Shown here: positions 1 to 64,000 of the stretch, one piece after another
Position numbering within the stretch: the first letter of the stretch is position 1
How the letters are laid out: each line of letters starts with the position of its first letter
Assembly: GCA_965637545.1 (NCBI GenBank)
Contig: OZ281496.1
Span: forward strand, 4,464,001-4,528,000
Source of the DNA: Phallusia mammillata
Lineage: Eukaryota
DNA length: 64,000 nucleotides
Direction of reading: 5' to 3'
The notes under the pieces: generated by a model
The model's input: only the letters and a program-made list of their open reading frames with translations
Databases searched by the model: none
What the model was told of the DNA's origin: nothing
Made by a program: the position numbers and the translations under genes

Positions 1-551
1 AATTGTAGATTAAACTAACGTTTATTCCATGTTATTGTATTTTTTGTTTGTTTTACAATTGTTTAGCTTTCGTTTCGTTTGTAAAACAGTTTGGGGTTTG
101 CAGTATTGTCTACCGTACTACGTTTCATATCTCAATGTAATGATTGACAAACCGGCGAAGTTTCAAATAGTTGTATCAATGCTATGCTGTTTAAAAATTA
201 CCTAATTTACTTGATACAATTGATTATAAATCAATAATTATTAAACTATCAGTTGCGTTTTGCTTAACCTGCGACAAACACAAACAAAGACGCAATTTAG
301 TTTTTTTTGACAAAAGTTTTGTTTTGATTTTTACAGAGTCAGAGTAATGTTCAAAAAATTCCATCTGTGAAGGTAAAATGTTATAAAATTAAACATGAAA
401 CATTTTGTGGGTAGTTTGTTTCAATTAATGGTTGTGTTTCGCAAATAACATGCGTATTTAAGAATAATATGATGGTTAACATACATTGTGAAACAAACAA
501 TAACATTTGTTATTTACATGACATATCATTTAGGTTTCAGAAAAAGTAAAA

Positions 552-796
552 ATGGATCGACAAAATTTAAACCGACCACCTCATAACCTGGGTGAGAAAT
601 TTCGAGTTTATAAATTTAACAAAACTGTTAATGTTGCCAAACATTTGATCTTCGTTCAGCCAGAATTGCATTCGACAATTTTGACCCCAACGGACAACCA
701 GCAGAAGAATCAACACAAATAAATAGAAACAGGGATAGATTTCGTCACAATCAGTTGCAACGTAGCAGACATGGGCGTTCTGCAAACTATCGTTAA
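552..796 (+). CDS. Small orphan protein, RIAFDNFDPNG family copy 1 (about 58 aa; may have upstream exons)
   Basis: Exons 552-591 and 660-796, 68-nt GT-AG phase-1 intron. Translation MDRQNLNRPPHNLARIAFDNFDPNGQPAEESTQINRNRDRFRHNQLQRSRHGRSANYR*. Same intron position and motif in paralogues at 24.0, 25.9 and 50.4 kb. Confidence 0.7.
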
Positions 797-2207
797 TTTC
801 ATAGCATAGAATGTAAAACTAAATCAAACTGTTTTACGTATCATGGCCGTAGCTTTCAAATGCTAAAATAATTTTTTTTCATGTTTTGACATACGGCTTG
901 TTGATGATGCAGGATAAAACTTATCAACTTTCCAATTAGAGTCCAATCAGATTTTCTACCATTGTTGTAACAGTTTTGTTGTACAAAAGTCGCTAGTGCA
1001 GCAAGGTTAAATCAATAAAGCGATAGTTAGTTTTTAAGATACACATATTTAACATTTGAAAATATTAAATGTTTTTGCTTGTTTTACGAAACCATTTACA
1101 ATTATTATTAGATTATGTTTAGATTATATCTCATTAAACAGAAGTCGCATTTTTGTGACTTTTTAGCAGAACAAAATTGTTGCCTTTCTACTGATGTATA
1201 AGCATAAAGTATTTATTACGTCAAATACATCAATTTGTTGTCATCCACCAAATGCCAAAATATCATTTGAGGTCGGTCAACTGGCAAATAGAAACTATAT
1301 TTTTTACAGCCACGGATAAACTAATCTTTGCCAAATTAGAATGTGTTTGTTGGTCCAAGCAAATCGTAGTGAACTGCAGTGTAATATACGATTTAATTAT
1401 TAATTTCGTTGCCTTAATACAGGCCTTTTTTGTGTAAGGCCATTTTCACGGTACTTTCTTGTGACACACCAACCAGAAAATCTCACTTATCCTACTGTTA
1501 TGCCGACAACAAAGCACGCACGAAAGTTCAAAACACTTTGAAAAAAGCGAACTTTTGTAGAAAAAGTAATAAGCAACTATGTTCATTCTGTCTACATTCT
1601 GTCATTGTAATAATAATAATTATTCAAGACTAAAATTTAAGTCGACCTAGAAAAAAATCATGTAAATACAAAAATTTCAGTAAAGCAACAAGATTGCCTT
1701 TACAGTCACACGTAAATTCTGTCGTAGGCGTGGAAAAAGAGAAACAGTAGTTTTTGCAATACAGTCATGCAAACTTAATCAACAAATATTATGTTTACCA
1801 AAGCCATCTGTTGTACAGCATAGCGTATCATATTCCGGTTTGTCACCTAATGCGTTGTATGATTTATAGAGGGATGTTATTATGTTTTGTAAGTGTAAAC
1901 TGAATTTGTTGTTTTTGTCCTGATTCATATTATAAGCTAAATCAAAAAACACAAGTTTGACCGTATGTGATTATATTGTATATAACAGTTAAATATAAAC
2001 ACAACAATACTTTGACAAAGTAATTTCATGTCGGCTATGAATGATGCATGTAATAAGTGAAATGATGCATAATATTTGTTTGATAACAAAATTAACAAAC
2101 AGCTTTTCTGAAAAACAGCTTTAATTTGTTATTTGTTTTTATCTTCAAAAAGAAATATTTTTACATACACACAAACAATGCCATGTTAAGAATAATAGAA
2201 AATTCTT

Positions 2208-5200
2208 CTACTGGCGAATCTGTCTCGCATTGCGATCCCGGGTCAGTTTGCCCCATACGATGTAACCAGCTCCGATAATAATTACAGCCAGAAGAACAAA
2301 CATCACAAGTTGGTAGCTGTTGCCAGCACCTTCAATAGCTTCGTTTCTTTTTCCTGTTGTATAAACGATAAAAAAGTCATGCTTAACAAAAACAAAATGT
2401 GTGAAGAATTGTTTATTTATTGCTTTAGCCAACCTTGAAACGGACATGTGTTCGCTACACTGATAAAAATCACAGTATATGTCAAGATTACAAGAGGCCA
2501 TCGAATCAGTTTGGTTGTCAAAGCAACGGATACAAGAAAATGAAAATTAGTGATGGGAATCGAACCCATGAAATATATTTTATGATAATTGTCTTATTTT
2601 ATTTACCTTTTTATATGTGTCTTTTAGTGCTAGTCACATTCTTATTTTTGAAACAACTCATGGAAATCGAATAAAAGCTGCGGTTGTTACCAGTCAGGTT
2701 TATCACATATACGTAAGTAAGCAATCACCAAAACACAGCATACTTAAGTTATTATGCCCCAATATGTGTCACTTGCTTGATAGAACTACAAATTTGCTAC
2801 GAAAACACATGTATCAGCAATATTATCTAGAATAGATATTAATTGAATTTTCCTCATTGTCTTACCAAGCACGTAACCGGTACCTTGAACAATGTGCACT
2901 GGCCCTGCAGAAAGCAATTGATTGCGACCATTGTCTTCAACAGATCGCCGTTTCTTACCAGAACAAGACTGCAAAAAGAATTATACAAATATTGATATTT
3001 CATTGTACACCAGTTTTATTGAAGGCGTCATACAGAATTAAGCCCATCACGGCACACATATATTTACATCATAGTTCTCCAGGCCGATTAAGGGCCGGTC
3101 TCCCTAGCGATTTCAACATAGGACAGCGTAGCCTGTGGCGGAATATTTACCGTTGCTCGCACTCCAACCAAATAAGAGGGTTAAAATTATTTTTAAATTT
3201 GTATGTAAACTACACACAGTAAACGTCGTATTTTTATTGTGTTTCGGATTAAAATAAAATATAGGTGGATGGGGGTCGAATTCCTATCAAGGTTATGTTA
3301 TGATTCAGGCGCGCCGTACCATTCAGCCTTTTTGCTGATTAGCCACATAAAATCAGCTGGTGACAGGAAATATAAAGTATTGGCAAGCGAACCTAGAAAA
3401 CTTTGGTATGGAAGCAACAGAATATAAAGCCATTCCACCCCAATATTTTTAATGGTACAACTGGACATAAACGCCAAAGAAATTCTTAAGTTATTTAGAG
3501 ACATACTGTCTCGATTGTTTTAGAGCAATACCCAGGAATTTTGTTCTGAAAAAAAAAAACATATCATTCTCCTTGACCTTTTGTTTTTCGACCAACACTA
3601 TTTTGCTAAACTTTATTCTCTGTTGCAAGTCTAAAATCTACTCTAATCAAGTCACCTGTCCAGGGCATTGTCCAGTTGAATTATGACAGACGGTCACGTC
3701 GCAGTGGATGTAGATAAATTGTTCTGCGTCGGTAAAGTTTGTCCACACAAAGCTCATCAGCTTGAACGTTGCAAAGTTGGATTTGTAATTTCGTAACAAC
3801 GTCTTCGCGTCGGCAGCCTCTTCTCCACTGGGTGGCGCAACGCATCTAATAGTTTCGAAGCTGGGTTAATCGTAGTGAAATACAGATACAAAATTAATCA
3901 CTAAACAAATAAGAAAAACATTTGTTGAGGTAATGCAGGTAAATCTTACCCGCTTTGTACAATTTGGTAACTCGGCAAACTATCGGAGTTTTCATTGCGT
4001 GTCGCCCAACAGGCTTCCAGCTGTGCAAAAAGGTATTCCACTTTAAAGTATGAATTGCAAACTAGACCAAAGATGCCAGAATAATGTATATTAAATCAAA
4101 GAATGCAAGGTTTTCTTGCACTAAAAGCAGTTTATTTTCAATTCACCTGGACAATAAAGTAATCATCGGCTGCAGAGATCTCATCAAGTTTAAGTTTAGC
4201 AAAAATGTAGTTGGGTACAGTTACTTCTCTGGGCAAGCTCTCGTTTAAGTATTCGTTGCTAAATAGATTTAGGGCGACATCCAACGTTCCTGCTTTCTTT
4301 GCAAAAATTTCGTCAAATCTAAAACATATAAAAGTTTAACAAACAGCTCACTGTTTTAAACTCCCTTAGGTGCTCGCGGGGTTTTTAAAAGCAAAATAAC
4401 AAACTTCATTAAAACCATGTCTTTAGAAACGTACAGAATCAATTCTGTCCTTGTTTTGTATCATCATGTTGTGCTTTGATTGTATCGGAAATTGTATCTA
4501 CAAAAGAAAGCAATACAAACACACTCTCCACAACATTTTGGCATTATCTGAGAAGTACTAAGCCACCCCGTAACGATTTTGCCCCCTAATATGGCAAAGT
4601 GCACATAACAACCGAAATTACCGAAAAAAGGAAGGACAGACAAACTGTGATCTGTGTCATACATAGTGTGACAGGTGCTGTTGGGTGCATGCTTTGTGAC
4701 ATGTTGCAGATGTGATATAGTTTTACCGTATTTCACGTCGTGGGGGCCAGGTGTATTGTGCCAAGGGTAGATTTATGTGTTCTGTGTCGTGTGTAATGTG
4801 TTCACAGCCGTATGTCATTCGTGGAGTGGTCGGATGTTTTTGTCATGTGCAACATCCTGTTTTCCTTTTGTCAATTTGTTTCCAAGTGTTGTCAACAAAA
4901 GACGACGTGTTACGTTTTATGACGCCTACTGTGTGTCTTGTACATGTTGTCTTGTGCCGAATGCCACTCCATAGCTGTTATATAATGGTTTGTTTTTCTT
5001 TTCCTTACCCGATTTGTGTACTAATTTTGGATGACGAGATAAGAAGGTCTGCGTCAAATAAACAAGTCACATTGAGCTTGTTTTGAACGTCACGCTGGAT
5101 CACTGCAGGGGATGGAGCAAGGAATCTCCAGATCAGGAAAGACACCGACACCATGCCGTTTTCATTCTGTATATGAGCACGAAATTTACATCATGTTCCA

Positions 5201-8200
5201 AAATTGGCAGCTTTTTATTATGCAGCAATAAAAGCCTATTACACTTTATTATTACCCCTAACGGATAATGTTGTCTTAAAAAATAATAAGGACATATGAT
5301 CTATGAGTTCAGAACAAAATCCAATTTTACCTTAAAAACACCTTTGCATTGGCCAATGTCAAACGTAAACACTGGGTTTGACCCCGTGACCTTGCAGCTG
5401 TCATTGAGTTGAGAAAGGGAGGTTTCCCTGTCCAATGCGATGTAAAGAGTGTCGTCGAGTTCGTAATCTAATCTGTTCTGTTGATAAGCTGTTACTCTGC
5501 GAATATTAGATTGTTAAGTTTATGTACATTTTATAAGTCTAGACAGGTGACACTAAAACGCTGAATGGGCGCGACGGGCGGGACGTCGTGAAAACTGCTG
5601 AATATCGGGTTAAATTGCTGACGGTTAGAGCTATTAAAGTTGGGATAAGGTTTTGTAATAGAAAATCATTAAAAATAATTCCGCCGGATACATTCCGCAA
5701 CCGAGTTAAACATGCGCCTGAGACGTCAAGCAATCCCCCGCCATAGCATTTTTGCCGAATGTCAGGAAATAGCTGAATAAGTTTTAGGCAGGGACATTTT
5801 TTTGATTCATATACTATTATAAAACCTCAACCCAACCCTAATAGCACTAACCGTCAGCAATTTACCCGATATTTAGCGGTTGCCCACTCCTCCCGCCCAT
5901 CCCGCCCATTCAGCGTTTTAGTGTCACCCGTTTAGACAACCACTTATTTTTTTCATTTTTCAAACATCTATACTATGTTGCAGTTTTTCTAGCGGCATCC
6001 CATTAGAAGACCCATTGCTAATCAGTAAAAGATGTCTCAATCAATAAAAAACAAGCAATTGCACGCTTATGACAAAACAGGCAGCACAACAAAATGCTTG
6101 AAATACTTCAAATTTTTTCAACAATCTTCTGATTATTACTTTCAACAATTATCAATAAATTTCACAAAAGAATCAAAAAGAAAGTATTAACCTACCTTAT
6201 GATCAAATTTTCAGTCCTACATTCAACAGTTGGTTGTATTTCTGCACAAAAAGCATTTTTAAACCGTGATAATAAAGTTCGAGCACTAGTCCACTTTTTA
6301 TGGATGAAAATTTACTGCTACATATTAAATTAGTTATTTCATTGCTTTTATTAAATTTGTTATTTCAAACATTTCATGGCTTTTGTATTGTGATAATAAA
6401 TTAATGGATTTTATTTACCCCGCATTTTTATCATATAAAATGGTACAGCTTGGCATCAGCGAACTAACAAAATGATGTAATTTGGTGAGACAGAACCAAA
6501 AATAAGAACTTGATGTCAAAAGAGCCCGTGGGGAACTCTCTAGAATGTAATTAGCTAAACCAAAAGGAAATCTATAGCACTTGTCGCAATTATTCGGTGT
6601 TATCTTATTGACTAGATCTTAGTTTTTAAAATAAATATTGAAGTTTTTTTACATCGTACCACAACCCATGCTAGCTGAGATCAAGTGTATTATTATTATT
6701 TGCATGTCAAAATTGTGTGCCTGAAAGAAGATTTGCCTCACCTACTGTCGCATTAAATCCTCTGTATTGCCCGCTACCGTCGGTCAAAAACACAACAGTA
6801 AGATTTGTTGCTGTCATCGTGTAATCAGATGATCGAAGCGTCCCAGAAAATCTGTCCACAATACCCTCTTCGTTCTTGAACTGAAAACAATACTCCATTT
6901 AGTTACTTTTCGTATGTTCAGGAATGTTAACATTATGCCGCAGGGGGGGCGCACTTTTTGTCATAAAAGGCCGCATACCTTCTTAAAGCCGCAAGTTTTT
7001 CATCATTTAGTTAGGCGCTTAACAAAAATAGGATTTCACTTTAAACAAATTTATTGCTTTCCTCAATATTAGAAGTGAACTTTTTCGCACTGCAAAATCA
7101 GTTTATAATAAATATGTTACTCTAAAATACATTTAAAAAAAAAACTTAATCATGTATTACTTTCAGTGCGTGCGGCAGGAAATGTCCCACAGATAACAAA
7201 CCGTTTCCACTCGATTATATGCGTTGTCAATATCTCCTGGATTTTTAGGTTATATTATAAGTTAAGACACTTACGTATAGAATGTCGTAGTTGGTTTCAG
7301 TGTCAAATGAGGAAAATTGGAACAATAAGGTTGTGCTGCTATTCATTTGAAGTCTCCAAATACAACCAGCAAGGTTGGGGTAGTTACCAGGAAACATCGG
7401 AGAGAGTAAATTGTACGGTATATCAGCAACATCTTCCCCGCACGAAGTAACTATAAAACACAAAAAGTTTAGCTTGAGACGGTGCAACTAGTAAAAATAG
7501 TTCCAGCAGTTGTTTTGACCATCGTGTTGTCAATTTTCTGTGACTTATATCTAGTTGTCGATTAAAAGTGCTCATAAACTACGATTTATTGTACATTGAA
7601 ACTGTGTTTAAAAATTATCCTTTTACCAATTAATTATTAATATACAAACATTTCCGTCAGCAAAAGAATAGATTTGACATCATTTTATTTGTTCTTGATA
7701 CCGACCCGAAAACATGTTTTATCTACATGCCTAAAGTCTCGGTTGTAAATTGAATCGTGTGGCAGACTTACATAGGTGTATCATAAACCACACAGGTTCC
7801 GATGTGAGGTTTGTGACACAAGATATATAAGCAGACGAGCTTTCAACGAAAACCGGAAAAGATAAGCCTCCACCTTCCAACGTTCCTGCCAATTTACCTT
7901 GGTCGTCAGATCCCTCGTAAATCTAGAATTTTTTAAAAAGCGTAGAATTAAAAACAGGTATATAAAATTGTAAGAAATGAAATTCGAAATTATCGGGGAA
8001 CAAACAGATGAATTTTGAACTGAGCTCATTGCAAGGACAAAGTTTGTAAAGTTTTACCTTGCAAAAGTTGTTTGCAGCAAGCTGTCCCAAGCGGAAATGC
8101 GCAATTAACCGAGAGGAATCTCCAGTTGAAACAAATCGTATGGCCCATGTGTTACAGTTAGCGGAAATTGCTGCATTATAATAAGCAGCGCTTACATTTT

Positions 8201-9185
8201 GCACTGCACACTGTGTGTCCGAAACTAAAAAAGTAAAACAGTATAACAAGCTTATGCTCCCTTACATCCTGTATCACGTTTGGCATGATGGCGTCTTTCG
8301 CCCAATTTGGTTGGTTAAGCCAGTATATTCCAAAGCTTTCAATTTATGAAAATATGTATCTTTTAATGTCGGCAAATATAACGCAAAATCTCTCATTGTG
8401 TCGTATGGCAAGCTATTGTTATGTGACACAAAGGGTTTATGGGATGCTACTTGGTTGGTGTACTGCGGCCCGGTTGTCACAATTTGTTAAAGAATAGTAT
8501 ACAACATAGCACAAAAAAACATAAAATGTTTATGTACCAATATTTTCGTTACAAATTTGTGACGTAACAGTAACTCGTATGCCCTTCCTTGCAGTATCGA
8601 ATCATTTGCCATGTGGTGTTAGTTTTAGATTGATTTTAGAGATGTTAGCGTGGATCTTTATATTGTTATTGAAAATCTATATCAAGTTGAAAACGATGCT
8701 TTGCACGACTTCTCCTAACCACAACCAATATTTTCATGGATACGAACGTATTAGCAAAGAAAGTACTTTTTTGCATTAATACCAATGTAGAAAATATTTA
8801 AACAAATACTAAACAAAATATCATAAATGTGGTGCCTGAATTTTTGTGCCAGTGCTAAAACAGTGATTTCCAACCTTTATCGCTTTTCCCTTTAAGTCAC
8901 CTTTGGGACCCGTAGACCCATTAAGTAACCATCAAAATCCGTAGTCCTATTTTTGTAGCATTAGGATCTGTGATACTTGCAACACATTCTCAATTTCTTT
9001 TGGATGATGTTTCTAGTGAGTCTATACCTGTGGTCCTCAAGAAAACAGCACTATAAAGTTTAATCTTATTTATTATACATACCACTCAAGTTGAAATCAC
9101 AAATAAAATCACAAAGTCACTAACCTCGGTGCAGCGTACTGAGCGTGCTGACAAAAAGCGCCGCTTTTAATAGTCGACTTGTCAT
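2208..9185 (-). CDS. CUB-like + CUB + ZP domain single-pass membrane protein (CUZD1-type architecture), copy A, intact, about 575-581 aa
   Basis: 13 phase-compatible GT-AG exons: 9185-9125 (signal MTSRLLKAALFVSTLSTLHR), 8224-8058, 7922-7772, 7450-7275 (CUB: SPMFPGNYPNLAGCIW..FDTETNYDILY), 6880-6742, 6241-6196, 5496-5331, 5166-5009 (ZP-N, four Cys), 4318-4147, 4020-3950 (LEACWAT), 3845-3656 (FKLMSFVW..IYIHCDVTVC, ZP-C), 2968-2866 (or 2884; KKRRS furin site), 2353-2208 (TM, stop). No internal stops seen. Orthology to CUZD1 not established. Confidence 0.9.
5542..5932. mobile_element. MITE with about 125-bp imperfect terminal inverted repeats
   Basis: Left gacaggtgacactaaaacgctgaatgggcg is inverted at the right end (cgcccattcagcgttttagtgtcacccgtt). 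Flanked by TA. The paralogous intron of copy D (about 59300, agtctagacaac) is the empty site. Confidence 0.8.
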
Positions 9186-9194
9186 TTTTCCCTT

Positions 9195-9978
9195 TGAAAA
9201 TAATAAACAATAATACCACTGACTGCCTAAAATCTGAAGACCCTACAACAAACATTTCATATTTGGGTATAGTGGCACTTAGGTTGGAAACATGAAACTT
9301 CTCAATATTTCCTGACATTTATTTACCAAGCGCCAAGCTTGCGACGCGGGCCAATGACGACTGAATTACAGCTCAAATACAAGAGGAAGCAATCAAACTG
9401 GTAAATTGACGTTCGGTCAACCTGCCAGAGACTTTCCCAGCACAAGCAGACATTTTGGTCATTTACAACGCCACCGAAATACCATTTCATTCAGGTAAAA
9501 ATATTAAAAAACGGTACAATTGTAAGCGAAATTAGTTAGGTGAACCAGGATTTGGCCTAGGAATTTAGGGAAAGGCGAGGTGGTTAACTTTCACTGAACA
9601 AAGCAAGCTTACCCAACCCAATCCCCTATTATAGCGGATCACCGCCCTTAACTTTCTAGATTTCCCCTGCACTTACGGCTGACTGCTAAAGACAAAGGTG
9701 TAATGTTCACACTGAACAACTAATGTAAGTTTAATATAAATAATAAATATAAAATTGAAAGAACGTTGGCTATCTCCAAAGTTTCAATAAGTTACAACAC
9801 AACACCGTCATGCTTTGCAGCTGCAATGCGAACGCTCTAAACACCACAAGGCCCAGGCAAGAACTGCCCTAAGTATAGCACACAATATGGCAGGTCAAAA
9901 GTAACATGATCTTTCCGGCCAATCACAAACGTGCAGGCGCGACTCGTCGACGTCAAAATCACTGGTGCGAGAGAGTAG
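9195..9978 (+). pseudogene. Decayed ORF of unknown family, head-to-head with the CUB-ZP start codon (copies at 10567-11647 and 63011 to window end)
   Basis: Differences between copies are often synonymous in one + frame (tcc/tct, ttc/ttt, gaa/gag, caa/cag, aag/aaa). Peptides TLGYSGTPVGHLKLLNI, AQIQEEAIKLVN, LPETFPAQADILVIYNATEIP, ARWLTFTEQSKL, GPGKNCPKYST. All copies carry stops or frameshifts. Confidence 0.5.
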
Positions 9979-10492
9979 TTAATTAAGTAAACAAAAGTAG
10001 TTTTGGGAAAAGTTAAATATAGACAAAGTGTGCTTGTAGACAAAGTAAAAACAAATTAAATATTATGTAGTGAAACGTTGTTAAATATAAACAAAAAGTA
10101 TGAGGGAAATGTTTGTTAGTTCATGAAATGATTTTCCATTTCAATTTAATCTTCCATTAACGTGTTTCCACCGGCCAAAAGTTTATTATTCTTTGATCCA
10201 ATCTCATACGGAACTTATTGTTGTATGTCGCACGTCAGTATTAGTTTGTTTGTTGTTACTTACTCAAAAAATAACCGTTTGTTGTTAATACTAGAACAGT
10301 GATTTCCAAACTTTTATATCGCTTTCTCCTTTAAGTCACCCTCGGGACCCGTAGCCACCTTTAAGTAACCATCAAAACCCGTAGTCCGATTTTTGTAACA
10401 TTAGGGTCTGTAATATTTGCAACGCAAACTCAATGTTTTTGTACTATGTTTCTAGTGAGCCTACGCCCGTGGTCCTCTATAAAGTCACTAAC

Positions 10493-10552
10493 CTCGGTGG
10501 AACATACTCAGCGTGCTGACAAAAGAGCCGCTTTTATAAGTTGACTTGACAT
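10493..10552 (-). pseudogene. Duplicated signal-peptide exon with 1-nt deletion
   Basis: 60 nt versus 61 nt at 9125-9185. Reads MSSQLIKAALLSAR* and keeps the g|gttagt donor. Confidence 0.75.
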
Positions 10553-10666
10553 TTTTACCTTGGAAAATGATAAAGAGTAATGTCATTAACTACCTAAAAT
10601 CCGCAAAACATATCACATTAGGGTATGGCGGCACTCCTGTTGGAAACCTGAATCTTCTCAATATTG

Positions 10667-10994
10667 TAAAAGAATCGAGCCATTAAATGATAAGCTGCCG
10701 ATAGTACACTCTGTTTCGACCTATAAGGTCTTATCAGTGCAGCTGGTGACGAGCGATCGGCTGCATTGCCTAGTGTAGCCATTTAACGGACCTTGGGAGG
10801 AACAGGGCAAAAACCTGGAAGCAATAGGGTAAAATCCCATGCCTCACCTAGTCTATGTGATGCCACAACTGGGCATACACCACAGAGGAAACTGGCTCAC
10901 AATGGCCAAGCAACTGCTTGGGAACCAAAGCGAAGTCGGCTCAGTGTCACAGTATCAATGTAAAAGCATCGAGCCTTTAAATGATAAGCTGCAG
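10667..10994 (-). mobile_element. Retrozyme-like non-autonomous retroelement (294-nt monomer + 34-nt terminal redundancy)
   Basis: TSD cttctcaatattg at 10654-10666 and 10995-11007. Empty sites at about 9300 and about 63112. Terminal repeats 10667-10700 and 10961-10994 match at 31 of 34 nt. Contains a hammerhead layout. Confidence 0.75.
10693..10744 (-). ncRNA. Type I hammerhead ribozyme motif (degenerate copy)
   Basis: Minus strand AGCTGCA-CTGATAA-GACC TTATA GGTC-GAA-ACAG AGTGTA CTAT-C-GGCAGCT = stem I, core, stem II, GAAA, stem III, cleavage nt, stem I'. Lesions: G8>A, one stem III mismatch, one stem I mismatch. Confidence 0.7.
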
Positions 10995-13900
10995 CTTCTC
11001 AATATTGCCTGACATTTCTATTTGCGAAGCGACGCCAATGACGACACAATTGCAGCTCAACAACAAGAGGAAGCAATCAAACTGGTGAATTGACGTTCGG
11101 CCGAACCTGCCAGAGACTTTTCCAGCACAACCAGACACTTTGGTCATCTACAACGCCTCCGAGATACCATTAGATTCATGTGACACTATTAAAAATCGGA
11201 TAATTGTGACCGAAATTAGCCAGTTGATCCAAGATTTCGCTTAGGATTTTATGAATAGGCGAGGTGGTTAACTTTCACTGAACAGAGTAAGCTTAACCAA
11301 CCATATCCACGAATATAGTAGGCCCTGGATTTCTCCTGCACTGAAGGCTTACTGCTAAAGACAAAGGTGTAATGTTCACACCGAACAACTAAAACAGGTT
11401 TAATATGAATAATAAATATGGAATGGCAAGAACATTGGCCATCTCTGAAGTTTTAATAAGTTACAACACAACCCGACCACGTTTTGTAACTACAATGCAA
11501 ACGCTCCAAACCCCATGAGGCCCAGGCAAGAACTGCCCTAAATATAGCACGAATTATGGCAGACCAAAAGTCACATAACATCAGCGGCCAATTACAAATG
11601 TGCAGGCGCGACACGCCGATGTCAAAATCATTGGTGCGTGACAGTAGGTAATAAATATGGCAAACAAGCGGTACGTTTTAAAAGTGGCATTATAAAAAAT
11701 AAGGTGTAACCCAAATTATTAAAAAATCAAAGTGAAATATAAACATATGTGTTTCCACTGTTCAAAACATTTAATGGATAAAAATGTAAAAATAGATAAG
11801 ACCAACCAAATCTAAACCGTTAAAATACCAGTCTAATAGAGCAACGAAACTCATTTGGATTTTCTTTCAAACATAAATATGTAAAATGTGTATTTGTTTG
11901 TGAAGATTTGATTCAACAGATTATACATGTTTGTCGTAGGTTGGTTTGTATCCGAAACTAAATGTAACGTTGGAAACAATCAATACACTAGGTGGAGGCA
12001 TTAAGTTAAAAATAAAATCGTATTCAGTCACCATAAGAAACAATCCCAACTTGCAAACCAAATCCACCACAAATAAGCTTGTTAAGCATATTTCCTCTCG
12101 ACATCCAAAAACTTGTTTAATACTTAACCAGTAAATGTTTTGACCATAAAACTTTATTCTGGCTGTGACTGCCATTTCTAAACTTCCATTCTAGTTTTAC
12201 TTAGTGGTTCCTATGAATCATGCAAATGTAGCAACTATTAAAAAACAGCAATTTGCTTATAATGTTACAAACTTCGTAGTAGTTCCTCTCACAATTTAAT
12301 TAAGAGATACATGCTACTCTAAAATGGCTAATTGAAACGTGAAAAGCAAAAATGTGACTTTGGTGGCCATATAACCAATACGCACACAGTATCAATTGCA
12401 TCCGATTATATTGTTTTTCAGTCATAGAAACATAAACACTTCGACAAGGTATTTTTTCAGACAACAATAGTAAATATAAGCAGTAAATATTCCATGTACT
12501 GTAATGACTAGCTTTGAACCCTCTAGTTTGAAATCTAAGTTTAGTTGTTGTTTGGGGGAAAATTGTAAGAGTTTTTATGTCGTCAGAAACAGTACAATGT
12601 TATCTGTGAAAAGTTATTGCGAAATGTTATCTACAGACTACTTTGTTTAGATTTTGGATCTTGGGCAATTATGCCCCATACGAGGTAACCGGCTGCAAAA
12701 ATTACAGCAGCCAGAAGAACAAACATCCCAAGTTGGAAGATGTTATAAGCTGCTTCATTAGCTTCATTAGCTTCATTTCTGTCTCCTAGAGTGTCTGCAG
12801 AAAAAGAAGGTTTAACTTAGATAAACATATGTGCATGCGAAAGCATTTGTTACGGGAACTAGAGCTTAACACTTCATGCAGACTAAAAATAATACTATTC
12901 TTATATATACATCGAACGAGACCAAGAAACTTAATGCCGAGTCAAGCTGATTATCAATGCATTTCAGTGCGACCAGAAGTCGTAGATTAAACATTCAGTT
13001 GATGGTGGGATTCGAACCCATCGCATACCATTATTCAGTACTAAGTATTTCGTTTTTAAAGTAACTTTTTTGTTTTCTGGTCAACTCAAGGCCGAGAATG
13101 TTTCCTATATAAAACTTCAAAAAAGCGATGCATAAGTTAGCCAAGTTGGCCGAGTGGTTTAGTACAACCGACTTGTGTTCAATAGTTTGTGAGTTCTAAT
13201 GACTATTAGTTAACGCATTTAGGCGTTGCCGGCCCATCGAGGATGAAATTAAAACAAACAAACAAATTCACTGTCATAGAAACAGGAGAAATATTTAATA
13301 ATTGAGGCCTAATATAGCTGTAGTAAATATGTCCCCAATGGTTTTAGTTGATAAATACAACAATTTGATAACTTGAAACATAGGCAACTGCAGTAATTTG
13401 TCCTGAACTAAGTTAATATGTAGAAGAGTTTAATTATTGTGTTGGTACCTTGCATAAGCAAATACTTGGTAGTTTGTAAGATGTGCACTGGCCCTGCAGA
13501 AACTCGATGGCTGCGTCCATTGTTGTCAACAGATCGTCTTTTTTTCCCACCACACATCTGCAAATCAGTATAATATTTATAATTTTTTTATGTATATAAG
13601 TATTATTAAGGATAAATAAAGCAGCTAAATGTAATCTGAAAAAACTCAAACATCTTGTTTTTTCTATGTTCATTTCAATTAAAGCAAACTTATTGACAAA
13701 TAAGTAAATCAAATATAATCCACTTTACTTGCAATGATGTAAGCAGCTGGACGAAGTACTTATTATGAGCATAACACAACAAACAAACTCAACTCACCTG
13801 TCCAGGACATTGTCCAGTTGAGTTTTGACAGATGGTCACGTCGCAGTGGATGTAGATAAATTGTTCTGCGTCGGTAAAGTTTGTCCACACAAAGCTCATC

Positions 13901-14024
13901 AGCTTGAACGTCGCAAAGTTGGATTTGTAATTCCGCATTAACATCTTTGCATCGGCTGCCTCGCCTCCACTGGGTGGCGCAATACATCTAATAATATTCA
14001 CATCAATGTAAGCAAGTAGAAATA

Positions 14025-14137
14025 GGGCAGGAACTTGGCCGAACGGTCTGGCGCGCCTGACCCATATACAGACATAAAAAACCTGATCGGGATTCGTCCC
14101 CGGGAGAGTCCTGGGTTCGAACCCCGTGAAAAAAAAA
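14025..14137 (+). repeat. SINE-like repeat derived from a Leu/Ser-type tRNA (related copies about 56438-56540 minus, about 57075-57125 plus, about 3270-3340 minus)
   Basis: A-box-like TGGCCGAACGGTC, B-box GGTTCGAACCC, A-rich tail. No intact cloverleaf. Confidence 0.55.
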
Positions 14138-16209
14138 GTTGAAATAGAATGCACCGTTCGAAAAGCAAGAGCATGTCAAACACAACTACTGCTTACCCGC
14201 TTGCTACAACAAGGTAGTTCGGCAAACCACTGGCGTTTTCAACTCGTGTCGCCCAACATTCTTCAAGCTGTGCACAAACAGTGTACCAAATTCATATGAA
14301 CAGTATATTATATATTGTTTGGATGTTCAATATTAAATCACGGAATAAGGTTTGTTTTAGATAGGTTTCAAATTTTTTATTTAAAGGAAGGCTTAAAGAT
14401 GGAGTTATGTTTAAAATACAAAACCAAGTTACACACCAGAGTACGGACCGGACATTTTGGGTCGATTCGGATGTTATTTTTTACCAACTGGGTTAATTCG
14501 GACCTGACTTCACATTGTATGACCGTAACCATTGTAATTACATATTCTGTACTTTTGCAGGCTTTGATGTATATGTCTGTCAAACAAACTTTTGGGCCTT
14601 AACCGGCTTATTCAAAACGATTCGGGTTCGGGCTTGAATTTTGGGTCAGATCTCAACTATGTTGCATACAAAGCAAAACAATGACTACAGGTAACACAAT
14701 TCTGTTTAACTAAAAACACAAGTGTATCATGTGAGTTTGTTATCCATTTTGCTCCAATAAGTTTGTTTTACTTTTTACCTGGACAATGAAGTCATCGTTG
14801 CTTGGAGAAATTTCTTCAAGTTTAACTTCAGCAAAAATGTATTTGGGCACAGTGACTTCCCCAGGCAAGCTTTTTTGCGTTTTGCTCAATGCGTAACGTA
14901 ACTGGTTTTTGAACTATTTGGTTGGAAACTTTGAATCCAATTCTTCCTTCTTTATACCTTTAAAGCTTATATTTTATTTGTACAATCGAAGTTTTTGTGC
15001 GATGTCTAAAAACACTATGCCAAAAATCAAATATCTAAAGTAACCCAATCATTACTAATCTCTTAAGGTTTATTAATGTTACATCAATCAAAAAGAAAAA
15101 AAAAGAAGAACTTACGGGATGGTCAAACTTTCAGTCTGGCACACGCTCATTGATTGTTCCGTTCCTACAGAAAACATTACATTACTTTTAGTTAGGTTAC
15201 CCCTTTTGAACTAAATAACAGGCACCTTGCTGCATTGGATAGATAAAGTTTTTGAACCAAATAACAAGATTGATTAAATTATCTGCATTTCCGCATTGCA
15301 TAGATAAAATTTTGCTTCAGCACATTTCACTAAACTTGCGTTTCAAAACTATTTTTGTAGTTTTCTACAAGAAGAACCTAATGGGTTTTGTTTTCCCTTT
15401 TTCACAACCTAAAAAATTACAGCTCGATGCCACTGAATTGACAAAATGTCAAATAATGAACATGATATGGTGCAAATCAATTTAATATAATCTCATTTAC
15501 TTTACGGGTAATTCGGAAAGTTTAATTTTTTCCATCAGTATCAACCTTTGAAAATGTACCTAAAACATTCATTGTCCGATTTGTTTTTTGTCTTTTGCTT
15601 TCTAAAACCAAATAGCACTAACCTGAGGGAAGGTTAACCGTCGCATTAAATCCCTGCTGAGTACCGGAAACGTCGCTGATAAAGATAAGAGTAAGATTTG
15701 TCGCAGTAACTGTGTGATTCAATCCTCCACCATAATGCCCAGTCAATCTTTCTACATTTCCTTGGTCGTCTTTAAACTGAAAATAATTTCGCTCCATTGA
15801 TCTAGTGGAAAAACTCTGGTTTAAATCGGGGGTGCATAAGGCGCGGGAGAAAAAAGGGAAGTTATGACGCCGCAAAAACATGTCTGGGGTTGGTCAATGG
15901 AATAAAACTGTTTTTCACAGAAATTTGGGTGTAATAACCGCTCTGACTGGGTTTCGAGTGCCTGGAGAGTTTGTTAGCGGCTTAGTAACCATTGGGAAAA
16001 AATACTAAATAAACAACAGTCAGGACGTGATTGCACTCAAAATAATCTCTATCTACGAGTGAAAGAATAAAACAAATTTTCTAGATTTTTAGGCAACGGT
16101 AAAATGGATTTCTTTGAGTGGTTTAGTTAGAAAATCAAAACAAAAATGCTGTTGGTAAAATGGCGATCTGTGATGTGAGAGTCAATAGGAAATTGGAGCG
16201 TTTTATTTG

Positions 16210-16765
16210 TCGAACCAGGGCCAACATCCGCTTGCGTCTTATCCATGAAACGAACAAACTTTCACAGTATTTTCCTATAAAAAAGCACCAGGAACATATC
16301 GAGAGAACTAACGTTGTTTACCGGTTGGTTTGCAACTGCGGCGCTTCATATATTGGGGAAACGCGACAAAATCTGGCTGTAGGACTCTAAGAACATCGCA
16401 TGGACCAAAAATCAGAAGTGTGTCGGCACATTTTTTCGAATCCCACACATAAAGTTAATTTTGCCGAGCCAAGACCGCGTAAAACTGTTGTTTCTCGAAT
16501 CGCTTTCTATTCAAAAAGCATGACTCCGAGCTCAACATCGACACAGTTTCCATGCCCTTGCGTCTGTTCAACACCTGACCTATTTCTTCGGTTCTTATCT
16601 TTTTTCTACGTCACCGTTCTAAACGCCAGTTCCCTGTTATCGCCTGTGACGTCACTTCACACACCTGGCATTTACCTTTTTTTCTTAGTGCTTTATATAC
16701 CGCGTTCTACAGCTTGATTGACAACCTCCACTGATGATGACAACAGAGATTATTAAAACGTCTGA
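16210..16765 (+). mobile_element. Penelope-like element 3' fragment (GIY-YIG endonuclease), in an intron of copy B
   Basis: NVVYRLVCNCGASYIGETRQNL..EH, then in shifted frames LESLSIQK / HDSELNIDTVSMPLRLFNT*, typical of a PLE C-terminus. Followed by a CTGATGA..AAAACGTC motif at 16731-16762. Confidence 0.8.
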
Positions 16766-16781
16766 ACGATGTATTCTATAT

Positions 16782-17535
16782 ACGCTTCAGGGCTGATCCC
16801 AGTTATGAATTTATGTTCATCTTAACTGATACTGGTCAATCTGGCGATCCCCTACTACGAAGCTGGCATGTGCAGCATACGAGGCAGGCAACGGTGCTTG
16901 TGATTCGACGTTCGGCGGATTCTCCACTGGGCCTGTGTAGCTCAGTTGGTAGAGCGCGAGTCCCGGAAAGACTCCTGTCGTGGGTTCGAATCCCACCGCA
17001 GGCTAGATTTTTCTAGCCTACGCCTTGCCATATGGTGGTGAATGCTTGGTGACCGGGTGATTCGGTATAGCGCCTTCAATGGGCCTGGCGTACTGTGATT
17101 TATATATGAGTGTGCCGTGATCGCTGGTCTGCATAGACGCTTCAGGGCTGATCCCAGTTATGAATTTATGTTCATCTTAACTGATACTGGTCAATCTGGC
17201 GATCCCCTACTACGAAGCTGACATGTGCAGCATACGAGGCAGGCAACGGTGCTTGTGATTCGACTTTCGGCGGATTCTCCACTGGGCCTGTTTAGCTCAG
17301 TTGGTAGAGCGCGAGTCCCGGAAAGACTCCTGTCGTGGGTTCGAATCCCACCGCAGGCTAGATTTTTCTAGCCTACGCCTTGCCATATGGTGGTGAATGC
17401 TTGGTGACCGGCTGATTCGGTATAGCGCCTTCAATGGGCCTGGCGTACTGTGATTTATACATGAGTGTGCCGTGATGGCTGGTCTGCATAGACGCTTCAG
17501 GGCTGATCCCAGTTATGAATTGATGTTCATCTTAG
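16782..17535 (+). repeat. Tandem array of a 355-bp unit containing a tRNA-like cloverleaf (2 full units + about 45 bp)
   Basis: acgcttcagggctgatccc starts at 16782, 17137 and 17492 (period 355). Units are nearly identical. Confidence 0.95.
16931..17004 (+). pseudogene. tRNA-like sequence (second copy 17286-17359), atypical, nominal anticodon GGA
   Basis: Acceptor GCCTGTG/CGCAGGC, D arm GCTC/GAGC, anticodon arm GAGTC-CCGGAAA-GACTC, T arm GTGGG-TTCGAAT-CCCAC. One extra nt before the anticodon stem, C instead of U33, and a short variable loop that does not fit Ser. Confidence 0.7.
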
Positions 17536-19639
17536 TTGTGATTTAAATAAAAGTTTTGTTTGGAGCCAGGCGTTTCAAAATAGGTTCGGCTCTTGTGTCA
17601 ATAAAACATGTTTGAAAAAAAATCCAAACTCGGAACAAACTGAGGCTTGATTAAAACCTGGTTCGGTCCGTTTTGGTTCTGCAATGTAATTTAAAAATAA
17701 ATAACCACTCACTTACGTATAAAAGGTCAAAGTTATTTTCGATGGTAAAAGTGGAGAATTGAAACACCAAGGACGTGCTGCTTTCCATGCGAAATCTCCA
17801 AACACAACCAGACGTAGCTGGGTAGTTACTCGGAAAGTTTGGAGACTGTAAGTTATAAACCGGGCCGGTAGCATCTTCTCCGCACAAAGTAGCTAAAATA
17901 CATAGAAAACAGTAATGTAAAACTCCATAGGAGCTTTCGTGCTGATGCACAATAAGCGTAAGTTGTTTGATAGTTCAACTGCACACATTACAGCCGATAA
18001 AAACAACTGTGAATCCTGAACAGTTACTTAGTTACTTAACCACATGTATTTAAACTGTTACTCAAAAAACATGAGACTTGTTTGGCCTGGCTGCGCAAAC
18101 CTCTACCCTTAATGTTCACCCGTTTCACTGATGAGACTTAACAGAATGAAAGTCTTTGCCTGTATTAACCTTAAAATAACACACAATAAACATATTCTCT
18201 TGACTCCGAATTGATAAACTTAAGAGGATGGCCAAGTTCACGAAGTGACTTTTCAGAATTGCACAAAATGAAACCTTTTTGGAAAACGTGTTAAATTTGA
18301 CTTACCAGCGTGCAATACGATTTTTACTGTTCCCGTTGTGAGGTTTGTGACACAAGCTATATAAACAGTAGAGCTTTCAATAAAAACCGGAAAAGATAAA
18401 CCTCCACCTTCCAACGTTCCAGCCAATGTACCTTCCTCGTTGGGTCCCTCGTAAATCTAGGTTAAACACAATGAGGCTAAAGGTTAAAATTTACACATTC
18501 ATGACAATTTGTTTCGTTAAGACTTCTTACCGAGCTTGAACGAACTATTGTGTAAAACACGTCAGTTTAAACCAAGTCAAACAAATACGACAGAAATGTG
18601 GCCGAGTAAAAAGTCAAGGCTAATTTCAGCCTGTTTTGTTCAAAACCAAATTTCGAACGTTTTCCGAAAACCACTTTGTTTCAATTAAAACTCCAAATCA
18701 AGTCTACGACAATTTTTTTTTCAAGCAGGCAATATGAAACAAGCCAGAAATCGAGTTAAAGTATTAAAAAAGAAGTGATTTTGGTTCGTTACTTTAATCG
18801 TCTAGTTGAGATAAATGTGTTATATGCGCACGTGTGTCATACAAACTGTTTTTTTTTTCTGGTTAAAACATCGAAAAAATAATAATCAACGGCTTGCAAT
18901 AAGATGTAGAAAGATCGAAAGTGTGCAAACTGTCCGCCCTACAGTTTAAAAAGAAATGCACCAACAGCATTTTGTGTACCGAAGTTAAAGGTTATACTCA
19001 TAAGACTTTACCTTACAAAAGTTGTCTGCAGCTAGCTCTCCACTTCCAAAATAAGTAATCATTCTTGTGGCCCCCAGTGAGTGGATGACACGTCGAGTAT
19101 ATGTGGTACATTGAGGTAAAATGTTCACTCCTAGCGAACTTGTAGTTATTTCCGCTTCGTGACACTGACCGTCCGACACTGAACATGAGATTTACCATTA
19201 GAAATAAACTTACACATTGTTCAATGGTTTTATTTGATAAATTGCAATATTTAGTTTGTAAATTTATATGCCGCGAGTACAATTTTTTTTGAATGGCTAT
19301 GTTTTATTGCTATAGTTGCCAAAACTTACTTACCTCGATGCAATAAAGTCATTAGGCCCACGAAAAGAGCAAACTTTACCAGCAAAATTGACATTTTGGA
19401 CGTTTTGTTTGACAAAACACAACTGTTTGATACATCAACTATACCTGCTAATATACAATACATATAAATCATTAAACATACTAAGTTACTACTACCAATA
19501 TAACCTACAACTATATATATTTGCACATATACTACGTACGCATATTTTTGCTTTTCTATATTTAAACATGTTTTATTTGAACTTGTTTAGTCAAGTGTGG
19601 CAACAACTTTGCCTAAATCATTTTAGCAATACAAGTCTT

Positions 19640-20905
19640 ATAATGCTACCTCTCAGCTGCAACTCTTCGTATGCGCCAATTTCCTTTTCGACATTATAAC
19701 ACACTGTGGTCTAATAAACAGTCGTACACACCGCAAGCCCCGCAACACAACGCAGGTGATTCAAACCGGATCAATACAGTTGCGACGCTTACCCTGTATC
19801 GATGCCGCTACATCTAACTGGGTTAAAACGCGTATTACGTTGTTCACGTGAGTCGTCGTTCTTTTTTCAAACTCCGCGGAAGCAAGCTGCACACAGTGCC
19901 CATTGTTTTAATCCACAAGTCCCGTCATTGCAGCTGCTGTTTTTTTGTAACGCCACTCGAGTTTGTTGGGAGTAACAGTCTGATATAAAGTGTACCATTT
20001 AAGATTTTAACCATCTATATGTACTGAAACTCATAGTAAAAGTTTAATAGTAAGTTTCGTAGAACACGTTTTAGTGTTTACAGCAGTTTGCACGATTTTT
20101 AATTTTATTTGGCAAGACAGCATTTTTTCCCTGGTCAGTATACAAAAAAACTCACAAGTCCTTTGGCGCCCAAGTTTAAAATTGAAATGAGCAAGATCAA
20201 AGCCCCACCCCTTACCTAACACGGTTGGTTAGCTTGCAGGGCTCCCCACGACTGGCCACCCCCTCTTTTACTTACACCTTGAAATCGTTTGCTATACAAG
20301 GGTGTATACGAGGGTAGAGCTATTAATAAACTTGCGACAGATAAAGTTTATTAAGTTCCGATAGATGGCGTAAAGAGCACAATTATTTAACTACAGATCG
20401 TCTGGGATAGAGTTAGGGGCTAAATTTAACACGAGAACTAAGTTTGCAGGTTAAAATTATTTTCATTATAAAACCTCACCTCAACTGTAATCGCATAAAC
20501 CGTCAGGGTTTTCATACAATCTTCCTTGACAATTTACAAATGCTCTTTGTGCCATCTATCGGTATTTAGCAAACTTTGTCCAATACCAGTTCTTACAGTT
20601 GAATCAATCGGTCAGTGACTGAATTGCTGAGTCAAGTGTTGCAAAAGCTTTGTTTAAATCGTTTCAGCTATGCCAGTATCATAATGCTACATCTCAGCTA
20701 AAATGCTTTGTATGCTTCATGTTTCCTCATATACCCCGAACACACTGCGGCCTACTTAGAGATTGCCAGCGCAAACCATCACAAACCTCGTAACACAATG
20801 CAGGTGACTCAAACCGGAACAATACAGTTTCGGCGCCTATGCGGTAACGATGCCGCTTAAAACAACTGGATTTAATGCGTAATACATAACTCATGTGGTT
20901 CGACT
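19640..20905 (-). repeat. Diverged direct repeat pair (about 19640-19860 and about 20680-20905), possible decayed exons
   Basis: Minus-strand RHRYRVSVATVLIRFESPALCCGAC versus RHRYRIGAETVLFRFESPALCYEVC with several synonymous changes. The copies differ by a 7-nt indel. Confidence 0.45.
20355..20575. mobile_element. Short MITE-like element (related partial copy about 24810-24970)
   Basis: Inverted ends ccgatagatggcgtaaagagca / tgctctttgtgccatctatcgg. Confidence 0.6.
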
Positions 20906-21695
20906 GTATTATGGAACCTGTGTTCAATTATTTCGTTACATTTCTAACCGTTTTGGTTTTATTACTGAAAATAAAACGTTACGTTTGTACTTAAATCCTC
21001 CAAAACATTCAGCAAAAAAGCATAATATTTCAGTATTTGCTGTTCTTTTTTAAATAAACTATCTCCCATTCAATGCCTTGTTCAATTTAAAACCTAATAT
21101 ATCTCTATTGCTTAGTTACTACCCACATCAAAAAATGATGATTCCAATTATAAAGTCAGGCCTGATTTATTAAAAATCAATTCACAAATCTACACTTAAA
21201 GCACACCCCGTTTCAACCCTAACTCATTCCATAAAATGTTTAATGTATGTAAAATGTTGTGAGATACATTTGTGAAAACTTCTTATTTGTTATTTAAATG
21301 CGGATCTACAGTTATTAAGTTGATTATGTTTCTCCCTGCTATACCGTTTGGTGTGCAGCCAAAGGAGCAACGTACGGTGCTAGAAATACGATTTATCTTT
21401 TAAGAGCCCGTCTCTGTGCAGAACATACAGAACAAAGCGGTGTGTACATGTTGCAATAAGCCAGCTTCCTGTCATCATACCGAAGGGAAAAGGACTATGC
21501 TGTCAGTTTGCATGTATTGTGCAGCAGTTTGAGACTTAAAATACGTCTTAGTTAGTTCTTCAAGACAAGTTTTTTAAAGTTCAGTTTTGTGTTGGTTTAT
21601 TGCTACTTTGTTACCATAAATCAGACAGTACTTCATTGCAGTAGACATGATCCATCATTTGTGTCCCTGCCTTTAAGTAGAGTCAACTTAAAACG

Positions 21696-21724
21696 GGTTG
21701 AGTTGAGTTGAGTTGAGTTGAGTT
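21696..21724 (+). repeat. (GAGTT)n microsatellite
   Basis: gggttgagttgagttgagttgagttgagttt. Confidence 0.9.
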
Positions 21725-22261
21725 TATTTCGCTCGGTGAAATAAAACATAGCGACACAATTGCACTAGAAACAATCACCAAGCCGGAAATAGCTGCGCAA
21801 CGTTGAGACTTTATGGGACGCAAAAAAGTGGAGGGCAGAATTGGTGGATAATGGCTAAACGCGCTGCAGCTACACAGTATTATAAAGCGTAAATGGTTAA
21901 ATGACACTCATTAAAAAGCGTCAACCCTTAGAATTTTTTCATAATTCTAAAGTTTCAATTTTTAGCGCATGCGCTAGATCGTTTGTAAGCCCAAAATGCA
22001 GTTTGGTTGTTGTTTGGTTTAAACCAACTGAACAGGTTATCTGTTAAGAAATTTCCTTCTAGTGCAACGAGGCCAAGTCTTTTCACAGCTGAGACTTAAG
22101 TTACGTCAAGTCAGTAAAAGAAACGAATCAAGTTGCATTGGAGTCCAGTCACCGACTCGAGTCTCTATATCATTTATTTTAATTAACATTTTGTTGCGAC
22201 ACAGCACACTCATATATAAATCTTAGTAAGCAAGGCCAGTAAAAAATCATACCCAATCAGC

Positions 22262-22430
22262 AATTGAGATCAGTTGGTAGAGCGCAAGTCCCGTAAAGGC
22301 ACCTAACGTGGGTTCAAATCCCACTGCAGGCTTGTTTTTTAAGACTACGTCTCGCATATGTTGTAATACTTCGACTGATTCGATATGACGCTTTTCATAT
22401 GCCCGGTTTACTATGACTCAGGCAAACAAC
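22262..22430 (+). repeat. Partial diverged copy of the 355-bp tRNA-like unit
   Basis: tcagttggtagagcgcaagtcccgtaaaggcacctaacgtgggttcaaatcccactgcaggct followed by a decayed downstream segment. Confidence 0.7.
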
Positions 22431-22599
22431 TACCTTTTTGATTTCATAAGTGAAAGATCCTCTCTATTTGTGTCATTTCTCGAACATTAGGTAAAACTTC
22501 TTGCACTCACTCTCTTCCTTTTCACGATTATGACACGTCACTTCCAATTAGTCAGAAAAGTGTGACATGACGTATTCAATGCTTTGACGTTTCTGTTGA

Positions 22600-23110
22600 A
22601 GTGAGTCTGTACAGTTATTGTTTCTTAGAGATACTTTGTGAAAAACTTTATGGTGCAAGTATATGTGCAACTTAATGAATACTAACGATCTGTGAAGCTT
22701 TGCTTCAAAGAAGGTAATGCTAAATTGTGTAAATTTGTACATTTATACGTTGCGACGGCATGGCAATGATTATAACTTATTGGTTTAGATGGATATTCAT
22801 TTATTATCTTAAGATCATTTATCATTTATCATCATCTAGTAAGTTATTAAGTATAGTCAACATGGCAGTGAAATTATTTAAAAGAAGATATTTTATGACA
22901 AACTTTATAGTGCAAGTTTATGTGCAGTTATATGAATTCTAAGGATCTATGTACGGTTAACTTTTCAGAAAGGTTTTATTAATTTGTGTAAATATGCACA
23001 TTAATTAAGTTGTGAAGGTTGGTTCGAATGGCAATGATATACTTTGAACTATTTAGTTTAGATATATTCATTTCTTTTGTTGAGGTCATTTATTATGACT
23101 TCTAGTAAGC
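22600..23110 (+). repeat. Diverged local tandem duplication, period about 258 bp
   Basis: aaactttatggtgcaagtatatgtgca (about 22645) versus aaactttatagtgcaagtttatgtgca (about 22902), with matching downstream blocks. Confidence 0.7.
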
Positions 23111-24042
23111 AGTGTAACTTCAGTAATGTTCGTGTGTAACATCGCTTTTTGTAGGTGGTGTATTAAACAGTTGTGTTGTGTGTGATGGCTGTACAATAAT
23201 TTTGCTGTTGAGTGGTGAAAATGAATGCATCTGTTCCTCAAACTTTGTAAAATAAATCGTTAAAGCGTGTGGCTGAATCATTCAAAATTGTAAGGCAATA
23301 AACTATTTAATCGATGATTTGTTCAGCAAAGTAAAATTGCATAGTTTTATAATAATGTCAAAAAATTCTTTAGGATATAACAAAAAGCACGCTTCAAACT
23401 TATTAAAAGCAGTTTTAGAATTTGCTGAACAATGATTTGAATAAGTTGTCACACCATAGCTTGCTAAATTATGAATCTATAATTAAACCAATAGCGGCAG
23501 CATAAATGGAATTTGATTACAGTCCTGTTAATGCGTCCCCTCGCTTTATCATTACTTTATTGCGATCTATGCCCTCCTGTATGCCTGCAGCCAATTGATA
23601 CACGAAAATAGAGAACATTTAATTACTTAAGCAAATAAACAAATGTCATTCAACACGTCGGAAAAAGAACCACAAAGTTCGGTGAGGGATGAACAGCAAA
23701 ATACCAAAATGCCGGTAAAGTGCAAATGTTTTGCGAAATTTAATTCCTATTTAATTTAATTAGGTTATAATTAACAGCATTTTGGAGATATCGGCCGTAC
23801 TATCTGCAGTTGCAAAGAGGTACCGACAGCAATAACTTGATTTCTAAAGAAATATTGTCCAAAGTTATATGTGTAAATGAATAGTTTTATAGTTTGCATT
23901 AAAAATGCTTCCAAAATATTGTTCCAACCACTGAAGATGAGGGGTATTTATTAGGTGACGTTATATTGTTTTTATTTTTTTCCTGCTAAGTACACAACAC
24001 ACTGTTGTCATTGAAAAAACAACTTAACTTTTTATTTTTCAG

Positions 24043-24282
24043 GTTTCTAACAAGATTACATGTGAAGAATATGACATTACCTTTAATCGACCACCACCAA
24101 ACCAAGGTTAAAAAACGATAAACATTGCAAAAATTTTTGTACGTAATGGGTCACTTTTACCAGATCGAATAGCATTTGACAGCTTTGACCCAAACGGAAT
24201 CCCAGACCCACCGGAGCAATCGGATGGCAATGAGGATCAAATCCCAAAGGATACACAACATACACCCACGCAGGTTAGATAG
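24043..24282 (+). CDS. RIAFD-family copy 2 (5' incomplete, no ATG seen)
   Basis: Exons 24043-24106 and 24164-24282. VSNKITCEEYDITFNRPPPNQDRIAFDSFDPNGIPDPPEQSDGNEDQIPKDTQHTPTQVR*. Confidence 0.6.
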
Positions 24283-25306
24283 TTATTTTTATTTCGTTGT
24301 CTTTTCAAACCCCCAGGGGAATAGTCTTTTACACTACTATGAAATACTTGGATTTGCAAAAGTCGTCGCGAACTGGATTGCAAAAGTCGTCGCAGGTTAA
24401 CATCAAAACATTTATTACAAAATTTTGTTCAAAAATGTGCTTATCCTTTTTAAGATATAACACCTCGTTTCGACGTGATATATAACAACGAGCGAACTAA
24501 AGTAACAAATCATACTGTTGTAATATGTCACCATTCATATTCAAAAGTGCAAAAAAACTACATAATTAAATATAAATAAAAAAAATGTCCTAATGACCAA
24601 TATGATACAAAAAGTATCGTAGTAATGCAGGGTATTGTACAATATGTCTTATTTGTAAAAGTGCAAATGTGGCATTTCAAAGACAGTGGTATTCAGCACA
24701 GTTAGAAAAATCAATAAAGTTTAAAATTGGATTTCAAAACTGATGATTGTTTAATCATTACAGAAAAATGGGTAGAAAATCCTAAAGCTCATTTCAAAGC
24801 TACTAACAAATACCGATAAATGACGTAAAGAGCGCAGTTATTTAAATTTACAGTAAGACTAGAATAGATTTGGGGACTAAATTAAACAAAAAAACTGAGT
24901 TTTTGACTTGATTTTATTGTTATTAATATTATGGAACCATAGACTAAACGTAGTGATCTTAACTCTCAGCACTTTTTACACAAACTGCTTTTAAAATGTT
25001 TGAGTGTGCCACATACCGGAGCGTAGCAATCCTGTATATTAAAATTTTTTGTATTATTAGTTCTAGGAGAGTTACTTTTCATGTATTCATTTGTTTGCTT
25101 AATTGTATTATCTCTATTATCTTTTTGCCATCTCAACTTCCAAAATCATTTATATAATTCCAACAATGGCACATCAATTTAATCGTTGTATACCTTTATT
25201 ATTTTCGGGTTTTAGTTTGGATTATAGAAAAAGATTTGATGCGGGTCTAAAATTGGTGCTCGATTGTTAAACAAATCAGCAAATACCTACAATGTATGCA
25301 CCTATG

Positions 25307-25441
25307 NNNNNNNNNNNNNNNNNNNNNNNNNNNNNNNNNNNNNNNNNNNNNNNNNNNNNNNNNNNNNNNNNNNNNNNNNNNNNNNNNNNNNNNNNNNNNN
25401 NNNNNNNNNNNNNNNNNNNNNNNNNNNNNNNNNNNNNNNNN
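25307..25441. other. Assembly gap (135 N), flanked on the right by a GTGA/GTGC simple repeat
   Basis: Run of n characters. ORFs spanning it are artefacts. Confidence 1.
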
Positions 25442-25851
25442 GAGGGCGGGAGGGCGCAAGTGCATGAGTGCGTGAGTGCGTGGGTGTGTGAGTGCGTGCG
25501 TGAGTGCGTGAGTAGTCGTCGCAAGTGAACCATAAACTTCAGTTTGCAATTTTGTTGCCTTTTTGTTTTCTAGATAGTGGGTTGTCCAGCAGTTCAGCCA
25601 CGCCAAGTAAGAATAATAAAAATAGTATTTACTACAATCTATTCTTCTAAATAAATTTTAGCCAAAAATGGAGACCGCATTACTTCAGAAAATTTAACAC
25701 TATGCTATCAACTTGGTTTGAAATGTGTTTTTGAATCCCATTTAACAACTTAATGTTTAGCAGGTACAAACAAACTAAATTAAAACTGTTAAATATCGTT
25801 GGCACCAAGTTAAGCTCAAAATTACTTCGATAGATTTTCGATAAAGTTGAG

Positions 25852-26095
25852 ATGAGAGAATTTAATCCAAACATTCCAACACCACCACCTGTAAACCAAT
25901 GTAAGTAGAGTTTTTTTTAAAAAAAACTCTTTCTGTCGTCGTTGGACACTTTTTTTAATTTACCAAATAATCATTTCAGCTCGAATTGCATTTGACAACT
26001 TCGACCCTAATGGAACCCCAGCAGAAGAACCAGCACATGCGGATGGCGATGAGGGTCGAAACCCTGATAATCAGTTGCAAACTGACCAAAACTAG
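25852..26095 (+). CDS. RIAFD-family copy 3 (about 54 aa)
   Basis: Exons 25852-25900 (gtaagt donor) and 25980-26095. MREFNPNIPTPPPVNQSRIAFDNFDPNGTPAEEPAHADGDEGRNPDNQLQTDQN*. Confidence 0.7.
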
Positions 26096-27724
26096 CCTCG
26101 TAGAAACCATTGCTTGGCTAAATGTACATTAAAAACAATGGTTATTCGTTTATTTGCCATAGGCTCAGAATACTGTTGGTTTCTTCACTAATGCAAATGG
26201 ATTAGTTTGGAATACACTTTAGCAGTATTTGTTACTATTTTGCAAAGCTTTTGTTGTGTTAAATGTGACAAGGGAATGTTGAGATTAAACTCTCACTTAC
26301 GTAGAACTGTATGTATTTGACATGTAATGCATGTATCTAGGTTATACTCAACCTATATATGTTTTATCTAACAAGTGGCCATTAAAACCTTGAAGCGTAG
26401 TTTTTAAACTATTCATCTCAATCAAAAATGCAAAACATAGGTTACCAAGCAGACAACCATGCTACATGTGCAGCTTATCCGGCATAAGCGCCTGGTGAAA
26501 GTGCCATTAAATCGTTTACACTCCTTTTTGAGATTGTTTTACGTCACATCCTGGAAGCAGCGCGTCAAAATGTGACATGACGTGGCCAATGTTTTGATTT
26601 TGTTTCTTGTACGTCTGCATATTTCTCGTGGTTAAAGCCTTTGCAGCACTTTGTCTACAGTTCTAGATGGGCAAATGATCAGTTCTACAGAGACCAGGAA
26701 GAAACTAAATGTGCTTTTTAAAAGTTCAGGATGAACTGAGGAGTTATATGAGATGGCTACGAAAAATTTCATATTGCTCATGTTGAAAGCTATAACATGT
26801 ATAAAGACGTACTGCAACTGCACGGGACTTGAACTGTAGGAATGCTGACATTAAAACTTTCTAAAATGGCTAACAAATGTGATTTGTCTAAGTTGTTTAT
26901 AACACTAAATACGACATCATGGATATTTTTTGGACAAGACCAATATGGACCAATGTGCTAAGTGTTATAAACAAGGGGTTTTAGATATTTAACAAGGTTT
27001 AGAAGTTAACAATCAAATCATTTGCAATACTAAAGCAAGTATATGAGTCAAATATGACACCCTTTGTACACAGTGGGTAACTGTGTTCGAAGTTGGATAA
27101 AAGAGGACGATATATATAATTAAACATGTAAAAGAGGACCACATATATAATTAAACTTTTTGCCAAAGATGAATAAGCTTTTAAACCATTTTCAATTGTG
27201 TTTAAATGTTACCTGAGAATTGAAGACTTTTTATTCTACATCTGACTGTTTTAGCATTAGTGACTTGACAAGTCACTTTGTGTAAACGTAAGTATTAGGG
27301 AAACCATACATATTGCACAGTAAATTCATTCTTTCACTTTTTAGAGGACTTTGTTACACAACGACCAGAACTTTTCCTACCGGTTGCTTGAATCGCTGTA
27401 AATTAAACCTAATTTAAAACTTGTGTTTGAACTCTGCAATGTAGTATTTTATGATTTTGGGAATTTTATGATTTTGTTCACATGGAATTGACAAACTTTA
27501 CAAATAGGGTTTTGTAATTTGAAATCAAAGTTTCCGAATCAGAGTTACAATTTATGTTTATCAATAAAAGAAAAAAGATATGACAAAAAAACTGTTTGCA
27601 AACCAAAAATCATTTAGAAAAAAAAACGTTTTTGTTATAGTTAACATGGGTTTCTAGCAAATCGTTTAAAATCTAAGCATTTTTCTGATTTGATTCATCG
27701 AAAAAAAAGTTGTCGACTACAACA

Positions 27725-28693
27725 ATGGCACAGAAAGAAATGGAGCATTCACTACATACACATGAAGTATGTAGGATTAATGCGAAATGAAACATGTGTT
27801 TATCCTGCTAAGTGGTAACATGTGTTTATGTTGATGTTTTTAGATCTTTGAAGTAGATTAATATAAACATTACAGTTTGTCAGCGCTGTCATGTGTATCA
27901 GTTTTGCTTTTGTTCTTAGAATCGAAATGTTTTGAATCGAATGTTTTTCAGAATCTGACTTCTCCACTACATCTACAGCCATCACCACCTCCATTATATA
28001 CACAACCAATACCAACACCACCGCCATTGCCATCGCAGTCATGTTTACAAGCAATGCCAGCACCACGGGCACCAGGCAATGCATTCCCCAAGGGTACAAC
28101 TTTAATATGTGGTAATACATTGCGATACATGTCCAAGGTAAACATGTACAGGCAAGAACTATTTTATTCGTAATCCTTTCATAATTTCAAATATAACTAT
28201 GAATTTTGGAAAACGATATAGAGATCTGTTCATAAATTATATTGTGAAAATAACGGCTTTAATAAACGTAAAAAACGACATGGTTAAGTGTTTAAACGTT
28301 TCAGTAAATGCTCATACTATCATCAGCGATATGAAGGCCACATGAGTTACACACTTGTTGCTGTAAAAAAGCATGTCACTATTTTTTATTTGGCCGGTAT
28401 TTGTTACTTGGCCGTTATAGTTTATTTGGCCGTTATTTTCACCATTAAACTATAAATTTATTTGCAATTCGTAACAAATACGGGATCTAGCAAACTAAAT
28501 ATTTGCTAATTTGGCAAAAAATGTTAAAAAAGGAATACGTTTTGTTTATAAGTTTGCATATAAAGAGGAATTAGTCATACCGCCACCACCTTTCGGACCA
28601 CCAGCAAATGAACCAGCTCAAATGGATAGTAATACGAATAGAAACCCAAACAACCATCTGCAACCAGAACAAAACCGACCTGTTGGTACCTAA
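27725..28693 (+). CDS. Pro-rich small protein, diverged family copy 4 (about 107 aa)
   Basis: Exons 27725-27766 (MAQKEMEHSLHTHE|gtatgt), 27952-28111 (NLTSPLHLQPSPPPLYTQPIPTPPP..; donor uncertain) and 28575-28693. Tail PANEPAQMDSNTNRNPNNHLQPEQN aligns with copy 3 PAEEPAHADGDEGRNPDNQLQTDQN. Confidence 0.55.
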
Positions 28694-29227
28694 TACTTAG
28701 TGCGGTGCACATCTACATATACGGACATAATGTTTATCGTGAATTTGCGTTTTCGATGATTTGCATGGTTTTGTGATATTGCGTATTGTTGTATCTAAAT
28801 ATACTACATCATTATCGGTGACAGTTTGAGGACATATCATCCATTCAATAAAAACCACGTTGTGGCCAAAATCAATGTGTTTTGAAGGCACAATAGGTAA
28901 TGTGTAGTCAAGCAAAGTAATCCAATTCAAAGACATTTATTTACTCCCTAAACCGACCAGTGCAAGTAGCTTAACTTAGTTATATTACCTAAATCCCTTC
29001 TGGCAACTGCATCGTTTCAACCGACGTTTTGCGTCTGTTATTGATTAAAATATTGTTTCGATTTTTTTCAATTTATATTTTTTCAAATATATTTTTTTAT
29101 CAATTTATGATATAAAGTACCACCAAAACCAAGCACATGACGTCATTTTGAAATCTCAATTTTTTTTAATTCGGTGCCTTTGGTAAAATGTTAACAAACA
29201 ATTGTACAAATAGCGTTTAATGACACA

Positions 29228-29563
29228 GAGTTGTAAGTCGAGTTCCGGTTCGGGCTTAGGGTTTATTAAAAAAAGGCTTTTTTCGGGCTTCACTTTACAC
29301 TCTATGTTAGTATTTATTGAACTAATTTAACTAGCTAAGTTAAATTAATTAAACTAGCCAGTTGCTAAAACTGACCTAATGTCGAACAGGCCTAAAACGC
29401 CTTGTTTAAGACTAATTATCCATTGAGTTTCTTGTCTTGGTCTTTCCTGAGGCTTCAATGTATAGACACGTCAATCAAACTTTCGGGCCTAAACGAGCTA
29501 CTCAGAAACGATTCGGGTTCGGGCCGGGTTGGGGCTCCAATGTCAGGCCCGTATACAACTCTA
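29228..29563. mobile_element. hAT-like MITE remnant (related sequence about 14440-14660)
   Basis: Ends agagttg / caactct(a), with internal repeated ttcgggttcgggc motifs. Confidence 0.5.
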
Positions 29564-29962
29564 TATAAATAAATAAGACAAATAGTGTTTTATTCGATAT
29601 AATAAATCAATGCAAGTACTCCCGGGGTACACTGCTCTTAGTTTAATTCCCCCGATTATATATTAGTTCGTAAACACATTGCGATCCCATCGTCACAAAT
29701 TGCGCAAAATCATTAACATTTTTAGTGACTTTAAGGATGCCCCTATAGCCGTTTACGTTTAATCGTATTAAAGCCCAGTAATTGTGGTTGACTTCTTACT
29801 GAGACGGTTTGCTTTTTTGTAGTGAACAAGAAGCTGTGTGACCCTTTGTTGGATTTCTGTATGCTTTATAAGTACAAATATACCGTTCCCACCAGGCCCA
29901 CAATTGGCAAGCAGTCCAGATTTTCTTATCATAAAATCAATGTCAAACAAGTATTTTAGAAG

Positions 29963-30150
29963 CATTAAACATAAGCTGCAGACAGTGCACCTATACGGTA
30001 TCATTAGTGCAGCTGGTGACGAGAGATCGGTCGTATTGGCTGGTGTAGCTATCCAACGACACTTTAGTTTGTTGGGAGACCTTATAGGTTAAAACAGTGT
30101 GCTGTGTCGGCAGCTTATCATTTATTGGCTGGATGCTTTTACTTTGAATT
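29963..30150. mobile_element. Rearranged copy of the retrozyme-like family (direct part plus inverted part)
   Basis: 29963-30060 matches 10681-10790 in the same orientation. 30078-30150 is the inverted counterpart of the hammerhead 3' half and of the 10955-10994 terminal repeat. Confidence 0.7.
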
Positions 30151-30997
30151 AAACATGTTTTTCACAATTCTTAGAAATATCTGGTCTTGTTTAACATTTA
30201 ATAATAATTCAAAACGAAACATAACTATAACAGTCCTGTTTTTTCCTTGCATTCCAATTTTAACCATTATAGGTAATTCCCCCAAACATCTTTGATTATA
30301 AACGTTTTTCGACACTTGGATTTGAAGTTGCGATAGTCTATCAAAATATGTAAACTTGCTTTGTAAAAACTACATTGTACATATGCTGATCAGCTTTTTG
30401 CATTTTAATCTTGATTACGAAGCATACAACGCAGTTCTTACAACATTCAAGTTACACAACAAATAAAATAATCACATTAAATAAAACACATCAAGCTAAG
30501 TTACAAATAAATGAATGTTTTTTAACTGTGGTTGCGCAACAAATACTTAGCATTCTGTTTCAAATAAACTGGCAGTTTACGGTTTAAACTTTATGGCATT
30601 AATACAAACATAACAATATGATTAGATATGCTATTCCATCAAAGAATTCGACATGTTACAAACGACTACCATTTTCGAATTGTTCACAGTAAGCAAAGAA
30701 TTATTTCGTCAATTGTAAGAAGTTAAGATAAATTCATAAACGGTATCAGCGCTGAAGCGTCCATGCACACCAACCATCAAGGCGAATATATACATAAATC
30801 AAAGTACGCCAGGCACAAACTTTGAGTACAATGCATTTAAATTTCAAGTCTCAAAATGCTCAAATAGTTAACACTTTATCGAAAACATTTGTAAATCGTA
30901 AGAAAATCAGATAAAAGCTATCATGATTAATCCCTCAAAAAATGCAACGATTTTAAAGCAAAATATCGTATACGTTTTTGTGTTCAAGGATGAAACT

Positions 30998-33900
30998 TTA
31001 TCCAAGCACTTCAATTACTCTGTCGCCTTCCTGAACGGCACCAGCATTGTAGGTCACAGTCAATTCCGTTGGGGGACTTGTAATTGCCCCGATAGAAGAT
31101 ACATTTTGTCTCACATATTTTTTGGCCCTAGTAAGTTGATCTTCTATTGCTTTTGAGTAAAGCAATGGATTGAGAGCGCTGTTGATTGGAAGCAACAGAC
31201 AAGCACTCAACACATAAGCATCTGGTGGCATCTTGATTCCTCCAATACTCAAATATCCCAAGACGCAAATCGGAATCCAGCAACAGAAGTCGGTCAGAAT
31301 CAACCTCGAGATTCTCTTCTGCATCTTGGAGCTGACGTCATTGCTTCTGGCTTCTTTCATCCGATTGCTTTGTTTGTAGATGAGAATATATCCAACCACC
31401 ATGTAGATGAACATAAGAAAGTTGATTGTGATGAGGAAAGTTGAATATTCCCAAGCAAATTCACTGGTTGTGGCGAACAAACGTGGCATACATACGCTTG
31501 TTTCTCCATAATATCCAAACTCCCCCTTGATTGGGTTGCGGGGAAATGTTTCCTTAATTGTTTGTTTCACTTGGTCCCAACTCTCCGGTTCTCTACTGGT
31601 AATTCTTTGTGCAAGAAGTGATATGTTTTCCCTGGAAACAAAGTCATTTCCGAAAATGTTGTTTGGAAACCAGATATCAGTTGTAAAATATTCTGAATTG
31701 ACTTGAAGTAAGGGAATGATTGCCAAAACCGCAGCTGAAATCCAGCAAAACAATTCAGTAAGTAAAACTTTAAGAGCACCCATATTTCGAATTGTAAACG
31801 GTTTGAAGGCTGATGCAAGGCGAAAGGTTGTCATGGCCGTCATCGTAAACGCTGAAGCCTCTGAGGAAATAATTGCAAGTGCTCCAAGTCCTGAACACAA
31901 ACTATTTGATCTCCATTGCTTATCAAATAGACAATACGAGCCCGAAAATTGTGTGGCTTGCACTATAACTGCAAGCAGATAAATTCCCATGAGGAAATCT
32001 GAGCAACAGAGGTTAAGAATAAAAATACTGGTGTTAATAAAAACATGTTTGTTCCTGTCTACATTCCATAAGCTGTAGGCAGTTGCAATGAACACAAACA
32101 AATTTCCACCCAAGGCTAACACAGCTGTTATCCAAAAAATTGCTCTGTAAATTGAATTAGCAATCATTTCGTTGACATCTGCAAATGCGTCTCCAGCCAA
32201 GTTTACACATTCGTCACTTCCGTCTGAACAATCGCGAATTCCATTCTGCACCAGTTTCCATTCAACCGACAAAGGTTGTTTATTTGTGCAATAAAACCTC
32301 ACTTTTTCACAACGGCATCTGCTTTCATCAGATTCATTGTCACAATCGATAATTCCATCACAAAGAGTTTTTCTGTCAATGGAAATCTTATTTTTGCTTT
32401 TGCAATAAAAGCGAACATTGTGACAAAGTCCTGAAAATTCATCTGAACTATCATCGCAATCAATTTTTCCGTCGCAAGCCTGCGAGATGTCTATGCTGAT
32501 TTTTTCTTTGGATAAACAATAAAATCTGTTTGGGCAATTCACTTCCCCAAACACCCCAAGCTTATCCACTATTCCATCGCATATTGAGTTAAACAAAAGG
32601 TCAAATTCATCGCCCTTTTTGAACCAATACTGAAACCAATACCTTAATGGTGGGTTGTCAGTTTTTGCACACCTAAACACTTCGTCAAGTCTAAGGTGTT
32701 TGGTGTATTCTGGCAAACACTGAGTTTGTTTCAAGTTATTAGTAACCGAGCAGTATTTCGTGTTCATTTGGTTAACACATTGCACACTTGAATTGCACAA
32801 CTTTCCACTTTGATCCGAACAAACAGATTTATTTTGACAATGCATCTGATTTGACGGACAAGAACCCCTTATATCTTTACACAAACTTTGATTCAAACAT
32901 AAACACTCATCAGACATATCAAAACAATCCACGATACCGTCACAAACTTGCTTTGGTGATATGATTAACTTTTTATCCAGGCACTGAAAACATTTAAACT
33001 GTCCGTTGACGAAACAAAGATCATACCTATCAGAACATTGAGCCACTGAATCGTAAACGTTAACTTGAGGCAAAACGCAAACACCTTGTCTCGATGATCC
33101 AGAGCATTTAAATCCAAATCCTGAGTTGATTTCATCGCTTTTGTCACTGCAACTACTAACTCTGTCACAGAAGTTGTTACCAGCTATTATTTCTTCATTT
33201 TCACAAATAAAAACCTTCTGGCAAAATTTATTTTTCCTTTCGTTGCAGTTTGATGAGACACAAATCACATTCTTGTTTTCACAACGGTCGATGTCATCAA
33301 CACACGACGGTTGGATTACCGTGTTGCACTCTTGTGGGACTGGAGAATGTACAAGATACCTGACAAGCTGCTCACTCTTACAAGTAGTGGCAAACATTGT
33401 GCAAGATTGACATGTAAAGTTTGTGATTGAACACAGTTCGTCACTTCCATCAAAGCAATCCTTAAATCCATCACCAATCCAGTTTACAGGTAAACATCTG
33501 CCAGTAGATGTGCGAAGTTGGTTACCAGGATCGCGCGGACATCTTGCGTGAACTCCAGAGCAGTTGCATGTGTAATGTGTCTCATCACTACCATCAAAAC
33601 AGTCACCATTTCCATTACATAACAAAGATCGGTCAATACAACTACCCTTTGTTCCGATGCATTGCTTCGTGGCAACACATGCACATTGAAACTTTTCGGC
33701 GGGGCAGGTGCAATTAACTTCATCACTCCGATCTCCACAGTCATTACCTCCATCACATTGATATTTTTTGTCGATGCAACCATGATTAGTTGTGCAGTTC
33801 TTTGTTTTGTAACAATCACATTCAAAACTATCAGCTGGACAAGTGCAATTAACTTCATCACTCCAATCTCCACAGTCTTTATCTCCATCACATTGATATT

Positions 33901-35086
33901 TTTTGTAGATGCAACCATTATTAGTTGTGCAGTTCTTTGTTTTGTAACAATCACATTCAAACGTATCAGCTGGGCAAGTGCAATTAACTTCATCACTCCA
34001 ATCTCCACAGTCATTCCGCCCATTGCATTGCCATTTGTTTTTTATGCAACCACCATTTAAAGTTGTGCAGTTCCTTGTTTTGTAACAGGGGCATTCAAAC
34101 GTATCAGCTGGGCAAGTGCAATTAACTTCATCACCCCAATCTCCACAGTCATTAATTCCATTACAATGCCATTTGTTTTTTATGCAACCACCGTTTACAG
34201 TTGTGCAGTTCTTTGTTTTGTAACAGGGGCATTCAAACGTATCAGCTGGGCAAGTGCAATTAACTTCATCACCCCAATCTCCACAGAGATTTCTTCCATC
34301 GCAAACGTAATCAATTTCGATGCAACCATGACCTTCTGTACAATTGTTAGTTTTGAAACAACCACATTCAAACTTATGAGCTGGACAAGAGCAATTAACT
34401 TCATCACTGCCATCTATACATTCTGTGTTTCCATTACATTGCACTGCCCAATATGGCCCACACCCAATTACACCTTTACAAGATGTGTTGAAGCAGTCAC
34501 ACTGAAACCTGCCTTCAGGACAATAATCACCAAACTCATCACTCCAATCACCACACTGGTTATTCCAGTTGTTTACCCACCACATCTCAATGCATCCTGG
34601 TTTGTCCCCACACCTACCAAACTTGTGACATGTACATTCGAACATTGAAGAAGGGCAGGTGCAGTTGGGACCACTATACGGTTCCTCGCAAACCGAGAGA
34701 TTTTTTGGTTCTGGGAATAAAATAAGCTTTGAATAAATAGTAATAATACTAATCAAAGGAAAAGAAGTAAAGCAGAAATGGAAATGTGTTTTGGCCCGAT
34801 TAATAAGTTCTCAGTAGGTAATGAATATATTCATATGTATTTATAGTTTGCAAAATGATGAAAAACACGTACATTTGTTTTCATTGTATAAATGGTGTCG
34901 TTTTTTCGTGTAATAGATTTCAGTTTTTGTTCGAACCGCGATATTAAAGACTAAAGCCTAACATTGAAGGTGTATCAAATAAAATGATTTCTTACTTGTA
35001 TAAGGTCGTGGAGCGAGACTGAGATCCTCACCCGGACATTCACCTTCCACGCATCCGACGAAAAACAATAGAAACAATAACCACAT
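30998..35086 (-). CDS. LDL-receptor class A repeat-containing rhodopsin-class GPCR (LGR/GRL101/RXFP-type 7TM, no LRRs), about 1267 aa
   Basis: Exon 1 35086-34996 (signal MWLLFLLFFVGCVEG, a|gtaaga phase 1). Exon 2 34710-30998 (3713 nt, open). About 15 LDLa-like modules (C.G..DC.D.SDE), then 7TM with LALGGNLFV, LILTDFCCWIPI and LLPINSALNPLLY. Confidence 0.95.
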
Positions 35087-35363
35087 GATGTATAAGATTT
35101 CTATGCAACAGCTATCAAAAAGACGTATCCTTGATTGATCTATAAAAACATACAACTTTTGCATGTCATATAGGACAGTATTTTCCAACCTATGGGTCGC
35201 AACGAATAATGCAGACAAAAATACAACCAAAATAGTAGAAATTCATGCTCATTGGTCGCGATAAACCACAAAACAAAATTTGTCCAATTCCAGGTCAAAA
35301 CTTATTACAATGTTAAAAGCACATAAAAAAAATTAGGCAAAACGAAACCTTAACTATTCAAGC

Positions 35364-35655
35364 TAAGATGAATATATTCTTACTGGGATCAGCCCTGAAG
35401 CGTTGATGCAGGCAAGCGATCACGGCATACTTATCGAAAAGACATAGTACACCAGGCCTGGCTATTACAGGCGTTATACCGAATCCTACTACGAAGTTGA
35501 CATGTGCACCATACATAGCAGGCAACGGGGCTTGTGATTTTCGACGTTTTTTTCACTGGGCCTGTGTATCTCAGTTGGTAGAGCCCGAATTCCAGAAATA
35601 CTTCTGTCGTGGGTTCGAATCCCACCACTACCAGCCTGTGCCTTGCCATGTGGGA
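35364..35655. repeat. Copy of the 355-bp tRNA-like unit with an internal inversion
   Basis: 35364-35485 is the reverse complement of one part of the unit. 35485-35655 is forward and includes the tRNA-like segment from 35560 (loop CCAGAAA). Confidence 0.8.
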
Positions 35656-35799
35656 TTGCTTGGGAGACCTCTAATGGTAAAATTGAGCATGAATCTGACA
35701 TAAAGTAAGACTGTAGAGTCATGAGCTCTTGGTGGTCCTACGTAACTCGCTTTGTGAACCCCAAAAGGTCTGTGGCCTCTAGTTTAATAACCGCTGGCC

Positions 35800-38700
35800 A
35801 ATAGCTTCAACTAAACTAATAGTGTATTTTGTTAGGTTAGTACTAGTTGTTGTATTTAGATTAACTCAGTTAGTATTATAGTTAGTATAATTTGTATGAT
35901 TAAATTGCATTAAATAGTGTTTTTTGTATGACAGAATTAATATCATTAAATGCATTTTGTGTTACTGAATTAGTAATAGTTGGCATATTCTGTTCACCTA
36001 ATTAATATTATTTAGTGTTTTTGTGTAATTGAATTAGTATTAGTAACTGCCTTTTGGTTGACTGAATTAGTATTAATTGTTGTATTTTAGTTGACTGAAT
36101 TAGTATCAGTTACTAAATTTTGATTGAATTAGTATTAGTTAGTGTATTCTATTTGACTGAATTAGTAATAGTTGTTGTATTTTGTTTGACTGAATTAGTA
36201 TTATATTTAGTGTTTTCTGTTTGACTGATATCCGAAATGTCTGTAGTTAATGACGCTGCAGCTCACGTCAAGAAGGCAGCAAGAATTACAGCAAGGTTTG
36301 AACCATTTCGAATTCTAGGTGCTTTTACCGAGATGTTTTTACCTAGTACGCCTAGAGATATGACATTGGCGTTCCTTTGATGCTTGTACTCCCACGATTG
36401 CTCGGGATAACGAATAAACAAAGATTATATCAACGAGTACCATTTAAAGTGTTCGCTGAACAACGCGATTGCTGCAGACGAGTTCCTTAAACCAGAGTCT
36501 CAAGACCTAATTCGAGTAGTGTACGAACGACTGAAGCAGACCAAAGATCTAGTCCACAAGAACACAATCTTGAGCAACAAGACAACCTGCAAGCCAGGGA
36601 AGGCGTTTCAATTTTAAGAGAAGCTCCAAGTTTCCATCAGAGAGTTGATCATTGCGATCTGGTTGGATCGCATTACGTCGAGCTGCGCCCCCCGTTGGTT
36701 TTTGGTCCTTGCAACGAGGAGAGCAAGCAACCGTCATAGATTTGGTTGTCCATTGCACCACGTCCAAGAACAACTCCCGGTTCAGAAAAGAAGGAGCTAC
36801 ACTGAGTTAGTGTTATAGTTCCTGTCTTTTCTTTGACTGAATTAAGTATTACTTGGCATATTTTGTTTGACTGAATTATTATTAGTTGGTATATTATGTT
36901 TGACAAGATTGGTATTAGTTACTGTATTCCGTTTGACAAAATTGACATTATTTGGTGTATTTTGATAGACTGACTAAATTAGTATTAGTTCGTGTATTCT
37001 GTTTGACTAAAATTGTATTAGTTAGTGTATTCCGTTTGACTAAATTGGTATTATTTGGTGTATTTTGATTAACTGACTGAATTAGTATTAGGTTGTGTGT
37101 TGTGTTTGACTAAATTGCTATTAGTTAGTGCATTCCGTTTGACTAAATTGGTATTATTTGGTGTATTTTGATTAACTGAATTAGTGTTACAGTTACTGTC
37201 TTTTGTTTGACTGAATTAGTGTTATAGCTAGTGTCTTTTCTTTGACTGAATGAAGTATTACTTGGCATATTTTGTGTAACTGGATTAGTATTATTTTGTA
37301 TATTGTGTTTGACTGAATCAGTATTGGTTACTGTATTTTGTATCACTGAATTAGTATTAGTTATTGTATTTTGTTTGACTGAATTACTCTTAGTTAGTGT
37401 ATTTTGATTAACTGAATTAGTGTTACAGTTACTGTCATTTGTTTGACTCATTTATGTATTACTTTGCGTATTTTGGTTGACTGAAGTAGTATTGTTTAAA
37501 GTATTTTGTGTTACAGGGTTAGTGTTAGTTACCCTGTTTTGGTTCACTGAATTAGTATTATTAAATGTATTATGTTTGACTGAATTAGCATTAGTTACTG
37601 TATTTTGCAGCACTAAATCAAAATTAGTAATTGTATTTCGTTTGACTAAATTAGGATTAGTTATGGTATTTTAATTAATTGAATTAGTGTTAGAGTTACT
37701 GTCTTTTGTTTGACTGAATTAAGTATTACTTGGCATATTTTGTTTGACTGAATTAGTATTACTTAGTGTATTCTATTTGACTGAATTAGTATTATATTTA
37801 GTGTATTCTGTTTGACTGATATCAGAAATGTCTCTAGTTAATGACGCTGCAGTTCAAGTCAAAAAGACAGCAAGAATTACAGTACGGTTTAAACCATTTC
37901 GAATTCTAGGAGTTTTTACCGATAGCAGCACTCAGACTGACCTAATAACTGCTGCACACGTAAGTTAGTCAATACCGTTGTCTGACCTAGTTTGCCTGGA
38001 GATATGACATTGACGTTCCTTTGATGCTTGTACTCCCACGATTGCTTGGGATAACGAATAAACGGAGAGTATTAATGAGTACTATTTGAAGTGTTCTCTG
38101 AACAACGCGATTGCTGCAGACGAGTTCGTTAGACCAAAGTCGCACGACCTAATTCGAGTAGTGTACAAACAACTGAAGCAGAACAGAGAACTAGTCCACA
38201 AGAACACAATTTCGAGCAACAATTTCGACAACCTGCAAGCCAGGAAAGGCGTTCTAATTGTAACAGAAGCTCTGCGTTTCCTGCAGAGAGTTGATGATGG
38301 TCATCTGGTTGGATCGCATTACGTCGAGCTGCGCCCATCGCTGTCTTTTTTCCCACAACAAGGAGAGCAAGCAACCGTCATGGATTTGGTTGTTCATTGC
38401 ACCCCGTCCAAGAACAACTCCCGGTTCAGAGAAGAAGGAGCTACACTGAATTAGTGTTATAGTTCCTGTCTTTTCTTTGACTGAATTAAGTATTACTTGG
38501 CATATTTTGTTTGACTGAATTAGTATTATGAGTTTAGTGTATTCCGTTTGACTAAATTGGTATTATTTGGTGTATTTTGATTAACTGACTGAATAAGTAT
38601 TATTTCGTGTATTCTGTTTGACTAAATTGGTATTATTTAGTGTATTCCGTTTGACTAAATTGGGATTATTCGGTGTATTTTGATTAACTGGATTAGTGTT

Positions 38701-39985
38701 ACAGTTACTGTCTTTTGTTTGACCGAATTAGTGTCATTGCTAGTGTCTTTTCTTTGACTGAGTTAAGCATATTTTGTTTAACTGGATTAGTATTATTTTG
38801 TATATTGTGTTTGACTGAATCAGTTTTGGTTACTGTATTTTGTATCACTGAATTAGTATTAGTTAGTGCACTTTGTTTGACTGAATTAGTCTTAGTTAGT
38901 GTATTTTGATTGACTGAATTAGTGTTAGAGTTACTGTCTAATGTTTGACTGAATTCGTATTAGTTAGTGTATTTTGATTAACTGAATTAGTGGTACAGTT
39001 ACTGTCATTTGTTTGACTAAATTAAGTATTACTTGGCGTATTTTAATTGACTGAATTAGTATTATTTATATTATTTTGGGTGACTAAATTAATGTAAGAT
39101 GTGTTTTCACTGAGCTAGTATTTGTAAATGTATTATGTTTGGTTGAATCAGTGTTAGTTACTGTATTTTGGTTAACTCAATTAATATTAGTTCGTTTTTT
39201 GTTTGACTAAATTGATATTAGTTAGTGTATGTTGTTTGATTAGTTTTCTATTACTTGCTGCAATTACTTGAATTAGTATTAGTTATTGTATTTGGATTGA
39301 CTAAATTAGTGTTATAGTTAGTGTATTTTGTATGGGTAAATTCATATTGGTTAGTGTTTTTGTTTGACTAAATTAGTATTAGTTATTATATTTTGAATAA
39401 CTGAATTAATATTAGTTACTTCATTTTGATTGACTGAATTAATAATCTTTAGTGTTTTTTGTGTGGCTGCATTAGTATTAGTTACTGTATTTGGTTGACT
39501 GAATTAGTATCATTAAATGTCCTTTTTTGACTGAATTAGATTTAGTTAATGTGTTCTGTTTGACTAAATTAGTATTATTTAGTGTTTTTGTGTGACTAAA
39601 TTAGTGTTAGTTACTGTATTTTGATTTAATGAATTAGTGTGATTATATGTATTCTGTTTGACTAAATTAATATTATTTTGTGTTTTTTCTGTGACTAAAA
39701 TAAGTATTAGTTACTGTATTGTGTTTGACTGAATTAGTATTATTTGAGGTATTTTGTGTGACTGAATAAGTATTAATTACTGTAATTCTGTTTCATTGAA
39801 TTAGTATTGGTTGCTGCAGTTTGGTTAACTGAGTTGATAATCGTTTTTTTTTTTGACTAGATATTAAATTGATATTAGCATTATTTTATGTATTTCGTTT
39901 CACTGAATTATTGTTAGTTACTGTATTTTAGTTGACTGAATTAGTATTACTAAATGTATTTTGTTTGACTGAGTTAGTATTTGTT
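35800..39985. repeat. 33-bp AT-rich minisatellite array (about 4.2 kb) with an about 1.59-kb higher-order duplication
   Basis: Consensus GACTGAATTAGTATTAGTTACTGTATTTTGTTT. The minus strand reads as 11-aa repeats (KQNTVTNTNSV). Interrupted by two homologous unique cassettes. Confidence 0.95.
36237..38454 (+). pseudogene. Two homologous decayed ORF cassettes (36237-36810 and 37828-38454) embedded in the minisatellite
   Basis: MSLVNDAAVQVKKTARITVRFKPFRILG versus MSVVNDAAAHVKKAARITARFEPFRILG; KCSLNNAIAADEF; LVGSHYVELRP; SKNNSRFR. Stops or frameshifts in both. Family not recognised. Confidence 0.55.
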
Positions 39986-40192
39986 AGTGAAAGCACTAAG
40001 AACAACGAATTAACAACCGCTTCACAGTGCATCATTAACGAAAAGCTAACTGAAATCTCACACTTTAATTCATGGAGAAAATGACAACAATTGCTTGGAC
40101 CTAAATGCAACCATTTGCTGACATACAAAATCGCAATAAATTCTGCTAGGATAAAAAAATAATTTTTTTTTCAAATGAATAATTCTTTACAT

Positions 40193-40497
40193 CAGTGGTT
40201 CTCAAACTTCTACTGATCGGATATTTCTAATGCTGTGTACCACCTAAATCTTGTTTGAATGGGTAGACCAAGAGTTTTTCTTGACTACACTAGCTAATTT
40301 ATAAAACTAACATGTTAGCAGTGCCTAACAAACGTCCAAGACAGTGGTTGTGCCAAATCATGGCTGATCAGTTGGGTCAGTTGAGCAACAATTCATGATG
40401 TGGCTTGAAGTAAGTTTAGAAGAAAGCTACTCGCGTACCACCTGAAACGCCTTGACGTACCACTAGTGATTCGTGTACTACATTTTGAGAACCACTG
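40193..40497. mobile_element. hAT-type MITE
   Basis: TIRs cagtggttctcaaa / tttgagaaccactg. 8-bp flanks are only partly matched. Confidence 0.7.
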
Positions 40498-41789
40498 CCC
40501 TAAATAAACTGTAATGGCCCATTTACTGAGGTGTCTCGACATGTTTTAATTTTAACAACAAACCTTTCTATTTACGTTTTAGAAACTATAAATAGGCTAG
40601 GCTAGTAGAAAACGAGCTGTTTTAAGTTTGATCGGCCGTAGCAACTATAAAACAACAAGCAGGGCTAAACTTTGTAATTCATGCAGTGTGTTCTTATACA
40701 TTTTAATTTGATGAGCACTTTCTTGTATCTTTGAAAACCTAAGAGGTGGTCCTTACTCCCAAGTTTAGGTACCGTTTATGCACTTATTTCCCTTTAAAAC
40801 TTCGTTTTTACGCATGCCATACAAATAACAGATAACTTATACAGTACTATTCGGTCAAACCAAATTCGATTAATCCGAATTTTCGCCTAATTCGTACAAA
40901 ACTTGAGGTACAAATGATTTTTAATGTAAATTCGAAAGTTCGCCTATCCCGACAATGTTTTATTTCAACGAGTCCGGATCAACCGGGGTCTTGTGCCTGT
41001 ATTTTTTTGGACAGTGCGAATATGCTACAAACCAGCAATTTCTTTTTCTAGCACTGTGGTACTCATTTTGTGCCTTACTGGTCCCTTCGCAATTTTCTCG
41101 AGCACTCGCGGTCCAGGATAAATTTATTTATGAAACTAAACATACCTAAGCGAAACAAAACCTACAGTTATAACAACTATAGGCGTTAATTTATGCCTTG
41201 CAAAATTATTCCAATAACAATATGATGGTTGAATTTAGTTCAGTTTCGCGATCTTTCTGAATTCATGTAGTGGACCCCTAAAGGACCGCGGAGCCTAGTT
41301 TGAAAACCGCTGCTGTATAAAAAGTTTGAAACTCAATATCTAATCCTTACCTTGCATCTTCCTACTCTAGCCAGCATATCAGAAAGCTCAGGGTTCTTAC
41401 GGTATATTTATAGCTCTATGATTTGTATAGCACGGAAGTACCAAGAAGGGAAATTCCTATCGAAACCAGTAAGTTATAAAGACGGATATATAAGATTCCC
41501 CTAAGCGTGCGCAACAGACAATAGACAGATGATGAAGTCTATTGACTTAAATAAGGAAGTTGAAACTTACAATGGACTTTGCAGACAATAACTAAAGCAC
41601 AATCTATTACTTCATCTATATTGTAGGTTGCTTGATACAATCAACCCCTCACATGAAAACTTCCAAACAGGATATTCATGGCATGAGCGATAAGACACAA
41701 TTGAAAGTTGCACAACAACGTGAAGTTATAAAAAGGGGAACTTTGATTAATTGAAAAGAATACTGCATTAAGCTCGAGGGGAATTCGTA

Positions 41790-43078
41790 AGCTTGCAAAG
41801 TCGTGCATGCAACAAGCGCTACGGTTGACTGCACCAAGCTCGTTAGGAAACCCGTTTAAGCTTGTAAAGTCGTGTATGTAACAAGCGCAATGGTTGACTG
41901 CACGAAGCCAGTTAGGAACCCGCTACAAAGTCATACTTAAAACAAGCGTCATGTTTGACTGCACGAAGCTCGCCAGGAAACCGGATTTAAGCGATCAAAG
42001 TCATGCATATAACAAGCGCTGTGGTTGACTAAACAAAGCTCGTTAGGAAACCCGCATTAAGCTTGCAAATTCGTGCATACTGCAAAGGCCATAGTTGATT
42101 GTATAAAGCTCGTTAGGAAACCATTTAAGCGTAAAAAGTCATGCATACAACAAGCGCTGTGGTTGACTGCACGATGCTCGTTAGGAAACCCCGTTTTAGC
42201 TTGCAATGTCGTGCATGTAACAAGCGCCATGGTTGACTATAAACGAAGCTCGTTAAGAAACCCGGTTTTGGTTTACAAAGTCGTGTATATAACAAGCGTC
42301 ATGGTTGACTAAACGAAGCTCGTTAAGAAACCCGCTTTTAGCTTGCAAAGTCGTGCATGTAACAAGCGCTATGGTTGACTGCACGAAGCCAGTTAGGAAC
42401 CCGCTTTAAGCGTACAAAGTCATACTTAAAACAAGCGTCATGTTTCACTGCACGAAGCTCGCCAGGAAACCGGAAGCTCGTTAGCAAACTATTAAGCTTC
42501 CAAAGTCGTGCATGCAACAAGCGCAATGGGTGACTGCACGAAGCTTGATAGAAAACCCGCTTTAAGCTTGTAAAGTCATAGATGTAACAAGCGCCATGGT
42601 TGACTGCACGAAGCCCGTTTGGAAACCCGCTTTAGGCGTGCAAAGTCGTTCTTGTAACAAGCACTGTGGTTGACTGCACGAAGCTCGTTAGGAAATCCGA
42701 TTTAAGCCTGCAAAATCGGGCATGTAACAAGCGCCATGGTTGAATGCACGAAACTCGTTAAGAAACCCACTTTAACCGTACAAAGTCACGCATGTAACAA
42801 ACGTTGTGTTTGACTGCACGAAGCTCGAAAGAAAACTCGTTTAAGTTCGCAAAGTCATAGATGTAACAAGCGCCATGGTTGATTGCACGAAGCACGTTAG
42901 GAAACCGGATTCAAGTGGGCCAAATTATGCATGTAACAAGCGCTATGTTTAAATGCACGAAGCTCGTTAGGAAACCCGCGTTTAGGCTTGCAAGGCCATG
43001 TATGTAACTAGCGCTGCGGTTGACTGCACGAAGCTCGTTAGGAAACCCGCTTAAAGCGTGCAAAGTCGTTCATGTTTC
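41790..43078. repeat. About 70-bp tandem repeat array, about 18 copies
   Basis: Consensus gcttgcaaagtcgtgcatgtaacaagcgctatggttgactgcacgaagctcgttaggaaacccgctttaa. The aacaagcg motif recurs mostly every 69-72 bp. Confidence 0.95.
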
Positions 43079-43995
43079 AAAACAAATGTTACATGCAGTA
43101 GATTAGACGTAGTAGATTTAGATTGTCTTTTTCAAAAGAAAAAGTCCACATGCTAACTAACTATTACGGTGCCATCCAAAGTACATTCTTTGCCGTAGAT
43201 AAAAGGGGACGTTTTTTGGCTTTCGCTATTGACGGCCGCATCACAGGTCTATGTTTCAATAACGGCCGACAATGTGTTCAGGGTTGCCAGGTTGGCCCGT
43301 TTCCGGCCAGAATCGACCTTTTTGGTCTTATTCCAGAGGTCTTGGCCGAAAAAATGATTATGTGTACAATAAGAGTAAATAAAAAAACAGCACTTAAACG
43401 CGTATGTCTGCTGGGCCTCTAATGTAAAAATCCTGTTCTAAACTCATACAATCCAAGATTGATGTTTCAACTTCGAATATCTGCATTCAAACTGAATAGC
43501 ATTTCTGTGTAATTGTTAGACAGCACAAAATAATCGAAAAACTTTTATATAATTTTGTTCCACACATCTTTTAAACAGAACAGACACACTTTAGGTAAGG
43601 CAAAAAATAATATCAAAGTATGTACCACTTTAAAATAGTTTGCGTGGTAACACGAATAACATTATTTAATGAAGATTGGTTTATATAGGTGGGCAAAAAA
43701 TTGGTTAAGCTATTTGTTTGGCAAAGATTTTGCAAAAGCTTGCTAAAACAATGCATTTATAAGCTCATTAAAGTACCTAATTAACCATTTTAGTGAAAAA
43801 TATATGTAACAAATGCTATGGTTGATTGTGACTGGCTTTTGAACATACAAGGCATACCAAAATTTAAATTTTAAATATACGAAGCCTAAAAACCATAAAG
43901 TTAAGAGGTTATGTAAAAATCACATAAAGGAACTATTTCAAAACATTACTGTACATGATAGAAAGATAACATCTTTAAATAGGTCAAACACATTA

Positions 43996-44583
<588 letters not shown>

Positions 44584-44634
44584 TCATGATCAAATAATAA
44601 ATTTTGAACACTATATACGGATCTGTTCATAATT

Positions 44635-44860
44635 TAATGGTAAAAATAATGGCCCGAATAGAAAAGCAACATGCTTTATTTTTGAAATGTTTCGGCAAAT
44701 GCTCATGCAATCATCAGTAATATGAAGGTCACATCAGTTACACCCGTTTATATACACTTTATATCACAAATGATGGCATGAGCATTTGCTGAAACATTTG
44801 AAAAAATAAAGCATGTTGCTTTTTTTGTCTATTTGGGCCATTATTTTTTACCATTAAGTA
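44635..44860. mobile_element. MITE with about 85-bp inverted repeats (related copy about 28220-28450)
   Basis: ttaatggtaaaaataatggcccgaatag..gcaaatgctcatg is inverted at the right end. Confidence 0.75.
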
Positions 44861-44948
44861 ACGACTGGAAATGTGACCTTACTAGTTATCAGTTTAAACA
44901 TGAAACAGTACACAACAGAAATAAAAGCCATTAATTGACATTTAAGTA

Positions 44949-44999
44949 AGCTGCAGACAGTACATGCTGTTTTAACACAAAATGTCTTATCAATACAGC
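44949..44999 (-). ncRNA. Degenerate hammerhead motif of the 10.7-kb family
   Basis: GCTGTA-TTGATAA-GACA TTTTG TGTT-AAA-ACAG CATGTA CTGT-C-TGCAGC. Stems I and III pair, the core is mutated. Confidence 0.5.
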
Positions 45000-45171
45000 A
45001 GATTTTGGTAGGGTATGGGTTTAAAGCCTTTTACTTCTGTAACAATCTGGCATGGTGTATATGGCTATGCTAGCTTGTACAAGCAATGTCTTGTCACCAA
45101 AGTGTTTAATAGAGCATATATATCAATCATGTTTCATATGCATATATAAGCTATTGCTGCCAGGCATATAG

Positions 45172-45362
45172 CAAGTTTATAGAGCTCTTCTGGCAAATGT
45201 ATTTTTATTCTGACATTTCAATGTCCTATGCAGGTCGTCTTCATCAGGGTAAATAACACTGAATGCGACTAGTACAGAGCACAATAACAAAGGAAAATTC
45301 ATGAATTCGAAAATCAAATGTCGGAATAAAAATACATTTGCAAGAAGAGCTCTATAAACTTG
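45172..45362. mobile_element. Short element with inverted ends and a CTGATGA..GAAA hammerhead-like motif (45212-45247 minus); related copy 51490-51620
   Basis: Inverted ends aagtttatagagctcttctggcaaatgtatttttattctgacattt / aaatgtcggaataaaaatacatttgcaagaagagctctataaactt. Minus strand ctgatgaagacgacctgcataggacattgaaatgtc. Confidence 0.55.
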
Positions 45363-45452
45363 ATTTATCAAACATGTTTCATATGCAATCAAATTGTACA
45401 GGAAGTTTTATCCAATATTTGTAAAATATACTTTACAATTTACCTTCAATAA

Positions 45453-48400
45453 TGTAGTGTTTTATAATGTGCCGGTTACCATCGTGTGTCGTCTGTTGCA
45501 TGAACCGTTGTGTGCATTGTTATTCTACCTAGCGTGTGCTGCGTATTGGACAGTAACATAAAAAATCTGGTATAATCCCGCAAAGCGTGAGTGAGACGCT
45601 ATATTTGGCGACGAGGATCTGTTTTACATTTGTTTTATCAACATTTGGGTTGATTGTGGATCTTCCTGAAGGTAATGGAAGGAAATCCTGACCTCGTGGG
45701 AATGTCAAACAGTGATGTCGGTGCACCGAAACCATTTGATGTTCAAGACGGTGCACATGGTTTATCTCAACGCTGGAAACGTTGGAAACGAGCTTTCAAT
45801 CTATTCTTGGTGGGAAAGGGAATCACGAGTAGCGTTCAGAAAATGGCACTGTTGCTACATACTGCAGGTATGAATGTGCAGGAAATTTACTATACACTAG
45901 TAAACGAGGAAGATGACAACAAGACCTATGATGAAACTTTAACTGTTTTCAATGAGTATTTTATACCAAAGTGCAACATACCTTTTGAAAGACATTTGTT
46001 TCGTCAATTGCATCAAACAAATGACGAATCAGTTGATCAGTTTGTATGTCGATTAAGACAAAGTGCAGCTACTTGCAATTTCGGAAATGAAGCAGATGAC
46101 CAAATTCGTGATCAAGTAATTGTCTGGATATGCGACAGGCTAATACAGCTATCGTGAGGGAAAGACATCCAATACCCACAGTGGAAGAGTTGCTTTATGA
46201 GCTTAACGGAAGTACTGTTTTCAGTAAATTGGACTTAAAGTGGGGATTTCATCAAATTTTACTTGATAAACACAGCAGGCATATCACTACATTTAACACA
46301 CACAAGGGATTGTACAGGTATACTAGACTAATGTTTGGTCTAAACTCTGCCCCAGAGAAATACCAGAAGATTATATGGGATGTTTTGAAAGGATGTCAAG
46401 GAACTGCAAACATTGCAGATGATGTGATTGTACATGGGCGTACAAGGAAAGAGCATGATCAGAGGTTGTTTGCTGTGTTGGATAAAATGTCTCAGTGTGC
46501 TCTGACACTGAATGCTAAAAAGTGCAAATTTCGTATGGCTAAACTTACCTTTTTTGGACATGATTTGAGCAAGCAAGGGATTAATCCAAGTGAAGAGAAA
46601 ATAGCAGCAATCCAGTGAAGCAAGATCTTTTATGGGATTGGTGCAGTATTCTGCAAGGTTTATTCCCAATTTGTCTTCAATTGCAAGACCCATTTTGGAT
46701 TTAACAAAGAAAACTGTCAAGTTTACATGGGGCAAGGCCCAGGACATTGCATTTGTAAGACTGAAGGATTTAATTGTGAAAGCAGATACACTTGCCTATT
46801 TTCGTAATGACTGCACAACAAGAGTAATCGCAGATGCTTCTCCATACGGATTGGGTGCAGTTCTGACTCAGTGGCAATGTGGTCAATGGAGAGTTATATC
46901 TTATGCATCAAGGCGTCTTACTGATGTTGAAAGAAGATACAGCCAAACAGAACGAGAGGCATTGGCTCTAGTTTGGGCTTGTGAGAGGTTTAATTTGTAC
47001 CTGTTTGGAAAGAAGTTTGAATTAGAGACTGACCATAAACCACTTCAGTTTATTTACTCAAAGTCATCTAAACCTCCAGCACGTATTGAACGTTGGGTGC
47101 TGAGACTGCAAGGGTAAGATTTTAAAGTTGTTTACAGACCAGGCAAAACTAATATTGCCGATGCATTGTCAAGACTTAATTTAGCATGCTGTATTGACAA
47201 CAGTGTTTCTGAGGACTTCATTGGTCAAGTTGTGGAATACAGTACACCTGTTGCTATGTCATCAAAAGAAGTGGAAAGAGAATCTGAAAATGATGAAGAA
47301 CTAAGAATGGTCAGACATTGTGTGAAAACAGGTGATTGGTCAAAATGTGTGAATCCAAGCTACCTACATGTGAAAAATGAACTCAGTATATATGGAAACC
47401 TGATACTTAGAGGCACTCGACTTGTAATTCCGGGTAGTTTGCGCCAAGCTGTGTTGAAACTTGCTCATGAGGGACACCAGGGTATTGTGAAAACAAAGAA
47501 CAGGCTTCGTTGTAAAGTTTGGTGGCCAAAGATGGATAGAGATGCAGAAACCCTGTGTAAGAGGTGTCATGGATGCCAAGTAACCAGTGAGTACAGCAGG
47601 CCAGAACCAATTGCAAGAGTTCTACCTCCAAGTCAACCATGGCAGGATTGTGCAGCTGATATACTGGGACCTTTACCAAGTGGAGACAACATATTGGTGT
47701 TGGTGGATTACTATAGCAGGTTCTATGAAGTAGTAATTATGAGGTCAATTACAAGTTCCTGTGTAATACAAACGCTAAGCAAAATATTTGCACGATTTGG
47801 TATGCCTTACTCACTTCAGACTGATAATGGTCCACAGTTCATTTCTAAAGAATTTGAAGATTTTTTGAATGAAAATGGTGTTGAACATGTTCATACAACT
47901 CCACTTTGGCCTCAAGCTAATGGGGAAGTGGAGAGACAGAACAGAACTCTAATGAAGGCAATCCGTGTGGCTCATTTAGAACACAAAGATTGGAAGGCTG
48001 AGATTAACAAATTTTTAATGGCGTACAGATCAACACCACAGTCAACAACTGGAGCTTCTCCATATTATTTAATGTTTGGTCGTGAAATGCGAACAAAGCT
48101 TCCGGAGCTTTGTCAAGAACCAAATGTGACTGAAGAAGAGTTTCATGACAGAGACTGGAGCAACAAGTTGAAAGGAAAACTATACACTGATGAGAAAAGA
48201 AGAGCAATTTCCTCCGGAATAAAAGTTGGTGATCAAGTTTTGGTGAAGCAGCCCAAAACCAACAAGCTTTCTACAAATTTTGATCCGGAACCTAAAAAAG
48301 TTGTCGGTGAAGAAAGTGGTGAAATTACAATTCAGAACAAGGAGGGGGTGGAAATGAAAAGAAATTCATCATTTCTGCGAAAGTATGTCAATGACGAAAG

Positions 48401-48762
48401 TATATCAGAGGATGTTCCCCATGTACCACCATTGGTCGATGTGGAAGCCTCATCCCCAAATTCTGATGTGACAAATGGAACGCGAAGTCGCTCTGGACGA
48501 CAAATTATAACGCCAATGTGGTTTCGTGATTTTGTGTAGCATTGTTATGCACATGTGTTTTAATTTCGTTGTTGTGATGTTTAAAGTAAAAAGGGAGGGA
48601 TGTAGTGTTTTATAATGTGCCGGTTACCATCGTGTGTCGACTGTTGATTTAACCGTTGTGTGCATTGTTATTCTACCCAGCGTGTGCTGATGGTGTGCTG
48701 CGTATTGGACAGCAACATAATAAATCTGGTATAATCCCGCAAAGCGTGAGTGAGACGCTACA
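45453..48762 (+). mobile_element. Ty3/Gypsy LTR retrotransposon (Mag-like), internally deleted and defective
   Basis: LTRs 45453-45603 and 48601-48762 (TG..TA/CA), TSD AATAA, PBS TGGCGACGAGGAT, PPT aaagtaaaaagggaggga. Gag N-terminus about 45675-46115 is fused to RT (IADD). Stops at 46616-46618 and 47115-47117. RNase H, then integrase (H-H-C-C, GPQF, NGEVER). Confidence 0.97.
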
Positions 48763-50309
48763 AATAACAACATCAACAATTTCATCTTTAAACTGCCCAT
48801 CTTCAGTAGCCTTTGCACTTCTTGTATATGACTCAATGGCATATGCATTTGCTCTTGACGAGATATTGAATGTTTTTTGCAGTATTCTATCCACATATAC
48901 CCATGTGAAATTTCCCGTAAGCATCAGTCAAGCCATCATGAACAATAAGGTCGATCATTTTTACGCCGCCATACGCTGGTGGCAGTCGTGGCATCACAAA
49001 TGGAGCATTTGACATGCTTTCCATGCCACCCGCCACCATGACGTCTTGGTGTCCACACTTGATTGATTGCGACGCTAATTAATTTCATTCCAGATGCACA
49101 GACTTTGTTGATTGTTGAACACGGAGTGCTTGTTTTTGATCCTGCACCTAAAGACAAATATGAATCAACATGGATAAAAAATTCCGTAGAAACAAAGGTT
49201 GATAAATTACCAAACATAAAAACTTAAAGCTCAACCATTCTTGTTTTTGCTCAGCCAAGATTCATTGCATAATAAGTACAAATGAAAAGTAAATGTAGAA
49301 AATATTTACAACCTGAAAGCAATGCCATTTTGAACATGGCAATTTTAAATTTGTATATCCCACCCTTATGTCTGCAAAATACTTTGCAATGGCTGTATAA
49401 AATATTACTGCTGGATAATACAATATTATCCTAATCAGGTAGAATATTGCTTTAACATGTTTTGATCATCCAAGTGGGCTTGCAAATTAATCTTTTTAGT
49501 GCAATAATATTTATAATACTAGAAATTTATTTAATTCAGATTCGTCTGGGCTAAAACATTTTCTTCTGTTTTTTTTTACCAAAATATACAGCAAATGCAG
49601 GTTTAAAAATAACCGCTGACATGTGGCACAGCTGTAGATGCAGAAGGAAACATTTCAATACGTTATATGGCAGTGCGCTCACCTTAAAAGAGCAAAACAA
49701 AAAGGGCAATTTATTCGATTCTTTGCGGGTTCAAGTGCAACATAATAAAAGATGTTGCTACAAACTCTTGATCGCACTTTTGCCTCAAGCAGTTTAAACA
49801 AGCCTGGATGACTATACAAATTTACAAAAGACTTTGTATGTTTGCGTACCTATTTAACCCAAAATGACACATGATAAACGTTGTACGGAAGGAATATTAT
49901 GCGGTTAAACATCACCCGAAAGTACAGATGACCAGACATACATGCAAATGATCTACAGCAAATAAAAAATGTTCGATGACAAAATTGAAAACAAAAATAG
50001 CATTTATTTGTGTAAAAATAAATATTGCCTCAGGTTTTTGATAGCAAGTCACGCGATACAGTGCACAATGATGCATTTGTTCTTCAGATTGCATTAAAAG
50101 AAGAAATGCTGGATATTGTTTAAAAAAGTTAAAAAAGAAATATTGCAAACCATTTCATTAGTATTCTTTGATCAAATTTAATTGTAGGATCCGGTCTTTC
50201 TAACATAACAACTTAGTGTATATGGTTGTTTGAAATGAACAAAACTTAAAAAAGTTAGATTTTTTAAATATTAAGCTATGTTTTGTTTGAATGCAATACA
50301 GCAAGCATT

Positions 50310-50549
50310 AGTTGTTTGAGTGTCGTTTTGTTGTGGTTGTAACTGGTTGAACTGGTTTCGACCCTCATCACCATCTATACGTGTTGGTTGTTCTGCTCAT
50401 ATTATGGTCGAAATTGGAGAACGCATTTCGGGCTATAAATAGTTTAACATAACAATGATGTTCACTCAAATACACAGACAATATTCATGTGAATTCTTCC
50501 TACCATTTTTTTGACTGTCGAATTTATTATGATATCCTTGATGTCTCAT
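50310..50549 (-). pseudogene. RIAFD-family copy 5, frameshifted, opposite strand
   Basis: Exons 50549-50504 (g|gtagg) and from 50432. MRHQGYHNKFDSQKNARNAFSNFDHNM, then in a shifted frame AEQPTRIDGDEGRNQFNQLQPQQN, matching copy 3. Confidence 0.65.
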
Positions 50550-53500
50550 CTCAAAGAAACCCTATAAAAGGTAACGCAAGCTGAAAACGACAATATTAAA
50601 GCTATATGAGGCAAACAATTACTCTCACAATCAATCAAAGTTTACCGTGTGACGAACTGTTTCCTATATTCGAAGTATACTAAACAAAAAAAATACGTGT
50701 TAAATGCGGCTAGGTGAAAACCAGTTTTTTCCTAACTTGTTTTTAGTTTGGTTAAGTAAAAACACAACCAGTGATTTAATACTGAAAACACATTTATGTT
50801 TCTGCTAAACTATTGCTCAGATAGAGTGTCACTGTTTTTCGTGTTGTCTTTTTTCTATTCTTTCTTTTAGTATATCCCCCTGTGTCAAGCTATGCATAGA
50901 TATGTTGTTCACAAGTCAATTAAAACGCATTTTAAAACTTACGTTGGTGGCGGTTTATTACACTCTTGATTTCTTGGCAAACATAGTAAAGCACATGCAC
51001 CCATATTGTTCTCTAATAAAATGAAAATACAGCTGCAATGCAAAATATAAACCAGAACCTGTCAACTATGTCTGATATAAAGAGAAAACACACAAGCAAT
51101 CGCAAGATAGTCTCAGTTTACATTAGAAAGAATACTCGGTAGGGACATAAATCAAAACAACAAATCGAAACACAACAACACCTGTACCTTGGGCAATGTT
51201 ACGTCACAGAAAAGCGGAAACGCAATTGTGCGTCATACAATATGACATCAGCATACCAATACGGTTCAAGTCATCTGGGTTGCAACAGCGTAGGTTTGTA
51301 AAATGTACATTTCCGCTAAATTAAAAGAAAAGGATTTGCCAAAAACGCACCTTGAAAACATTAATCCGCTGAACATGTTAAATTCCGACAATATCCGGTT
51401 TAAAATAAGCATAAACCTAATCAGCGTTAAGTCCGAGTCTAAACAGACAAAATCGTGTTTTACGAGATATTGCTGCTAGGCATGGTATCAAGTTTATATA
51501 GCTCTTCTGCTCTGTAAACTTGAATGGCATTCAATGTTATTTACCCTGATGAAGACGACCTATATAAGACGTCAAAACGTCGGAATAAAAATACATTTGC
51601 CAGACGAGCTCTATAAACATAAAATCGTGTTTTTTATTGTGTTAAACATCCACTATAAAAATGTATTTATATTAATGTGTAAATAAAAAGATTTATGGAC
51701 GTGTAAATGTGTAAAAAAGTGAAAGCAGTCACATCATGCGTATAATGCTACATACAAAATATTTTAAGCTTATTTCTATGTTATTTAAGAAGATAAATAA
51801 ATTTCAAAACATGAAACGAGTCTCTTAATAATAACTTAAAAACTAAATATCGCAAGCAAAATTTTGTTGTATAAAATTCGCCTGTTACCCAATTAATAAT
51901 CAATAATATGGTTATGTATAAATTTTTAAACATTTGTGACACGTGTGAGTAAAAGTAATATTATAACTTATTTGCTTGTTAAAGGTGATTGATATTTACT
52001 TCTTTTCATAACACTGAACACCTTTTTAAACAATTTGACATCAACTTAGTTAACTGCGAAGCCAAGATTGAAAGTTTTAATGGTTCTTTGATCTGTTAAT
52101 TAAAGCATAGACATACACAAACTTGAAAGAAGAAAAATAAGCTGATCATAATCTTGAAGTTAATGTCTTTTTATTCACCCTAAGCAATTATATGCAAACA
52201 AATTTAGAGTGGAATTTTCGACTCCAATTAACGATGACTAATGATATTTTCGAATAATGCGCAATATTGCCAAAATATCATATAAAAAAGAATTGAATTT
52301 TTACTGCTAATGCATTTAATCGTCTGCTTGACAATTTGTATTAAACTCAAGGCTTATGATACGGATAATTCCGTTAGTTTCGCTAACCAATGTGAATATA
52401 TGTCAAAATATTTGTGACGTACCTTTCTACGCGATGTATTTTTTTCGCAGAAATACGATACCACACTGAGTGAAGCCTTTTGTCCTAGCATCGCGCTTTG
52501 AACAGCTGTTGTAGTGTACAGAAGTAGTTGTAAGTCTGGGTGCTGTTTAAACTCAGAATTTATAACAGCACCAACACTGTTTGCATATGCGATCAACTAT
52601 TTATCTGCTGGATAGGAACGATTGCCAGAAACGAGAAAGTTATGAATAAATATGCAGAATTACACAAACTTTGTTTAAGTATGCTTTACAACATGTCAGG
52701 CAGTTTTAACAAATCATTAAATTTGATTGTTTTGTAGGCTCTAACAGCTGTGTTCACGTAAATGCCAGAAAAGCAAAAATAAAAATAAAACATACTTTTA
52801 TTACCTCTCATACCTCTCAGGCCTGCTTTTTTACCAGGTACAGCTGCTGCGTTTTTTACCGCTGCCCTCCACCTGTTAGTATCATTTTAGCGTATTTTCA
52901 ACCGCTAGGTTTTCGCAGCTGTGTCCTGTGTTTGTCGCGCCATTGTATCGTCATAATTTACTATGCTTGTCGCGTTCAAGTGCACGAGAACAAAGTAAAA
53001 TACGATACGATACGATTTCTAGCGTTCATGTTAAATATCGATCGGTGCTCATATTGTGCGCCTCGCTTTTAAAAACTTCACCGAAACAAGCCGGCCTCCA
53101 AAAAATTTCCTTACGGCTGGACGTAAGCCGAAACAAGCTGTGGGATTCGAACCCACTATACGAGCTATTGGATCTCGCTATACAGACCTAGTGGTGAGCC
53201 CGTCGAAAGTCGAAATGTAAGCACTGTTGGCTGCCTCGTATTCTGTACATTTTAGTTTCGTGATAGCTAGTTTGTAATTGGTTACATTTTAGTTTAAAGG
53301 ATTGGTAGTTCGGTAATTGGTTTCGTAAGATGAACATACATTTATTTAATGGTAAACGCACTTAACTGCAATGTGATTGTTGCCTGTATTTTTCACGTTT
53401 AAACGTTGATAACATACACGAAATATACGTAGATGCATGTTTGCATTTTACACCAAAAATCAATTTAATGACGTTTAATATACGTTGATAGTGTACGCGA

Positions 53501-53734
53501 AAAAGACGTAGATGCAAGTTTGTATTCTGCAGCAAATAACGCATCTAATTTCAACGTTGAAAAATCACACGTCTCGACCAAAAACGTATATTGGATAGGA
53601 CAATTCGTATTCTTAATGAACAGCTCAGCACTTGCGATATCTTGTATGTAACAAACACTATCTATTACTCGAAATCGTTTGGCAATTACCTTCAGGCTTG
53701 CAAAACTATCGTGTAATTTACATCTATCTCTAGA

Positions 53735-54992
53735 CCAGGGGTCACCAACATTTTGAAAGACGAGGGCTACCTAAAGATAACCAAATGACTCGAGGGCTAC
53801 CAGTTCAAACGTAAGTATAAACGTGTTGAGGCAATGTGTTTATATGAATAGTTTTGTGTCATTGTCAAAGTGACATAGTTCAAATTAACATGTCATGATT
53901 TTCATTCAAACAAAAACTGAGCCTAGTCTCTTTTACAATTTCTGCTTGTATTTTTTGTGCCATTTCTTGAGTAATGTAGTAAAACTACATATTGTTCAAT
54001 ATCGTCACTGTGTTTTGTGCTGCACCCTTTCTTCCGGCGCCTGAAACTATTCAACTGGGTTTCTTTGGGTGGTTTCTTTTTCTGTTGAACACCACCCTCT
54101 TTCCCTAACACTGGTGGTTAGCTTCTAGTTTTCAACTTGACTGGTTCCACCAACGTTGCCCCCAGTCTTGATGTCCCAATGCGCCAACCTCACCCTCCAA
54201 TCTAAGCGCGTCTATCATCCCTCGACCAATTGTACACTTTTTAACGTCTGAACGTTACGCAGCTATTTCCGGTGAATATTTTAGCGCAATTGTGCTGCTA
54301 CGATTTTGGCCGAAGAAAAAAATCAACTCAACTCAAAACATTATTACTATTACTACTAAAAATGCATCTGTTTACGGGGTCCTGGACAGTACTACACTAG
54401 GTCGCGACGAAAAAGGTTGGTCGCTGGTTGGTTTCGTTGGGTTGCCGTTATTTCGACAACTCAGTACACTAATTTATGGGATATTTCGAATTCAAAAAAA
54501 GTATTGTAAAAAAACAGTCACCGCAGCTTTGCCATCTTTTTCTGCTTAATAATTGTGTCGTTTCAAAATGCACTGCTGTCAAACTCGTTTTAGTAATTCA
54601 CTCTTTGATTTGATGGATGGTATCACATTTAGTCACTTGTCCGACATCTACACTTGCTTCCTAGTCAAACTCAACCTTTAATTTTAAATGCTTTGAGGGA
54701 CAAACAAAAACTGATAGAGGGTCGCATATGGCCCGTGTGTTGGAGACCCCTGGTCCACAACATTTTAGCGTACGGCATTCCGGGTACCACTTTGTTTACT
54801 AACTGTCATTTATTATAGCGCGTATGACGTAACAGTCGAATGTCATGATTGTTACCTAATGCTTGGTTAAGTATTAAGTGCCAATGGCTAGATAACGTCT
54901 TGTACCACGCGTATCATTTTGTGTAAACTAGAGGCACAACCGGGTCTTTTAAGAATTAGTCTAGCGGGCATAGGTTTGGTGACCCCCAGACA
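53735..54992. mobile_element. Nested hAT/MER1-like MITE ends
   Basis: caggggtcaccaac (about 53737), gttggagacccctg (about 54740) and tttggtgacccc (about 54980). Confidence 0.4.
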
Positions 54993-55369
54993 AACATTAA
55001 ATTAATTACCATAGATGAGATTCAAAGGTCAATATAACCTCGCTCAATACAGGCTACCACGCGAAAATAATTGAAAATGTTATTTCCTGATTCATTACAT
55101 AACACAAAGGACACAGTTTTGACCATATGTGATTATATTGTACATAACAGTTAAACAGAAACACAACAATACTTTCACAAAGTAATTTCATGTCAGCTAT
55201 GAATGAAGCATGTAATAAGTGAAATGATGCATGGTATTTATTTGATGACAAAATTAAGAAACAGCTTGATGAAAAACAGCTTTAATTTGTTAATTGTTTT
55301 TATCTTCAAACCTAAATAGTTTTTGCATACACACAAACAATGCCATGATAAGAATAATAAAAAGTTCAT

Positions 55370-58300
55370 CTACTGGCGAATCCGTCTCGCATTGCGATCG
55401 TGGGTCACTTTGCCCCATACGATATAACCAGCTCCGATAATAATTACAGCCAGAAGAACAAACATCACAAGTTGGTAGCTGTTGCCGGCTCCTTCAATAG
55501 CTTCGCTTCTTTCTCCTGTTGTATATGAGATAAAATGTCATGCTTAACAAAAATAGACAAAAATAGGTAAATAGATGCTTATTTATTGATGTAGTCAGCA
55601 CTAAAACGGGCATGTGCTGGTTATAATCATAAAATTCACAGTGTACGTCAAGATTGCAAGTGGCCACCGAATCAGTCTGGTTGTTAAAGCAACGGATACA
55701 AGAAAAAGAAAATTAGAGATGGGATTCGAACCCAAGGAATATGTTTTTAGGTAATTGTTTTTTTTTATGAACCTTTTATATGTTCTCTAATGCAAGTCAA
55801 AGTCTGTTTTTAAACAAGTCATGGAAATTTAATAAAAGGTGCGATTGTTACCGGTCAAGTTAATCACATATACATCTACGTAAGTAACCACCAAGACACA
55901 GTATATAAAATCGAGAAAAAAGCTTAAGTTATTATGACCCCAAGTTGTGAAAACTTAAGTTATTATGCCCCAAGAGGTGTGACTTGCTGGCTAGAACTAC
56001 AAATTTCCTTAGCAAAAGCACGTGTATCAGCAATATTATCTAGAATAGAGATTAATTTTTTCTTATTGTTCTACCAAGCAGGAAAGCGGTATCTTGAACG
56101 ATGTGCACTGGCCCTGCAGAAAGCCGTTGATTGCGACCATTGTCTTCAACAGATCGCCGTTTCTTACCAGAACAGGACTGCAAAAACAATTTTACTAATA
56201 TTACTATTTAACGGCAATCCATTCCTATTAAGGCGTCATACCGAATCAAGGCGATCACGGCACACATATATATAAACCATAGTGCGTCAGGCCGATTAAA
56301 GGGCGGTCTCCCAAGCATTGCTACACTGCACGGCGTATTTTCCGTGCTATTACTCTATCAGCTGAACCAAACAAGAGGGTTTAAATACTCTTTAGTTTGT
56401 GTGTATGCTACGGACAGTAAACATCGTTATTTTCCATGAGGTTCGGACCCAAGACGGGGGGATAGGTGCCGAATCCCGATGAAGTTTTTGTAGGTCTTGA
56501 TGTAGGTCTGGCGCGCCGGACCATTCGGCCATTGTACTGGTTTGCCATATAAAATCGCATGAGTGCAGCTTGTGACAGGAAGTATACCGTACTGACAAGC
56601 GAACCTAGGACACTCCAGTTTGTTGTGTGCAACAGACTATTAGCCGCGCCTCACTAAAACTTTTCAATGAACGCCAAGAAAAAATCTTTAGTTTATCTAG
56701 ACACATACTGTTTCGAGTTTTTGTGAGCAATACTCCGCAATTGTGTTCAGATAAAACAAATATCCTCGATCTTTCTATAGTTTTCGACGAACACTACTTT
56801 TATATATATATATATCACAAGTCCAAAATGCACTTAATTCAACTCACCTGTCCAGGGCATTGTCCAGTTGAATTTTGACAGACGGTCACGTCGCAGTGGA
56901 TGTAGATAAATTGATCTGCGTCGGTAAAGTTTGTCCACACAAAGCTCATCACCTTGAAAGTTGCAAAGTTGGATCGGTAATTGCGCATCATCATCTTTGC
57001 GTCGGCAGTCTCGCCCCCACTGGGTGGCGCAACGCACCTAATAATTTCAATGCTAAGTTACACAGAGTGAAATTGCGCAGGAACTTGGCCGAATGGTCCA
57101 GCTCGCCTGACCCATTTACAGCCATAAAAAGGCAGAGTGAAATTCAGATGGAAAATTAATTACTGAACAAACAAGCTCCCGATTAAGAAAATAATATGTT
57201 GAGGTAATGCAACTATATCTTACCCGCTTTGTACAATTTGGTAACTAGGCAAACTATCGGAGTTTTCATTGCGTGTCGCCCAACAGGCTTCCAGCTGTGC
57301 AAAAAGATGTTCCACTTTAAGAGTATAAATTACAAATTAGACCAAAGATGCCAGAATAGTGAAGATTAAATCAAAGAATGCAATGTTTTCTTGCACTAAA
57401 AGCTGTTTGTTTTCATCACCTGGACAATAAAGTCATTGTTGTTTGTAGAAATCTCATCAAGTTTAAGTTTAGCAAAAATGTAGTTAGGTACAGTTACTTC
57501 TCTGGGCAAGCTTTCGGTATATAATTTGTTGCTAAAGAGATTTAGGGCAACATCCAAAGTTCCTGTTTTCTTCGCCGAAATTTCTTCAGATCTACAATAT
57601 TTAAAAATTTTCGGAAATAAAAATGGCAATCAATATGACAAATAGCTTACTATCTTTAACGCCCTGGTGTGTACGCGAGATTATCAAATACAAATTAACG
57701 CACTACATTAAAACCGTGCATTTTGTTGAGCAGCATTGGTAAATACACTCTCCACAATATTATGGCCTTGTCTAAATAGAATTGTGCAATTTTAAACGGT
57801 TGGATAAATTGCCACCTGAAATGGCTACAATTAAGGTACCGGACAACAACCGAATCATGCAAGGAGAAATAAACTGTGCTGCGTGTGATACACAGTGCGG
57901 CAAGTGCTGTTGAGTGTCTTGTGTCATCATGATGTATAATTATGCCTTATTTTTTGTCAAATGTGTCATGCATGCCAGGTGTCTTGTGCCATGGGCAGAT
58001 TGATGAGTTCTGTGTCGTGTGGAATGTGTACAGCTGTATGTCATTCATGGTGTGGTTGGTTGGATGTTTTGTGACATGTGCAACATTTCTTTTTCCGTTC
58101 GTCAAATTGTTTTAAAGTGATGTCAACCAAAGACTGTGTAACGTATTATCACGCCTACTGTGTGTTTTGTACATGTTGTCTTGTACCGAGTGCCACAGCT
58201 GTTATATCATTCATAGTACCCCGGGCCTATTCGAATCAGTTGGTATCCCAAGCATTCCCACAAGGCAAACCTCAGGTTAGAAAAATATAGCCTGCGGTGG

Positions 58301-61300
58301 GATTCGAACCAACGATAGGAGTCTTTTCTGTACTCGCGCTCCACCAACTAAGCTACACAGGCTCAGTGGAGAAATCGCCAAAAGTCGAATCACAAGCACC
58401 ATGCCTTGTATGCTGCACATGTCAGTTTCGTAGTAGGGGATCACCAGTTCGACCGTATCAGATAAGATGAACATATTCATACGGGGATCAGCCCTGAAGC
58501 GTCGATGCAGACCAGCGATCACGACATACATATCGATAAATCATAGTACCTCAGGCCTATTAACGGCGTGTACCGAAACAGACGGGCACCAAGCATTCAC
58601 ATCGATATGGCAAGGCGTCAGCTAGAAAAAGCTAGCATTCGATGGGATTCGAACCCACGACAGGAGTCTTTCGTCTCTTTACCCGATTTGTGTATAAATT
58701 TTGGATGACGAGATAAGAACTTCCGCGTCAAATAGACAAGTCACATTGAGCTTGTTTTGAACGTCGCGTTGGATCACGGCAAGGGATGGAGCTAGGAATC
58801 TCCAGATCAGGAAAGACACCGACACCGTACCGTTTTCATTCTGTACAAGAGCAGGAAAATTACATTATATTTCAAAATAGGCGGCATTTCATTATGCAGC
58901 AAAACAAAGATTAAACACTTTATTATTATCCATAACTATACAATGTTTATTGGTTCTAATAGCTAATGTTTTCTAAAATATAATAAGGACATATTGTCTA
59001 TGTATAAATGAGTATTGCTTATCCAGCAGTTTTATTGTAAACAATCAGTTTTATTGTATTGTCTATGTGTTCAGAACAAAAATCCAATTTTACCTTAAAA
59101 ACACCTTTGCATTGGTCAATGTCAAACGTAAACACTGGGTCTGACCCCGTGACCTTGCAGCTGTTATTGAGTTGAGAAAGGCGGGTTTCCCGGTCTAATG
59201 CCATGTAAAGTGTTTCGCCAAATTCGTAATCTAATGTGTTCTGTTGATCAGCTGTTACTCTGCGAATATTGGACTGTTAAGTTTTTGTACATTATAAAAG
59301 TCTAGACAACTTCCAAACATTTATACTATGTTTGCACTAAATTTTCCAAACATTTATACTATGTTGCTCTATTTATCGCGAAAACCGATTAGAACACCCA
59401 TTGCAAACTGATAAGTAAAATGTCTGAATCAATAAAAAACTAAAAACAAGAGATTACAAGCCTATGGCAAAAACAGGCAGCGCACCAAAATCCTTGAAAT
59501 ACTATATTTTTTTAATAATCTTCTAGTTATTACAGACTTTCAACAATTAGCAATAATTTTCAAAAAGAATCAAAAAGAAAATATTAACCTACCTGATGGT
59601 CAAATTTTCAGTCCTACATTCAACAGATGGTTGTATTCCTATACAAAAAGCATTTTTCAACCGTGATATTAAGGTCCGAGCACTATTCTGCTTTTTATGG
59701 ATTAAAATTTACTTCTACATATTAAATTTGTTATTTCATTGCTTTTATTAAATTTGTTATTTCAAACATTTCATTGCTTTTATATTGTGACAATAATTTA
59801 ATGGATTTTATTTAGTATTTTTATTATATAAAATGTTTCAGCTTGGCATCAGCAAACTAACAAAACGATATAAGTTGGTAAGACCAAACCAAAAATAAGA
59901 ACTTGATGTCAAAACAACCCGTCTTGAACTCAAATTTTTTAGTGCTATGTTATTGACAAAACAAATATTGAAATTACATTTTCAGACCACCCTTAACCTA
60001 TAACTCATGCTGGCTGAGTTCGAGTGTGTTTTTATCATTTGCATGTCAGAATTTTGTGCCCGAAAGCAGATTTGCCTCACCTACTGTCGCATTAAATCCT
60101 GGGTATTGCGTGTCACCGTCGCTCACAAACAAGACAGTGAGATATGTTGCTGTCACCGTCAAACGACCCAAGCGACCCAACAAATTTGTCCACATTACCT
60201 TCTTCGTTCTTGAACTGAAAACAATAAAGTATTTTTTATTTTCAGTATGTTTAGAAATGCTAACATTTAGCCGCAGGGGGCACACTTGTTGTCCTAAAAA
60301 CGGTCGCATACCTCCTTAAGGCCGCAAGTTTCTCATGATTAAATTAGGCGCTTGTCAAAAATATTATTTCTACCACCTTAAGCAAAGTTATTGCTTTTTC
60401 AATATTAGAAGCAAACTTTTCCCCACTGGAAAATCAGTTTATAATAAATATGTTACTCAAAAATTCATTAAAAACAAACAAACTTAAACATGTATTAATT
60501 TCAAGCGTATTGCGGAAAATTTCGTAAAAATAACATACCGTTTCCATTCGATTATTTGCGTCGACAATATCTCCCGGAATTTTAGGTGTATATTAGTTAA
60601 GACACTTACGTATAGAATGTCGTAGTTTAGCTCAGTGTTAAAAATGGAGAATTGGAACTCTAAGGTTGTGCTGCTATTCATTTGAAATCTCCAAACACAA
60701 CCAGCATAGTTTGGGTAGTTACTAGGAAACATTGGAGAGAGTAGATTGTACGGTATATCAGCAACATCTTCCCCGCACGAAGTAACTAAAAACCCCACAA
60801 AACCCCACACAATAGTTAGCTTGAGGCAGTGCAGCTAGTAAAAATAGTTCCAAAAAGTTGTTTTGACCATCGAGTTGTCAATTTTGTGTGGCTTATATCT
60901 AGTTGTCGATCCGATAACCAGTGGAATATCACCACTGTTTAAGAAGTGCTTATAAACTACGCTTTTATTGTACATCAAACAATTGTTTGCAAATTATACT
61001 TTTATTCAATTAGTTGTTTCTTTTGTTTGCAAAATAATAGATTTGACATCATTTTGTTGATACCGAACCGAAAACATGTTTCATCCGCATGCTTTAAGTT
61101 TCGGTTATAAAGGAATCGTAAACCTGACTTACATGAACTTATGCGAAACGACACAGATTCCGTTGTGAGGTTTGTGACACAAGATATATAAGCAGATGAG
61201 CTTTCAACGATAACCGGAAAAGATAAGCTTCCACCTTCCAACGTTCCAGCCAATTTACCTTGGTCGTCGGATCCCTCGTAAATCTAGATTTTTCTATTTA

Positions 61301-62996
61301 CGGTTAGCGCATAAGGTTAGGAACAGGAATTTTAAAAATGTGAGAAATGAGATTCGAACCTACGAGGAAAAAAACGGACGAATTTCTAAAAAAAACTTTT
61401 TAGACAAAGTTTGTAGAGTTTTACGTTACAAAAGTTGTTTGCAGCAAGCTGCCCCGAACGGAAATGGGCAATCAACCGAGAGGAAACTCCAGTTGAAACA
61501 AATCGTCTGGCCCATGTGTTACAGTTACGGGAAATTGCTGTATCATGTGAGGTACCGGTTACATTCTGCACACATAGTGTGTCTGAAACTAAATGATACG
61601 AGCACCATTTAAAAAGTAAAATAATATAACAAGCTTATGCTCCCATACATCCTGTACCAGCGTTGCCACGATGGCGCATTTTCGCCCAATTTGTTTGTTT
61701 AAGCCAACATGTTCCAAAGTGTTCAATTTATGACAATATATGTTGTAATGTTCGAAAATATAACGCAAAATCTCTCATTGTGCCGACGTATTGTTATAAC
61801 TTATGACATAAAGGATTTATGGAATGCTACTTGGTTGGTGTACAACTAAAAAACATAAAAAATAAAAGAGGTGCAAATATGGATATTGACACTCTGTTTT
61901 TTTACGCCAGGAAACAGTTTCAGCTGCAAGAAAGCGCTATTATAAGATATCATCTAAACATCAGTTTACTTTCTTAAAAATGATTAAAAATAAACGAAAA
62001 TCTATATTAAGTTGAAAACGATACATATACTGGCCACAACTAATATATTTTTTTGATATAAACGTATTAGCAAAGAAAGCAGCTCGCCTAAAATAGGAAA
62101 TATATTTTAAAAAACTATCAAACTATATCTAATAAATGTGGCGTCTAAATTTTTATGCTACTGTTACGCGAAAAATTAAATAAAATAATTTTGTGGAGCG
62201 ATTTGGTCTGGACCCTAAAGGTATAATGCAATCTCATTTAGTTTAAATAGTGCTTCTGTGAGAGATTAAACTTTTTGGAATACTGAAGAGTCTGCTCTGC
62301 TTGCATTATTCATTTATTGCATCACAATCAACAAAGAAAAGGCTTTTATTCGCGCACAATAGCAAAGTCATTGATCGTTTTAGTCTTGTGATGTAACAAA
62401 CGGCCTTTGGATTTGTATGTGTCTTGTAAACCTTAGTGAAATCAATCTTACTTGTTGCTGTAGAAAATTTTTAGTAAAGCAACTTTCAACGGTTAATTCA
62501 AAGCCGGATTCGACCCTCGAGCCCGAGTTTGCTTCTTTCAAGCTTACATAATTTCCCTCCGAAAACAATAAATTTCCCACTAGTGGGAAATTCCCCACTG
62601 GTTAAGAACCACTGGTCTAAACAGCTAGATACTAGAACAGTGATTTCCAACATTTTATATCGCTTTCTTTTTATATCACTTTAAGTCACCCTCACGACCC
62701 GTAGCCCCCCTTTAAGTAACCATCAAAATACGTAGTCCCATTTTTGTAACATTAGGATCTGTGATAAATACAACATAATCTCAATGTCTTTTGGATGATG
62801 TTTCTAGTGAGCCTACACCCGTGGTCCCCCAGAAAACAGCAGCATAAAGTTTAATTTTATCGTACCTCCACAATTTGATTTATCATGTATACCACTTAAG
62901 TTGAAATCAGAACAAAAATCACAAAAGTCACTAACCTCGGTGCAGCATACTCAGCGTGCTGACAAAAAGCGCCGCTTTTAATAGTCGACTTGACAT
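55370..62996 (-). pseudogene. CUB-ZP paralogue copy D with a 5-nt frameshift deletion in exon 5
   Basis: Exons 62996-62936, 61588-61425, 61283-61133, 60785-60610, 60214-60081 (134 nt versus 139 nt in copy A), 59638-59593, 59259-59094, 58840-58683, 57591-57420, 57294-57224, 57037-56848, 56177-56075, 55515-55370. All others are open with canonical splice sites. Confidence 0.85.
58213..58672 (-). repeat. About 1.3 tandem units of the 355-bp tRNA-like repeat, in a different register
   Basis: Reverse complement of the 16.8-kb unit. Full tRNA-like segment about 58288-58362 plus the 3' half of a second one at 58635-58672. Absent from the paralogous intron of copy A. Confidence 0.85.
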
Positions 62997-64000
62997 TTTT
63001 ACCTTGGAAAATGATGAACAGTAATAACACTAACTACCTAAAATCTGCGCCTCCTGCAAAAAAACTTGCCACATTAGGGTATAGCGGCACTCCGGTTGGA
63101 CACCTGAAACTTCTTAATATTGCCTGATATTTATTTATTAAGCGCCGATTTGCGACGCGACGCCAATGAAGACAGAATTACAGCTCAAATACAAGAGGAA
63201 GCAATCAAACTGGTGAATTGACGTTCGGTCGAACCTGCCAGAGACTTTTCCAGCCCAAGCAGACATTTTGGTCCATTCACAACGCCACCGAGATACCATT
63301 TGATCTAGGTACGTCACAATCAGTGATTTACTGCAACACAATGCGTGTGTTCTAAAACTTTCCAGTATGCTACAGAGTCTTAAGGCATGTACCTTTGCAC
63401 AACCGATGAACATTTCAAAGCCTGTTTTAATGTTTTAACTCATACGTAACCCACTTGCCTCGCAACATACAACCTGTAAATCTGCTGCAAAATATGTCTC
63501 TGCTTTAACTGGAATGGAACTGTAAGCCCGCGATGTGACAGTCTATAACAGGGCTTGTCAAACTGTGGGTCGCGAAATATAATTTTGGGGTATCGAAACA
63601 TCCTGAGTTCTTATGTCATTTGTCATTGTCTACAACGCCACCAAGATACCATTGGATTCAGGTAAAAATATTAAAAATTCAATCTTACATGTTGCTGTAG
63701 AAATCAATCTTACATGTTGCTGTAGAAAATTTTTAGTAAAGCAACTTTTTTTTCCGAAAACAATAAGTTTCCCACTAGTGAAAAATTGGTATAATTGTAA
63801 CTATATTTGCAACGAAATTAGTGAGGTGAAATCGGATTCGGCTTAAGATTTTAGGAAAAGACGAGGTAGTTAACTTTCACTGAACAAAGTAAGCATACCC
63901 AACACTATCCACTATTATAGCGGATCACCGCCCTTAACTTACTACATTTCCCATGCACTGACGTCTTACTGCTAAAGACAAAGGTGTAATGTTCACACCG

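What the first reader, a model, noticed from the sequence alone, without database searches (positions are those of the whole stretch)
10654..11007. Retrozyme-like insertion: hammerhead-bearing 294-nt monomer whose end coincides with the predicted self-cleavage site
Seen: a 328-bp insert with a perfect 13-bp TSD and empty paralogous sites (about 9300, about 63112). It equals one 294-nt monomer plus a 34-nt terminal redundancy and contains a full type I hammerhead layout on the minus strand (10744-10693). The insert's 5' end in ribozyme sense (10994, C-TGCAGCT) starts within 1 nt of the C17 cleavage position. Combining the partial copies in this window gives the consensus AGCTGCA CTGATGA GACC TTATA GGTC GAA ACAG..CTGT C TGCAGCT with all three stems paired. 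Established: metazoan non-LTR retrozymes are short non-coding tandem monomers with type I hammerheads that give circular RNAs and are thought to be mobilised by Penelope-like elements. Inference: this copy was reverse-transcribed from a self-cleaved or circular RNA, reading slightly more than one round. I do not know whether such a family has been described in this lineage.
Basis: partly seen in the sequence, partly recalled or inferred. Interest (0 to 1): 0.85.

Follow-up and report, generated by a model that had tools for sequence, protein, structure and literature searches.

The report
Dead hammerhead retrozyme insertion, Penelope-type
The 328-bp insert is a real but mutated copy of a small non-coding jumping element that carries a self-cutting hammerhead ribozyme; hundreds of copies with an unmutated ribozyme sequence lie elsewhere in this genome, and the element belongs to a kind already described in other animals (retrozymes tied to Penelope-like retrotransposons).

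Summary
A 328-bp insert (10667-10994) has a perfect 13-bp target-site duplication and two empty paralogous sites. It is one 294-nt unit plus a 33-34-nt repeat of its start. Its 5' end in ribozyme sense lies at the predicted cleavage site.

The family monomer is 282 nt. The 294-nt form exists only here and in a 99.94% identical segmental duplicate. This copy's ribozyme has five changes, including core G8 to A.

A sample of 77 insertion units shows Penelope-type hallmarks:
- 12-13-bp duplications
- frequent 5' truncation
- partial tandems
- head-to-head inverted arms
- 3' ends at only two places, +2 to +9 and +33 to +38 past the cleavage site

The "34-nt redundancy" is therefore the family's standard tail, not an accidental over-run of a circle. 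5' ends at the cleavage site recur but are a minority (8 of 96 arms against 3.2 expected), and 118 of 126 sites were read through.

It is a new member of a known kind (metazoan non-LTR retrozymes). Earlier notes of this scan found the same family elsewhere in this genome, which they call the ascidian Phallusia mammillata; I did not test that name. Circular RNA is untested.

The parts
10654..10666 (.). Left copy of the 13-bp target-site duplication CTTCTCAATATTG
   Evidence: Exact match to 10995-11007. Single copy at the empty paralogous sites.
10667..10994 (-). Whole 328-bp insertion, ribozyme sense on the minus strand. One decayed copy of the hammerhead retrozyme family.
   Evidence: 84% identical to the main 282-nt family. 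Absent from the paralogous sites.
10667..10699 (-). 33-nt 3' tail: a repeat of the unit's first bases, ending ...CTTTTA
   Evidence: Matches 10961-10993 with 3 mismatches when the C is included. It ends at the same position as the family's long-class 3' ends, +33 to +38.
10700..10993 (-). 294-nt unit from the first base after the predicted cleavage site to C17
   Evidence: Alignment to the 282-nt family monomer. The extra length lies in a private replaced segment found nowhere else in the genome except the segmental duplicate.
10693..10744 (-). Decayed type I hammerhead. Helix I 10744-10738 / 10699-10693; core CTGATAA 10737-10731; helix II with loop 10730-10718; GAA 10717-15; helix III with loop 10714-10701; C17 at 10700.
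   Evidence: Read directly. 5 of 52 differences from the family ribozyme, including G8 to A. No Rfam hit.
10994..10994 (-). 5'-terminal base of the insert in ribozyme sense: a C at the C17 position, directly before TGCAGCT
   Evidence: Read directly. The same C-TGCAGCT start is seen in L006 and L045. L009 and L020 start at T1.1.
10995..11007 (.). Right copy of the 13-bp target-site duplication
9298..9310 (.). Empty paralogous target site (CTTCTCAATATTT)
63110..63122 (.). Empty paralogous target site (CTTCTTAATATTG)
29973..30147 (.). Second, older unit of the same family. Two head-to-head inverted 5'-truncated arms: minus arm about 29973-30078 with a short 3' end (+8), plus arm about 30076-30147 with the long tail. 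Flanked by a 9-bp repeat ATTAAACAT (29964-29972, 30148-30156). Both hammerheads are decayed.

Best explanation
The insert is one old retrotransposed copy of a small (282-nt monomer) non-coding element. The element's only conserved functional module is a canonical type I hammerhead ribozyme, so it is a metazoan non-LTR retrozyme. It was most likely copied into the chromosome by the reverse transcriptase and endonuclease of a Penelope-like element.

Shown:
- The copy is a true insertion: 13-bp duplication and empty paralogues.
- The family is dispersed and abundant, and makes 12-13-bp duplications.
- Insertions show the Penelope-type pattern: 5' truncation, partial tandems, an adjacent inverted 5'-truncated arm, and a 30-40-nt tail at one end only.

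Inferred:
- Reverse transcription of this copy started at the family's fixed long 3' position, about 35 nt past a hammerhead. It ran back through one whole unit and stopped where the RNA ended or the enzyme fell off, at the next hammerhead's cleavage site.
- That fits a template RNA whose 5' end had been made by self-cleavage of a multimeric transcript, while the downstream ribozyme stayed uncut.

The copy has since lost its ribozyme (G8 to A and broken helix pairs). It was later duplicated with its surroundings, so it is a fossil and not a source element.
For: Insertion:
- Duplication and empty sites.

Family ribozyme:
- 399 exact 27-nt cores, 229 exact and 659 near-exact 52-nt hammerheads, none for the reversed control.
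- All core bases are present, three helices form in the minimum-energy fold, and Hammerhead_1 matches over the full model at E = 0.003.
- The hammerhead is kept almost unchanged in a subfamily that is only 72-77% identical overall.

Family insertions:
- 32 of 77 units have exact flanking repeats of 11-17 bp. 26 of these are 12 or 13 bp. Random controls almost never reach 10 bp.
- 3' ends fall at +2 to +9 or +33 to +38. 21 of 22 two-arm units have one of each.
- The window copy's tail ends at the long-class position.

Penelope-like elements and literature:
- Penelope-like copies with GIY-YIG and a minimal hammerhead exist, some 99.9% identical to each other, and also occur head to head.
- Published Penelope features are the same: 5' truncation, partial tandems, an inverted 5'-truncated copy, and a 30-40-bp tail at one end (PMC8557442).
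- Retrozymes with type I hammerheads co-occur with such elements (PMC7229834; bioRxiv 10.64898/2026.07.22.740005).

5' ends:
- Other copies also start at the cleavage site: L006, L009, L020, L022, L045.
Against: - No autonomous partner was identified. The retrozyme shares no detectable sequence with the Penelope-like 3' ends sampled, and I could not measure their duplication length.
- The ribozyme's activity is predicted only, and the Rfam score is below threshold.
- The excess of 5' ends at the cleavage site is small and absent in the unbiased sample. This copy's 5' end could be chance, or a stop at the ribozyme's structure.
- The copy is 16% diverged from the main family yet has a perfect duplication. 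Its source was therefore probably a divergent lineage whose ribozyme state is unknown.
- Expression evidence is weak: contigs of runs only guessed to be RNA.
Confidence: 0.82

Rival explanations
1. The copy was reverse-transcribed from a circular 294-nt RNA by rolling-circle reading of slightly more than one round, so the redundancy measures the over-run.
For: - Unit plus terminal redundancy, with the 5' end at the cleavage site.
- Retrozyme RNAs are circular in other animals (PMC7229834).
- The main monomer folds stably: -102.5 kcal/mol, z = -3.3.
Against: - The redundancy has the same fixed end as about half of all arms in the family, including arms of 40-130 nt that never completed a round.
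- A circle has no 5' end at which to stop at the cleavage site.
- The two redundant ends differ at 3 of 34 positions.
- Multi-unit arms are explained equally well by multimeric linear transcripts.
- No circular RNA could be tested.
Confidence: 0.15
2. The 5' end at the cleavage site is a coincidence or a structure-induced stop of reverse transcription, not the end of a self-cleaved RNA.
For: - 118 of 126 cleavage sites were read through.
- In the unbiased sample, ends at the site match expectation (3 against 2.5).
- A much stronger 5'-end hot spot lies at a hairpin at monomer positions 195-210 (23 of 96 arms). This shows that structure, not RNA ends, shapes most 5' ends.
- Further 5' ends cluster inside helix III at positions 268-276.

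Against: - Over all arms the site is enriched about 2.5-fold (p about 0.02).
- Several copies start at exactly C17 or T1.1, and in L009 and L045 both arms do.
Confidence: 0.4
3. It is a LINE-dependent SINE or a DNA-level repeat (satellite fragment or foldback DNA transposon), and the hammerhead is incidental.
For: - 12-13-bp duplications also fit LINE-type insertion.
- Inverted arms could be mistaken for terminal inverted repeats.
Against: - No A-rich or microsatellite tail and no tRNA, 5S or 7SL head.
- Arm lengths and junctions vary from copy to copy with fixed 3' ends, which is the signature of 5' truncation rather than of terminal repeats.
- Copies are dispersed, with duplications and empty sites.
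- The hammerhead is the best-conserved part across subfamilies.
Confidence: 0.04

Closest known systems
Metazoan non-LTR retrozymes (Cervera and de la Pena 2020, PMC7229834)
   Same: - Non-coding unit of about 300 nt with one canonical type I hammerhead of a single polarity.
- GC below 50%.
- Strongly self-paired RNA.
- Duplications longer than 4 bp.
- Host genome also holds Penelope-like elements with minimal hammerheads.
   Different: - In this sample the family is mostly dispersed, 5'-truncated single or head-to-head insertions, with at most 3-4 tandem units seen. Long tandem arrays were not seen.
- Circular RNA is not shown.
- The host is a tunicate according to earlier scan notes. I found no paper describing retrozymes in tunicates.
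Penelope-like element insertions (Craig et al. 2021, PMC8557442; Cervera and de la Pena 2014, PMC4209133)
   Same: - High 5' truncation and partial tandems.
- Adjacent inverted 5'-truncated copy.
- 30-40-bp tail at one end only.
- Hammerhead near the 3' end.
   Different: - No ORF.
- The hammerhead is canonical (4-bp helix III with a 6-nt loop), not the minimal 1-2-bp helix III form carried by this genome's Penelope-like copies.
- No shared sequence with the sampled Penelope-like 3' ends.
Schistosoma Sm-alpha and newt satellite 2 hammerhead repeats
   Same: - Short dispersed or tandem non-coding repeats with a type I hammerhead.
- The Rfam Hammerhead_1 consensus aligns over its full length.
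   Different: - Unrelated sequence outside the core.
- The comparison rests on my own knowledge of those families plus the Rfam alignment, not on a direct alignment here.
Plant LTR retrozymes (PMC4918200)
   Same: Non-autonomous, hammerhead-bearing, and thought to move through RNA.
   Different: Plant retrozymes have type III hammerheads inside LTRs, a primer-binding site and polypurine tract, and 4-bp duplications. None of these is present here.

Membership tests
Hammerhead ribozyme, type I | Conserved core CUGANGA ... GAAA with a cleavable H17 | tested here: met
   Family copies read CUGAUGA ... GAA-A ... C17. The window copy itself fails this feature: it reads CUGAUAA, G8 to A.
Hammerhead ribozyme, type I | Three helices around the core, with helix I open (5' and 3' ends in helix I) | tested here: met
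   Helix I 7 bp, helix II 4 bp with a 5-nt loop, helix III 4 bp with a 6-nt loop. The minimum-energy fold gives exactly this junction. No variation in the helices, so there is no covariation evidence.
Hammerhead ribozyme, type I | Score at or above Rfam RF00163 gathering threshold (34 bits) | tested here: not met
   22.8 bits, E = 0.003, on an unmutated family copy. No hit on the window copy or at gathering level in 16 loci. The long helix III loop costs score.
Hammerhead ribozyme, type I | Self-cleavage activity | not testable with these tools
   Needs in vitro transcription of, for example, L005:1527-1808 (minus strand).
Metazoan non-LTR retrozyme | Short (150-450 nt) non-coding repeat with a type I hammerhead and GC below 50% | tested here: met
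   282-nt monomer, GC 49.6%, longest stop-free stretch 53 codons in a trimer.
Metazoan non-LTR retrozyme | Tandem arrangement (dimers to multimers), so that two ribozymes flank a unit | tested here: inconclusive
   Tandems of up to about 3.6 units exist (L005, L007). Only 2 of 60 unbiased loci hold two complete direct hammerheads. Most copies are truncated single or inverted units.
Metazoan non-LTR retrozyme | Expressed as linear and circular RNA | tested here: inconclusive
   Contigs of runs only guessed to be RNA hold exact pieces of up to 240 nt. Contigs cannot show circles or ends.
Penelope-like-element-dependent insertion | 5' truncation, partial tandems, adjacent inverted 5'-truncated copy, 30-40-bp tail at one end | tested here: met
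   21 of 22 two-arm units with duplications have one short end and one tailed end.
Penelope-like-element-dependent insertion | Sequence shared with the pseudo-LTR or 3' end of an autonomous Penelope-like element of the same genome | tested here: not met
   No similarity between the monomer and seven GIY-YIG loci, L091-L097. Only some Penelope-like families were sampled.
LINE-dependent SINE | Pol III-type head (tRNA, 5S or 7SL) and an A-rich or LINE-like 3' tail | tested here: not met
   No Rfam match in the element. 3' ends are ...TGCAGCT or ...GCTTTTA, with no A-tail.

The most novel reading that the evidence does not exclude
The two staggered nicks of one integration event each prime DNA synthesis at a fixed place just 3' of a hammerhead: +7, the last base of helix I, and about +35. 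This makes one short-ended and one tailed arm on a multimeric or circular RNA. If so, the folded hammerhead would serve as the 3' recognition and start module for the Penelope-type reverse transcriptase rather than, or besides, cutting the RNA. That would explain why hammerheads persist in these elements although most sites are read through uncut.
Probability: 0.2. Interest if true: 0.55.

Novelty: new member of a known kind. Interest (0 to 1): 0.3.

Why it matters
This copy is a textbook-clean insertion of a hammerhead retrozyme: perfect duplication, empty paralogues, and ends that can be placed to the base.

The family gives a quantitative picture of how such elements land:
- 12-13-bp duplications
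- two fixed 3' ends
- one short and one tailed end in each head-to-head unit

That bears on the still unclear integration mechanism of Penelope-like elements and on what their hammerheads are for.

It would also extend retrozymes to tunicates, if the host is the ascidian that earlier notes name. Standard Rfam thresholds miss this family, so such elements are probably under-annotated. The window copy itself is dead and has no expected function.

Tried and rejected
- Rfam at gathering threshold on the window and on 16 family loci found only tRNAs. The hammerhead appears only with the E-value threshold, on an unmutated copy.
- I took a retrozyme-like module near a GIY-YIG ORF (L093/L034) for the 3' end of an autonomous Penelope-like element. 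I rejected this because the near-identical Penelope copy L092 lacks that stretch, so the two are only neighbours.
- Comparing repeated units within an insertion against units between insertions, as a test of rolling-circle copying, was too noisy at the arm ends and I dropped it.
- A circular-fold script timed out. I used linear folds instead.
- Tandem Repeats Finder saw no array around the insert. The host repeat of about 1.34 kb is too diverged or too long for it.
- Reads: only contigs were available, so no RNA ends, strand or circular joints could be read.
- Literature searches for hammerheads or retrozymes in ascidians gave only a count of 9 Rfam type I hits in Didemnum vexillum.
- I did not verify the species name.
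Full report
**1. The observation**

- CTTCTCAATATTG stands at 10654-10666 and again at 10995-11007, with 328 bp between.
- I joined the two flanks with a single copy of that 13-mer. The joined sequence aligns without a break across the junction to two paralogous places in the window: 9113-9986 at 79% and 62924-63304 at 83%. Each carries one copy of the 13-mer, at 9298-9310 and 63110-63122. This is an insertion into one member of an older repeat of about 1.34 kb.
- In ribozyme (minus) sense the insert reads C (10994), a 294-nt unit (10993 to 10700, ending in C17) and 33 nt that repeat the unit's start (10699 to 10667). The two 34-nt redundant ends differ at 3 positions.
- The hammerhead layout at 10744 to 10693 is as stated. 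This copy reads CUGAUAA instead of CUGAUGA (G8 to A). One helix III pair is broken, the helix I base next to the cleavage site is changed, and there are two loop changes, making 5 of 52 differences. Rfam reports nothing here even at E = 10.

**2. The family**

- The insert hits the host assembly widely (240 Mb, 312 contigs): 1,779 first-look candidates, and the 40 that were scored gave 87 matches.
- Apart from one identical copy 132 kb away, all hits are at most 85% identical. That copy lies in a segment 99.94% identical over 3.3 kb, so it is a segmental duplicate and not a second insertion.
- A 71-nt stretch private to the window copy occurs nowhere else. The 294-nt form is therefore a singleton.
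- The dominant family has a 282-nt monomer.
- Counts: 399 exact 27-nt cores, 229 exact 52-nt ribozymes, 659 with up to 3 mismatches, and none for the reversed control.
- Rfam Hammerhead_1 aligns over its whole model with every core base, but scores 22.8 bits against a threshold of 34 (E = 0.003 in a 351-nt search). The minimum-energy fold is the three-way junction.
- A third subfamily is only 72-77% identical overall but keeps the ribozyme almost unchanged, which points to constraint on the ribozyme in source copies. The helices do not vary, so there is no covariation evidence.
- The monomer has 49.6% GC and no ORF. It folds to -102.5 kcal/mol, z = -3.3, and none of 200 shuffles folds as well.

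**3. How copies are inserted**

I mapped 30 loci from the similarity search. I also mapped 60 loci chosen only for holding an exact ribozyme core, which is unbiased with respect to copy ends. All were mapped onto one genomic monomer.

- Shapes: copies are 5'-truncated pieces, partial tandems of up to about 3.6 units, and very often two arms lying head to head.
- Duplications: of 77 units, 32 have exact flanking repeats of 11-17 bp, and 26 of those are 12 or 13 bp. Of 386 random control pairs, only three exceed 9 bp: one of 11 bp and two long matches (32 and 38 bp), which I take to be repeats. The duplications enclose the whole head-to-head unit, so each unit is one event. The window's 13 bp is the family norm.
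- 3' ends: with ends fixed by the duplications, they fall at only two places. One is +2 to +9 after the cleavage site, most often +7, the last base of helix I. The other is +33 to +38 (...GCUUUUA(C)). Of 96 arms, 43 are short-ended and 50 long-ended.
- Polarity: in 21 of 22 two-arm units one end is short and the other long.
- The window copy's tail ends at ...CUUUUA, which is the long class. Its "34-nt redundancy" is the standard tail and also occurs on arms of 40-130 nt.
- The second, older unit in the window (29973-30147) shows the same pattern: a short end on the left, a tail on the right, and a 9-bp flanking repeat.

**4. The 5' end**

- Eight of 96 arms start within 3 nt of the cleavage site, against 3.2 expected from the overall truncation rate (p about 0.02).
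- In the unbiased sample the figures are 3 against 2.5.
- 118 of 126 cleavage sites that the copied strand met were read through.
- Exact starts at C17 or U1.1 occur in L006, L009, L020, L022 and L045. In L009 and L045 both arms start there.
- A much stronger hot spot (23 of 96) lies at a hairpin, TGGCTA-CAC-TAGCCA, at positions 195-210. More ends lie inside helix III.
- The window copy's 5' end therefore belongs to a real but minor class. A self-cleaved template is plausible. My rough estimate is that a bit over half of such ends exceed background. It is not shown. A circle is not required, and a circle has no 5' end at which to stop.

**5. Who moves it**

- The genome holds copies with a GIY-YIG endonuclease ORF (Pfam 28.6 bits) followed by a minimal hammerhead, the Penelope-like signature. 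L092 and L093 are 99.86% identical over 2.1 kb.
- Their 3' end has 765 first-look candidates, and some copies also lie head to head.
- Published descriptions of Penelope-like insertions list the features seen here: 5' truncation, partial tandems, an adjacent inverted 5'-truncated copy, and a 30-40-bp tail at one end (PMC8557442).
- Metazoan retrozymes are described as repeats of about 300 nt with type I hammerheads that co-occur with such elements and probably derive from them (PMC7229834; bioRxiv 10.64898/2026.07.22.740005).
- I found no sequence shared between the retrozyme and the sampled Penelope-like 3' ends. I could not fetch more DNA to measure their duplications. The specific partner is unknown.

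**6. Expression**

Nineteen public runs of one coded organism hold the family. Fourteen are small contig sets that the tool guesses to be RNA. Laid on a trimer locus, three of them give exact pieces of up to 240 nt, and some pieces sit inside longer contigs. Contigs cannot show ends, strand or circles, so this is weak support for transcription and none for circularity.

**7. Age of this copy**

- It differs by 16% from the main family, yet its duplication is perfect and its redundant ends differ by 9%. Much of the difference therefore probably predates insertion, from a divergent source lineage. This is inference.
- Its ribozyme is now inactive by sequence.
- The insertion predates the 132-kb-distant segmental duplication.

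**8. Verdict**

The finding is real, well observed and correctly classed in kind. The mechanism needs correcting: the tail is the fixed family end, and the cleavage-site 5' end is a minority class.

It is a new member of a known kind. Earlier notes of this scan report the same family elsewhere in this genome and name the host Phallusia mammillata. I did not test the name. I found no paper on retrozymes in tunicates.

Noticed in passing
window 8855-12007 and 62629-64000: The insertion sits in a repeat of about 1.34 kb, present in at least three diverged copies (79-83% identical). Two are adjacent, and one lies 52 kb away at the window's end. It has no ORF of 130 aa or more, and its nature is unknown.
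   Followed up: partly
G000:C3:4341227-4344554 (L002), 132 kb upstream of the window site: A segment 99.94% identical over 3.3 kb, including the insertion. This is a recent segmental duplication or an assembly duplicate.
   Followed up: partly
window 30998-34756 (-): Uninterrupted 1,252-aa ORF with eight LDL-receptor class A repeats followed by a rhodopsin-type 7TM domain. It looks like an intronless LDLa-GPCR gene.
   Followed up: partly
window 45654-48539 (+): Broken Ty3/gypsy-type LTR retrotransposon pieces: gag, RNase H, and integrase with its zinc-binding domain.
   Followed up: partly
window 43993-44574 (-): Large exon encoding the C-terminal half of a thiolase.
   Followed up: no
window 16931-17004, 17286-17359 (+) and 58289-58362 (-): Three near-identical tRNA-like sequences with odd anticodon arms. 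Another note of the scan treats 16782-17535 as a 355-bp tRNA-like repeat unit.
   Followed up: no
L092 and L093 (G000:C1:4030545-4033652 and 4270906-4274013): Penelope-like copies 99.86% identical over 2.1 kb, with a 314-codon open frame holding GIY-YIG and a minimal hammerhead about 140 nt past the stop. No RT-length open frame lies upstream in these copies.
   Followed up: partly
L007 (G000:C4:8121886-8125194): A 3.6-unit retrozyme array with an inverted arm lies inside a dense tRNA gene cluster: six tRNA genes in 3.3 kb.
   Followed up: no
family monomer positions 195-210 (for example L039, L046, L052): The hairpin TGGCTA-CAC-TAGCCA is the main 5'-truncation and arm-junction hot spot (23 of 96 arms). 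The CTGCAG palindrome at the cleavage site also forms perfect inverted junctions (L045, L009).
   Followed up: partly
window 25307-25441: A run of 135 N: an assembly gap or masked stretch. I left it as it is.
   Followed up: no
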